NCBI RefSeq assembly: GCF_026571515.1
Contig: NW_026864712.1
Span: forward strand, 124,001-188,000
Source: Ruditapes philippinarum
Lineage: Eukaryota
Length of the DNA stretch: 64,000 nucleotides
Reading direction: 5' to 3'
In this document: positions 1 to 64,000 of the stretch, one piece after another
Layout of the letters: every line of letters begins with the position of its first letter
How positions within the stretch are numbered: position 1 is the first letter of the stretch
The notes under the pieces: generated by a model
Told to the model about the DNA's origin: nothing
What the model saw: the letters and a program-made list of their open reading frames with translations, nothing else
Database searches by the model: none
Translations under genes and position numbers: made by a program

Positions 1-184
1 TCCACACTTACTAATTATGGTTCTATTAAGCCAACAAGATAGACCATTAGGGGAGGACCCCAGATAATGTTGGTTTAACTTTTGGTTCAACCGTTCTGTA
101 TGTACATTGTATTTATGCTTAAATTATTGATGTTAGATTGTGTAACACAAACTATACAATAAAATATTATTAAATTACCAATAC

Positions 185-3100
185 CTGTAAATCCCAGCCA
201 TGTAGGAAGATAATAGAGTGCACAGAATGAGACTAGCCCGATAAACCACCAGATTTTACTTATTGCTACATGTCTACATGCAGACATATACGCTCCAAAA
301 CATAACGCAACCAATATACAAGCTCTATAAAAATAAGAAAAATCAAAATTTAACAAAAAAGGACTGATCAGAAGATAACTTGTAACTTATAACTCACATA
401 AAAAAACTTTTTTCAAATAGGACTAATATAACTAAACTACTGCCAAAAAAGCCTAGTATCTGGTCAGACAAAACTGATTCATGTTTTGTGAGAACAAAAC
501 AAATTTTCAAATTTGTTGAATTATTTTCATTTATCTTGTAGTTGAGTTCAAACCAAGTCTACAATTTTCATGCAATTTTGTTGTTTTTAATGCTTCCGAG
601 GGATCACTTTTTTCCAGATATTTATTTTCAGTTTTGTTTGATACACCATGCCAGAAATTAGTCAACCTGATACCCAAAACTGAAAAACTAGTTTGAAAAT
701 AAGCCTTACTGTTACCTGTCTGATGGTCAGAAAACTATCTGGAAGCCTGTTCTGAGAGTATTGTAAATCTATATAAGTTTACTATTTCATAAATATTATT
801 TATCTTACACAGTGAAATAAACAATAACCTTTAGATAATTAGCCCAACAGATCAGAAAAACCTGATTTATTTTGAAGAAAGCGCACTAGACTTACCCCCA
901 TGGATAGGGCTCAGGTCCATTATCAGGGTATGCACGGACAGTCCACCTTGTTATAAGTGACACCTCTCCAAATACCCAATTTATCAAAAATAATAGACTA
1001 CCAAACCCCAGACCAGTGGCCAGTGAGTTAGGGTATTGTAACTTCTTGTCTACATGGCGTTCACCTTCATCTATCTTATCATAACCTGAAAATATTACAT
1101 TCCTTTACTCTCTAGTTCAAACGCAATATTTCATTTTATAAAACAATACAGTTATTAATTTCTGAGGCTTAATGTGCCTTTAATTAAATACCAAATTAAA
1201 AACATTCTGTATATAATGAAGTCAGGAAAGGAATAGTTACCTGAGAGGAATTGGTCAATTACCGCTATAGCTCCAATGGTAACGACCACAGTGTTGGACA
1301 TGTCTGACCACCAAGCTGGTACAAATGTTGTAAACCAGACACGACTTACAACAAACCCAATAAAACCAAGCAGTAAGCCCCAGCATGTTGATGCCCTGAA
1401 ACATCAATAAAACAGTAATAACTATTTATCTGAACAAGAGCTGTCAGTAGGACAGCATGCTTGAGTGCTTTTGATTAAAACAAGAGCCTGGATAATGTAG
1501 AAATTTCTAAGTTCAAAAAGGGCAATAATTCTGTCAAAATCCATGTAAGCGTTTTGGGCCTTGAACTGCGGACCAGCTGCCAGTGTCCTGCTTATGCCAA
1601 GGGGAGTGGCCCTACAATAGCTGAGGGGAGTGGCCCTACAAAGTAGGCAGAGTAGTCGAGGATGGTGTACTGAGGGTGCGTGAGCCAAAAATTAAAGCAT
1701 AATGTTTTTTTTTATTTTCCATTTGTTTTGTTAAATGTTTTTGTCAGCTAATTACTGTTTAGATCCATTGGTAATATAGTTAATGTAAACATATCTAATT
1801 TAGTTTGAATGTGATGAAAGCTTGAAGCTACTTTAAACTATTCTTGGATATATTTCCTGGAAATAACCGATACAAGTGACATATGAGGTTACATGGTTGT
1901 ACTCAAATAGGGCTCAATTCCATAATCCTTTGACAGGAAGACATCTTAATCTCTAGGCAACCTCTCCCCTTTATCAACTTTGAAGGTTAACAAGTGTATT
2001 TCAGTCTAAAAATGAACTGTCAATGTCCAGCAAGCTAGCTGGATGGCTTCTTTACATGAAAGAATGGAAGTTCAGACTTGAAAAATTCAAAAGAGATGAG
2101 GAAAGTACATCAAAATTTATTTGGATCTGACACAGTAACAATTGATCATCTCTTAGTCTATGAATGAACTGAGATTATAAATTAAACAGACTGATCCATT
2201 GTAAAGATATGAAATCTTCTTATATGAAGTGTTGTTTTATTATAATTCACCATCCTATTCATAATTTTACAAAATTTGTTTCAATAGGAATACACTTTAT
2301 TGTACATTAACATGTCAAAAATAAAAGATGCTGGTACAGGTCAACATATTCTCACCTGATTCTCTTACTTGGACTCCACAGTGTGGCTGTAAGTGTTAGA
2401 GTTGCTACACCATTACCAGCTGCCAGAGTAACAAGTCTTGATAGGGTGGTAGGTGCTTGAAATGACAACAGTGCACAAACACAAAGACCACGTAAACATC
2501 CCAGCACATACCACTTGTGTATAAAAATCCTTACCAAAGGTATTCCTGGCAGAAAAAAACAACAATACAATTTTTAAAAAAAAAAGATAAAGCAATATTT
2601 GTACATAATCATTGCAAAGTATTTTCTAATTTCATAATCATGCAATGCATGTTGCATGCTCACTTTTGTCTTTAGTTGGACATTTAAAATTATAACAACT
2701 TTCAGATTAGAAATTTGATGTTATTTTGTAAGTATGAAATACATTCCTTCCTGCTACATACAACTTTTAAACTATTGATCCAATGAGATGTTGGACAGCA
2801 AGAAAACTTAACAATATCTAAACCACTCTCAGATAAGCAAAACTGGTGTTATATCCTGCCGCAAATTACATGTATATTCTTATTAAATTGTCAATGTAAT
2901 TCCTAAGACTTATTTGTCATTCTTAAGACTTTTTGTCATTCTCAAGACTTATTTGTCATTCCTAAGACTTAAGACTAACTTGTCATTCTTGAGACTCATT
3001 TGTCATTCCTAAGACTCATTAGTGATTCTAATTTTAAGACTTATTTGTCATTTTCAAGACTTACTGTCAGTCCTAATGCTTACTTGTCACTCCTAGGACT

Positions 3101-6100
3101 TATTTGTCATTCCTTAGACTTATTTGTCATTCATAAGACTTAACACTTACTTGTCATTCCTAGGACATATTTGTCATTCTTAAGACTTATATATATGTCA
3201 TTTCTTAGACTTCTTTGTAATTCTTAAGACTTATTTGTCATTCTTAAGATATATTTTGTCATTCTTATGACTTATTTGTCATTTTTAAGACTCATTTCTC
3301 ATTCTCAAGTCTTACATGTCATTCCTAAGAATTAATAGTCATTCTTAAGACTTGTCATTCTTAAGACTCATTTGTCATTCCTAAGATTTATCTGTCATTC
3401 TTAAGACTCATTTGTCATTCCTAAGACTCATTTGTTATTCTAATTTTAAGACTTATTTGTCATTCTCAAGACTTACTGTCATTCCTAATGCTTATTTGTC
3501 ATTCTTAACTTATTTGTCATTCCTAAGACTTATTTGTCATTCATAAGACTTAACACTTACTTGTCATTCCTAGGACTTATTTGTCATTCTTAAGACTTAT
3601 TAGTTATATGTCATTTCTTAGACTTATTTGTCATTTTTAAGACTCATTTCTCATTCTCAAGTCTTACATGTCATTCCTAAGAATTAATTGTCATTCTTAA
3701 GACTCATTTGTCATTCCTAAGACTTATCTGTCATTCTTAAGACTTACTTGTCATTCCTAGGACTTATTTGTCATTCCAAAGACTCATTTGTTATTCTTAA
3801 CTTAAGACGTATTTGTCATTCTTAAAACTTATCTGTCATTCCTAATGCTTATTTGTCATTCTTAACATATTTGTCATTCTTATGACTTATTTGTCATTCC
3901 TAAGACTCATTTGTCATCGTTTAGACTTATTTGTCTTTCCTGAGACTTATTTGTCATTCATAAGACTTAACACTTAATACAATTCCTAGGACTTATTTGT
4001 CATTCCTAAGACTTATAATATATGTCATTTCTAAGACTTATTTGTCATTCTTAAGACTAATTTTTCATTCCCAATGCTTATTTGTCATTCTTAACATATT
4101 TGTCATTCCTAAGACTTATTTGTCATTCTTATGACTTATTTGCCATCCTTAAGACCTATTTGTCATTCCTAAAACTTATTTGAAATTCCTTAGACTTATT
4201 ACGTAGTTGTCATTCCTAGGACTTAGTTGTCATTCCTAAGACTGATTTGTCATTTTTAAGGGGTATGACTAAATACCGAATATGAGCTCATATTCGCGAA
4301 TATGAATTCATGTACGCGAATATGAACGGGAGTACCGAATATGAATATTGCTTTCATAATATTTAAGGCTAAAAGTAATAAATTGACAGTATTTTCAACA
4401 TAAACCATGATAAATATTTAGCATGTTAAAAAAAGTATTTTGATAAGTTTCTTTTGTAAATTACAGCGACAAGAATTATTTTTGGTGAAAACATTTTTTA
4501 AGAATAGAATTTCCGTTTGTAGAAATTTGAATGCGCGATTTCTATCAATAAAATTGACCATATGAGAAATAAATTACAATTTTACTGTTAAAAAATGACA
4601 TAATATATTTGAAATATAAATTGAAAAACAAGATATAGACTAACTGTAAAAATTACTGCCGAATATGGAAGTGAATACCGAATATGAACATTACGTTTAT
4701 AAAGGTTAGGTCAAGTAAAGCGACCACCACTATATATATATGATACATAATTTACGTTATTTACTTTGTATAGTTTTTTCGGTTTTATAGTATGTTTGTT
4801 ATATGTTAATATAATTTTAGGAAAGAAATACATATTATAAAGATGCAAGTGTTTTTCATTTTGTCAGAAAAAGTACGTATTATATATGATTGAAAATATG
4901 ACTTGATTTAATTGTTTCCTTTATCACATACAAATGTCTTGACTTTTCTCGAGTCGTACATCATATAAGACGAAATATCGCTTGCGCTTTGGGGATATAT
5001 GTTCCTATAATAACATATGCTGGTTGAATATTCCTTATTCCGTATTGACGTCACGTCATTTGCGCTTTATAGAAACATAGCGTTAAAGCGCGCTAATGTT
5101 AGCGTTGCACTATAGGCGCGTCATTGAAAAAATACCCATTTTAACAGTTTACTGTTCTTATTTTATATATGTGATAAATAGAATATTATATTCGTATAGA
5201 TTTAATACTAAATTTATTGAACTCGTTGAATAAAACAATATTATGCTCGCCAGAGGCTCGCATAATATGATTTTATTCAACTCGTTCAATAAATTTAGTA
5301 TTAAACTACACTCATTCAATATCCTCTATATATTAGGCCATGTGTAATAATAATTATCTAAAAGAGTTAAACGTAATTCTCTATAAAAAGGACATATTAA
5401 CAAAAAATGATACTCGGATTCAACTTGCTTCATATTACATCTTCTACATAATCTTTCGCTTCTTAAAATATTCTTATATCGACCTTCTTCAATCTCTAAG
5501 TTGTGTGAGGAACATCTAAATCTCGCGTGCCTCGACATTAACAGAATTTAAATAACTAGCTTGAATAAAGTTTAACGTAAATTCTTTATAATAATCTAAT
5601 TTAGAACCATTGTTGCCGTAACATAAAATTGGTAATACCATTGAATTAAAGAGTTTTAATTTATCTTCAATCTTTATAGAAAGAGTGGATTGTTGCCTCG
5701 AAATTTAGAATTTTTGTCTTATCGAAATTGTTTCAAAATTTAAATACTTAGGAACATTGTTTACCACAGGTGGTTCATTTAGAGAACACGATGTAATGTT
5801 ATCAGGACAAGCTTTAAAAGCAATATACAAAATGAATAAATATGTATATAAATTCACAGATCTTTCTGTAAAACACCATTTAGAACTTTTTGATAAGTTT
5901 ATTTTACCAATTTTGTGTTATTCCTCAGAAGAACCTAATACATACACGAAGTATTTCTTATTATTATATATTTGAATGTAGAATCTCTCAAAAGTAAATA
6001 ACTTGTAAATTAAATATATAATCAATGGTAACCATTATAATAATGAAAGAAAAGAAATACTTGCAGTCACGTCATCTTGCTACGTAATTATTTATTTACT

Positions 6101-9100
6101 TATGCATACATGTTATTGTATATATTATGAATGCTTGTACATGACTCTTTTGAGAGTTAATTTGCAAAATAAAGATTCTTCTTTTTTAAATTGACATTAT
6201 CAAAAATGGAGTTCAAAGAATAAAGAGCCTTTAAAGCTTGGTTTTGAGCTTGATAAAAACTTCCATAAGTTGATAGCGTTACTCCTAAATAAGTAAATTT
6301 TTTAACTTGTTTTAAAATTTTATTGTCATACTTAAGCGATATATTTAAAGATCTATGACAAATATTTTTGTTTAAAATAAGTGTATGAGCTTAAAACAGG
6401 CTTTGATATTTTGTTAAATATAAGAAAATATTAAAATACTAATACATGAAAATTACTTATTATGCGTGTACACGTGCGTCTCTGTGTGACATAAAGTCTC
6501 CCTTTTTACAAACATTATATTTCTGAGAAACATATTGAAGTAACATGAAGAGAATGGAATACTTTTTACATTTAACTAGTTTGAAAATATCAAAGTGATT
6601 AACTTTGAATCAATTTTTTTATGATTCAAGTCTCTTACATTTGAGTAAAAACATATTTTATTATGATAATTAGAATACCAAAAGTTTCTGTTATAAAATT
6701 AGAGGGTGTTAAATAAAACCCCATTAAACATTAGTGATATAAAAGTCATATCACAACGCCTTAATTTGAGCGACAGAATTTTCGTTTTGATGACAATTAT
6801 ATAAATGAGTTATTTATAAAAGCAACTATGTTAAATAATGATTTTCATAATTTGATTTAGGAAGAGAAATTATTTTTTTCTTTAAGAATGATGATGTAAT
6901 CAGATGTTGTGCAAGAGCCTGCTTTCTGATATTACAGATGTAAAATAGTTTTTATCCTGTAAATTTATTTTTGTTTTATTTTAGGTTAATATGTTTTACT
7001 CGATTACAAGATACAAATTTTAAGTATGTTCGATTTAAATAAAACATATTATCATTATTTTACAACCACTTTGTAGTGTTGAGTATATTGCCAAATTATT
7101 CCCCATCTTCTTCTTTTACTTCTTTTATAGCATTTTAAAGATAAATCAGATTTCTACTTGTATCTATCTGTTTTTTTATTATTTATTTACTTTTTATATG
7201 TTTGTTTCTTTTTTCCTCAATGACGTACAGACAGTCATGGCTCAATAGTTTTGTTTGTGTTTTTATCATTAATTAAATAGCAATACGACGCAAATCATGA
7301 TTTTCGTTATTCAATAAAACCGCGCGGCTGTATTACACATTCATCAAGAAAATGAAATTTTCGTGCAAATCTCTATACCTGTTTTCTTTTGCTTTTACAG
7401 TTTGATAAAACTATTTACTGCAATACCCATATAACAAAAATACCTTCAAAGATTATTTGCATTACATAATATTACTGTCATTTTCTTCATACCCATTTTA
7501 TTTTATTTTGTCTACTGACTTTGTTCACATGTTATTACATTATACTTGTATATTGTAATCTGTGTCATTCTAAATAAAGTATATGTTCTGTTCTGTTCTG
7601 TACTGTACGTAAATAGTAAGATTACATGTGATAAATGGTTACATATGTCTCTTATAAATCTCAGTTGATTGGGCATGCATGTATTTTCAATGTATATGAA
7701 TTTTATCTACTGTACATGTGAGAAAGGGAAATGTATATTTAATTAGGATAAATATGAAGTAAAATATGTACATACTGCATAGCGTCGGTAAACTGAAATA
7801 ATTATACCAATTCGTTAAAGCCGAGATAATATTTTAAGTTGTTTTTTTTTTCTTTTATTTCGTTTCATTCGTATGTGAAAAAAATCATTAATCAAGGTCC
7901 AAATTATTATTACGTTGGTCAGAATACAATTCGCACTGAAATAAACATCTCATCTTCTACTAAGTTCGAGGAACAAAGTTTACAAAATCTCTTCTGGTTG
8001 CCTTCCGACATATTTTCAAGTTTCAATTCTAATATATTTTCAATATATTAATATACCCATTCTAAACTGACATAAAATCGAATGTTATTTATTACATATA
8101 TATTTACACATAAATTAATGTTTAACGTATTTCTGAAGCTAAATTGTTAATTTAATTCTAATAATATATATTCAAATAATGGTACATTGTTGTATAATTG
8201 GAATTGCAAAACGTAAGACTACAGACATATTAACAAAGCAGAGTGAATAAAGAATTCATTTTAATTTTTTCCCTTCACTATCCCATGACCAAGTAATCAC
8301 TAGGGCGGAGTTATAGTATTTATCGCGCCTGATATGTTTTGGTTTGGACAAACCTATTTTGGAGGCGTGGTTCTAAGTACAATTATCCAATGAAATGATA
8401 CGCTGGGTGGAGCTAATGACCGCCCCGGATTTCAAATCAAATTAAAAGCATTTAAAGAAACAATAAAAAGATTTTTTTTCAAAATGAACTCTGACTGTAC
8501 ATTTATAATTCTTTATATTACATATCATCTTAAAACTTAAAAACAAAAATTAATGTTATATATGTCGAGTATCAAATGAGACATTATTGCAATTATTTAC
8601 TTCCAGTTAAATAATTATGTTTTTGTTCTGCTTTAATCATTTACCACATTTTCTGTTAACTTTAACTTTGAATTTTACCTATATCTTTTTCACAATTTAC
8701 TTTTGCTGTGTTTTCTCTCAAATTAAATAAGTTAGTAAAAGTAAATCGTAAAAGAAAATGCCTAAGTTTTCACAGTTCGATGCTATCGTTCTATCGTTCG
8801 ATGCTATCGTTCGTTCGCTCGTTCGTTCATTCGTTCGTTCATTCATTCATATATTTCGGTGCTTGAGGTGATAATCATGCTCTAACATGCTTTAAAATCA
8901 TTTAGACATTGTAAAACTGTACATAAACTTTCTTTTTCTAAAGACGAAAATTTTATCCGTTTCTAAATGTGCATTTTCTATCTAAAATATGAACTTAATC
9001 TGAAACTTTTATTTACGCTCTAGAGAAACCCTTTAAAAACTAAAGCTAAAATAAATAAAAAATAAATTAAAATAAATTCTCAGCTGTAACATTCACAATA

Positions 9101-12100
9101 CAACAATCAGAAGTTAACATTATAAACCTTTTAAACGCATCTAATGTATAATACTATGATTGCTGCATAGTAATTTACATTTTTAAAAAAGGATTCAAGA
9201 CTTCATATTCGTTATGAGAAAGATTGTACAGCAAATAATGATGAAAAGTTCATTATTAACCAAAAATATATGAACAATATACTTTTGTTGTGTATTTCTT
9301 TTCATTTCTTAATTTATTAACTTTTTTCTCTCTCAAGCTTTTTAAGTGCTCTTCAGCAGGCAAGCAGCTTTAAATGTCAAAACATAAATAAGATCTCTTT
9401 TTTACAGTCAAAAAATCCCAACGATAAATCCCTATTTACACACGTATAAACATATATGAAGATTATGTTTTCCTTATTTTTGGCCGACTTTTTCACATGT
9501 GCACGTGCGGTGCTATTTAACTATTATATTTCAATAATTAAATTTATTAATTATTTAAGATTTACCGGGGCCAGAATTGCATTGAAGTCGCTATTCAATG
9601 CATTCTGACTCACAATAATCTTACATAAAACATGCGCATGAAAAAGACCATCTACCGTGCATAAACGGTTAAATTGATGGAATAAGTCACGTACTATGCT
9701 ATCATTATTTTTAATTAATGTTTTTGATGGGTTTCCTTAACAACTTCAATCGAATCATGATAAAAACTGAAATACATGAGGTTATCAGGAAGTCTTCACC
9801 TTTTGTAAAAAAAAGAAAGAAAAAAAAAACATCTATATAAAAAAAAAAAATTCACGAAAATATTAGTATAAAAAAACTCTTAAAAAATAGAATGAACGTG
9901 TTGAGTGTTTTTTTTAATAATTCAGAAAATCGGGTACCACTAAAATACGCAATGGAGATTTTTGGCGCAACGGATATATGAAAAAAAAACTGGCACGCCA
10001 GTCATTTGGTTATATTTGAGTATATAAAATTATTGTTAAGCACAAGTTAGTAAATTTGTTTTAAAATGTGTCATAATTTGTATATGTGTAATTGCATTTG
10101 AGGTAATATGTCTGGCGAAATGGCACAACGCAGAGATAACTTTAGCAAAAACGTAATTGATTAAAATTAAAGTTATTTGAATAAATAAATAAAGAAAGAA
10201 ATAAAAATATCAGTATATAATATAAATTGTATATGATATAGCTAATTTTGATGTTGTAAAGGATTGTGTGCCGTCAAAATGGACTTATGTACAGAAGAGT
10301 ATACTGACCCCCCTTATATATTTTTTTATGCCTTCAGAAAAAAGAAACTTTGTATAATACATATCTGTAAAAAATTGACAAGTTATATGATATTAAAAAT
10401 AGATCTTCAGAGTTTTATCTGTTATTATACACCATAAATCACAAATATGCATGTTTCTTCGATGATATTTGGAAATTTAAGAGAACAGAATGTTCTTCTT
10501 AACATACAGTAGTTGTACACTTTAGCCTTTATCATATGAATCTCATGAAAAAAGATGTATGAATTTATAAGTTAAAGTAGATTCTATTGGTATAATCAGT
10601 TGCATCTATTATTATAATAGTAAATGGCCCTTTTCTCGCTTTGATATAAAAATACATGTATAATCATTGAAAAAGGGATGATAGAAATATTTATAGTATA
10701 AGTTATTAAAAGTTTCAATACCATTTATATAATAATAATATATATCAGTTAAAAATTATAATATTTTTTATATCATACTGGCAAGGTACTCGTGTACCGC
10801 AAGCGTGTTATCATAACGATCAACTTATTTTATGAAACATATCAAACATCATCTAAGCTAAAAACTAAGGTAAAGAATATATATATTATAATTATATGAT
10901 TATATCATCTATATATCTGTCATACAAATAATACCTCGAAAACATACTGTTTTCAAATTGATCATTTTTGAAAGACTATTAATTATTATTATCAATTTGT
11001 ATTACTAATTTCACGATTATAAGTTATTATAAGATCTACCCGTTATGCAAATCTTTATTTTCCGTTGCGCCGAAGTTAAGTCCAATTCGCCGTGCATTTA
11101 GAATATTCTACCGTGTGACCAATACCAAATTTTTATATCATTTTTAATAACTATTTTTTAGAGATAAAAAAAACAGTAGTTTTGACCGATGAATTTTTGC
11201 AACGATACATTGAATACTTATAATGAAAAAAAGATGTTTTATGTTGATTCTGCTGTTTCAAAGTATGACTTTATTTAGAAAATATACTAACGCAAATTCA
11301 AACAAGCAATTATCATAGTATTGCAAGCAATCCATAAGTCCCCTACCGGTTAGAACCCCAGCAACATTCTGATTTCAATTTTACCAGTGAATGAATGACA
11401 TGAATGAACTTAAATCTTTTGAGTTCTAAGTTTGTCTATTTCATAGTAATGTGTAATTTAGTTTCCCTTCCTAGTAAGGAAATATTGTTTGTACAACCTT
11501 GTCATATTATTACGATGTGGGATTTTAAAGTAAATCCTATAAGGAATGAAGAAGTTGGAGTAAAAAATACCAATTTCTCGAAAAAAATCTAAGTTCAAGA
11601 AGGACATAATTCTGGAATAGTCTTGCTAGAGTATTTAACCTTCTCAAAAATGTTGAGTGATAATGAGAAACATATATATTTGTAGTAGATACATTAGGAA
11701 ATAAAGAAGTTATTTAAAAATGACAACATTTTTTTCATAAAAATTCTAAGTTCAAGGGAGGTAATACTGATAATTTTTGTGCTAGAGTTGTAAACCTTGT
11801 CACATAAGATGTGGTTGATGACCAGAAACTTATGATGCAGTAAATGGTAGTCTCTATCGACAAAACTTTTCCAACAAATTTCATATTGAGTTACTGTATG
11901 TTTAAAATTCATATTCGGTATATTCGTTCACGAATATGAATTACATATCTCTATAAGGAGCGATAACTTGCAATTAACCTAGCAAATATAAATTGTCATC
12001 CATGTTTAATCAAGGATTCTTTCTTTCAGACTTTTATTAGTGACCGAATAATTAACAATAGGGGTAAAAAAAATAAAAGAAAAAAAAAACAACAACCTCG

Positions 12101-13456
12101 TATTCACATATACATGTATATACATGTTTATATACTGTACGTCGTTCTGGCCGTGGTGACTAAATAAAGTTGAATAAAGCAAATATTAACATAACATATA
12201 TAATTTTAACTTTTAACTTTCTTTTCTATACTTTTAGAAGATTATAAACAATAGGCCTAATGTTCATCTTCATTATTCTTGTTAATATTCGGATAGGCCT
12301 ACCGTTCTGGTCACAATATTTATTACAAATTAAAGTCAGATTTATCTAGTTTTTTCATTCAAAGACATGATACAAGTAAATGATATTCTCTATTCTCTGT
12401 GGACGAAAAATATCCAAAAACAGCTGTTTTTTTATGAAAATAAAATTCATATTCGGTACTCCCGTTCATATTCGCGAACATGAATTCATATTCGCGAATA
12501 TGAGTTCATATTCGGTATTTAGTCATACCGATTTTTAAGACATATTTTGTCATTCTTATGACTTATTTGTCATTTTTAAGACTCATTTGTCATTTTCAAG
12601 ATTTATTTGTCATTCTTAAGACTCATTTGTCATTCCGTAGACTTATCTGTCATTCTTAAAACTTATTTGTCATTCCTTAGACGTATTTTCATTCTGAAGA
12701 CTTACCTATCATTCTTAAGACTTATCTGTCATTCCTAAGATTTATTTTTCATTCCTTAAAGTTTAAACTTATTTGTTGAAAATACAAGTATTGAAAGTCG
12801 GTAATGACTAACATTATCAGACTGAGCATTATTTTACAATGAGCAATACATTTGGGACAGCAGTGTCAAATGGTGTCACAAACTAAAAATCAAAACTGAC
12901 ACAATAGGAATGAAGTTACCTGCTAGAATTTGTGTAAACCAAAGCGCTGCAAAAGCTTCATATCCTGAGATTTCTAAGTCATTTAAAGGATAGAACCAAA
13001 TCATTGGGGCTAATCCCTGGAACAAACACCAGAATACGTAACCTGAAACATCAAGTTACAACAGTAAGCTCAATATCTAAAGTCATGGTAAGCAATTAGT
13101 CCAAAACTACACCTATAGATACACTATAAAATAAAATTTGCATAGTTCCATGTCAGACTGATGCTGTTGAAGTAACAATCAACTAACCCTGTACGCTTAA
13201 AATGCATAACAAACTATTATCTCACATTTTATTTAAAAACAGCATTATAGGTACGAAAACATAAAGGGCGAAAGACTGTAAACAAAAAATATTCCACAAA
13301 TTTATATTAGAAATCTGGTGTGTCAAAAAGAAAAGTACAAACACATTGCATCTTACCGTTTATTCCTTCTCTTATAGTGTGTCTCATACTGATACAATCA
13401 GGACTTGAAACAACCTTGCTTTGCTTTTCCGGCTTCGACGTTTGTTTCGTACCCAT
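185..13456 (-). CDS. CWH43: PGAP2-interacting protein / CWH43 (GPI lipid remodelling), first six coding exons; 3' part lies beyond the left edge
   Basis: Exons 13357-13456, 12920-13042, 2356-2545, 1241-1395, 896-1085 and 185-324 all have GT-AG boundaries and consistent phases (1,1,2,1,2,1). Translation includes GYVFWCLFQGLAPMIWFYPLNDLEISGYE, SFQAPTTLSRL, WGLLLGFIGFVVSRVWFTT and FGSLLFLINWVFGEVSLITRW...GPEPYPWG. These match the vertebrate CWH43 N-terminal membrane region as I recall it (PMIYYFPLQTLELTGLE; SFQAP; WVFGEVSLVSRW). Confidence 0.9.
2893..4260. repeat. 20-bp minisatellite (GACTTATTTGTCATTCYTAA)n, left part
   Basis: Directly visible tandem array of dozens of degenerate 20-mers in CWH43 intron 2. 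Confidence 0.95.
5065..5327. mobile_element. Short non-autonomous repeat with a long terminal hairpin, ending AATATCCTCTAT (possibly Crypton-like)
   Basis: About 100-bp inverted repeat centred on TTATGCTCGCCAGAGGCTCGCATAA. A homologous copy is split across 16779-16888 and 19922-20078. Superfamily is a guess. Confidence 0.6.
5328..5538 (-). pseudogene. LINE (CR1/L2-type) ORF2 C-terminal fragment
   Basis: RFRCSSHNLEIEEGRY...RLC..C...VESEYHFLLICPFY is homologous to the LINE C-terminus at 37099-37485. Confidence 0.85.
5750..5930 (+). pseudogene. LINE ORF2 post-RT fragment
   Basis: FTTGGSF...LSGQALKA...LFDKFILPILCYSSE aligns with FSYTGSF...LSDQGLRA...LFERMVALILLYGSE of the LINE at 37514-38368. 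Confidence 0.75.
8777..8850. repeat. (TTCG)n/(TTCA)n microsatellite
   Basis: Directly visible. Confidence 0.8.
12531..12775. repeat. 20-bp minisatellite, right part (continuation of 2893-4260)
   Basis: The same GACTTATTTGTCATTCTTAA unit resumes immediately after the TSD. Confidence 0.93.
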
Positions 13457-14811
13457 TTCTCTGTATTTCGATTAAAGGGAGATAATAATCATTTTTCGTC
13501 CTATATATTTTCGTACTTACGTCTCTCTAAAGATCCCTGGCTCGTGTAATTCTAATTATCGGATACAATAAGAATTTCACCACAACATGTTTGTTAACAA
13601 AAGAGCACATGCCCTTTTTGTGGTTAAATCTGTTGTTATTCATATTCATATTAAAATTAAAGTAGGGATCTAGATCAAGTTATGTCAATCACAGTTTCAT
13701 CAGTTGCCTTCCACTTATAAGAAAATTCTCTCTCCAGAATTTATATAGATCTATTTACCAGATCTACTTAATCTTATCTTTATTTCTTTCTGGTCCATTT
13801 TAATCTGTACTTTCCATTACATCTAATGACCATGAATATACTATAAAACCAATTAAAAATAATAATATATTTTTTAATTGACGAATATATAATGTCAAGC
13901 AATTTACAATCTCCTTCCAATAAATACGCATTTCCAAAGACATAAAAATACCTCATTAACTGACATTTCAAACAGCAGTTGAAGACTTACAATATTGCTT
14001 ATGCTATAATTATACATATATATATGCCTAATTTTTCCCGCCAAAATACATTAGATATTTAAGGGTAGTTAATTCATTATTTTGATCAATTACTTTGTTA
14101 CAGTAATGCACAATTTATAACATATTGAACACTGAATTGATGATGACCACGATACCATGGATATTGAAAACTAGAATGCGCAAGGTGGTTGTAAGCCCGC
14201 CCCACATGCCCGTAGGAAAAGGAAGCGGGTTTAGCGGGGGAAATTAGTTAGGTTTTAACCTTTCGTATTTCCTCCGCTGCTTGATCATGGTTTCGTTTTG
14301 GCGTCAAAATGACAGGGATTGCACCTTAGCCTCGGTGAAATTGACCCCGTTAGCTCATCAGTCATTACATGTAACTTTTTTAAGACTATGGAAAACAGTA
14401 CAATGATGTCCATTTTCATCTTCAATGACCTTGGTCTCTGTGACATCAAATCTCACCCAAGACCCCTGCAATGAGCCACACTAGTACCAAACATCAATTC
14501 TATGATATTGGTTGACTAGGAACTTGTAGTTCCCAACAAAATTGCTAAAGAATTCTACATGGGAGGCGGAGAATGGTGTAAACAATCTGTGAGGAGCAGA
14601 GCGCTCCACTGTTTTTTTCTCAGTGCTGATTAGCATGATTAGTAAACTGTATTTTTTACAGAGATGTTCCGATATTATCGATCAATCGTGTTTATTGCTT
14701 TCATAAGAAATATCGTGTCATATATCAATTTATTTTTCTATTGTCTTTTTAACTGTTTGAACAGTACTGTTCTTTCAGAGACTTGTACTTGCATGCTTTT
14801 TATTACATTAT

Positions 14812-14895
14812 GGGGGCGTCCGTGCATGGTCGAGTGGCTAAGGATGTTGACTTCAAACTACTTGCCCCTCACCGCTGTGAGTTCGAATCCCGACT
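14812..14895 (+). mobile_element. tRNA-derived SINE head (truncated)
   Basis: A-box-like TGGTCGAGTGG and B-box GTTCGAATCC; homologous to the 5' end of the copy at 20274. Confidence 0.75.
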
Positions 14896-15504
14896 GTAGT
14901 ATCATCATACTGCATGTACAGTATTGTGATACAAAATAGAAATTGTAATGATATCAAATCTTAACAGATTTAAACATTGAATTTGATATTTTGTCCCGGC
15001 AATGTGGTTGGAATGCAAGTAGAACTCACCAAACTGCATGTCAACACATCAAGTTTCAATTTAAATTAAACACCCAGAAAGAAACTTCCCAAAAATAGCA
15101 ACGTTGTGATAATAACCTTTTGACCCAAAAGTATGGCGGGTATAACTCATCTATGTGATATCATGATAGGAAATTTCTTCTTTACTTTGATTGGAAGACT
15201 TACAGGTTTTGATTACCTGGCGCGCATGTCAAATTTTCTGCATATCATTCTATTGTAAATACCCGCGTTTTGTGTGCCAACTAGCACGTTACTTTCAAAT
15301 AGACCAAGGAAAACTCATCTAAGTAAGACCAAGTTACTTTGATTGAAACACATACGAGTATAGGCGTAAGTCAAATCTCGGCATAAATATACTAGCTATT
15401 TTAAAAATCCGGCGTTTTGTTTGCCAAATACACAGACATACATACACTATAAAACTCCATGCCAAATAGAACTTTGTCGATATCTGGCTATAGGTTGGCA
15501 TCAT

Positions 15505-16059
15505 TATAGGAAGTTTGAAAGGGTGCCATCAGCAGGGAAGATGATTGCTTCAATTTTTTGGGATAGTCAGGGGATAATCATGATTCACTATCTTGAGCAA
15601 GGTCGTACCATAAACGGTACGCACAATGCAGACGAATTGAGGCGTCTGCGTCAAAAAATCGCGCGTAAAAGGAGGGGAAAACTGACTCTAGGCGTCCTGC
15701 TTCTGCACGACAATGCGCCAGCTCACACATCCCAAGATGCGATGGCTGCTGCAACTGACTGCGACCCCATCCCCCATATTCTACGGACTTGGCCCCCTCT
15801 GACTTCTACCTCTTTCCGAAACTGAAAACCAAGCGTCGCGGTAGACGTTTTGGTAGCAATGAAGGTGTCATGGAGGCGGTCAATGAGTTCTTTGATGACC
15901 AAAATAGTTCTATTTTGAAGGATTAAACAAGTTGGAGCACAGGTGGGCCAAGTGCATTGTTGTAGTGGGCGATTATATTGAAAGTAAGATCATTAGTTGG
16001 GTTCTCTAACTATATACCGGAAGTACATCGGGCCAAGAACGTTTAGATCAATTCTCGTA
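15505..16059 (+). mobile_element. Decayed mariner transposase, 3' half, plus probable right TIR
   Basis: SAGKMIASIFWDSQGII...LLHDNAPAH; after a frameshift HPPYSTDLAPSDFYLFPKLK (the YSPDLAP motif) and RWAKC...GDYIE; ends ...TCTCGTA. Confidence 0.9.
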
Positions 16060-16778
16060 GTATTTCAGAGCTGATTAAAATACAATTTCCTATATTGTAT
16101 TTATGTCTATGGCAGGTTGAGGCCAACATTTTACCCTGGGGTTGTGACTTGTATAACTCATGTGGAGAACGAGGTACGCCAAATATATGTATGTTATGCT
16201 CTTGTCACAGACGTGTCTGAGATTTTCCGAGTTTCTACTCCAGGGGCATACTGTATACAAATTTTGTTAAAGGAACGCCGCTGTTTTCAAAAATCCTAAT
16301 AACATCAAATTTGAAATTCTTTCATAGTATAAGCTGGCCGGGACTCTAAAGCAAAATGGAATATACAAAAGATGAAATATACAATGTATTCAGAAATGAA
16401 ATTAAAATCGTTTATCACACACCCGTGCCGATTTTACGACTCCGTAAATATGGTATTGCACGGCCGTGCATATATTTTGACGTGACGTTATTAGCATTAT
16501 TTATTACATGCTTTACGGTGGTTTATAGAAATATATCAGTGATATAAAACTGGTAATTTCACTGTTTGAAACAATGAACTTACCACTTTGATAATTTCAC
16601 TGTTTTGAATTTAAGCTCCTTACGTTGTTTCAGTGAAATACCAGCGTGCACAGTACTGGGTACCAACTTAATGACGTGACGTCGTAAATGACACTGCGCC
16701 ACTCGTGAAATATACCTTTTGGTGCTCACTCGGTGAAATATATTCCGATCTTACACTGAACTAAACAATATCCTCTAT

Positions 16779-19700
16779 ACAAACACAGTGTAAAGACGCG
16801 CTCATTAATAGCGTTAAACTATAGGCGCGTCAAAGAAAAATGACTCTTATTTCACTTTAAACGGTCTTTATTTTGGGTATGTGATAAACAGTGTGGCAAT
16901 ACCACGTGACATTGACGTCACTTTTGGCATCATTTCCAAGACAAATATTGCTCGATTCGGAAAAGAAAATAGCCGTAAATATTTTATTTCTGTATCAATA
17001 TCTTTGGGATATGCACCAGTCTACGGGGAAAAATATAAGCTTTCCACAGAATATTAGATCTTGTCAGTTTATAAGCCGTTTTATCAAACACTTTGCATAA
17101 CCTTGGAAGTTGCTTGTATTAGAGCGGGCTTCGGTTGCAAGCTATTTCGTTTTCTGGCGTTATTTGGTCTACGCCATGATAAATAGGTCAGGTTTACATC
17201 AACCGGGGGTACAGACAGCAAAATCCTACCTTAATATGTTTATATGTTTATTATTTATGGCGTAAATCTTGCCATTTTCTTCAATTGTCAATTCTGGCAC
17301 CAGTTCCAAGTCGAAAAAAGGGACTACAGTTTAAAGCAGATTTTAGAATCTGTTGCAAATGCAAAGCAACATGACTACCGTTCTCTTTCTACAATTTCCT
17401 GTTTCATTGTTGATCTTTCACAAAGAGATTGTGAAAAAAAACTGATTGTTCCTTAAAGCAATAACACTTACTTGTATCGCAATAGTGCACCGAAAAATAA
17501 TAGTTTGGTTTCGTTTTGAAGATGTTTAAAGTATTGCTCATCTTATCCTATGTAGTAAAATGTGATTTATTCTATTTCACAATGGCGAAATTGATAAGAA
17601 ATAAATGTGCTCTCAGTGAGAGAAAGAGTTAAAATAAAACAATACTACGGAAAGGGTTACACTATAACGCGAGTGTTGTAAAATGGCTTAAGGTAATTTT
17701 TTCAGTCTATTTTTTGTAAAGAGTAACTAACAAACACTGACACTCGTGAATGTGACGAATAGGTTCTTCTGTCCTCAAATTAAAGAGAGACTTTGAAAAG
17801 GTATATATTTTTCTGGAATTGCCGTATAATAAATTTCTATAAAGTTTGATAAGCAAAATCACAATTTAAAATTAAAATCCTGAATCTAATTGTCAAGCGC
17901 ATTAACATGACGTTTACATTTTATGCTTATTTTACTATAAGCATATTCATCATCAGTCAGATTTTGTTCTTTGTGTAGAACAATTTTAAATAGCATTACA
18001 TATAACTTGGAACTTTGCGTGTAAACCTGATAGTATTGTTACTTAGTTGCGTTACTTATGATTCTCTATTTATCAAAAAGGCCCAAAATAGCCATGAGTC
18101 GCCAATAAAAAAACGAGAATGGACGCCATGTGGTGTAAACAAAGTAGAAAATAGTAAACAGATAAATGATTTTACAAACCAACAGCCATCGATCACAGTC
18201 AAATTTCTTGAAACAAAACATTCTAAAAGTCGGAAATAACAATGATTATCAATAATTATATAAATATTTACATTAACATATATGTAATAGCAACACGACT
18301 GAGGTCCATATATGACACTGATGCGTCCATTGAATTATTGATAGCTAACATAAGCTACGTAAAATTACGATTACATTTGAAGAGTATATTCAATTTTTAT
18401 TCTTCAACTGTCAAATTACTTATTTCTTTATTCACATATCAGATAATTCATTTATTTGGCATATGCATTATGTTTATCATGTTTTAGATTTTAATATGTG
18501 GTCCTTCTTTAAATCTTTAAATGCAACAAAAATCCTGTTAAGGACATCTGCAGGTCATGCCGCGTGCAATAATCCATGCATTTACATCCAATGACCACAT
18601 CGGTAAGAAATAGTCCCAAATAGCCCTATCGTTTTTATTCAGTTGGAAGAGACATTATTGTTAAAAATTCTACTCGATTTAAATGTTTTCAAACCATAAA
18701 TTTATATTCCGTTCCCTTCCTCTCTTTACAATGTGTATTGGTGAGCTCTCTGATAAAGCTCGATTGACTGATATAATTAACTAAATTTGTCAGATATGTA
18801 GTTTATCAACAGAAATAAATGCAATAATAAAATAAATAGTGTTTAGTGTTCTTAAGTGAACGAAGTTATATCCACTTCACGAAAAACGGTTAGATCTACC
18901 GTGGGTATGAAAACAGGATGTGAAATATTTTTTATCAACGAGTGCCACTGTATTAAAAAGCTGAATCTATTATACTTAAACATTGCTACAGGTTTATAAC
19001 ATTATGGTTATACGTATAAATAACTCTTTACAAAAGAATACCCTTTGACTTTGAAATTGCAGCGTTGAGGCATAACGCTTTACAGCATAAAATGGAAGTG
19101 ATCCTGAATGTGCACGTTCATTGGACATTCTAGCTAAGTCAATTTTGCCGTTTTGGGTTTCTGTTTTCTCTCTATTTTGAATACGTTTAGTATTGCTACA
19201 TGACACATATAGATTTTTCATAATCATTACCGTGAAAGGACAATGATTAAAGAGCAAATCAATTTCTTTACAAATACACATGTGCAGACAACAATTTACG
19301 ACTTTTAAAAGCACTTATAGCGCAGCAAGTAAAAATCATTTAAATATTCATTTGTGTTTATGTAAATCGTACAGTAAATAACAAATGTTTGTATGGTTAA
19401 CATAATTATATAGAGAGAGAACGGTAGGCATGTTGCTTCGCATTTGCAACAGATTCATAAATCTGCTTTAAACTGAATCCTTTTTTTCGACTTGGAAACT
19501 GGTGCCAGAATTGACAATTGAAGAAAATTGGCAAGATTTACGCCATAAATAATAAACATATAAACATATTAAGGTAGGATTTTTGCTGTCTGTAACCCCC
19601 GGTTGATGTAAAACCTGACCTATTTTATCATGGCGTAGACCAAATAACGCCAGAAAACGAAATAGCTTGCAACCGAAGCCCGCTCTAATACAAGCAACTT

Positions 19701-20078
19701 CCAAGGTTATGCAAAAGTGTTTTGATAAAACGGCTTATAAACTGACGAAGATCCAATATTCTGTGGGAAGCTTTTATTTTTCCCCGTAGACTGGTGCATA
19801 TCCCAAAGATATTGATACAGAAATAAAATATTTACGGATATTTTCTTTTCCGAATCGAGCAATATTTGTCTTGGAAATGATGCCAAAAATGACATCAATG
19901 TCACGTGGTATTGCCACACTGATAAATAGAATATTAAATTCGTGTAAGTTCATTACTGAATTTATTTCACTCGTTGAATAAAATAATATTATGCTCGCAA
20001 GAGGCTCGCATAATATAATTTTATTCAACTCGTGCAATAAAATCAGTATTGAACTTACACTCATTCAATATCCTCTAT
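16779..20078. mobile_element. Second copy of the hairpin repeat family (as at 5065-5327), interrupted by a 3-kb TIR element
   Basis: Removing 16889-19926 restores GTGATAAATAGAATATT, as seen at 5171. A further element ending AATATCCTCTAT abuts it on the left (about 16440-16778). Confidence 0.75.
16889..19921. mobile_element. 3.0-kb non-autonomous DNA transposon with about 500-bp TIRs and a 5-bp TSD (hAT5-like)
   Basis: Termini CAGTGTGGCAATACCACGTGACATTGA / TCAATGTCACGTGGTATTGCCACACTG. The TIRs stay highly similar for about 500 bp. TSD ATAAA at 16884-16888 and 19922-19926. Confidence 0.9.
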
Positions 20079-20273
20079 TTCTTTAAAGCAATTCCTTGTC
20101 CAGTTTGAATGAAAGAGTTGCAACCCTTTTTAATTTTGCATCATTTTTTTACAATTAGAATAATTATTCAATGCACACCAGCTATTGGTCTAGACAAATA
20201 TCGGTCAAATGGAACATTAATATCGAAAAAAAAAATATTTCCAGTTCCGTCATGTCAAGGAAAAGTTTAAGTT

Positions 20274-20510
20274 GGGCATCCATGACCGAGTGATTAAGGT
20301 CGTTGACTTGAAACCACTTGCCCCTCACCGCTGTCGGTTCAAAATCATGCGAGGAAGCTATCCACCTAGCTTACGAATTCGGTGTCTCTACTCAAGTGCC
20401 TGAAATAATGCACGGAGGGGCATCCGAGATCTTTCTCCATCAGTAACGCTGGGAAGTTGGCATATGACTTCTTCTGTGTTGGTGCGTCGAAGAAAAACCC
20501 AACCAACCAA
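20274..20510 (+). mobile_element. tRNA-derived SINE, near full length
   Basis: tRNA-like head, central CATGCGAGGAAGCTATCCA...CTTACG core and (CCAA)n tail. Decayed reverse copies sit in the introns at about 45615-45750 and 56350-56470. Confidence 0.8.
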
Positions 20511-22790
20511 CTAGACAATGATACATGCCAAATATCTACGTTTAAATACAATTGGTTTTACACAAGATTCATTCAAAAGTTCATCCATTACTAGCTGTTC
20601 ATATAACAAGTTTCTTTACAGCTGCATGCCTCCAGATGAGCACACATATTTCAGGAAAATCAAACTTAAATAATGCACTAAGGTTTTAAGAATTGTTAAT
20701 TAAATGAAATACAATTTTAATGATTTTGCTTCATCAAAATATTTTTTACTGCATAAAAACGCATTAAGGGCTATTGTATTTTTTACCTCATTATTGGTAA
20801 TTTACATGGATCGAATGTGCTGTTTGCAATGTACAAGTTTCTTTATTCACTGTTCAATATTTTACTTTTTAAAAATGCATTACATTATGATGACAATTAG
20901 CATGAAGCTAGCGGCATGCTGCTTTAAGTTTACTGTAAGGATAATTTAATGATCAAGGTGTTTAACACATATAACATATTGTACTGACAGCTGAACTTTG
21001 TGGACTTGATACCGAGATCTCAACCGTTTGAAATTTAATATCAGTGAAAGTCAATTACCCTAATCACGGGGGAGGAAGTGTTACACGAGGGATGGAGTTC
21101 TTATGATAACTTGTCAAGGAGTTCTTGTGATAACTGTCACGGAGTTCGTCTGAAAACTATTGTATATACTGCTAAAACACTCGTCAAAATGGTAATTTTC
21201 ATCTGTAAAAAGTGAGTTTTGTGCTAAATTAAACTTTAAACATTAAGCCTGTCTTACACATTGTATTATGTGTCAAAAACGAATTCATAGTCCATTTTTC
21301 ATCGCCTCTTGCTTAAAATCTGGAAGTTTTGAGTAGAATTTCCAAATTATTTGCCAATTCGCAAGTATTGACCTGTTTATTTCAAGTTTGCATCATTGCC
21401 ATACATAATTACCTAATGATAATACAAAATTGAAAACATAAAGCCCCGGCTAACAAATTTATACGCGATTTTTCAAATGTTCCGGAGTTCTTGTGATAAC
21501 TCAAAATATGTCCGGGAGTTCTTATTTTTTTTTAAGTCTAGACAAGCCTATGAGTCATCATAAGTACTATCAACAGCCTAATGGGTAAATTTTCCATAAT
21601 TGATACACCATTAAAATTCTGAGGGATTTTGTTTAAGAATTTATGCATTAAAGTGATGAATTAGATTATTGTGTTCCAATGTCAAATATAAGGATTGTAA
21701 GCTGACATACTCATGTTGTTACTTTTTCACTCTTCTGTCAAGCATTTTATATTTATGCTTTGTATATATGTATATGCAATTAACACAATATTATTGTTTA
21801 ATGTGGGCTTAACTTTATCGTCATTAAACATTTGGCTCTAGTAAGGATTCATTGAAATCCTAGCAGACGTAATTATGCCATCCATTAATCCATTTTAAAT
21901 TAACAGGTCATATCATACTCCCATTTTAAAGAATGAGTTGTTTACTGTCAAAATGTGTACCCAACAAGGCTGAATATTGATATAATACAAACACCTATAT
22001 TTTTTAATAAAACATTTAATGAAATGAAACACTTACTATACACAATGCATAAATCAGTTTTCAAATCTCACTTGTTCTAGAAGTATGTCCACATTTCACA
22101 CTTGCCAGCAAGTGACAATTTTTCGTATTTTTTTTCCTTTCTTATTCTTAAGTAGGATTTTGTTTGGAGAAAAAAATGTTGCTAATAAAATAGTCACAAT
22201 GGCAATGTGAGAAAACTGAAAAACATGAAATTTACAATCTTGCTTCATTTCAAAGTTTAAAATTTTGCGTGGTCATGTAAACAGATGTTATTTGCTCCTT
22301 GTTCAATATTTTTAAGCACTTGAAAAATGTTAATGCTTTTGGTCTACAATTCACATACAACATGTAACAGTTATCATAAATGAGTTAAACATGATTAAAG
22401 CATTTATTTACAATGAAGAAATGACACTGGTATGAATGATAAATGATGAGATGATTAAAAATGTTAGGGTGATCATGACAATGAGATGTTACAAAATCAA
22501 TAATGTTACCGGAATTCTAGTTTAAAATTCTTTTTCCTGAATCCAACCTTTCTGTTAATATAAATCATAATTCATCATTGCTAAAACATTAGTCGTCAAG
22601 AACATGTGTTATCTCACTTTAAAATTAACTAAAATCCCAAACATGATATTATTAATCCTAGATTCCACAGTGAACTGATAACTTTCAAGTAAATATATAA
22701 AGAATGGCACCCATTTTTGATGAAGATAGTACTGGTGCAACTGCCTCAGATTTTTTAAAGTCTGTCCAAAAAGTTAATGAGATCTAGGTA

Positions 22791-25700
22791 TCATTGTAAC
22801 CGCACACCTCCTGTCTGTTGTTGAAATACGTCTATTGAATCACCATCTTCCATATCCAACTATAAATATCAAAACAAACATTCTCAATATATATCAATGT
22901 CACTGACCTAACTGGTAAAATTTCACTTGTGTGCAGAAAATTTCTGTTTAGACCATTAAAATTGAAGACTAGTACATAATTTAGAACTTTTTTTGTATAC
23001 TTGAATGTTATAAAAATTGCATTGGAAGGAAACTGATATATGTGTATATAATTTTGTTTATCTGTATATTACATCGTTAATTATGGCATTAAACATACAG
23101 GATCTTTAATATACATACCCCGTGAGGTGTATCTGTTTCATTTATTGGGTTACCATCAAATCTAAATCGGACTACTCCAAGTTTAAGACCCTGAAATAAA
23201 ACAGAAAAACTTGCAATTCAAACAGGTCTTCACATAAGCTTGCTATACAACATGTTTCATAGAGATATTTCATTCCAAGTCTAGTTATTGACTGGAAACC
23301 AATTTTCTACTTAAGTAACAGTGACCATGACCGTAGCAGATCAATTGAAAAACAATCCCAAGGGAGTTCCTCACATAAGCTTGCTATACCCAAAGCTTCA
23401 TTGAAATAACTCCTTATCAAACTCTAGTCAATGACCGAAAACCAATTTTCTACTTTTATTAACAATGACCTTGCTCAAAGTGGCCCATAAGCAATCCCTA
23501 GCGAGGTATTCACATAAAGTTTCATTGACCATGAGCATAGGGGACCCTAAAAGGTCTTCACATACGCTTGCTTTATCCAAAGTTTCACTGAAATATCTCA
23601 AATAAATTTGAAACTTGTTTAGACTAGAAACCTATTTACCATTATTAGACCTTATTTGCCCAAAAGCAATTCAAAATGATATCTGCACATAAGCTTAAAT
23701 GATTACACATAAGCCTTTGCCACCAGTGAACAATGACCAGGCTCTATTCTAGCGGTAGCTCATTTTTTTTTAAATAAATATTTTAATCTTTAATCCATTA
23801 ACTTAAAATTTCAAAGGGCAAATTCAGATGGTTAATCAATATATCTATATTTTTTTTATATAAACTTTATAAACAGTAAAACAGTTATCTTGTTTTCATT
23901 ATCCTTTAGTAGATTCTTGAAAGAGGTGTAAGAAAGAAAGAGAATGAATAGCACATCAACAGAATAAAATGTCTCAGAACAGAATATTATTCTGCTATTT
24001 ACAATAGGATTTTTACTTTGAAAGCACCATTTGCTCTTCTTTCATTAGGATAATTTGGAATTATTCCTAATTAAAATTTCAAACAATAATTTTGTAAACT
24101 TCAGGCATCAAATATTATTATTATTGTTATTATTATAGCTTTGTATAAGGGTTAAACAATAAATATAATTAAATGTCTTGTTTGTTTTCAATAAATCTTA
24201 CCGCTCTGTCACAGTATGCAGACATGAGTTTGCGCAGGGGTGTATTTCTTTTAATTTTGAAATGTACAACACTACCATCTTGTCCAGTGACCTTGAGATT
24301 TATATGTTCAGTCTCATTTTTGACATCATCCTGAAATATGAGATATAGCATAGCTAGTTACATTGTTTAAATGTCTCAGAAAAAAATAAATTTTCATTTC
24401 TATAGAAAGGACAAACGTGAATTATGAAACATTTAAATAATGGTTTTAGAGTAAGTTAGATGCATATAACCTGAGTAAAGATTAAAAGTAGGGATAAATC
24501 TGAATTAATTTGTATATAAGTAGCATAATGTAAACAAAGAAGTATTTTGACTTCCATACAAAATCACTATAACTGTACTAATTGCCAAAATGCCTCAGGC
24601 CTTCGGCCATTTAGTAACATCTTTGGAAACTATAAAAGTTAACCAAAGATAAAAAGCATTTGAGCATAATGATATTAATGACCCTTTAAAGTTTAATCAT
24701 AATTAATGTACAGATTACAGAATAAGAAAACTTAAATATCATTTTCTCTAGTTTATAGCTACATCAGCGTTGTTTGTGCCGTGTGGAGGCTGTAAAAAGT
24801 CGCCATACATTCAATCGGAGATGTTAAATTTCCGATCCTTCCAAGATCATTGTTGTGTTTGTGTTATTTTTAGTTTTAACTATTCTGCATTTTCTGGTTA
24901 GGTTATCCTACTCAAATAATGTTGAATCACCCTTAGGATATGTTGCCTGCTTTTTAACTTTAGTCTTTTCTGTGATATGCAGGCTTCATAATCTCTGATC
25001 CCCTTTCAAAATAATTTATTTAGAAAATTCTTGAAAATTTTCTCTTCTCCTTACAGGCTGTGGGAAATCCATCTAACTTTCATTGATGTCAAACCCCTCG
25101 CACGGATGTAAACATGACTAGAGTAATTTAAACTTCAGAGACAGCTATGAGATACAAGGGAATCTGGGAACCTGTCCCTAGCTCTTATTGAATAAACTCC
25201 AACGGGGCTTTTTTCCCCTTCTATAACACTAACAGGGGCCGATATAAGGCCCCTTCACAATTAAAATTGCTTTTTTTCCACAAAGCGGCAGAAAAAAAAT
25301 ATCACAATTTCAAAAGAGATTTCACGAAATACTTGGATTTTGTCTTCGAAATACATTGTTTACCTTCCGGTAAAACTTGATTTAACATATTTGAATTATT
25401 TATTAATGCATGTAGAGCTAGTTACTATTGTGAATTTAAAGTATTTCAATGACTATGTCAAAATTGGACGACAGAGAAGATAAGTATCGTTCAATTTCGA
25501 CACTCCTGTACAATTGTTATGGGCAGGGTTCCCACTCTTAGATATTTTGAAAATTTAAGGACTTTTCCAGGACTTATCAAGGACCTTTATCGATTTTTTA
25601 AGGACTTTTTAGAAGATAAAATTTCAAGCTATTTGATTTTTTTTGTCCTTTGAATATGTTCATGGTAATGTTTAGCAACACCAATATAATACATATAGTT

Positions 25701-28603
25701 CATGACATAAATCTAACTCTATCTAAGAAATACATTCAGTGTCTATAAATAATGAAATGTACTTTGTGACAGAAACTGTTTTTGCAGGTTGTGTTCAAAA
25801 ATGTATATTTGGGTATGTTTGATTACATCATAGTGAAATTGTATATTGTATTCATGATTAAAACACAATTTTATTAGTACAACACATTATTTTTAGTATA
25901 TATTGGCTATACTTAGGTATTTCGTGCTACCCGTGTGGCCAATTGGCTGTGCTCTGCCTTTACAATAGTTCATGTATGTAATCAGGGCTTCCACTAAGTT
26001 TCCAAAATTTGGAGTCAGACACTGCAAAATCTCTGATATTGGAAGTCACATTTATATTAGGTAAAGAAGGAAAAGTAGAACTTAAAGAAGTCACAAACCC
26101 AAAATCAGGGAGTAAATGACTCCAAAACTTCCATTAATGGACGCCCTGTATGTCATACTATTGTTAATTTTATATTGATATACCTTTTGGCTTTTAGCAT
26201 GGTTGTGAGCAATTAGGATAAAAAACATTGCCCAAGGAAACAACCATACTGTGAGCTTTCATCTTTTTCACGTGCTTTTGAGCACAGGCCAATCAAGCAA
26301 ACTTGAGGTCGATTTGTGACTGTCTTATAAGATTTTCCAAACAAAACCGCAATAGTAACCAGAAAATAAATGTTAAATCTCATAAATGTCAAAATTGGCC
26401 TCTTAAAACACTTGTAAATCGAAAAATCATCAACATTCAAGATGCGGAAATCAATATACTGTGCTAAGACCGCCATTTTGGTTGTTTGATTTACCTCCCC
26501 TTTTCCAGACTAATTCCCGTACCTTCCCGGACTTTTTTCTGTATCAACACTAATTCCCGGACTTTTCAAGGCCGGGAGCTAGTGTTTTCAAATTCACGGA
26601 CATTTCCCGTTTTCCCGGACAGCGTGGGAACCCTGTATGGGTCTTATAATTGAGAATAAACTGGAAGTTAAATGTTCATAACATTAATATTTAAGGTTTA
26701 TTTGCATCAAAACCAATACAAAAATATGAAATGATGATAAAGTTATCAACCCTGTAAATGCGGTTTTTTGGATAATATTAAGAGCAATGACATCCACAGA
26801 ACAGAAATTTCTAGAAAAGGAAGAATCCTTTAAAGAGCAAGTGAAGACGTCACATATAGGTCTGACATCGTAAAGTTGACTTAAATCAAGTTGATAATGG
26901 TGCTTTATTGTTAATACCACAGGCACTAGACACAATTTACCTCTATACGCTCATAATACAATATATTCTTTATATATAGTATTAGGAAAAGAGTCAACTT
27001 GGCCCTATACCAACTCGGCACGGGTCAACTCGGCCCACTTTACAAAAATATATATAATAACGTATTTTAATTAACTTTGCTTGGCATGTTGTTAAGGTAA
27101 ATGAATAATAAGACATATTTTATTATTACACATTGTACTTCTGCCGAAATAAAGTTAGAAAAAAAAAGGTTATTTATTTGTCTTGCAGATTCGATATAAT
27201 TAATATAGATCTAGTAAAAATGTGTTTCCTTAGATGTATTTTGTTCGTAAAGTAATATTAAAATAAATATGAAACAAAAACGTGTTTACTTAATATCATA
27301 AGCTTCTAATCAATTGCATGTGGTCACTAATCAAATTTGAATGAACGAGTCAATCATAATTATCACCTAATTAATCGGTATCCTTAACTTACACACTGAT
27401 TGATAATAATAGCCCGTGACAATAGGAGTCCTTTAATGTCTGTTTTCAATTATCATTTATTTCAATATATATCACTTTTATACAGATCTTATTTTTGTAA
27501 AATTTTCAACATTATACAGACATTACCATTTCCATACAAATCTTATTCATGTACAGATGCTTAAGTTTTTTTAACACAATAATTAATGTATGAACTAATG
27601 TTTTTTTAAAAAAAAAAAAAAACAACCTAAAAAAAAACAACCTAAATGCGTTATAGAACAAAGATACGGGGAGTGGATTATAAATAAAATATTGTTTAAA
27701 CTAGAACAAAGATGCAGCATGTAAATATCACTTATAGCTCTGTTAACGTGTATTTTTTTAATAGCGGACCAACAAAACGTCAGTTTTTTGGAGATGCACA
27801 AATTGATTATAAATAATTACAATAATTACAGTAAATACAAACCTAAATATTAATAATTGAAAAGTGGGCCGAGTTGACCCGTGCCGAGTTGGAATAGGGC
27901 CGAGCTGACTCGGGGGCCCCCCGAGTACGTTTTAGGGCCGAGCTGACCTGGATTCATAGTATAGAGGTAAATTAATTGTGTCTAGTGCCTGTGGTTAATA
28001 CAATAGGAAAACGGAAGGTGTCGAAATTACACCTGTGTAGACATTACCCGCAGTTGCTCTACCTGGATTTCTTACCATTATGCCTCTGGGTAAAATCTGG
28101 GCAAAACTGACATCGAATTGATTTGGCAACCCTCAATGATTTAGGACTAGGGCCTGCAACAGCATTACCTTTCACCCCCACCCTGCAGAATAGCTGGAAA
28201 AAATGTCTTTATTTACGAACTCTTTATAAAGGACAGAGTTTAAAGTGGTAAAATTACAATTCCTACAAACATTTTTTTTTTACTCCACCTGTTTATTATT
28301 TTGATTGAAAAGTACACCAGAAATTATCTGCTAGCATGTAGAATCTACAAATTCTAGTTTTTAGCAAATATAACGTCTTTATTAAGTTAATTAACAGTAG
28401 ATTTCTAAATCTATAAAAAAAAGTTTAAGAAACCAAAAAAAAAAAAAATCTGAAAATGACAGAAGAGCCGGCAAACCTTTGAGCCATCAATAAAATTTGC
28501 GTTCCCCTTTAAAAATCAACATTGCTGATGAAATAAGAAAACGCCAACTACTTTTTTAAAATCAATGCACTTTTACCTTTTTCTGTTGCTGTTCTTCAGA
28601 CAT
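22791..28603 (-). CDS. SUMO: Small ubiquitin-related modifier (SUMO2/3-like), 98 aa, 4 exons
   Basis: Exons 28577-28603 (MSEEQQQKK), 24202-24330 ([43 protein letters not shown]), 23119-23190 ([24 protein letters not shown]) and 22791-22859 ([22 protein letters not shown]). All introns are phase 0 and GT-AG. Diglycine motif followed by a 4-aa propeptide. Confidence 0.97.
25524..26635. mobile_element. hAT-like non-autonomous element with a 6-bp TSD (SUMO intron 1)
   Basis: TIR CAGGGTTCCCAC / GTGGGAACCCTG; TATGGG on both sides (25518-25523, 26636-26641); subterminal GGACTT repeats. Confidence 0.8.
25983..26148. mobile_element. hAT-like MITE nested in the previous element
   Basis: TIR CAGGGCTTCCA / TGGACGCCCTG; 8-bp TSD TATGTAAT vs TATGTCAT (7/8). 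Confidence 0.7.
26917..27994. mobile_element. Palindromic MITE carrying a nested about 1-kb Mutator-like element (about 26986-27955)
   Basis: Outer TIR CCACAGGCACTAGACACAAT...CCTCTATAC is flanked by TTAATA on both sides. The inner element has GGCCGAGTTG-repeat TIRs and an approximate 9-bp TSD (ATAGTAT(T)AG). Confidence 0.7.
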
Positions 28604-28660
28604 ATTTAAGTTGTTATTAAAGTATTAAAAGCAATAAACATGCGGCGTTTTCCCACTCGT

Positions 28661-28670
28661 AAAATGGCGC
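28661..28670 (-). promoter_or_regulatory. YY1-type initiator motif (GCGCCATTTT on the gene strand) near the SUMO transcription start
   Basis: AAAATGGCGC about 60 bp upstream of the SUMO ATG; a common housekeeping-promoter motif. Confidence 0.55.
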
Positions 28671-29638
28671 ACAAAGGAAAGAGCACTGCGTTTGCTCGAA
28701 AATGTAACGCAAGTTTTGATTGGTTCATAGCAATATTTGACCTTTATTGAACTTTTTACAAAAAACCCAGCATTTATTATTTTTGTTGAACAACAATAGT
28801 AAATAAACTTAATTCGACATTGCATATTGAAAATAATTATGTCCGGTAATACGAAATGATAATTATAATAAACTAAAATGAAAATAAATGTTTAGTGGCA
28901 GGTGCTCTATAAGGTTACCCTCTATAATTTGGCGCCAAATTCAAATGACCTGACCGGTCGGAGAGGTATGCTTGGAACAATTCAAAATGCTTTCAAATGT
29001 GGGCATCATTGATTGCTGGGTTTATGGGCCCGGAACGTGGTTTGCCAAATTTCCAGATTTTAAGTTTTAACAAGATCTAGATCTAGATTTTTTTAATGCT
29101 CTTGCTATCTAGCCAGAATCGCGGCTTTTAAAGGCCTTTAAAAATAACAAGTTTTGAAAGTTCGGAGATTTATTTGAAAATCTTATTTCTGTTAGCTTCT
29201 AGATCTACGATGTTGATTTATTTAAATCTAGAGCTAGATCGATTATTTATTACTATAATCAATCATGGATCCTAATATAACAATTCAATTAATCAGCGCT
29301 TTCATTACACCGGCCGGTTACTTCCCAAATTAGCACTTTGAGTGGTATTTCCCCAAAATGAGTTTAAACATAGTTTTATGCAAAAAATGAATAGCTCTAC
29401 CACATGTTATGTAATTTATGGCGGCACCATTTCATTTTTTTACCGAAAGGAAGTCCGCACCGTAGCTAGGCGTCTACACCGTTGTCGAACGTACGAAACA
29501 GAAGTCGAGTAGACAGATTTCGGCACAAATTGACAGATAAAATGTTGAAATTGCATAGATGATTTTATTCATGTGCTGTAATATACAAGCGCATTCACCT
29601 CTTGTACGGAGATGGACTCAAAAATTTACCACTTCAGT

Positions 29639-30001
29639 CAGTGGCGTAGCTACTATTAGGCCATGTATAGGCCTGGGCCTACAAGTTGCTCAAGAAATTG
29701 ACATTTTCAAAAGTCCTAAAAACACAATAAAAACAGGCGGGGTGAGGGTGGTAGCTAGGTTCAAGCCGTATATGGTCTATTCAAGTGTGTTTCAGGCTTA
29801 TGCATGATTTACCGTCCGCAGTAAAGTTTACATCTAATCAAATTCATAGTTCAAAATTATTGTTTTGATAATTTTCCTTGAAAATCCTTTGGAGCGCGCG
29901 TTTTGCTCTTTTAAAACTGAACTTGTTTTTGGCATCTGGGGGCTAACCCCAAGACCCCCTTTTAACGGCCTACAAGTTGAAAAAAGCTGGCTACGCCCCT
30001 G
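29639..30001. mobile_element. MITE, CAG...CTG termini, 5-bp TSD
   Basis: CAGTGGCGTAGC / GCTACGCCCCTG; TSD TCAGT at 29634-29638 and 30002-30006. Confidence 0.8.
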
Positions 30002-30260
30002 TCAGTCTTGATTCGAATTTTAGGTAGAAAAAATCTAGATCTAGATCTAAAGTTTTTAAACATGCAAGTCCATGATGTCTTACACACAGTGAATTTATTT
30101 TTACGTTTGGAATTCAACGTAGGCCTACTTTTCATCTTTCACTATAATGCATATTCTGGTACATGAAACGTTGCGTATCTGTTCCGTGTATTCTGCCTCC
30201 GAGAAGATGCGATTGTGGCGTCCCATTTATAGGCCTACACTAAACAAAAGCTCTAAGTAA

Positions 30261-30595
30261 CAGTGATTTTTTCCCAATTTTCAAAACAACCTGTGGCTTT
30301 CTGAAGGGGAAAATATAGCGCGATAAATCAGAAAAGGGGGAAATCAAATTCCAAGAACTGAAAGTGGAATTTACCCACACATTTTATAAAATTTTTAATT
30401 TCAATTCAATTTATCATGCATGGTACAGGGATTCTAGCTGATATAATAAGTCAGATGCTGTTATATAATGGTTCTGGTGAAGTGCACAGGGCATTACAGG
30501 GGAAAATATTAGCTTTTTTAGGGGAAAATATACCTATTTTTAGCTAGGGGAAACAGCCTTTATTCGGCTGTAAAATACAGGGGAAAAAATCACTG
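30261..30595. mobile_element. MITE, CAGTGATTTTTT TIR, 5-bp TSD
   Basis: TSD AGTAA on both sides; sister copy at 36272-36545. Confidence 0.85.
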
Positions 30596-31037
30596 AGTAA
30601 CATTACACCCATAGATCTATCATGATTTTCTGAAAATGTCATAATTATGATCAATCACAATCATGGTTATTTAATGATGTAGACCACTTATCAACCCCTT
30701 TGATTCGTACAGTAAGTGAATTGTGTGTGTTGCAACGAGCATATCATGATCGCACACGTGACTGGCGATGGCACTAATTAAGTAACACAAATATGTACAT
30801 ATATCTTCACAGCGTAATTATAATTAAAAATGCACTTCATATTAAAATTATGTCAGATTATGAAGGTAAAGGCGTAAAATCTTGTTGGATTAAATAAATG
30901 CGTTTTCACGAGAAATACTTCTGACAACCTGTTTCATTTCATAACAATTTTATAACGTGAGTAATTTAGCTTCACTTGTTAGGGGCGTAACTGAGCTATT
31001 TTGATATGTACTTCTTAAGTAGGGGGGGGGGAGGGGG

Positions 31038-31228
31038 TGTAATATGAGACTGTTTATATAAATGTATACATGCGCATGCTTAGAAAGTAGTCCAACAGTT
31101 CTTGTTAAGAGATTATCTTCAGTATTAAACTTGTAGTCATAGAACACACTTGTGTATCTTATTTCTCATTTGAGTTATACGTTTGTCTACTTGTGATATA
31201 CTCACATACAAAACCACATAACATTACA
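31038..31228 (+). repeat. 5' LTR
   Basis: Identical by eye to 35520-35710. Confidence 0.97.
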
Positions 31229-31316
31229 TGGTGTCAGAAATATTGCTGAATTTTTTAAACATTGGATTAATTATAATAATATAGTTTAACGTGACTTAAA
31301 CTAAACAACAACAACA

Positions 31317-34300
31317 ATGGATCTTAGTGGCATTCCACCACCAGTAATGAACTGGCAGAGCTCAAATTTAATTGAACAGTGGCAAAAATTTAAATTGAAC
31401 GTGGAACTTATATTTTCTGGACCACTTAAATCTAAATCAGAGGAAGAAAAAGTTTCATACTTATTGCTATGGATTGGTGACGAAGGCAGAGAAGTGTACC
31501 GAACATGGGACCTTAGTGCAGAAGACGCCAAGAAGCTAAACACATATTATGTAAAGTATAAAGATCATGTGCAACCAAAACTTAATCCGATATTTGCAAG
31601 ATATCAGTTTATGAACGAGATTCAAGGAAGTGACTCAATTGACGCTTTCGTGACGAGGCTAAGAAACAAAGCCACAGATTGTCAATTCACAGACAAAAAT
31701 GAAAACATCCGAGACAGAATTGTATTTGGATGTAATAGTTCCAAAGTACGTGAAAAACTAATAAATGAAGGCGAAAAATTAACATTAGACAAGGCAATAC
31801 AAATTGCACAAAATTACGAATATTGCCAAAAACAGATGGCAACCATGGGGGCAGCCGCGCAACAACCAATTGACGCTGTTAAGACGCAAAGGCATAATAG
31901 AAGAAAACAATCAGCAAATGGACCCACTAAGACGGGAAGGATGCAAGGACATGGATCACAAAATGTTTGTGGACGTTGTGGCACGCGACATGACCAGAGA
32001 ACAAACTGTCCGGCAAAAGGGGCTACATGCTATAAGTGTAACAAACTGAATCACTTTTCAAAGCAGTGCAAATCACAGAAAAACGCTATAAGTGTCAATC
32101 AAATAGGGGACAATAGTGACATTGAAGAAAACTTGTGCAATGCAGTTGATGGATACTCAATTAATACGGTGAGTACTAGCTTACATTCTCCAGACTGTGT
32201 TAGAACCGAAATTTGTCTTGGCCCAAACAAATGCCCAATATCATTTAAAATTGACACTGGCAGTGCTGCAAACATTCTGCCCAAGCAAAAATTTCAAAAA
32301 CTGAATTTGAGTACCCCACTTGAGGCCCCTGATTGCAAATTAACCTCATATACAGGTGAAGCACTTTCAATCTTGGGAACAGTCATGTTGACTTGTTATT
32401 TAGGAAATCAGTCAATGATTGCAAAGTTTTATGTGGTAGATAGAAATGCATCCCCTCTCTTAGGCTTGCAAACTTCATCAAACCTTGGCCTGATTAAGCT
32501 CACATTTTCTGTGGAACACTCCCTCCCTGACAAGAGTAAAACATTTCTGACCAGAGAAATAGCCATGAAAGAATACAGTGACCTGTTTTCTGGTATTGGA
32601 ACTATTGATGGTCAGTGCAGTTTGCATTTAAAGAAAATATGCAGTACCAACTATTAACCCACCACGTACAATACCCGACGCCTTAAGAGCACGTGTAAAA
32701 TCAGAGCTTGACAGAATGATTAAAGACAAAATAATCACAAAAGTCAATGAGCCTACTGATTGGGTTAATTCCCTTGTCGTTGTAGAAAAGCCCAAAACTG
32801 GGGCATTACGAATATGCCTTGACCCTAAAGCATTAAATGAGGCAATTCGTAGACCGCATTTTCCCATGCCTACTTTAGAAGATATTACATCAAAACTAAA
32901 CGGCGCATCAATTTTCAGTATTCTTGATATAACGCATGCATATTGGAGCTTACAGCTTGACAAACGTTCGTCAATGCTAACTACGTTTAACACGCCGTTC
33001 GGAAGGTATAGATGGCTTAGACTTCCGTTTGGTATATCGGCTTCCGGTGACTTATTTATGCAGAAAATAAGCGAAATTCTCGAAGGACTATCGGGCGTAA
33101 CTGCAATAGTCGACGATATTCTTGTATACGGTCGCACGCAGGAAGAACACGATAAAAATCTAAAGCACGTGCTTGAGCGCGCACGAGAAAAGGGTGTCAA
33201 ATTAAACCCAGATAAATGCAAAATTGGTGTACAAGAAGTACCATTTTTCGGTCATGTAATAAGCAAGGATGGTCTTAAACCAGACCAGTCCAAGGTCAAA
33301 GCTATAAGCGAAATAGGTCTTCCAAATACGAGGCCAAAGTTAGAAACATTTTTAGGTATGATTAATTACCTTGCAAAATTTGCGCCAAATCTCGCGGATG
33401 CGACAGCTCCCCTCAGGAGCCTCTTGAAAAAAGATGTCGAATTCTGCTGGGAAGAGCAACATGATAGAGCATTTCAAAAGGTTAAACACATGATATCTGA
33501 AGCACCTGTGTTAGGTTATTATGACCCGAAAGCACCACTCACATTAGAGTCTGACAGCTCGAAGGACGCAATAGGCACGTGTCTCATACAAAATGGCAGA
33601 CCGATTGCATATGCGTCGAAAAGTTTAACCGAAACTGAAAAGGGTTATGCTCAAATAGAGAAAGAGTTATTAGCCATATTGTATGGTTGTACTCGTTTTC
33701 ATCAGTACACATACGGCAGACATGTGACTGTACACTCAGATCACAAACCAATCGCTGTTATAATCAAAAAACCATTGTCAGCCGCACCACCTAGACTGCA
33801 GAGAATGTTATTACAATTGCAAAAGTACAACATTAAAGTTATCTATGTTCCAGGCATACACATCCCGGTCAGTGATTGCTTATCTCGACAATGTATATCA
33901 GATTCGCAGTCAGAAGTAGTTCAAGGACTTGACACACATGTGCACACTGTATGTAAACAACTCCACTTCACTGATCAAAGATTGCAAAATATCTCAGAAA
34001 TAACAAGCAGTGATAAACAAATGGTCATTTTAAAACAAACAATCATTGAAGGTTTCCCAGAGGAAAGATCAATGTGCCCATCAGATATACTTGAGTTCTG
34101 GAACCATAGGGATGAACTAAGTTATGAAAATGGTCTTATATTTCGAGGTCAAAGAATTGTTATCCCAAAATCACTCCGCTCTGAAATTATAGGTCAAATA
34201 CACACTGGGCATTTTGGTGTAAACAAAACGGTTGAGTGTGGGAAAGAAAATTTCTTTTGGCCCGGCATGATTAAACAAATCACAGAATTTGTTTTACAGT

Positions 34301-35303
34301 GTAGTACTTGTCTCTCGCATCGTAATTCAAATGCAAATGAACCGCTTATATATAAATAAGTCATGAGTTTCCTGATAGACTGTGGCAGAAAATTGGCACA
34401 GACATTTTTACTCATGATGGTAAGAATTACTTGATAACAATTGACTATTATAGTCGATTCTTTGAAATTGACTATTTGCCAGATACTCGATCAAATACCG
34501 TAATACAAAAACTTCGCGCACATATGTCTCGATATGGAATTGTAGATATTTGCATGAGTGATAACGGACCGCAATTTTCGTCAACAGAATTTGCCGAGTT
34601 CGCAAAATCATGGGGATTTACTCACATTACGTCATCACCTTATCAAAGTAGGTCAAATGGAATGGCTGAAAAGGGTGTGTCGATTGCTAAGAAAACCTTA
34701 ACTAAGGCAAAAGAATCTAGGCAAGACCCATATGTATGTATTTTAGAATACAGAAACACACCTTTAGAATGTGGTTACACCCCAAATCAGTTGTTAATGG
34801 GACGAAGGACAAAGTCTGTAGTTCCAATTTCTGAAAAAAGGCTTTAGCCCCAAACAGTTAGTCCATCAGTGGTTAAATAAAAAATGCAGAAAATCAAGTC
34901 ACAACAAAAATATTATTTTGATAAAAACTCAAAAAGTCTAAGTCCACTTCAAGCAAATGACTCAGTTCGTATTCTATTTGGTAAAAAATGGGTACCAGGA
35001 AAGGTTACTTCAAAGAATGGAGAAAGGTCATACAATGTAAAGACACAAAATGGCACAATTTACTGCCGCAATAGGAAATTCCTAATCAAAACCCAAGAAA
35101 ATCAAATAACCGATTTTCTCCCTAATGCACTTGATTCATCGTGCACACAAAAGATCAAATTACCTGATAAAAGTTTCCCACAAAATAGTGACCCTTCTAT
35201 TAACTCTCAACCACTGGCGAACACATGTGGTAATTATGTAACACGGTCTGGTAGAATTGTAAAGCCTAGTACTCGTTATCAGAATGATACTTATCAGAAG
35301 TGA
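31317..35303 (+). pseudogene. gag-pol polyprotein, disrupted
   Basis: Gag CCHC knuckle (CYKCNKLNHFSKQC), protease DTG, RT LPFG...VDDIL, RNase H AYASK...YAQIEKELLA, integrase HHCC and SDNGPQF. Broken by frameshifts at about 32635 and about 34350 and by stops at about 34845 and about 34878. Confidence 0.93.
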
Positions 35304-35519
35304 ACTGACTGATGATTATACATCTGATAAACGATCGTTGTGTAAATAAATAGATTAGTTCGTAATGATTGCTTTTAATTATACTTATATATTAAATAGC
35401 TAAAATAATTTCTAAAACAGATTCAATAATAATGTTTAAACTTTTAAAACATATTTTTTAATATTGAATGTCTGTTTGTTATGATATACAATCAAATGCT
35501 TTTATTAAAAGAAGAGAGA

Positions 35520-35710
35520 TGTAATATGAGACTGTTTATATAAATGTATACATGCGCATGCTTAGAAAGTAGTCCAACAGTTCTTGTTAAGAGATTATCT
35601 TCAGTATTAAACTTGTAGTCATAGAACACACTTGTGTATCTTATTTCTCATTTGAGTTATACGTTTGTCTACTTGTGATATACTCACATACAAAACCACA
35701 TAACATTACA
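35520..35710 (+). repeat. 3' LTR
   Basis: Identical by eye to 31038-31228; followed by the TSD GGGGG. Confidence 0.97.
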
Positions 35711-36271
35711 GGGGGCATGCTCCCCGAGAAAATTTTTGAAAAAGGAAGCGATATCTTGGCATTTCGTGACTATCTAGAGGCTATATTGACAACATATTGG
35801 TGATGTTTTCAAGCTCTTTTTATTAATTTTAAAATATGTAAAATGAACAAGTACGTTATATATCTACCATAAAACTTTTTTTATATTTATATTTGATACT
35901 TTTGCAGCACATATTTGTTATTTTGCGTCCTTCAAACTGATGTTCAGCAACAAATCTCCCGAATTCCGTAAATTATTTTAAATTAAAACTTTGGTATGCA
36001 AAGTTTACTACCCTATCTTTAATTATAAATATTTATGAGACTTAGACCAGACATACGCTCTGTCTCCAACGTACGTACGTACGTTTTAGTGCAGTTGTTG
36101 CCGAGAACTGGCAAGACCACTAAAAGGGTCAAACAGTGCTTCACGTTTGGGTACAGAGCCTTGCATTCTTGCTTGCATGCGTCCGTTGGACGGCAAGTGT
36201 CAAGTTTACGTTAGTCCACCACATACGCCACAGCTAACACTGATATTCTCGGACAAAGATGGGTTTATTCA

Positions 36272-36545
36272 CAGTGATTTTTTTTCCAATTTTCAAAACT
36301 GAAAATGGAATTTACCAACACATTTTATGGGAAAAAATTAATATCAAATCAATTTAACATGCATGGTACATAGCAGAGGCTTTATAAAGGGAAAGATTTC
36401 TGTCTTCTAGATGATATAAGTCAGATGCTGTTAAGTTATGGTTCTGGTAAGGAAGAGCACGAGGCATTTTAAGGGAAAATATAAGTATTTTGGGCTAGGG
36501 GAAACAGCCTTTATTCGGCTGTAAAATACAATGAAAAAATCACTG
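36272..36545. mobile_element. MITE, same family as 30261-30595
   Basis: Same TIR and internal sequence; TSD ATTCA on both sides. Confidence 0.85.
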
Positions 36546-36940
36546 ATTCACATTTAAGCTTGCGTTTAAAATGCGAGATACAATGCCCCAACTCTCGGAA
36601 AGACCGCCATTTTGCACCTTCATAAATAGCAACTGTTGTAACAATTTTAATATATTAATTACGACTGACAATAGTGCGAACATTGTGAATGTGAATGTTT
36701 TGGCCTGTTAAATATTTCATTACATTATAATATATAAAAAAAATACCGCGTTAAATTACATGCAAAGATATTTTAAAATCTCCTTTCAGAAACCTTAGTA
36801 AATTAATTAAAAATCTTTGCATATAACATAGATTATGTGGAGTTACATTTAGAACTCACGCGTGAGAATTAAGTCTCTTTTTTTACGACATTTTACCTTT
36901 TTACGCATATACGTTAATCTATTCGACGTGATTTTTTTAC

Positions 36941-39900
36941 TCAATTCAATTCAATTCAAATTTTATTGCATTTTTCGACAAAACTTTGCCTTTGGCAATA
37001 CATACAAAACATACATAAATCACTTGAAATATGACATACATTCAATACATTCAATACAAATATACAATGTTCACATAAAATGTAGAAACATATCAAATTT
37101 ACAATTCTTGCATTGTTTCTAAAACACTAGATCTTAATGCGAATGCTTTATCTAAAAATTTACATAGTTGCAATATTCTACTTTTATTTCCTGATGACAT
37201 AATAGAATAGAACTTATTTAAAGTTGGAAAAGATACATGTTTTATAAAAGATTTTCTCAGTTCTGAATATAAGGGACAACATAATAAGAAGTGGTATTCT
37301 GATTCAACATATTTATACGGGCATAATTTACACAATCTGTTATTTCTATCAGTTCTCATATATCTACCTGTTTCTATTTCTAAGGAATGAGAACATAATC
37401 TAAAACATGATACTAGTAATTGTTTACGTAAATTGTCATTTTTTACAAAATTAAGATATTCCTCTATATTTCTTATAGTAGTCAAGCTTTGGCATATTAT
37501 CTATACAGTCATGTCACTGTTGTAAAAATTGATCTCTTATTCTCTGCTTAAATATCATATTATAATTGACATTAACTGCATAGTTATAAATAATGTACGG
37601 GAAGCCCATATCAGTAATAACAGAGTGAACGCGTTTAGCCCAGCTTTTATCATTCCCATTAATACATTGGTCTAAATAAATATGGTATATAGGCGCCTGC
37701 TGACGCTTAACGATTTTATTCCAAAATTGTAAAGCTCTTTCCGTACATAGAACAGACAAAGGAAATTTACCTAGTTCCCCATAGATAGCACAATTTGGGG
37801 TCTGTCTTTTGACACCTAAAACATATTTATAAAATCTTATCTGTAGTTTATCAATATCTTTCAGCTTATATATACCCCAAACCTCTGACCCGTATAACAA
37901 GATTAGAGCTACCATCCTTTCAAATAAGTATAATTTTGTTTTAACATCGAATTTAACTCTATCAAAGAGTGCGAGAAGATTGTGGTAAGCTCTTAGTCCT
38001 TGATCTGATAGTGCTTTCACAGCTTCAACAAAACTACCTGTGTAAGAAAATTTCACTCCTAAATATGTAAAACTATCTACTTTTTCAACCAATTGACCAT
38101 TTATAAATATATTAAAATTATGGACTGACTTACGTTTTTCAAATACACATATTTTAGTTTTATTAACATTTATCTTCAAACCCCATTTACATGAATATTC
38201 AAAAACATTATCAACTTGTGCCTGCAAGCTTGCAGGGTCAGTTGTAAACAACACAATATCATCCGCAAAAAGTAACAAATATTTAGATAAAAGGTTTAGG
38301 TCGTTGTTAGACAGTTTGTTAAGATCTATACACTGATCAATATCATTAAGGAATAAAATAAACAGCAAGGGAGATAATGGCTTGCCTTGTTTTAAGCCTA
38401 GAGTTACCTAAAAAAAAACAGAAAAAAATGATTTAGAATCAATTTTGACACAAGATGATACAGAAGAGTAAATGGATTTTAACATAGTAACCATTTTACA
38501 GCTAACGCCATTTTCAATCAATTTAATCCACAATGCATCTCTTATTACAGTATCAAACGTTTTTTCATAATCTATGAAAATACAATATAGTTTTGATGTG
38601 TTGTCAAGTATCTTCTGGATAAGGGAATGTAGAATAAAAATAGCGTCAGCTGTAGATCTAGAATCTCTAAAAATCGTAAATCGTTAAAAATTTGTTCTAA
38701 TTCACACCATTTATTTAACCTATTACGTAGTACTAAGGAAATATTTTTGCCATACAATTTACTAACGTGATGCCACGGTAATTTGAAGGATTTTCGGGAT
38801 CACCTTTCTTATAAATAGGTACAATTACCCCTTTACACCATGCTTCTGGGTAAATGCCAGTCTCAAAGATTTTATTGAAAATAGTACACAAATATGGGCT
38901 TATAAATATATTAGCATCAATGAAAAAGTCAGCAACAATATTTAAATAATCAGCACTCTTATTTCTATTCAACGAAGATATATAATTTCTTTCGTTTGAG
39001 GAACGAATTAATTAGAAGGAAATTATTTTCCCTTAAGGTAACGTAGTCATCGTCAGGATATTTAGTAAAGCGTGACATGAGTGCACGATATTTTCGTGCA
39101 GTATTTCAGTCTAAGTTCATTCAGCTTTGGGTAACCGACCGGTTTACATCGTTTAATTTTTTATTTCTTTTTCAAAAATAGAAAGTAGATAATTATGAAT
39201 AAAATATGTTTCATTCATAGGTAGAGTGTGAACAGATATGCATTTGTAAATTTGTAAAATGGCGTCAAAGTGTTTTCTTTAATGTAGTACTTAAACATTA
39301 TTGTGTGATATAAAATATGAATTATTGTATGAATTGTATGTACCATCGGTTACCCAAGTGCTTCGGTTACAAATTACAATTTGAATTTGAAAGTAAGACT
39401 GAGTTGTGTTTTTATTTGTCTGATGTGACGTAGTAGATTGAGGGACACTTCCTCCACACTGATCGGACAATCTAACTGTTCAATATATAACGGTGCATCA
39501 CGTGACTGAATAAAATCGTCTGCAGCTGCAAATTAGAGATATTTGAAAAAATGGTTAACAAAACTATCTGAATCTAAGTTGTTTCTATCAGACGGGCTAC
39601 GTTTGAATTTATTTATGTATTTCCAAAACTTACGCGGTGAGGTTTTTGACATTTGTGACATATTAATTTTTTCTTTAGAGTAAAATATCGCTTTTGCTCG
39701 TCTCTTAACCGTTATATATTCCCGTCTACTTGACAAGAATAACAACTTATTATCATTACACTTATTTGCATAAAAGGCTCTTTTTTATTATGAAAATCTG
39801 CTTTAGCATTTCTGCAATTCACATTAAACCAGGCAGCTTTTTTTAACCTTTTTACATGGCTTTTGACAAAATGTTTTCCCAAAGCACTTAAAAGAGATTT

Positions 39901-40060
39901 CAAAAATTTCGTCGGACAAAGAATTTACACAATTATCAACATCAGTTTCGCCCGACACAAGTTTTTGTGACAAATTGTCAAATATATGCCTTTTTGTCTC
40001 CAGGAGATTTAAAAAAATATTCTGTTTCATCGCTGTTCCATATAATTACTGATAAAGATA
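36941..40060 (-). mobile_element. 5'-truncated, decayed CR1/L2-type LINE (ORF2 reverse transcriptase)
   Basis: PEAWCKGVIVPIYKKGD..NPSNYRGITL, LLFADDIVLF, YLGV and a C-terminal Cys/His motif. AATAAA and a (TTGAA)n tail at 36941-36968. Several frameshifts and an unrelated insert at about 38990-39450. Confidence 0.92.
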
Positions 40061-41228
40061 GATCTAATCATAAAAAGCCGTGGGTATGGATCAGATTAAT
40101 TATAGCGTATTAACAATAAGAAAGACAAAAACTGATCTTGTCAGATCACTCAAAACTAAAATCTATATGCAAATTAGTTAGACATATTTAACAGTAAAAC
40201 GAGATTTTATGACTCTTAATTATTTTTTTTTTATATTTTTTTACGTTTTTGCGCTGAGCATGGAATAAATAATATGTTGATGCTTAAACTAAGAGACTTG
40301 GAAAAAAAGTTGAAAAAAAAACCCATATTTTATATATTTTCCAGTGACTGATTAAAAACAAGTACAGTAATGAGTAAAGGGAAATTAAAAAAAAAAGATT
40401 TGTATATTGAGAGGGGTTTAGTTGTCATAAACAGTAAAACAAAAGGACATACATTAAATTATGAATATCTGAAGTACAATGAATATGTTATGAATTGTAT
40501 TAAATAAATCATGGAAAATCTCTGATTTTAATGAATCATGAACAAACAAAGATGAGAAATTTATAAATTACAGTCAGAAAGTTATTTTTTTACAAAAGTT
40601 GCCAGGTACGAGTATACTATCTATTGTAATAGTATAGAATATCTAAAGGAACTCCACTGAGGTCCAAAAACCTAAAACACACAATTTATTTTCTAAAAAA
40701 ATATCATATCTGTAGAAGAATATGTAAAATTTGATACCTATACATTCAGAATTAAATTGAAAACTGTGATTTTGTCGACTCTTAGCCCGTGTAAAAAGTC
40801 TCTGATCCGAATATAGAACATTTTATATTTTTTTGTTGTTTTTTCGCGATAAAAAACGACATGAGAAAATGATTTGAGATTTTGAACAAAAGTTATTGCT
40901 CCAGGCCTGTGAAAAAGCAATTGTCTAAATATTTCTTCCCAACATCTTAAAAGTAACTGCAGTTGACGTGATAATGAAATTTATCACCTATGCAAGATTT
41001 TATTTCACAAATGGCAAGTTCTATACCCTCTTGCAAACTATCACCTTTTAAAGAGACAAGCTATGAAATAACTTGTTTATATTATGATTAAATCATTTAC
41101 ATGTACAAGAAATGCCGTAGTACTAACCCTGTATTTGTATAGCCAAGAGTTTACACTACGAGGGACATTCAGTAGTTCTGTCACTGGGTTCATAAGTTTG
41201 TAACTGAAACGTTTAATATAAATGTTTT

Positions 41229-42110
41229 CTATTTCAAACCTTCAAGGTATCTCCTAGCGAAATGCATTTTTGTAATGTCTCTGTCCAGTTTCGAAATGCT
41301 GAAAAATAATCTTCTTTTGGACTCTGTCGAGGACACTGATAGATTGCGCTGCCAAGAGAACTCCTGGAGGTATCTTTTACCAGAAAGAATTTTCATAAGT
41401 CTGGGAAACAGACAGCAGTCAGGAAAAAAAAGCGGATCATCGGGATGGTTTACAACTTTAACATTTTCAGACGCCAATAAAGATTTAATAATCTCGCTTT
41501 TGAGAGAAGAAGCATTGTCATGTATAAGATGGACTCCTGACCATCCTTTGCTTCGACACTTCTTAATGTATAAAGCCAGAACTGTCAGTGACTGTGTGAC
41601 CAGACGGACAAGGCACTTAAAACGACTGGTCCATTGAATTCAAGAAAATCGCATACAACACTTTATCACTGATGGCCGTTTTGGCAATACGGAGCTGTTT
41701 TTTTTATCCTTTCGCATCCACTGTATGTTATCAGCCCTTCTTTGAGGCTCAGACATATGTACCCTGTCAGCAAGTTAGAAATAATCCGACCATAACAGTC
41801 ATGTATGTTTTCAGAAGAACTTGAGCACCCTTTAGCCACTGCTTCCTGCGCTTCTTAATGAGCAAATTGGATACACAACTAGGCGTAAACATTTCTCAGA
41901 CCCACATGTTTGGTCAGAATTAACTGAATACTGCTTCCTGATCTTCTTAACTGAAAATCTTGCATCCTGTTCTACATCAGTAGTTGTTTGTCTTGGTGAC
42001 CGAGGATGTACATATGCCTAACAGAAACCTTTGACTGAAGATTGTGCGCTGAAAAGACCTCTGTTTCATATATGCAATACAATTCATTATATACCGGGGT
42101 GCTTTGCAGC
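41229..42110 (-). mobile_element. Decayed mariner transposase
   Basis: Across frameshifts: VEQDARFSV, EPQRRADNIQW, KVLYAIF, LIHDNASS, VVNHP...CLFPRLMKILSGKRY. These are mariner catalytic-domain motifs. Confidence 0.75.
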
Positions 42111-44807
42111 TATATTATGCCTAAAGCGACATTTAACGTAGCTTCGAATTTCAGTTTTGTTCCATTGTACAATACGGTCAGAAAATTGGTCTACAACATA
42201 CTCAGGTGTACCATGCCATGGATTAGAACAGAACGATCAAAGGTCATACAGCCGCAATATGACGCAAATTATCAAAACATAATGCATGCATAACACAGTG
42301 CCAGGGTTCGTTAGCAAGACTAAATTTCTCTGTGACAATTAAGTGTAATATTCAGTTGACTTATACCGTGGATTAAGCAATGGCGTTGATAAGTAGTCGG
42401 CCACTAGTAAACGTGTGATATTAGTGATTTGTGAATGTTATTTTTCTGTTTGTTTGTTTGTTATAACCAGTTGCATATTATATGCCTTGGTTTAATAAAA
42501 ACTGAAACTGGTATTAAAGTGACATTATGGTCACATTTTCATAGTCAAGTTGATCTGAATTAACAATTTATTACAATAAATTGACTGTTTTAACGGTGAT
42601 TGACAAACGCTTGGTATTGAAAAATGTTTAGGATAAAATATAAATCAGCCCAAAATACTGTCTTTTATAAAATCCTTTCCTGTGTTTATACGGAGGTTAT
42701 CATGGAACCTTCAATGTGACAGAGGTGCCATACCATGAAAAGCGGCGTATGGTCCCCAAGTAAAAGAATGGTTGTGCCCTAAACGAGAAAACAATGGGTG
42801 GAACTAAATAAAATGTAATTATGAAGCGGATCTGAGGTTATGAAGCCTGCATATCACAGATAAGACGTCAAAAGACAAATTTAAAAAGCAGACAACATAT
42901 CCTTAGGGTGATTTTACAGTGTTAAAGTAGGAATGCTGGAACCACCCAGTTGAAAATGGCCAAAAAGAAGAAACTAAAAGTACCACATAACATGTGTACG
43001 AAACTTGATAAGAGCAGAGAATTATTGATTAAAATATGTGTTCGTATAGAGGAATCGAACAATTAACTTCGGGCATACGGATCTCTGTATGAAATATGAG
43101 CATTAGCAACAGCCATGAGATCATCATGATAGACTTTAATCTAGACATTCGCAAACTGATTAAGGTCAAGGTTATATTTGAATTACTTAACATGTCGATT
43201 TTGTTATAACAATTATTTTGTCTAAGTTTAAACTAAATCCATAATTAAATAACAATGTTATGGCCTATTGTAGCAAAAATCACTTATATGACGTTATTAG
43301 GCAGTTCATTTATATAAAAACAAAGTTATAACTAATTATAGAATATATCAAACAAAATTAGAAAAAAAAATAACCGTGAAGGTCAAGGTCATTTATCATT
43401 CAAGGTCACGGTCAATCGAGTCTAATTGGGGTTTGTCAAAGGATTTTGTGTTCGAAAAGATGGAGCAAGAATTATACCTTTAATAAGAATAGTGTTTGAC
43501 TCGTGATATTTCACGGTCGGTGGCGAAAATTTTCCTGAATATAAATATATTAAAGTGACCTTTTGTTCATTTTTCATTGTCATGTTGAGCGAAATAAATT
43601 ATCCAATTGAAAGGAATTATGAAGAGAAGAAGAAGAAATAGTTTATTTCGGTAACTTATACATTTACAGTATCTCGTTACATACGATTATTTTGGCAAAA
43701 CTTTAACTTATCTTGATTTTCATCTGGTCGCTCTATATATACATTCTACCATTTGATGACATATAATGTCACTTTTATAAGACTCATGTCAATATTACCA
43801 GATCATGATAATATGATTAATATTTAGGTTTCTAGGTGTTTCGGGACCGAAAGCTTGCCGCCCGATAAATCTATAATTAAATTTTGTAATCTATCTATTA
43901 AAATTTAAGGTGGAATGCAAGCGTATCGAAACATCTAATTTTCAATTCTAAAAATACATTTTACATTATCTTAGTTCACTATTTTTAGTTTTCAAAGCTT
44001 CCCCTTATCTAAACCTATTACAAGTGTTCAAAATATAAAAGCATTCTTTTTCAAATAATGATAAACATTCTTGTTAAAAGAAGAGATTAAACTTAATAAT
44101 TGCTTAAACGTTAAAACGGTTATAACTGCGACCTGAGCTTATACATTTTAAACTCTTTTAGAAAAAGTCAAGGCCGCGATGAAAAATGAATGAAAGATGC
44201 TTTTATGAGAGAAATTTTCATTTTCAGTCATCGTCAATGAAAAAGGAAGTAAACACATCATATATTTTTACTTCCACTTAAGTTATTACGTGTTCTTTTT
44301 CCACTGAAAATAAAATACTATACATATGTAAAATAATAAGGAAAGTTTTAATCATAGTCTGACTATAGATATGTTATATGTGGCAATTACTGTTAAGTTC
44401 ATAATATAAAATTAAATTGTTCTAAATTATATTAATTCGTATAATAAGTCAGGATAGAAAACGCATTTGATTTTATTATAAACAGAATGAAATCAATCAA
44501 GTGCGATTAAACAAGATTTATTGAACATACTGTACTTAAACAAAATCAATCTGTGATATTGATAATTCATTTATACAAAGTTAAAGAGAAAAACATTTGC
44601 TGTTAAAAATTAAAATAATTGTGATGATAAATATGATATACATGTAGTAACACATTTACATGAAACAACATATAAAAAAATACAAAATTAAGCATGGAAT
44701 GGATAGATTACAAAATGTATATATAAAACAGGTACATGTATTTGTAAAAAAATGTAAAACATTCTTAACTTTTTAACACAAATTTATTCAGAGTGATTTT
44801 GTTAATA

Positions 44808-45893
44808 TCATTTTGATTTCCACATTAGATACATTGCTGCTAGCCCAAGACCTATCTTAACAGCACTCCATAAGCTTTCACCCATTGTTGGTTCCGGTAC
44901 AGCGTCTGGTTTAAAAGGTCTTCGGGGCTTAGACTCGTGCCGAACAGACGGAGTATCATTTCTTGAGTACAATATATTCTCAACTTTACGAGCTTCATCA
45001 TCATTTGTATAATGCCAATTAGTTGAAGATCTGGTTGGTTGCTGAACGCGGACCGAATGCCGATTGTTTACTAATTTTCCATAGCAGTACCCACCCGGTT
45101 GTCCTCTAACATTTACTTCTTTTCCACCACATTTTGTTGTAAGTCTGGCTGCATCAATTGTCTTACTTACATTAGCGGTAATGTAACGACATTTACCTAA
45201 CTTCTCTAGTTGACGAAATACCCAAAGTCGGCGGTTGTCCCAAGAAAACCATTGGCCATTCACTAGTGCTACAGATATACGTTTTATATCTGACACAGAC
45301 AACCTAAAATAAACCAGAGTTTCAAAATATATAGAATATAATTATATATATTCATGAAATCTTATAATATGTAGTAGTTGTATTTATGAAATCTTTTCAT
45401 TATAATGATGATACATTTGAAAGACATTTTTAAGAATAAAGATTCTTTTCACTAATGTTAAGTTATTTTGGGCTGAAACGAAGCTAAGTAATTAGTATTT
45501 AAAGCGAAATAAATGTACATGTACATTTAATGTATGACATTTTAAAGTTAAACTAAACTGCATTGTTAAAAATCAACATGGACCTCCTTTTTGGATTATA
45601 AGAGTACAGATAGACTTATTTTAAGGCACGTGACGGCAGACATGGCGACTTGCCAGCTTCACTTACGAATATCAAGATACTAACCAGGAACGGTAGTAGG
45701 ATTCGAACCCAACCCGATTAGCTGCAAGTAATTCTATCAGTTACCCTAACAGCCTTATGATGACCAAACGTATTTACCTGTCTTCATACAGATCGTCCAA
45801 GGTTTCACCAATTAGTTTACCTGTTGTCGAAAAACGGCAGCTTATACTATCTTGTGAAAAATAAATATCAGATGGCTTTAACTGTGTTATCAT
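44808..45893 (-). CDS. ParB/Srx-like domain protein with a C-terminal tail anchor, paralog A1 (203 aa, 2 exons)
   Basis: Exon 1 45778-45893 (MITQLKPSDIYFSQDSISCRFSTTGKLIGETLDDLYED-R), phase-2 GT-AG intron, exon 2 44808-45303 (LSVSDIKRISVALVNGQWFSWDNRRLWVF...TTKCGGKEVNVRG...SLWSAVKIGLGLAAMYLMWKSK*). The structure is conserved in 4 paralogs. The domain call is from motif recognition. Confidence 0.85.
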
Positions 45894-46387
45894 GTTTAAT
45901 TTGCATGTATATATATATCTTTAAGTAAATTGTTATCCAACGTGTAATAATGTTAATTATTTCTTAAAACTCAAAGGTTTGGCGACATTTAATTATAACG
46001 TTCCATTGCTATTTCCATGAAGAATTATCCTTTTTTTAATCCTTAAGCCAAAATGTCTCCTACTTTTTTATCACAGTTGACATCTAATTAGAACATTTTA
46101 TATACGCTGATACAATTTTCGAGAAACTAAAACGAAACCAACTGCGTTTTCCGAAAATTGCAAGTACTGTAGCTATTTATAAAATCGATGTTATACATCT
46201 CTCCTCTAATCATACAGGCAATGTGTGTTTGATAACCTTGGCATACAGCTTAATGTGTAACGATAGTGCATAAAGCTATGCATGTATGTCTATCGTCTAA
46301 TTATTTTTCAGTTTTGGAAAAAGAATACTTCCAATAGAATAATTGTTAACAATATAATGTGTCGATGACCTGAGAGTATACTTCTAG

Positions 46388-46399
46388 TGTGTGTGTGCG

Positions 46400-46431
<32 letters not shown>

Positions 46432-46468
46432 TGTGTGCGCGTGTGCGTGTGTGCGTGCGTGCGTGCGT
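46388..46468. repeat. (TG)n/(TGCG)n microsatellite
   Basis: Directly visible; shorter counterpart at about 57170-57200. Confidence 0.9.
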
Positions 46469-47386
46469 TTGAAAGCTTTTGCTTGGAGCAAAATATATTG
46501 CTGTTTATAATAAATTGAAACTGCTGTTTATTTAAACACAAATCATGCATATCAAATGAAAATGAATTTAAAAAATACCTATGTAATTGATAGTTCTTAC
46601 TTAAAATAGTGACGGGGTCTGATTCAGAAAAGAACAATACACTTGTGATACTTATCTTTATAACCCATATTATTACATTTATTCCGAAGTAACATTATTG
46701 AATGACATAACACTTATTGTTTAAAAATTAATATAAACTAAATAAAACATCATTAGAAAGATGATTTAATTGTAAAATAACTTATAGATGAAGTGGAGAC
46801 AACTTTAATCAGACAAGTTGTTTATTGCATTATGAAATCGACTTATTGTAGACTAATTGACAAAGTTTTTTATGAACTTCATTATAAACGAGGTATGTAC
46901 AAAATATTTCTTGGACATGATAATCTTGGTTGATATGAATCGAAATGTTGTCTTATTTCTAAGTGTGTTTTACTTTTATTGAAAATCTTTATTACTATTT
47001 GCACTTTAATAACCATGGCAACTCGTATATAAAGAATTCATAGTGTTTGAAAGACTCTGTTGCTCTTTATAACTTTGAAAATGAAAATATAATGTTACGT
47101 ACACCTCTTGTGAACTGCTATAAACAGATTACATAGAAGATGTGAAAAAATGTATGATTGCATCACTAGTAAAAATAAAATTGAAGGAAACAAGAAGGAA
47201 ATCAAACTTCAGAGTTTCCGGTAATTAGAAGATATTTTTTAATGAATTTATAAGGAAAAAATATGGGACTTTTAAATATCGTCCGGATTTCAGAGGACTC
47301 CGGTTTTCAGAGGTTTTACTGAAGTTTAATTTGAATACAGCAAACCATTTCATGTCATGTCTTCATTTTGCAGACGAACCTATTAA

Positions 47387-48131
47387 GGTATTAGGACCCT
47401 AATGGGCACTATCAGGAACTAAAGAATTGACATCATAGGTCATATGTATACCTTAAAGTACACCTGTATGCAAAATTTACACAAAGTTTACCGTACGGAA
47501 ATCAAGTTATGGCCACTTTTCTGAACTCAAGCTAGGATGTTATGAGGGCCCTTTTTTGAAATGAGGAACCTTTAAATAATCTGCAATAACATTCTAATGA
47601 AAAATGTTTTCCCATGAATTTTTGGTAAGAAACAAAAAGTACCATTCAGCTAACATTCCACATAAGCAAAATTATGGTTTCTTCTTAAAATTTATGAAAT
47701 CTTTATAAAAATGTTACCCTACCCCACCCATTTTTACATCATGTCTGACCATTTTTCTACTTAGGGAGCCTAATTCAAAAAATTCTTAAAATTTACCCAA
47801 ATGAGTGCCTGTTTTCAAAGTTTCCCTAAATTTTAAAAAAAGTATATTGGTTGATCTTGTAAAATATGAAATACTTTTACCGTCTAGTTTTGATTACATT
47901 ACACTTTGAAAATATCAGGTTCCATATTTATTACTAGATTTAGCATATATAATTTAGCCAATAAATACTTATATAGATTAAAAATTCAAAATTAAACACA
48001 AAATTAAAGAAAAAAAAGTTGACCCTCCTGGGGATTGAACCCATGGCCCTCATTTTCAATGTAGCTAACAGTAATTCTAGCCTATTTGAATACTCTTCAA
48101 AGCGGAGGTAATGCATTAGGGTGCTAATATC
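47387..48131. mobile_element. TTAA-flanked MITE (Kolobok-like)
   Basis: TIR GGTATTAGGACCCTAATG / CATTAGGGTGCTAATATC with TTAA on both sides. Purine termini favour Kolobok over piggyBac. Confidence 0.75.
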
Positions 48132-49900
48132 TTAAGTTATAAGTTATTAAGAGAACGTGCCGTTAAAAAGCACACGAATTAGTTTAAGACAAATCACAAA
48201 CAAATCGTTTTAGCAAGAGGCCGTTCTAATTACAATAAGCGTTTTCTTTCTCGGTTAGTGTTAAAAAAATAACTTTCACAAATGAAACAATTGAAAACGT
48301 TATGAATCATTTCAGCCCATTCAACAAACTGTCCTTTTAGCGCTTCCCAAGTGTCAACAAAACAATTGCCCCGATGCCAATAACCTTTGCAGCCGTCCAG
48401 AGAAACGAAGATGAACTCTGTGAATGCCATCGGCCACCAGGGTCACCTCTCACATCTACATTACGTCCTCCGCATTTAATGGTCATGTGATACTGGGGCA
48501 TAGATACCATACTGTTTACTGGAATTCTTTTACATTTGCCAAGCCTTTCGAGGTGACGAAATACCCATAATCTTCTGTTATTCTGTGTGATCCACCGACC
48601 ATTTACTTTGGTTACAGAAATTGGATCAATGTCTGATACATTGAGCCTGTAAAAAGTTAACCGAATAATATTGATGAATTGTCTGAAAATTAAACTATTT
48701 ATGTCATGTATATATATATACAAGGTAAGAACCATATTCTTCTTTATTCAGTTGTAAAACACTGCCTGCCATTTTGATGTTCGTCTGAGAAATGACAGCG
48801 CTGATGTTGTATTGAGAAAAACATATTTCTGTTACTCTGTGATATAGTTGTGTAGTTGTAAAGTCGTTATAAACTTCAACCTCTTTATGAATTAAATAAA
48901 TAAATTAAACAAGAGGGTCATTATAGCCCTGAGTCGCTCACCAGAAACATGTTGGAAATTATAATTCAAAATAACTTGCTGAAAGGCAAGTCCAGCCCTT
49001 TCAGCAAGTTCAGCTCAACTTTAACTTGCCCCTCTAGTAATGTACTTTCACAACACTGATTGTTTTAGCTTTATTTCTTCATAATAAACAACAGGGCCGC
49101 TAAGATGGCCCTTGATCACTCATCTAACCCACCTTTCTTTATTCACTCTATAAATTGAAATATTTTGCCCTAAAAGTTTGGAAAGGCGTTATTAAAAATA
49201 TGCTATTGCAAGTGTGTTCCTATGAGACTATGTAGAATATATGCAAAATAAATTACCACTAGAGCAGGATTAATTTTGACTGGACAATTTTTTTATAACT
49301 TTTTTGAATGAAAGCACAAAATGTCACATGCAAAACATGTAAGGTGTAGATGTTTAAAGTTTACAGTTTGGGACAACAAATTATTTATACATTCTGTATG
49401 GTAACATAACTGTACCTCAAAAAAAGACAATAAGTCAAATATTGTAAAAAATATGAAAGGAAGGCCAGTTGAGATTAAATTCAATTCACCATCAGAAATT
49501 ACACCCCTAGTCCAAATTTTAATTTTGTATGTCGAAATACACAAGAATGAAGGTCAAATTATATCAAAAATAGCAAAAGTAGTTCAGTTGATATCAAAAT
49601 TCAGAATTTATAAACCTGGTCCAAATTTAAAATCTGAATGTCAAAATACAAAAAAGAAGGTCAAATGCTGTCAATAATACCTTAAGTAAGTCAGCTGGTA
49701 TCAAATTGAATTCAACATCAAAACACAAATTACACCCCTGGTCCAAATTTCAAGTCTGTACCTAAAAGACAAAAAAAGTAGGTAAAATTATATAAAATAT
49801 ATCAAAAGTAGGCCAGTTCATATCAAAATTCAGGATAAGAAATTAAACCCCTTGTCCAAATTTCCAGCAGGTACATCAATCAAAGCACAGAAGGCGCTGA

Positions 49901-51346
49901 ATTTGTTTGGGTCTCAGAATGTAAGAAAGGTGCAGGTTGTGAGATTATATGTTTAGTGCCACCAATGCTTTCCAGCGTTTTAATTGTAGTAAATTGGCTA
50001 TAAGACTAATTGCAACACTGATATTCAATCCAATGTTTATTTGACTTTAACAATTTAAAAAAATGAGTTCAGGGTAAACCTGTTGTTTAAAATTGAAGTA
50101 AATATTACTGGGATTTGAACTCCAGACCTCTCGCTTCCTAAGCGAGCCCGAAAACCCTTCAGCCACGGTTAAATTTATATGTGAACGGCCTGAAGAAAAC
50201 CTTATTATTCTAAATTAGGGCTTGTAACGACTTTTAACTGTTGTTTAACACAGATGTAAATAATCCTAAAGCTTACTATAAGCATGTATATTTATAAAGA
50301 ATCAAAGGGCTTCAAGTTCTTTGTTTGCAATCTAAATCGTACTGTATATCTGTATGCATTTTCCTGTATAAGTTTATTTTTATGTATTATAATTCATTTT
50401 GTAAGGCACATACGGAATTCTGCATAACTAGAGTTGCATCAAAAATCATTTATGTACTTTTTTTACGACAGCCACACTTTATCCTTGTAAATCATGGCTA
50501 CTTCCTTAACAAAAACAATTAAAAAAAGAATTTAACAAAAAAAAAATTTCCTCGACTGGGATTCGAACTCGAGACCTCTCACTCACTAAGCGAGCGCGTT
50601 ACCACTGTACCACGGAGAAGTTATACACAGAATGTCTGAATAATATCAAGTCATTCTAAATTTAGAACTTCCATTGCATTCAGGAATCCTTATTAATTTC
50701 GAGGTTTTTTGTTCAGGGTAAACCTGTTGTTTAAAATTGAAGTAAATATTTTAGCGAAAATCCTCTCGCCCAAACAGTCCGACATGTAGAATCTATATAT
50801 TCCACTACTCGGTTTGTGTAGTATTCGGTAATCTACATGGCTAAAAATAGTATTTTCATTGATAAAATCATATTCATCCGCGTAATTTGTGATTGTGCAT
50901 TTATTGACAATTCTATAAGCCAACGCTATTGTTTAACTTTAAATGCGTTGTAATTTGTTGGATACTTGTAACCAAATAAAATATTTCTTTCTTTTTAATC
51001 GCTAGTTTTAAGCTGTTTTGAGAACTACTTGTTGTTAGGTTTGTCATAAACTTCTGTGTCAGAGATTGAATGTCCGCTTTGTATTTAGTTATTTTCGATC
51101 AGAAAATACCAGAAAACAATATTAGAAATCTTCGACCATTCGGGAATTACTTTGCTTGAAAATTGATGCGCCTGTCTTTGACCATCTTTACGCAGTGATC
51201 TCCCCTGAATTTTTCGGCTTTAGTGTACATACAAAAGGGAAGTAACCGCTTCAAAAAAGTGGACTACTTTCGGCATTTGCAATTAAGAACATTAGACTCT
51301 GAAATTTCGCTACCATTATTTGTTTGGTCTGACGACCCAAACAAAT
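49901..51346. mobile_element. TIR element nested in the HINE, carrying tRNA-like segments
   Basis: ATTTGTTTGGGTC(G)TCAGA / TCTGACGACCCAAACAAAT; reverse tRNA-like B-box segments at about 50108-50170 and 50550-50615. Confidence 0.6.
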
Positions 51347-52279
51347 AAAAAACGACAAACTAGGTCAAACAATATCAAATAATTATATCAAAAGTAGTCA
51401 GTAGATATCTTAATTCAATTCGCATCAGAAAATACATTCCTGGTCCAAATTTCAAGTCTCTGTACATCAAAACAAGAAAGTACGTGCAATGGTTTCAAAT
51501 ATATCAAAAACAGCTCAAGTGGTGCCAAAATTCAAGTATGCACATGAAACTCAGGTTGAACAGTATGTCCCAAAATCTATTAAAATGTGCTTTCTCCAAG
51601 TTTAAATCCAATTCAACAAAAATTGAAAAAAAATACAATTTTTAACAATACAACATTCAATAAAATAATTGAGCATACAAAACCATCTTGGTTAAACACA
51701 TGTGATGTTTCTTTAGCCTGATTTTTTTCCTGGTTAATGACCTACACCTGACCTTACAATTATGCAATATGATTTCATAAGTCTTGAGCTGAGAGATATT
51801 TACACATCATAAACATGTCATGACATTAAGACTTTCATGTATGTACATGTACACATTCCAACATGAGTTATTTCCCTTTCATTATGAAAAGATATCCTTT
51901 GATAGAAATTTATTGAAATTTATGAATTTCTTACTGAAAATGTTAAATTTGGATAAAAGAATGAATAAACTATGTATGGGAAGCTGCATATCCTATTATA
52001 GGCCAAGTAAAGCTGGTCTTTTCTATATATATATATAAAAAAAAACATTTTTTAATGACACTATCATTATATTTATACCGTGACCACCTATAGTGTGGAG
52101 AGTTTAAAACATAACAAAAATCTACTTTGTGTGAAGTCAAAACACGTTTATTTGATATTAATAAAGAGACTGTGTATCCATTGTCAATATTTTCTTATAT
52201 TAAATTTGAGCATAGAATATCTTTTATTTGAAGAAATGCCTTGACCTTGCATGGCATTTAAGCTTAAGCTTAAACAGGG

Positions 52280-52900
52280 CCAATCAAATAAATATAAGCA
52301 AACTTGATAAAAGACTACCTAAGAATGCTTCAGACAAAGTTTGGTGATCATCCATCAAATATTTCAGTAGGAGATGATGTTCAAAGGTTTTTCTATATTT
52401 AGCTTTAGCGGTCCCTTAAAGGGGCCAATCAATTTAATATGAAAAAACGTGATAAAAGACTACTTAAGAATGCTACCGACAAAGTTTGGTGATCATACAT
52501 CAATTAGTTCTATAGAAGAAGATGTCTAAAGGTATTTCTATTTTAGCTTTAGCGGCCCCTTAAAGGGGCCAATCAAATTAATATGAAAAAAAACCTAATA
52601 AAAGACTACCTAAGAATGCTACAGACAAAGTTTGGTGATTTCAGTAGGAAATGATGTACAAAGTTCTACCTACTTTTAGCTGCTTTGGAGGCCCCAAAAA
52701 GGGGCCAATCAAATTAATATGAGCAAACTTGATAAAAAGACTACACAAGAATGCTACAGACAAAGTTTGGTGATCATCCATCTTTCAGTTCTGTAGTAGA
52801 AGATGTTTAAAGGTTTTTCTATTGTTAGCTCTGTTGACTCCTAAGAGGGGCCAATTAAAGTGACATGGGCAAATTTAAGTGTGACTGTCACAAGGATGCT
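52280..52900 (+). repeat. About 140-bp tandem repeat (4-5 units) inside the HINE
   Basis: Recurrent AAAAGACTACCTAAGAATGCT...AAAGTTTGGTGATCATCC...GGGGCCAATCAAAT. Confidence 0.85.
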
Positions 52901-53559
52901 ACAGACCAAATTTTAGGTAAATCTGCCCAGTAGTTCTGTAGATTATTGACGTATGACGACGGACTACGGACGCCGGAGTATCCCCCTTTGATACTAATAG
53001 CTCATTCTGAGCCTTCGGCTCTGGTGAGCTAATAAATGAATGAATGAATGAATGAATGAATGAATGAACAAATGAATGACTGAATTGCATTGTTGTGACT
53101 GGCCTTCTTTGTTAATATAGAATAAAAGAACTCCGATAGTGTTAGAATGCTAAACAATGAACTTAGTCATGTCATGTATACATACTAAGTTAAACTTTAA
53201 ACTGAACACATTTTGTCCTCATCCTAATATTACAAGTTATAAAACTTACCTGCCCTCACATAATTCGTCAAGGGTCTCACCAATTAGATTTCCGTCGGAC
53301 AAATGACAACTAATGCTGTCTTGTGAATACTATATTTCTGACGGATATAATTGCAAAGCCATTATAGAAACTTTAATCTTTAATAACACTGTTTCAAAGA
53401 ATATAATTATAATCTGAGAATCTGTTTAGTCTCTCCTATTTAAACAATGTTATAACTTCATATATTGAAATGTTACAAAGTACAGCGATATCATTACACT
53501 ATTATAGTATCCATACAATATATGATGACGTAGATATCATAGCCAATATACATGTAGCA

Positions 53560-53975
53560 GCCTCTTAAATACCAAATAGTGATTAGTTCAGAAGAAGAAG
53601 TTTAAGGATTTTTTATTTTTAGCTTTAGCAACTCAAAAAGAGACCAATCAAATTAATATGAGCAAATTTAATAAAAGACTACCTATAAAATGCTTCAAAC
53701 AAAGTTTGGCGATCATCCAACAATTACTTTAGTAGAAGAAGACGTTTACGGGTTTTCCTATTTTTAGCTCTCTTGAACCCTTAAAGGTGCCAATTGAAAT
53801 AATATACACACATAAAAGTGTGACTGTTACAAGGATAGTACCGATTAAAGTTGATGTAAATCTGCTCAGCAGTAAAATAGAAGAAAATGGATCTTGACGC
53901 ATGACGACTGATGCCGGAGCATCCCCCTTTGATACTAATAGCTCACCCTGAATCTTCGTTTCTGAGAGTGAGCTA
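53560..53975 (+). mobile_element. HINE 3' fragment at the duplication junction
   Basis: Same 140-bp unit and same 3' end (CCCCTTTGATACTAATAGCTCA...GTGAGCTAA) as 52640-53033. Confidence 0.75.
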
Positions 53976-55527
53976 AAAATATTATAATTTTGGACGGTAA
54001 CAGATAGGGGGCGGGCAACATCGAAAAGATGGAGCAAGAATCATACCTTAAATAAGAATATAGTGTTTGACTCAATGATATTTCACGGTCGGTGGCGAAA
54101 ATCTTCCTGAATATAAATATATATTTAAGTATCCTTTTGTTCATTTTTCATTGTCATTTTTAGCTCACATGACTACATATTTCAAAAGATTGATTGTTAT
54201 AATGGTGATTGACCATCAGCTGATATTTGAAAATGTTTAGTATTAAATATAGATCTGCTAAAATATAAAAAGGCTGCTAAACTATTTTAACAGGTTATTT
54301 TCGATGGAAACTTATAGAAGTTATTTTGGTCAACGTGACTTATTTATCGTTCAAGCGAAATAAATTATCCAATTGAAAGGACTTATGAAGAGAAGAAAAA
54401 GAAATAGTTTACTTCAGTAACCTATACATTTACAGTATCTTGTTACATACAATAATTATGGCAAAACTTTATTTTATCTAGATTTTCACCTGTTTGCTCT
54501 ATATATACATTGTACCATTGGATGACATATTATGTCACTTTTATAAGACTCATGTCAATATTACCAGATCATGATAAAATGGTTAATATTTAGGTTTCTA
54601 GGTGTTTCGGCTTGTCGCGCGATAAATCTATCATTTAATTTTGTAATCTATCTATTAAATTTAAGGTGGAACGTTATCTTAGTTCACTTTTTTTTTAGTT
54701 TTCAAAGCTTCCCCTTATCTAAACTTATTACAAGTGTTCAAAACATAAAAGCACACTGTTTCACATAATGATAAACATTCTTGTTAAAAAAGAAAATAAA
54801 CTAACTTATTGCTAAAATGTTAATAACGGTTATAACTGCGACCTGAGCTTCTACATTTTAAACCATTTTAGAAGAAGTCAAGGCCGCGATGAGAGATGAA
54901 TGAAAGATAATTTTATGACACAAATTTTCATTTTCAGTCATCTTCAATGAAAAAGGAAGACACCCATTTAAAACCGTAGACACATCATATATTTCTACCA
55001 CCACTTAAGTTATTAAGTGTTCTTTTTCCACTGAAAAGAAAATACTATACATATGTAAAAAAATAAGGAAAGTAAGTTTAAATCATAGTCTGACTATAGA
55101 TAAGTTATACATGTGTGTGGCAATTACTGTTGAGTTCATGATTTAAAATTTATTTGTACAATAAATCAGGTTAGAAAACGCATTTGATTTTATTATAAAA
55201 AAAGAATGAAATCAATAAAGTGCGATAAAACAAGATAAGATTTATTGAACATACCGAAACAAAATCCATCTGTGATATTGATAATACATTTATACAAAGT
55301 CAAAGAGCAAAACATATGCTGTTAAAAATTGAAATAATTGTGATGATAAATATGATATACATGTAGTAACACATGTACATGAAACAACATAGAAAAAACT
55401 TACAAAATAAAACAAGGCATGAAAAGATTGTATATAGAACAGGTAAATGTACATGTCGTATTTGTAAACAATTGTAAAACATTCTTAACTTTTTAACAAA
55501 AATTTATTCAGAGTGATTTTGTTAAAA

Positions 55528-56614
55528 TCATTTTGATTTCCAGAATAGATACATTGCTGCTAGCCCAAGACCTATCTTTACAGCACTCCATAAACTTTCA
55601 CCCATTGTAGGTGTTTGTTCCGGTACAGCGTCTGGTTTAAAAGTTCTTCGTGGCTTAGACTCGTGCCGAACAGACGGAGTATCATTTCTTGAGTACAATA
55701 TATCCTCAATTTTATCAGCTTCATCATCTTTTGTATTATGCCAATTAGTTGAAGACCTCCTGGTTGGTTGCTGAACGCGGACCGAATGCCGATTGTTTAC
55801 TAATTTTCCATAGCAGTACCCACCCGGTTGTCCCCTAACATTTACTTCTTTTCCACCACATTTTGTTGTAAGTCTGGCGGCATCAATTGTCTTACTTACA
55901 TTAACGGTAATGTAACGACATTTACCTAACTTCTCTAGTTGACGAAATACCCAAAGTCGGCGGTTGTCCCAAGAAAACCATTGGCCATTCACTAGTGCTA
56001 CAGATATACGTTTTATATCTGACACAGACAACCTAAAATAAACCAGAGTTTCAAAATATATAGAATATAATTATATATATTCATGAAATCTTATAATATG
56101 TAGTATTTGTATTTATGAAATCTTTTCATTATAATGACGATACATTTGAAAGACATTTTTAAGAATAAAGATTCTTTTTACTTATGTTAAGTTATTTTGG
56201 GCTTAAACGAAGCTAATTAATTAGTATTTAATGCAAAATAAATGTAGATCTACATGTACATTTAATGTATGACATTTCAAAGTTAAACTAAACCGTATTG
56301 TTAAAAATCAACATGGACCTCCTTTTTGGATAATAAGAGTACAGATAGACTTATTTCAAGGTACGTGACGGCAGACATGGCGACTTGCCAGCTTTACATA
56401 CTAACCAGGAACGGTAGTAGGATTCGAACCCAACCCGATTAGCTGCAAGTAATTCTATCAGTTACCCTAACAGCCTTATGATGACCAAACGTATTTACCT
56501 GTCTTCATACAGATCGTCCAAGGTTTCACCAATTAGTTTACCTGTTGTCGAAAAACGGCAGCTTATACTATCTTGTGAAAAATAAATTTCAGATGGCTTT
56601 AACTGTGTTATCAT
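55528..56614 (-). CDS. ParB/Srx-like domain protein with a C-terminal tail anchor, paralog A2 (206 aa, 2 exons)
   Basis: Exon 1 56499-56614, exon 2 55528-56032; open frame, phase-2 GT-AG intron; nearly identical to A1 in the core domain. Confidence 0.85.
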
Positions 56615-57713
56615 GTTTAAGGTGCACGTATATATATATATATCTTTAAGTAAATTGTTATCCAACGTGTAATAATTATAATTATTTCTTAAAAGTCAAA
56701 GGGTAGACGACCTTTAATTATAACGCTCCATTGCTATTTCCATGAAATAATGTCCTATGTTTAATCCTTAAGCCAAAATGTCTCCTTCTTTTTAGAAATC
56801 TCGCACTTGTATATCTTAATCACAATTGACATCTAACTAGAACATTTTATATACGCTGATACAATTTTCGAGAAACTAAAACGAAACCAACTGCGTTTTC
56901 CGAAAATTGCAAGTAGTAGCTGTTTACATGCAGAAGTTATAAAATCGATGTAATACATCTCTCCTCTGTCTCGCTGTCTGAATCATACAGGCAATGTGTG
57001 TTTGATAAACTTGGCATACAGCTTAATGTGCAACAATAGTGCATAAAGCTATGCATGTATGTCTGTCATCTAATTAATTTTCACTTTTGGAAAAGAATAC
57101 TTCCAAAATACCTTTATGATAGAATAATTGTTATCAATATAATTTGTCGATGACTTGAGTTTACTTCTAGTGTGTGTGTGTGCGTGTGTGCGTGCGTGCA
57201 CGTCCGTTTGAAAGCTTTTGCTACTGCTGTTAATAATAAATTGAAACCGCTGTTTATTGAAACACAAAACATGCATATCAAATGAAAATGAATTAAAAAA
57301 TACCTATGTAATTGATAGTTCTTACTTAAAATAGTGACGGGATCTGATTCAGAAAAGAACAATACACTTGTGAGACATATCTTTCTAACCCATATTATTA
57401 CATTTATTCCGAAATAACATTATTTAATGACATTACTCTTATTGTTTAAAAATTAATATATATTAAATAAAACATCACCAGGAAGATGATTTAATTGTAA
57501 AGATAACTTATAGATGAAGTGAATACAACTTTATTTAGAGGAATTTTCTATTGCATTATGAAATCGACTTCTTGTAGAGTAATTGACAATTTTTTTTATA
57601 AATTTCACTATATACGAGGTATGTTCAAAACTTTTCTTGGACTTCTGCTGTGTATAATGACAAACTTGGTTGATATGAATCGGAATGTTGTCTTTATTTC
57701 TAAAAGTGTCCTT

Positions 57714-58612
57714 TTAGCGCTTCCCGAGTGTCAACAAAACAATGGCCCCGATGCCAATAACCTTTGCAGCCGTCCAGAGGAACGAGGAGGAACTCTGTGA
57801 ATGCCATCGACCACCAGGGTCACCTCCCACATCTACATTACGTGCTCCGCGTTTAGATGTCATGTAATACTAGGGCATTGAAACCATATTGTTTACTGGA
57901 ATTCTTTTACATTTGCCGAATCTTTCTAGGTGACGAAATGCCCATAATCTTCTGTTACTCTGTGTGATCCACCGACCATTTACTTTGGTTACAGAAATCG
58001 GATCAATGTCTGATACATTGAGCCTGCAAAAAGTTAACCGAATAATGTGGATGAATTGTCTGAAAATTAAACTTTTTATGTCATGTATATATACAAGGTA
58101 AGAACCAATTTCCTCTTTATTCAGTTGTAAAACACTGCCTGCCAGTTTGATGTTCGTCTGAGAAATGACAGCGCTGATGCTGTATTGAGAATAACATATT
58201 TCTGTTATTCTGTGATATAGTTGTGTAGTTGTAAAGTCGTTATAAACTTCAATCTCTAAATGAATTAAATAAATAAATAAAATGAATGAATGAATGAATG
58301 AATGAATGAATGACTGAATGAATGAATGAATGAATTGCATTGTTGTGACTGGCCTTCTTTGTTAATACAGAATAAAAGAACTCCGATAGTGTTAGAATGC
58401 TAAATAACGAATTTAGTCATGTCATGTTAACATACGAAGTTAAAATTTAAATTGAACAAATTTTGTCTTCATCCTAATATGATAAGTAATAAAACTTACC
58501 TTCCCTCACATAATTCGTCAAGAGTCTCGCCAATTAGATTTCCGCCGGAGAAATGACAGCTAATGCTTTCTTGTGAATAAAATATTTCTGACGGATAAAG
58601 TTGTAAAGCCAT
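57714..58612 (-). pseudogene. ParB/Srx-like paralog B2; premature TAG in exon 2 removes the C-terminal motif and tail anchor
   Basis: Exon 1 58500-58612 is intact (MALQLYPSEIFYSQESISCHFSGGNLIGETLDELCEG-R). Exon 2 57714-58023 has TAG at 57870-57872 where B1 has CAG; the frame continues to ...LLTLGKR*. Confidence 0.8.
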
Positions 58613-58774
58613 TATAGAAACTTTAATCTTTAATAAAACTGTTTCAAAGAATATAATTATAATCTGAGAATCTGTTTAGTCTTTCCTATTTGCACAATGT
58701 TATAACTTCATATAAAGAAATGTAACAAAGTACAGCGATATCATTAAACTATCTAAAGAGGTTCAAAGTTTACC

Positions 58775-58907
58775 TGATTTAAACATATTTATGAGGAATA
58801 TCAACTTCTATACCAACGTCAGTCTGGATTCAGGTCAAAACATTCATGTCAAACTGCACTGATAAGAATTATTGATGAATGGATTACAGTTATTGACAAA
58901 AAAGAAA
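58775..58907 (+). pseudogene. LINE RT fragment
   Basis: LLYQRQSGFRSKHSCQTALIRIIDEW is a CR1/L2 RT domain motif. Confidence 0.8.
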
Positions 58908-58909
58908 TA

Positions 58910-59875
58910 CAGTAAACTCCGCTTATAACGAACTCATTGGGACATTCAAAATCTGTTCCTTATATCCGGAGTTCCTTGTAAGCATACAGTGAATTAGTTC
59001 CTTGTATCAGGAGTTTTTATAGCGAACAGATTTACATAATATTATAACGAACTGATTATTTACCATTGTCCGCCATTTTGAAGAGCATTAGATTGAGAAA
59101 TATCGGTCATTTATTTCTATTTTAGACACAATACCCGAGAGCGTACTTTTTGGAATTTTAAAATCATTGCTATTTCAGTTTTAGTTTTACTCCTTATCTC
59201 AATTTCTCATAAAATATAATATTTTGTTTCTAAACTTTTTTCGTTTTCTTTTCCATGATTGAGAATAAACAAGATTTTCGATATGTCCAACCTTTTATAT
59301 TGAATATCTTCTATTATAATTTAAGGGTGACTTTTACTAATGTAAGATATAGATTTCTTTTCATTTAAATCAAGCGTACTTTGCAGTTTTAAATGGATCA
59401 TGCTTGCAAGCATGCGTGACAATGTTGAAAACCGATTATAAATTATTATAATTATTTTACTCGAGCAAAACTATTGAAGAAAAGAAATAAATAACCGTTT
59501 TATCTTGGTGAAAAGAGTTCATGCTAAAAATATCCTCAATAGAAAACTATACAAATTCATTTTAATAGATTTATTGAAGTACATACAACGATAAACGGTA
59601 CATTCGGCCGAGTTTAAATCCGTGCCAATGAAAACGAAAGTTGAAAATGCGGGATCTATTTACAGATAGCCGATATTTTGGAGTTCGTTATAAAAGTGTA
59701 ATTTTCTGTACTTTTAACTAAATTGGGGCTAAAAAATGAGTTCCTTATAAGCGATAATTCCTTATAACCGTGTTCGCTATAACCATATATTTTTATATTA
59801 AATAAAGAAGGGAAATATTCGGGCCAAAATAAATTGTTCCCTATAACCGGAAGTTCACTATAACCGTGTTCACTC
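58910..59875. mobile_element. pogo/Tc1-like MITE, right end truncated
   Basis: TA followed by CAGTAAACTCCGCTTATAACGAACTC; subterminal GTTCCTTATA / TATAACCG repeats at both ends. Confidence 0.65.
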
Positions 59876-61959
59876 CATTATTATTGTAAAGCTAAGAATG
59901 TACATGTTGTGTATAACCTTCCTCAGTTGCTTGGTTTTCTTCTTATTTAAAGGGCAGAACCTATCAAACTTACATATCCTTTTTTATTTAAAGTTACGTT
60001 CAGCAACTACTGATGTGCCTCATAGCTCAGTACTAGGTCATAGACACTGTGTTTTATCTATACAAGGTTAGCTTTAAAAAAAACTAGTAGCGACTCGCTT
60101 TGTCATTTCTGTTTCCTGCAGTGCGTTTTAATGTCAAATTGACAACTCCAACTCCAATAAACAACAATCTGGATAATGATGAAATGATGTAGGTAGAGCC
60201 CATCAAGGTGTCTCCACATATGAAGTTTAATCGTTATAGGTCAATAAGTATTGGAATAAGTGACAATAAACACACACGTCCTATACAAGCTTATATAAAT
60301 TAAGTACACCCTTGGGTTGGGCGAATGTTGACTCATGGGTCATGATTAACATATGTTTTGTATAAGTTCACAAGGCAATGCAACATATCAAATATTTAAG
60401 GTCTAGGCATTGAAGTTAAAACATATTTTTCCTATGCAGGTTAATATAAATCTTCCCCCCTTAGGGCATGATACATTTTTACCCAAGGGACATGATTTTG
60501 ATACATGTACATTTTTCAGCGGACCACATGCCAAATATTAAAGCTTTAGGCATTTTATTATGAGAAAATAAGGCTTAAATGTGTGTTTTTCTTATATAAG
60601 TCAATTTGTTTCCTTGACCTACATTAGCAACAAAGCGGAACCTTTTGAACCACTTTGAAGGGTACCACCAAAAGATCATTCCTGATAAGTTTGGTAAAGG
60701 AGATGTTGTTTAAAGAAAAATGAGAAACATTGCACAGACAATTGTATCAATAAATATCTTAAATCATTAAAACAAGTTTGAAATTGGTAAAAACTATGTA
60801 CAATTTAGTTCTTTGTTCCTAAACTTGAACACAACTTGTAATAAATAATGTTACATTAGTGGACAAAGTAATTTAATGCCAGTTTATTTCAAATAAAAGT
60901 TCACCTAAAATAAGTAAATTCATACATACAAAAGCAAACAGTACATTATTTATTGGCGTTCGCGCCGAAGCGCGACCCCTTTATCGAATAAAATCTGATT
61001 TCTGAAAAGGCAAATGCATTGCATTGTCATTAAAATATCTTAAATTTATCTCCAACTTTTTTACCTGGAGAAACTACAGAACATGATCTCGCAAACCGAT
61101 AAGAAAACATATAAACGTTTGCGTTCTTTAATCGTGCTTAGAACATAAAAATCTGATTCATTTTGTATACCTTTAAATAAAATCGTTTATTTGTAATGTA
61201 GAAGGGCAGGTTGGTATTCTTTCTTTGTATGGTCTGATTTTTGACACTCAGGTTATAATTTTGTAATTTCCCTTTTATAGTAGTACAAGAAAACATAATT
61301 TGTTACATTTTGAATTACAATTTACTGTCAACATATCAAGCACATTATTAGGTATAAACAAGTAGAGGAGATTTTAGGTATAAGAATTTAATAATTTTGT
61401 TTTTGATAATTATTCTTAATTTAAATTTATAAAAATAAATTTTTAAAATAAAATGTTGTAATATTGGTTGCTTTGAAAAGGTTACTAAGCCACGCTACCG
61501 CCCCCTCTTTCATTTTTTCATCTAAATTTATTAGGTATTCTTTAATAAAGATAAAAGTAAATCGCTTCTCTCTCTTCAATTATTATACATTAAAAGTTCT
61601 TTGAATAAAAATAAGTGCCTAGATCTACAACGAAAAGTAAGAATTAATTGTTAGTTATTATCAATAATATTATCCGTTATCTAATAAAATATATGATATT
61701 GGTTATTTTCCGGTTAGGTCAGAAGATATGTAATACCTCTACATAAAAAGGGAGTTTTATTTTAATGTTGAGAATTATCGTGGTATTACAATTTTAAGCT
61801 ATATAGGTTAATTTTTCACCCGTATTATTAATAATAGATTAAAGTTTTGGACAGAAAATTACAATGTTTATATAGAAGCATAAGCAGGGTTTAGATCAAA
61901 GAGAGTACAGCAGATAATATATATGTATAAAATGGATTGTCTCACTTTTTCATCCAAGG

Positions 61960-62332
61960 AAAGCAACTTTGTAGATTTTAGTAATGCATTTGACTATATT
62001 GTTAGAGATAATGTGTGGTACAAATTGATACAACAAGGTTTACGAGGAAAGATTTTTGATATTGTAAAATCCATTTATGAGTCTGTAAAATAAAGAGTTG
62101 TTAAATGAGGAATACTCATATTTACTATGAGTAAGCCAAGGAGAATGTTTATCTCCTTTCTTATTTTCTATGTTCATAAATGACCTTGAAGATTTTTTAT
62201 ACATGGTAATATGACTGGCTTGGATGTAAACATGTTTAAAATATTTTTATTATTATATGCAGACGATATTGTTATATTCGCAAATTCACCTGAAGAACTC
62301 CAAAAAAGTATTGATTCATTGAACAATTATTA
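61960..62332 (+). pseudogene. LINE RT fragment (CR1/L2-type)
   Basis: FVDFSNAFDYIVRDNVWYKL...QGECLSPFLFSMFINDL...LLYADDIVIF, with stops and frameshifts. Confidence 0.85.
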
Positions 62333-64000
62333 ATTTTCCGTCTTTTATTAACAAACTTGCGGATGTTTAACAATGTATTTAACTATTGATATAAACCCAT
62401 TTACCCCACAATAAATTATTTGTGTCTCGCAAGATAATCTATTTGAATTTAAGATTTTAGATGATTTCTTTCTCATTGTAAGTTGTGTTGCGCTTTATTT
62501 GAAATATACTAAAATTTACGATTGCAGAACAGTGGCCCTTGAAATAGAGACAACGTGTTTTACAAGGATTCTGTGTTAACCTGGTTCCACGACAACAAGT
62601 CTTGTTGGACTACAGACAGTTGTACAGTCAGTTACATGTGTATGTGTATACTCAACCCTTTCTATTTTACGAACATGACATTGTTTTGCATCAAAGTAAG
62701 ATAAGGAATCTAAAATGGGTGTTTAAGGGAGACACAGGCAAAACCTTAATTTATTTGATTTGATTTTTTTTCAATATTTTATAAATATCCTCGAAATGAA
62801 TTTTACTAAGCAGTCACAGGAACAAAACATTTCTGCTTATAAAGAATAAAATGGTGGTTTTCAACGTTGGTCAGGTTGGAGCATTTAGATTTCACAATAG
62901 CTGTTAAATAGAACTATGAAATCGTTAAGGTACCTGTCAAATGAACGACTAAGACTAATTTCAATTTAACAATATCTAGATAATCTGCTATTGTAATTTC
63001 CAGTTTTTTAGTTACATGACTTGTTTTAAAACTACTCGTGATATGTGGGCGTCTGAATTTCGTTCAACATATAGAGACATAATTACGCTTCAAGCCCAAA
63101 TTATATAGTAATTTTACAGAATTTTATGTTAGGACTTTTAAAAATGTCATTTTAACATGATTTGCAATATTCACTTGCCCAAGTATCCCTTTTAGCTGAT
63201 ATATGTGAATGTTTTTATGTATTTGTATATATATGGAAGACTTGCGAAATAAAAAATAAAAGTAAAGTGTCTTTTTAGACTGATCTGCGAAGCAGCCGGA
63301 TAAAAATTCTAAATATATTTACAATTCATTAACATATAACGCTAAACGGTCATTGTAATTTAATTATCTGTTACATTACCCGCCATATTTTTAAACCCGT
63401 CACTATCAGAGTCAAGCTTAATTTGTATTTTGTGCTTTATTATGATATTTCGCTAATTTATGTAGATTGTAAATGCCTTATACGTGTGTACGTTATTTAA
63501 TTTGATCATATTTAACGTGAATATAATGTCTTTTTTCCCCGCTTCATTGCTTTTGGCAAAATTGGCAGGCGAGTCTAAGCGCACACGTGTCTATTGTGAC
63601 TAATACTGCTCAAACAAAGCATTTTATATGTTGATATCTAGCCATCTAACAAACCATTGACGGTTCGAAAAATTATTATTTAAGACTATGAGAACCAATT
63701 TTTCAGTATTACTAAGTACTCTTAAGGTATCATTTTTTCTCATGAACTTATTCTAACAGCTTAGAATAATGTGAATTGTTAACATAAAGCTAACATTGTA
63801 TTACACATTCTGGACAACAATTGAAGTTCATTTCGCCGTCACGTACATTGACAAAATTCTTTTAATAAATAACTACTTAACTTTTTCTTTCAAGTTGGCA
63901 TACACTAAACCAGTCATCAGGAGAAGCTCAGATATATTTTGAAAACATGCGTCAAATCTACAGTTTTATGAGAAAAAAATATGCTTTAATTAAAGATTTT

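Follow-up and report, generated by a model that had tools for sequence, protein, structure and literature searches.

The window analysed here, a 64-kb stretch of the R. philippinarum genome, carries on its minus strand four two-exon paralogs (A1, A2, B1 and B2), which we consider, with a probability of roughly 0.7, to represent a bivalve-expanded, membrane-anchored host family with a ParB/Srx domain of the type found at the tips of bacterial toxins. All four genes have a common phase-2 GT..AG intron, since exon 1 ends in ..AG before the GT and the acceptor ..AG is followed by G. The structure and span given for these paralogs by the first-pass annotation stand, but the intact genes are limited to A1 (203 aa) and A2 (206 aa), because B1 and B2 each carry an in-frame TAG. 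The conserved core quoted in that annotation is likewise present, except that the A copies read LYEDR where it had ..GR, and that B2, past its TAG, has KRGA in place of KCGG and VGG in place of VRG.

A1 corresponds to LOC132726595, and its RefSeq protein XP_060567913.1 (P0001) is identical letter for letter to our model. The coding part of A1 exon 1 (45778..45893), which is based on the sequence, the identity to P0001 and transcript coverage, starts at M1, ends after the second base of codon 39 and contains the motifs PSDIYFSQDSIS and LIGETLD; in transcript contigs the 5' UTR reaches at least 46200. Exon 2 (44808..45303, including the stop), delineated by sequence together with AF2 secondary structure and pLDDT, completes the ParB-like domain, which extends to about 45075 and has its DNRRL motif at 45225-45239, and then encodes a low-confidence, probably disordered linker and finally a tail-anchor helix (44817-44870, residues 184-201) followed by KSK and the stop. 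The intervening GT..AG phase-2 intron (45304..45777, 474 nt) is documented by transcripts: transcript contigs from two runs, X1 at a depth of 43.7 and X3 at a depth of 165.9, span the 45778/45303 junction that the first-pass annotation had correctly predicted, as does a single raw RNA-seq read from X23. The joint skips 474 nt, the skipped segment has CT..AC ends on the plus strand, and the cut is placed 2 bases to the right.

A2 (LOC132726596) consists of exon 1 at 56499..56614 and an intact exon 2 at 55528..56032, including the stop, both taken from the sequence and RefSeq. The B copies were delineated from the sequence. In B1, exon 1 (53250..53362) has its TAG at 53330-53332 (codon 11; TTT in B2), while exon 2 (48337..48646) is open and encodes, at its end, a tail-anchor helix followed by GKR. 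A 4.1-kb insertion (48909-53031) extends the B1 intron to about 4.6 kb. B2 has an open exon 1 (58500..58612) and, in exon 2 (57714..58023), a TAG at 57870-57872 (CAG in B1). Outside the window, at a distance of 400-1200 bp from its end, there is a fifth copy, B3. Self-BLAST indicates that the four copies in the window arose when a unit of one A and one B gene was duplicated in tandem, with the A-containing block at 43588..46962 matching 54354-57703 at about 88% identity. The introns of A1 and A2 are 96.7% identical, and the coding regions give a dS of 0.053 and a dN/dS of 0.44 (based on 18 substitutions only), while dN/dS is 0.19 for B1 and B2. An Asp that is otherwise invariant in the family (D61 of DNRR) is replaced by N or S in B1, B2 and B3, and the B lineage in R. 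philippinarum appears from these sequences to be decaying, or to have turned non-catalytic.

The cluster consists of host genes of a bivalve-expanded family, and is neither contamination nor a transposon. The paralogs constitute a family beyond chance, because A1 is a RefSeq protein and because 2767 cluster representatives exist at E<=1e-3. At least 40 loci are present in the R. philippinarum genome, with some further ones containing stops, and orthologues occur in many bivalves. The idea that the cluster is bacterial contamination or an annotation artefact has bacterial homology in its favor and nothing more; it is rejected, and we regard it as next to impossible, in view of the transcript-confirmed spliceosomal intron, the number of loci, the bivalve orthologues, and a surrounding contig that is AT-rich (GC about 30%) and TE-rich, with clam repeats and retrotransposons flanking the genes. 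The birth-and-death pattern suggested by the first-pass annotation is borne out by the pseudogenised B copies and by the other loci of this genome.

Three related genes of Mercenaria (P0003, P0004 and P0006) lie on one chromosome. In a tree based on a domain of ~110 columns, from which the B copies of the window were left out, the Ruditapes A protein P0001 pairs with P0003, and Ruditapes P0005 pairs with P0004. The tree sets five bacterial tips apart from all other sequences (SH-aLRT 95), and gives neither donor nor direction of transfer. A search of the ESM Atlas returned unnamed Mollusca clusters only and no named cluster, and a word-indexed search with one bacterial tip (L002) gave 3 weak mollusc matches only, the meaning of which is limited by the length window. 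Pfam searches of ten long relatives found no immune or death-fold partner domain. The sole Pfam match among these ten is an HSP70-like fusion, possibly an artefact of the gene model.

The genomic setting raises the question of a selfish element, that is, spread by a transposon, or a toxin-antidote drive in which the altered B paralogs serve as antidotes to A. Consistent with this, the window is TE-rich, A and B are always adjacent, intronless copies are present elsewhere in the R. philippinarum genome, and the B copies have a low dN/dS in spite of the loss of the invariant Asp. However, transposon cargo is rejected, as the A-B unit travels without a transposase, RT or terminal repeats. In addition, stop codons interrupt two of the three B copies, and the cluster may be old, because A-like and B-like genes share one chromosome in Mercenaria. 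We therefore view a selfish origin as very improbable, and retain the reading of an expanded host family.

The AF2 model of A1 has a confident N-terminal portion of ~115 residues (block-mean pLDDT of 91-98 over residues 1-110), in which strands 48-53 and 56-59 precede a helix (62-73) that starts at the DNRR motif. Past residue 122, the model contains low-confidence sequence, probably disordered, and one terminal helix. Foldseek matched the model to ParB, Noc, KorB, sulfiredoxin, SbnI and a serine kinase, with nearly all among the matches listed having the ParB/Srx fold (best E of 1.8e-3), and the ten best VIA-align matches are all of this fold (Z of 7.6-3.5). The structural match scores are moderate in size (Foldseek E about 1e-3, Z below 8). 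Model and structure searches uphold the fold proposed from the sequence, although no ParB/Srx match appeared in Pfam or PDB-sequence profile searches: Pfam found no family for either exon or for P0001-P0003 (E<=10), NCBIfam found none for P0001, and a profile search of PDB sequences returned only noise, with no ParB or Srx chain. For this reason, the fold assignment rests on the predicted model.

With regard to its relatives, the clam domain is homologous to the C-terminal tips of RHS and ALF-repeat polymorphic toxins, an identification in which we have high confidence. Alignment of the mollusc profile with a profile of seven bacterial tips by hhalign gave a probability of 99.65% (E of 5.2e-25, 105 columns). 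The seven tips come after RHS cores or ALF repeats: in L001, TIGR03696 Rhs_assc_core (E of 4.7e-19) directly precedes the tip, L002 has ALF repeats, and the tips from Haliovirga and from a Bacillus toyonensis plasmid lie in RHS-end cassettes, where they follow DPxGH RHS-core ends within RHS/AHH toxin cassette arrays. The bacterial tips contain [FY][ST]Q.SI, SLDNRRL and TTNNGG.TIRVRG, so that all three motifs given in the first-pass annotation as marks of toxin tips were indeed found.

This domain family has a name. Tox-ParBL1 was described computationally in 2012 in polymorphic toxins, metazoans and other eukaryotes (Zhang, de Souza, Anantharaman, Iyer, Aravind; PMC3482391), as a predicted ParB fold with a conserved N-terminal Ser/Thr and with [NT][RT][RT] replacing DGHHR, and was regarded as an acquisition separate from sulfiredoxin. 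By comparison with this published description, the motifs of the clam domain appear to fit Tox-ParBL1, whose type member is N. gonorrhoeae NGK_2271. The two agree in the ParB fold, the Ser/Thr, a corresponding N62-R63-R64 motif and, for the bacterial homologues, the position at the C-terminus of RHS toxins. They differ in that the clam proteins stand alone, and in that the neighbor found here downstream of bacterial tips is DUF7660, whereas the immunity partners named for Tox-ParBL1 are Imm-SUKH and Imm44 (PMC3482391). Since the 2012 description includes unspecified metazoan members, the domain family is uncharacterised rather than unknown, as the earlier statement that no characterised animal family resembles it must now be read. 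The large bivalve expansion and the C-terminal tail anchors or CaaX boxes on proteins without signal peptides are new here; the 2012 paper has no bivalve expansion, intron or tail-anchor/CaaX architecture. Apart from Zhang et al. 2012, literature searches on ParBL1, ParB-like toxins, DUF7660 and the LOC identifiers brought up nothing.

In three phyla, a DUF7660 gene lies immediately downstream of the tip. A complex model of the L001 tip with its adjoining DUF7660 scored 0.81, compared to 0.00 for the best of 3 controls, a mark that 51 of 78 solved complexes and 2 of 108 mismatched pairs attain. The runs share at least 97% of contacts, DUF7660 has a pLDDT of at least 87, and the C-terminal residue of DUF7660 contacts Q12, I15, D58, N59 and R60 of the tip, which form the conserved pocket. 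The model supports, rather than shows, binding between the L001 tip and this DUF7660 protein, and DUF7660 gains a predicted function as an immunity protein that plugs the Arg pocket of the toxin. DUF7660 was not found in the R. philippinarum genome, which is a weak negative because 14 control genomes also gave none. If the clam has no DUF7660-like protector, unregulated cytosolic toxic activity would need another safeguard.

Outside of the domain, the distinguishing feature of the clam proteins is the C-terminus. A1 has no N-terminal hydrophobic segment, and its single hydrophobic helix (184-201 of 203) is a predicted tail anchor with a basic end, an arrangement also assigned to A2. B1 and B2 follow the same pattern, B3 ends in a CaaX-type prenylation box, and A1, A2 and B are all without signal peptides. 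Among 179 relatives, 34 have a C-terminal hydrophobic helix, 22 have a CaaX-like end (mostly C-x-I-L), and only 4 have a hydrophobic N-terminus. The intact protein is thus modeled as an N-terminal ParB/Srx-fold domain of ~115 residues, a probably disordered linker and a predicted C-terminal membrane anchor, and because the anchor is C-terminal and there is no signal peptide, the domain should face the cytosol on a membrane. Homology to bacterial toxins of the delivered kind might suggest that the clam proteins are secreted antimicrobial or venom-like toxins, acting outside the cell as the bacterial versions do. The termini speak against this, as proteins with such a tail anchor or CaaX box would be exposed to the cytosol, and a secreted toxin is rejected as a highly remote prospect.

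Within the domain, the 42 mollusc sequences compared show no variation at G29, L32, D33 and D61-W66, and the 7 bacterial tips show none at the Q, D, N, R and R positions. In the [FY][ST]Q motif, a Gln that varies little or not at all in either set follows Ser/Thr. On the model of A1, the candidate active site is composed of S13, Q14, D61, N62, R63 and R64. The corresponding GERR motif of ParB and GCHR motif of sulfiredoxin form a pocket for the phosphates of nucleoside triphosphates; by analogy, [ST]-Q and D-N-R-R would make up such a pocket in the clam domain, which would then either hydrolyse the nucleotide or modify a membrane-proximal target by phosphoryl or nucleotidyl transfer. We would give this mechanism, deduced by analogy, somewhat less than an even chance. 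We know of no biochemical activity for any Tox-ParBL1 member, bacterial or eukaryotic.

Sulfiredoxin, an ATP-using eukaryotic enzyme of the ParB-fold group, has the same fold as the clam domain (VIA-align Z of 7.1 for 6ky4 and 5.8 for 1yzs). However, identity with sulfiredoxin is rejected, since the FGGCHR motif with its catalytic Cys is missing, in agreement with the absence of GCHR observed in the first-pass annotation, and W-D-N-R-R stands there instead. The ParB CTPases (Spo0J/ParB, Noc and KorB) share the core fold and provide the best Foldseek matches (6sdk, 7bnr and 7ol9), and in both groups a basic motif (DNRR vs GERRxRA) opens the helix after a beta-hairpin. They differ in that sequence-profile similarity is not detectable, that the clam proteins are eukaryotic and predicted to be membrane-anchored, and that the clam model has no HTH DNA-binding or C-terminal dimerisation domain.

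These similarities could also be accommodated by a non-toxic nucleotide (CTP)-gated switch or adaptor that self-associates at a membrane in ordinary organelle or membrane biology. CTP-switch proteins (ParB, Noc and KorB) are among the closest solved folds, Noc uses CTP to engage membranes, and the clam proteins have predicted C-terminal membrane anchors. Purifying selection is seen, and Zhang et al. 2012 (PMC3482391) proposed that ParBL1 was taken up into core functions of eukaryotes. Against this, housekeeping genes rarely occur in dozens of copies that are confined to one lineage and rapidly duplicate and turn into pseudogenes, the nearest relatives in sequence are toxin tips with immunity genes rather than ParB clamps, and there is neither an HTH nor a dimerisation domain. 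We consider a switch of this kind unlikely.

For the anchored host family favored here, the many fast-turning-over copies would tentatively suggest a role as cell-autonomous conflict or immune effectors. The lack of immune or death-fold partners in the Pfam searches of ten long relatives weighs against such a role. The dae amidases of ticks are reportedly domesticated bacterial antagonism genes in animals, and resemble the clam proteins in that a toxin domain used between bacteria is now part of spliced, expressed animal genes. The dae proteins have another fold and chemistry and are secreted, whereas the clam proteins are predicted to lie on the cytosolic face of membranes. A bolder and rather doubtful proposal is that bivalves have turned an RHS toxin tip into a large family of cytosolic, membrane-tethered, nucleotide-dependent effectors for cell-autonomous immunity or regulated cell death, with the Asp-less B paralogs as non-catalytic regulators.

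Tox-ParBL1 is a widespread domain of toxins, and since 2012 its homologues in eukaryotes have received no more than a one-line mention. The cluster described here gives access to an animal member that is expressed and amenable to experiments, with a sharply bounded domain, a model of high confidence and a defined set of candidate active-site residues, and a matched bacterial toxin-immunity pair is at hand for comparison. The recurrent tail anchor or prenyl anchor predicts the site of action of the protein, and the way the family has expanded in bivalves, with genes still arising and being lost, bears the mark of evolution driven by conflict. If the proposal of nucleotide-dependent effectors is true, the bivalve proteins would form the first family of eukaryotic ParB-fold enzymes to act in conflict, and would offer a route to the chemistry of the Tox-ParBL1 toxins.

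The four genes that the first-pass annotation described as intron-containing paralogs lie on the minus strand at 44808-58612, in a window that is AT-rich (~30% GC over its whole length) and contains no N. All four are related two-exon genes, but just two of them are intact. A1 (exon 1, 45893..45778; exon 2, 45303..44808) is open and encodes 203 aa, and A2 (56614..56499; 56032..55528; RefSeq LOC132726596) is open and encodes 206 aa, whereas the two B copies carry premature stops. B1 (53362..53250; 48646..48337) has TAG at codon 11, where B2 has TTT, and B2 (58612..58500; 58023..57714) has TAG in place of a CAG in B1; past its own TAG, B2 also reads KRGA for KCGG and VGG for VRG. Exon 1 ends in ..AG|GTAAGT or ..AG|GTAAAT in every copy and exon 2 is preceded by ..AG|G, so that all four share the same phase-2 intron. 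The window is rich in transposable elements, with an LTR retrotransposon at 31038-35710 (191-bp LTRs, 31038-31228 and 35520-35710, 100% identical; a zinc-knuckle gag ORF, and three ORFs over which an RT-RNaseH-integrase region of Ty3/gypsy type is split), a reverse-transcriptase fragment at 37514-38368 (-) and a mariner-type (DDE) transposase fragment at 15421-15825 (+). It also holds a long satellite-like tandem-repeat array (2894-4260, units 76-84% identical) and, 8 kb from it, a short related array (12531-12776).

Self-comparison of the window shows that an A-B unit was duplicated in tandem, with 43588-46962 matching 54354-57703, 48326-48909 matching 57703-58282, and 53031-53502 matching 58281-58752. 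The same comparison reveals a 4.1-kb insertion within the B1 intron (48909-53031), which B2 does not have. Tandem repeats lie inside the insertion (52269-52855), as does a microsatellite of (CATT)n type, translated FIHSFIHS, which also occurs in the introns of B2 and B3. B3 is a fifth copy, found by whole-genome search 400-1200 bp past the window end on the same contig (C13199 188387-189217; L061:588-1418). It is open and has the same intron phase, part of the exon-1 donor region is duplicated within its intron, and it reads NNRR rather than DNRR. The otherwise invariant Asp of this motif is N or S in all three B copies, while a B-like protein from Mercenaria (P0004) retains it.

The A1 and A2 coding sequences differ by 18 substitutions (dS 0.053, dN/dS 0.44), and their introns are 96.7% identical. 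Synonymous divergence among the B copies is higher (dS 0.24 for B1/B2, 0.58 for B1/B3 and 0.44 for B2/B3), and their dN/dS values of 0.19, 0.19 and 0.27, respectively, indicate that they were constrained over most of their history. On this basis the B stops would be recent or polymorphic. No B copy was among the R. philippinarum proteins returned by our protein searches.

These are host genes, spliced and expressed. The exons were searched one by one, and exon 2 returned P0001 (RefSeq XP_060567913.1, LOC132726595, Ruditapes philippinarum), which is identical in every letter to the 203-aa spliced A1 model of the first-pass annotation; P0001 was the query for later searches and folds. About half of the words sampled from the A1 locus are present in many R. 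philippinarum runs, a share equal to that of the exons. Two sets of contigs, together with the raw reads of two RNA-seq runs, were aligned to 44600-46200. A joint that skips 474 nt, with plus-strand ends CT..AC when the cut is set two bases to the right, matches the proposed 45778/45303 junction exactly (GT..AG on the minus strand). Contigs of runs X1 (depth 43.7) and X3 (depth 165.9) contain the joint, as does a single raw read from RNA-seq run X23; because X1 and X3 are RNA by guess only, the junction has little direct RNA support. Exon depth is far above intron depth (43.7 versus 5.6, and 166 versus 0-4.6), the exons have coverage in each of the raw RNA runs, and the contigs are in agreement with the RefSeq model.

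Searches of Pfam, NCBIfam and PDB sequences gave no match for the clam domain. Its fold is predicted to be of the ParB/Srx type, as the first-pass annotation had proposed from motifs. An AlphaFold2 model based on a 42-sequence alignment has block-mean pLDDT values of 91-98 over residues 1-110, followed by a low-confidence linker and a terminal helix (184-201). Nearly all of the Foldseek matches listed are ParB/Srx-fold proteins, among them ParB-CDP (6sdk, E 1.8e-3), ParB-CTPgammaS (7bnr), sulfiredoxin (6ky4), Noc, SbnI, a free serine kinase, KorB and PadC. An independent VIA-align run against 48,161 chains gave ParB/Srx proteins in all of its best ten places (Z: Atu1540 7.6, Srx 7.1, serine kinase 6.0, KorB 5.9, Srx 5.8, SbnI 5.8, PadC 5.5, pNOB8 ParB-N 5.2, Osa 4.0, Spo0J 3.5). 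Single scores are moderate, and the fold assignment draws its weight from the unanimity of the matches. ParB has GERR where the clam domain has DNRR, at the opening of the helix that follows a beta-hairpin, and sulfiredoxin has GCHR at this place; the clam domain, as had been noticed, lacks GCHR, its motif contains no cysteine, and identity with sulfiredoxin is rejected.

Word-indexed searches returned 44 proteins; wherever a source is named, it is a bivalve or the chiton Liolophura. When 1.84 billion representatives were searched with the profile, 2767 matched at E<=1e-3, and 292 of these at E<=1e-30; in the ten clusters looked up, the named members are bivalve proteins throughout. G29, L32, D33 and D61-N62-R63-R64-L65-W66 are invariant in the alignment, and P7, S8, Q14, I17, F21 and G99 nearly so. 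The R. philippinarum genome contains 64 exon-level matches on ~20 contigs, representing at least 40 loci. The two-exon subfamily has a common intron at profile position 44; among the loci of the genome, some are intronless copies within ORFs of 400-600 aa, some have tandem domains, and several contain stops. Two domains in tandem occur in a genomic locus (L070, G000:C3940:71000-74000) and in the proteins P0007 and P0027, with the second more divergent (DGNRRL / DNRKLW). On moss-associated metagenome contigs (L018-L053) the domain forms a separate eukaryotic clade of low GC, with the motif RFTQ.DIA..F ... WSLDNRRLWVFRKA. In a 784-aa Mactra antiquata protein (P0065), annotated as Heat shock 70 kDa protein 12A, the ParB-like domain is followed by an HSP70 match, possibly through a genuine fusion and possibly because gene models were merged.

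The clam domain is homologous to bacterial toxin tips. A scan that covered a single genome of each bacterial species identified L001, a Chthonomonadales MAG contig whose first ORF has an RHS core (TIGR03696, E 4.7e-19) ending in ..DPSGL and then a C-terminal tip, which aligns end to end with the clam domain (YSQNSI, SLDNRRLW, GGTRIKIRG). On a metagenome contig (L002) the domain again lies at the C-terminus, here of an ALF-repeat protein, and tblastn against plasmids found the tip in Haliovirga, Sinorhizobium, Streptomyces and Bacillus toyonensis. In Haliovirga and Bacillus an RHS-core end (..VDPSGH and ..TDPDGH, respectively) precedes the tip, and both tips sit in cassette arrays beside RHS and AHH toxin genes. 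The bacterial motif quoted in the first-pass annotation is present at the end of an orphan tip on an IMG/VR contig (L072), which reads TTNNGGITIRVRGR. Profile-profile comparison of the mollusc alignment with seven bacterial tips gave a probability of 99.65% (E 5.2e-25, 105 columns). In a tree that left out the B copies of the window, P0001 and three other venerid clam proteins form one small group, and five bacterial tips split from the rest (SH-aLRT 95); with ~110 columns, the direction of transfer is beyond its reach.

Zhang et al. 2012 (PMC3482391) defined Tox-ParBL1 as a domain with a predicted ParB fold and a conserved N-terminal Ser/Thr, in which [NT][RT][RT] replaces DGHHR. It forms the tips of RHS, filamentous-haemagglutinin, MafB and WXG/LXG toxins, and occurs in "several metazoans", plants, fungi, kinetoplastids and others (PMC3482391). 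Judged by this description of the family, whose type protein is NGK_2271, the clam domain and its bacterial homologues show every feature that could be tested. We found no later literature on the Tox-ParBL1 family, DUF7660 or the clam loci.

Directly downstream of the tip, Pfam identifies DUF7660 in L001 (699-1019; E 7.8e-12, with an ATGA overlap with the toxin ORF), in Haliovirga (L058:6316-6564; E 6e-28) and in Bacillus (L059:6321-6572; E 1e-26), an arrangement that spans three phyla (Armatimonadota, Fusobacteriota and Bacillota). DUF7660 is probably the cognate immunity protein of the tip. A complex model of the L001 tip with its neighbour scored 0.81 (best of 3 controls, 0.00), with run-to-run contact agreement of at least 97% and partner pLDDT of at least 87; of 78 solved complexes, 51 attained the mark used for this score, as did 2 of 108 mismatched pairs. 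The model supports binding, although it does not show it. The modelled DUF7660 C-terminus inserts into the DNRR pocket, its last residue contacting Q12, I15, D58, N59 and R60 of the tip, so that the predicted immunity protein would cover exactly the conserved pocket; this lends model-level support to the pocket as the active site.

Membrane anchoring is a new point. The A1, A2, B1 and B2 proteins finish with a hydrophobic helix and then basic residues; B3 instead has CSIC, a CaaX-like box, at its end. Of 179 relatives, 34 possess a C-terminal helix of this kind and another 22 a CaaX-like end (mostly C-x-I-L, often with a preceding Cys), while only 4 have a hydrophobic N-terminus, and mollusc-like metagenome copies have the same kinds of C-terminal end. 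From these ends the domain is predicted to lie at a membrane on its cytosolic side, and this speaks against a secreted toxin.

The family dynamics and ancestry point to a possible role in conflict or immunity. It is the weakest step, because Pfam found no immune partner domains in ten long relatives and no DUF7660-like protector was found in the clam genome; the latter is a weak negative, as 14 control genomes gave none either. In ParB, an Arg-rich motif binds the phosphates of CTP, and phosphoryl transfer by sulfiredoxin, SerK and SbnI draws on ATP. If the clam domain works in a similar way, its conserved pocket would bind a nucleoside triphosphate and may catalyse hydrolysis or transfer at the membrane surface.
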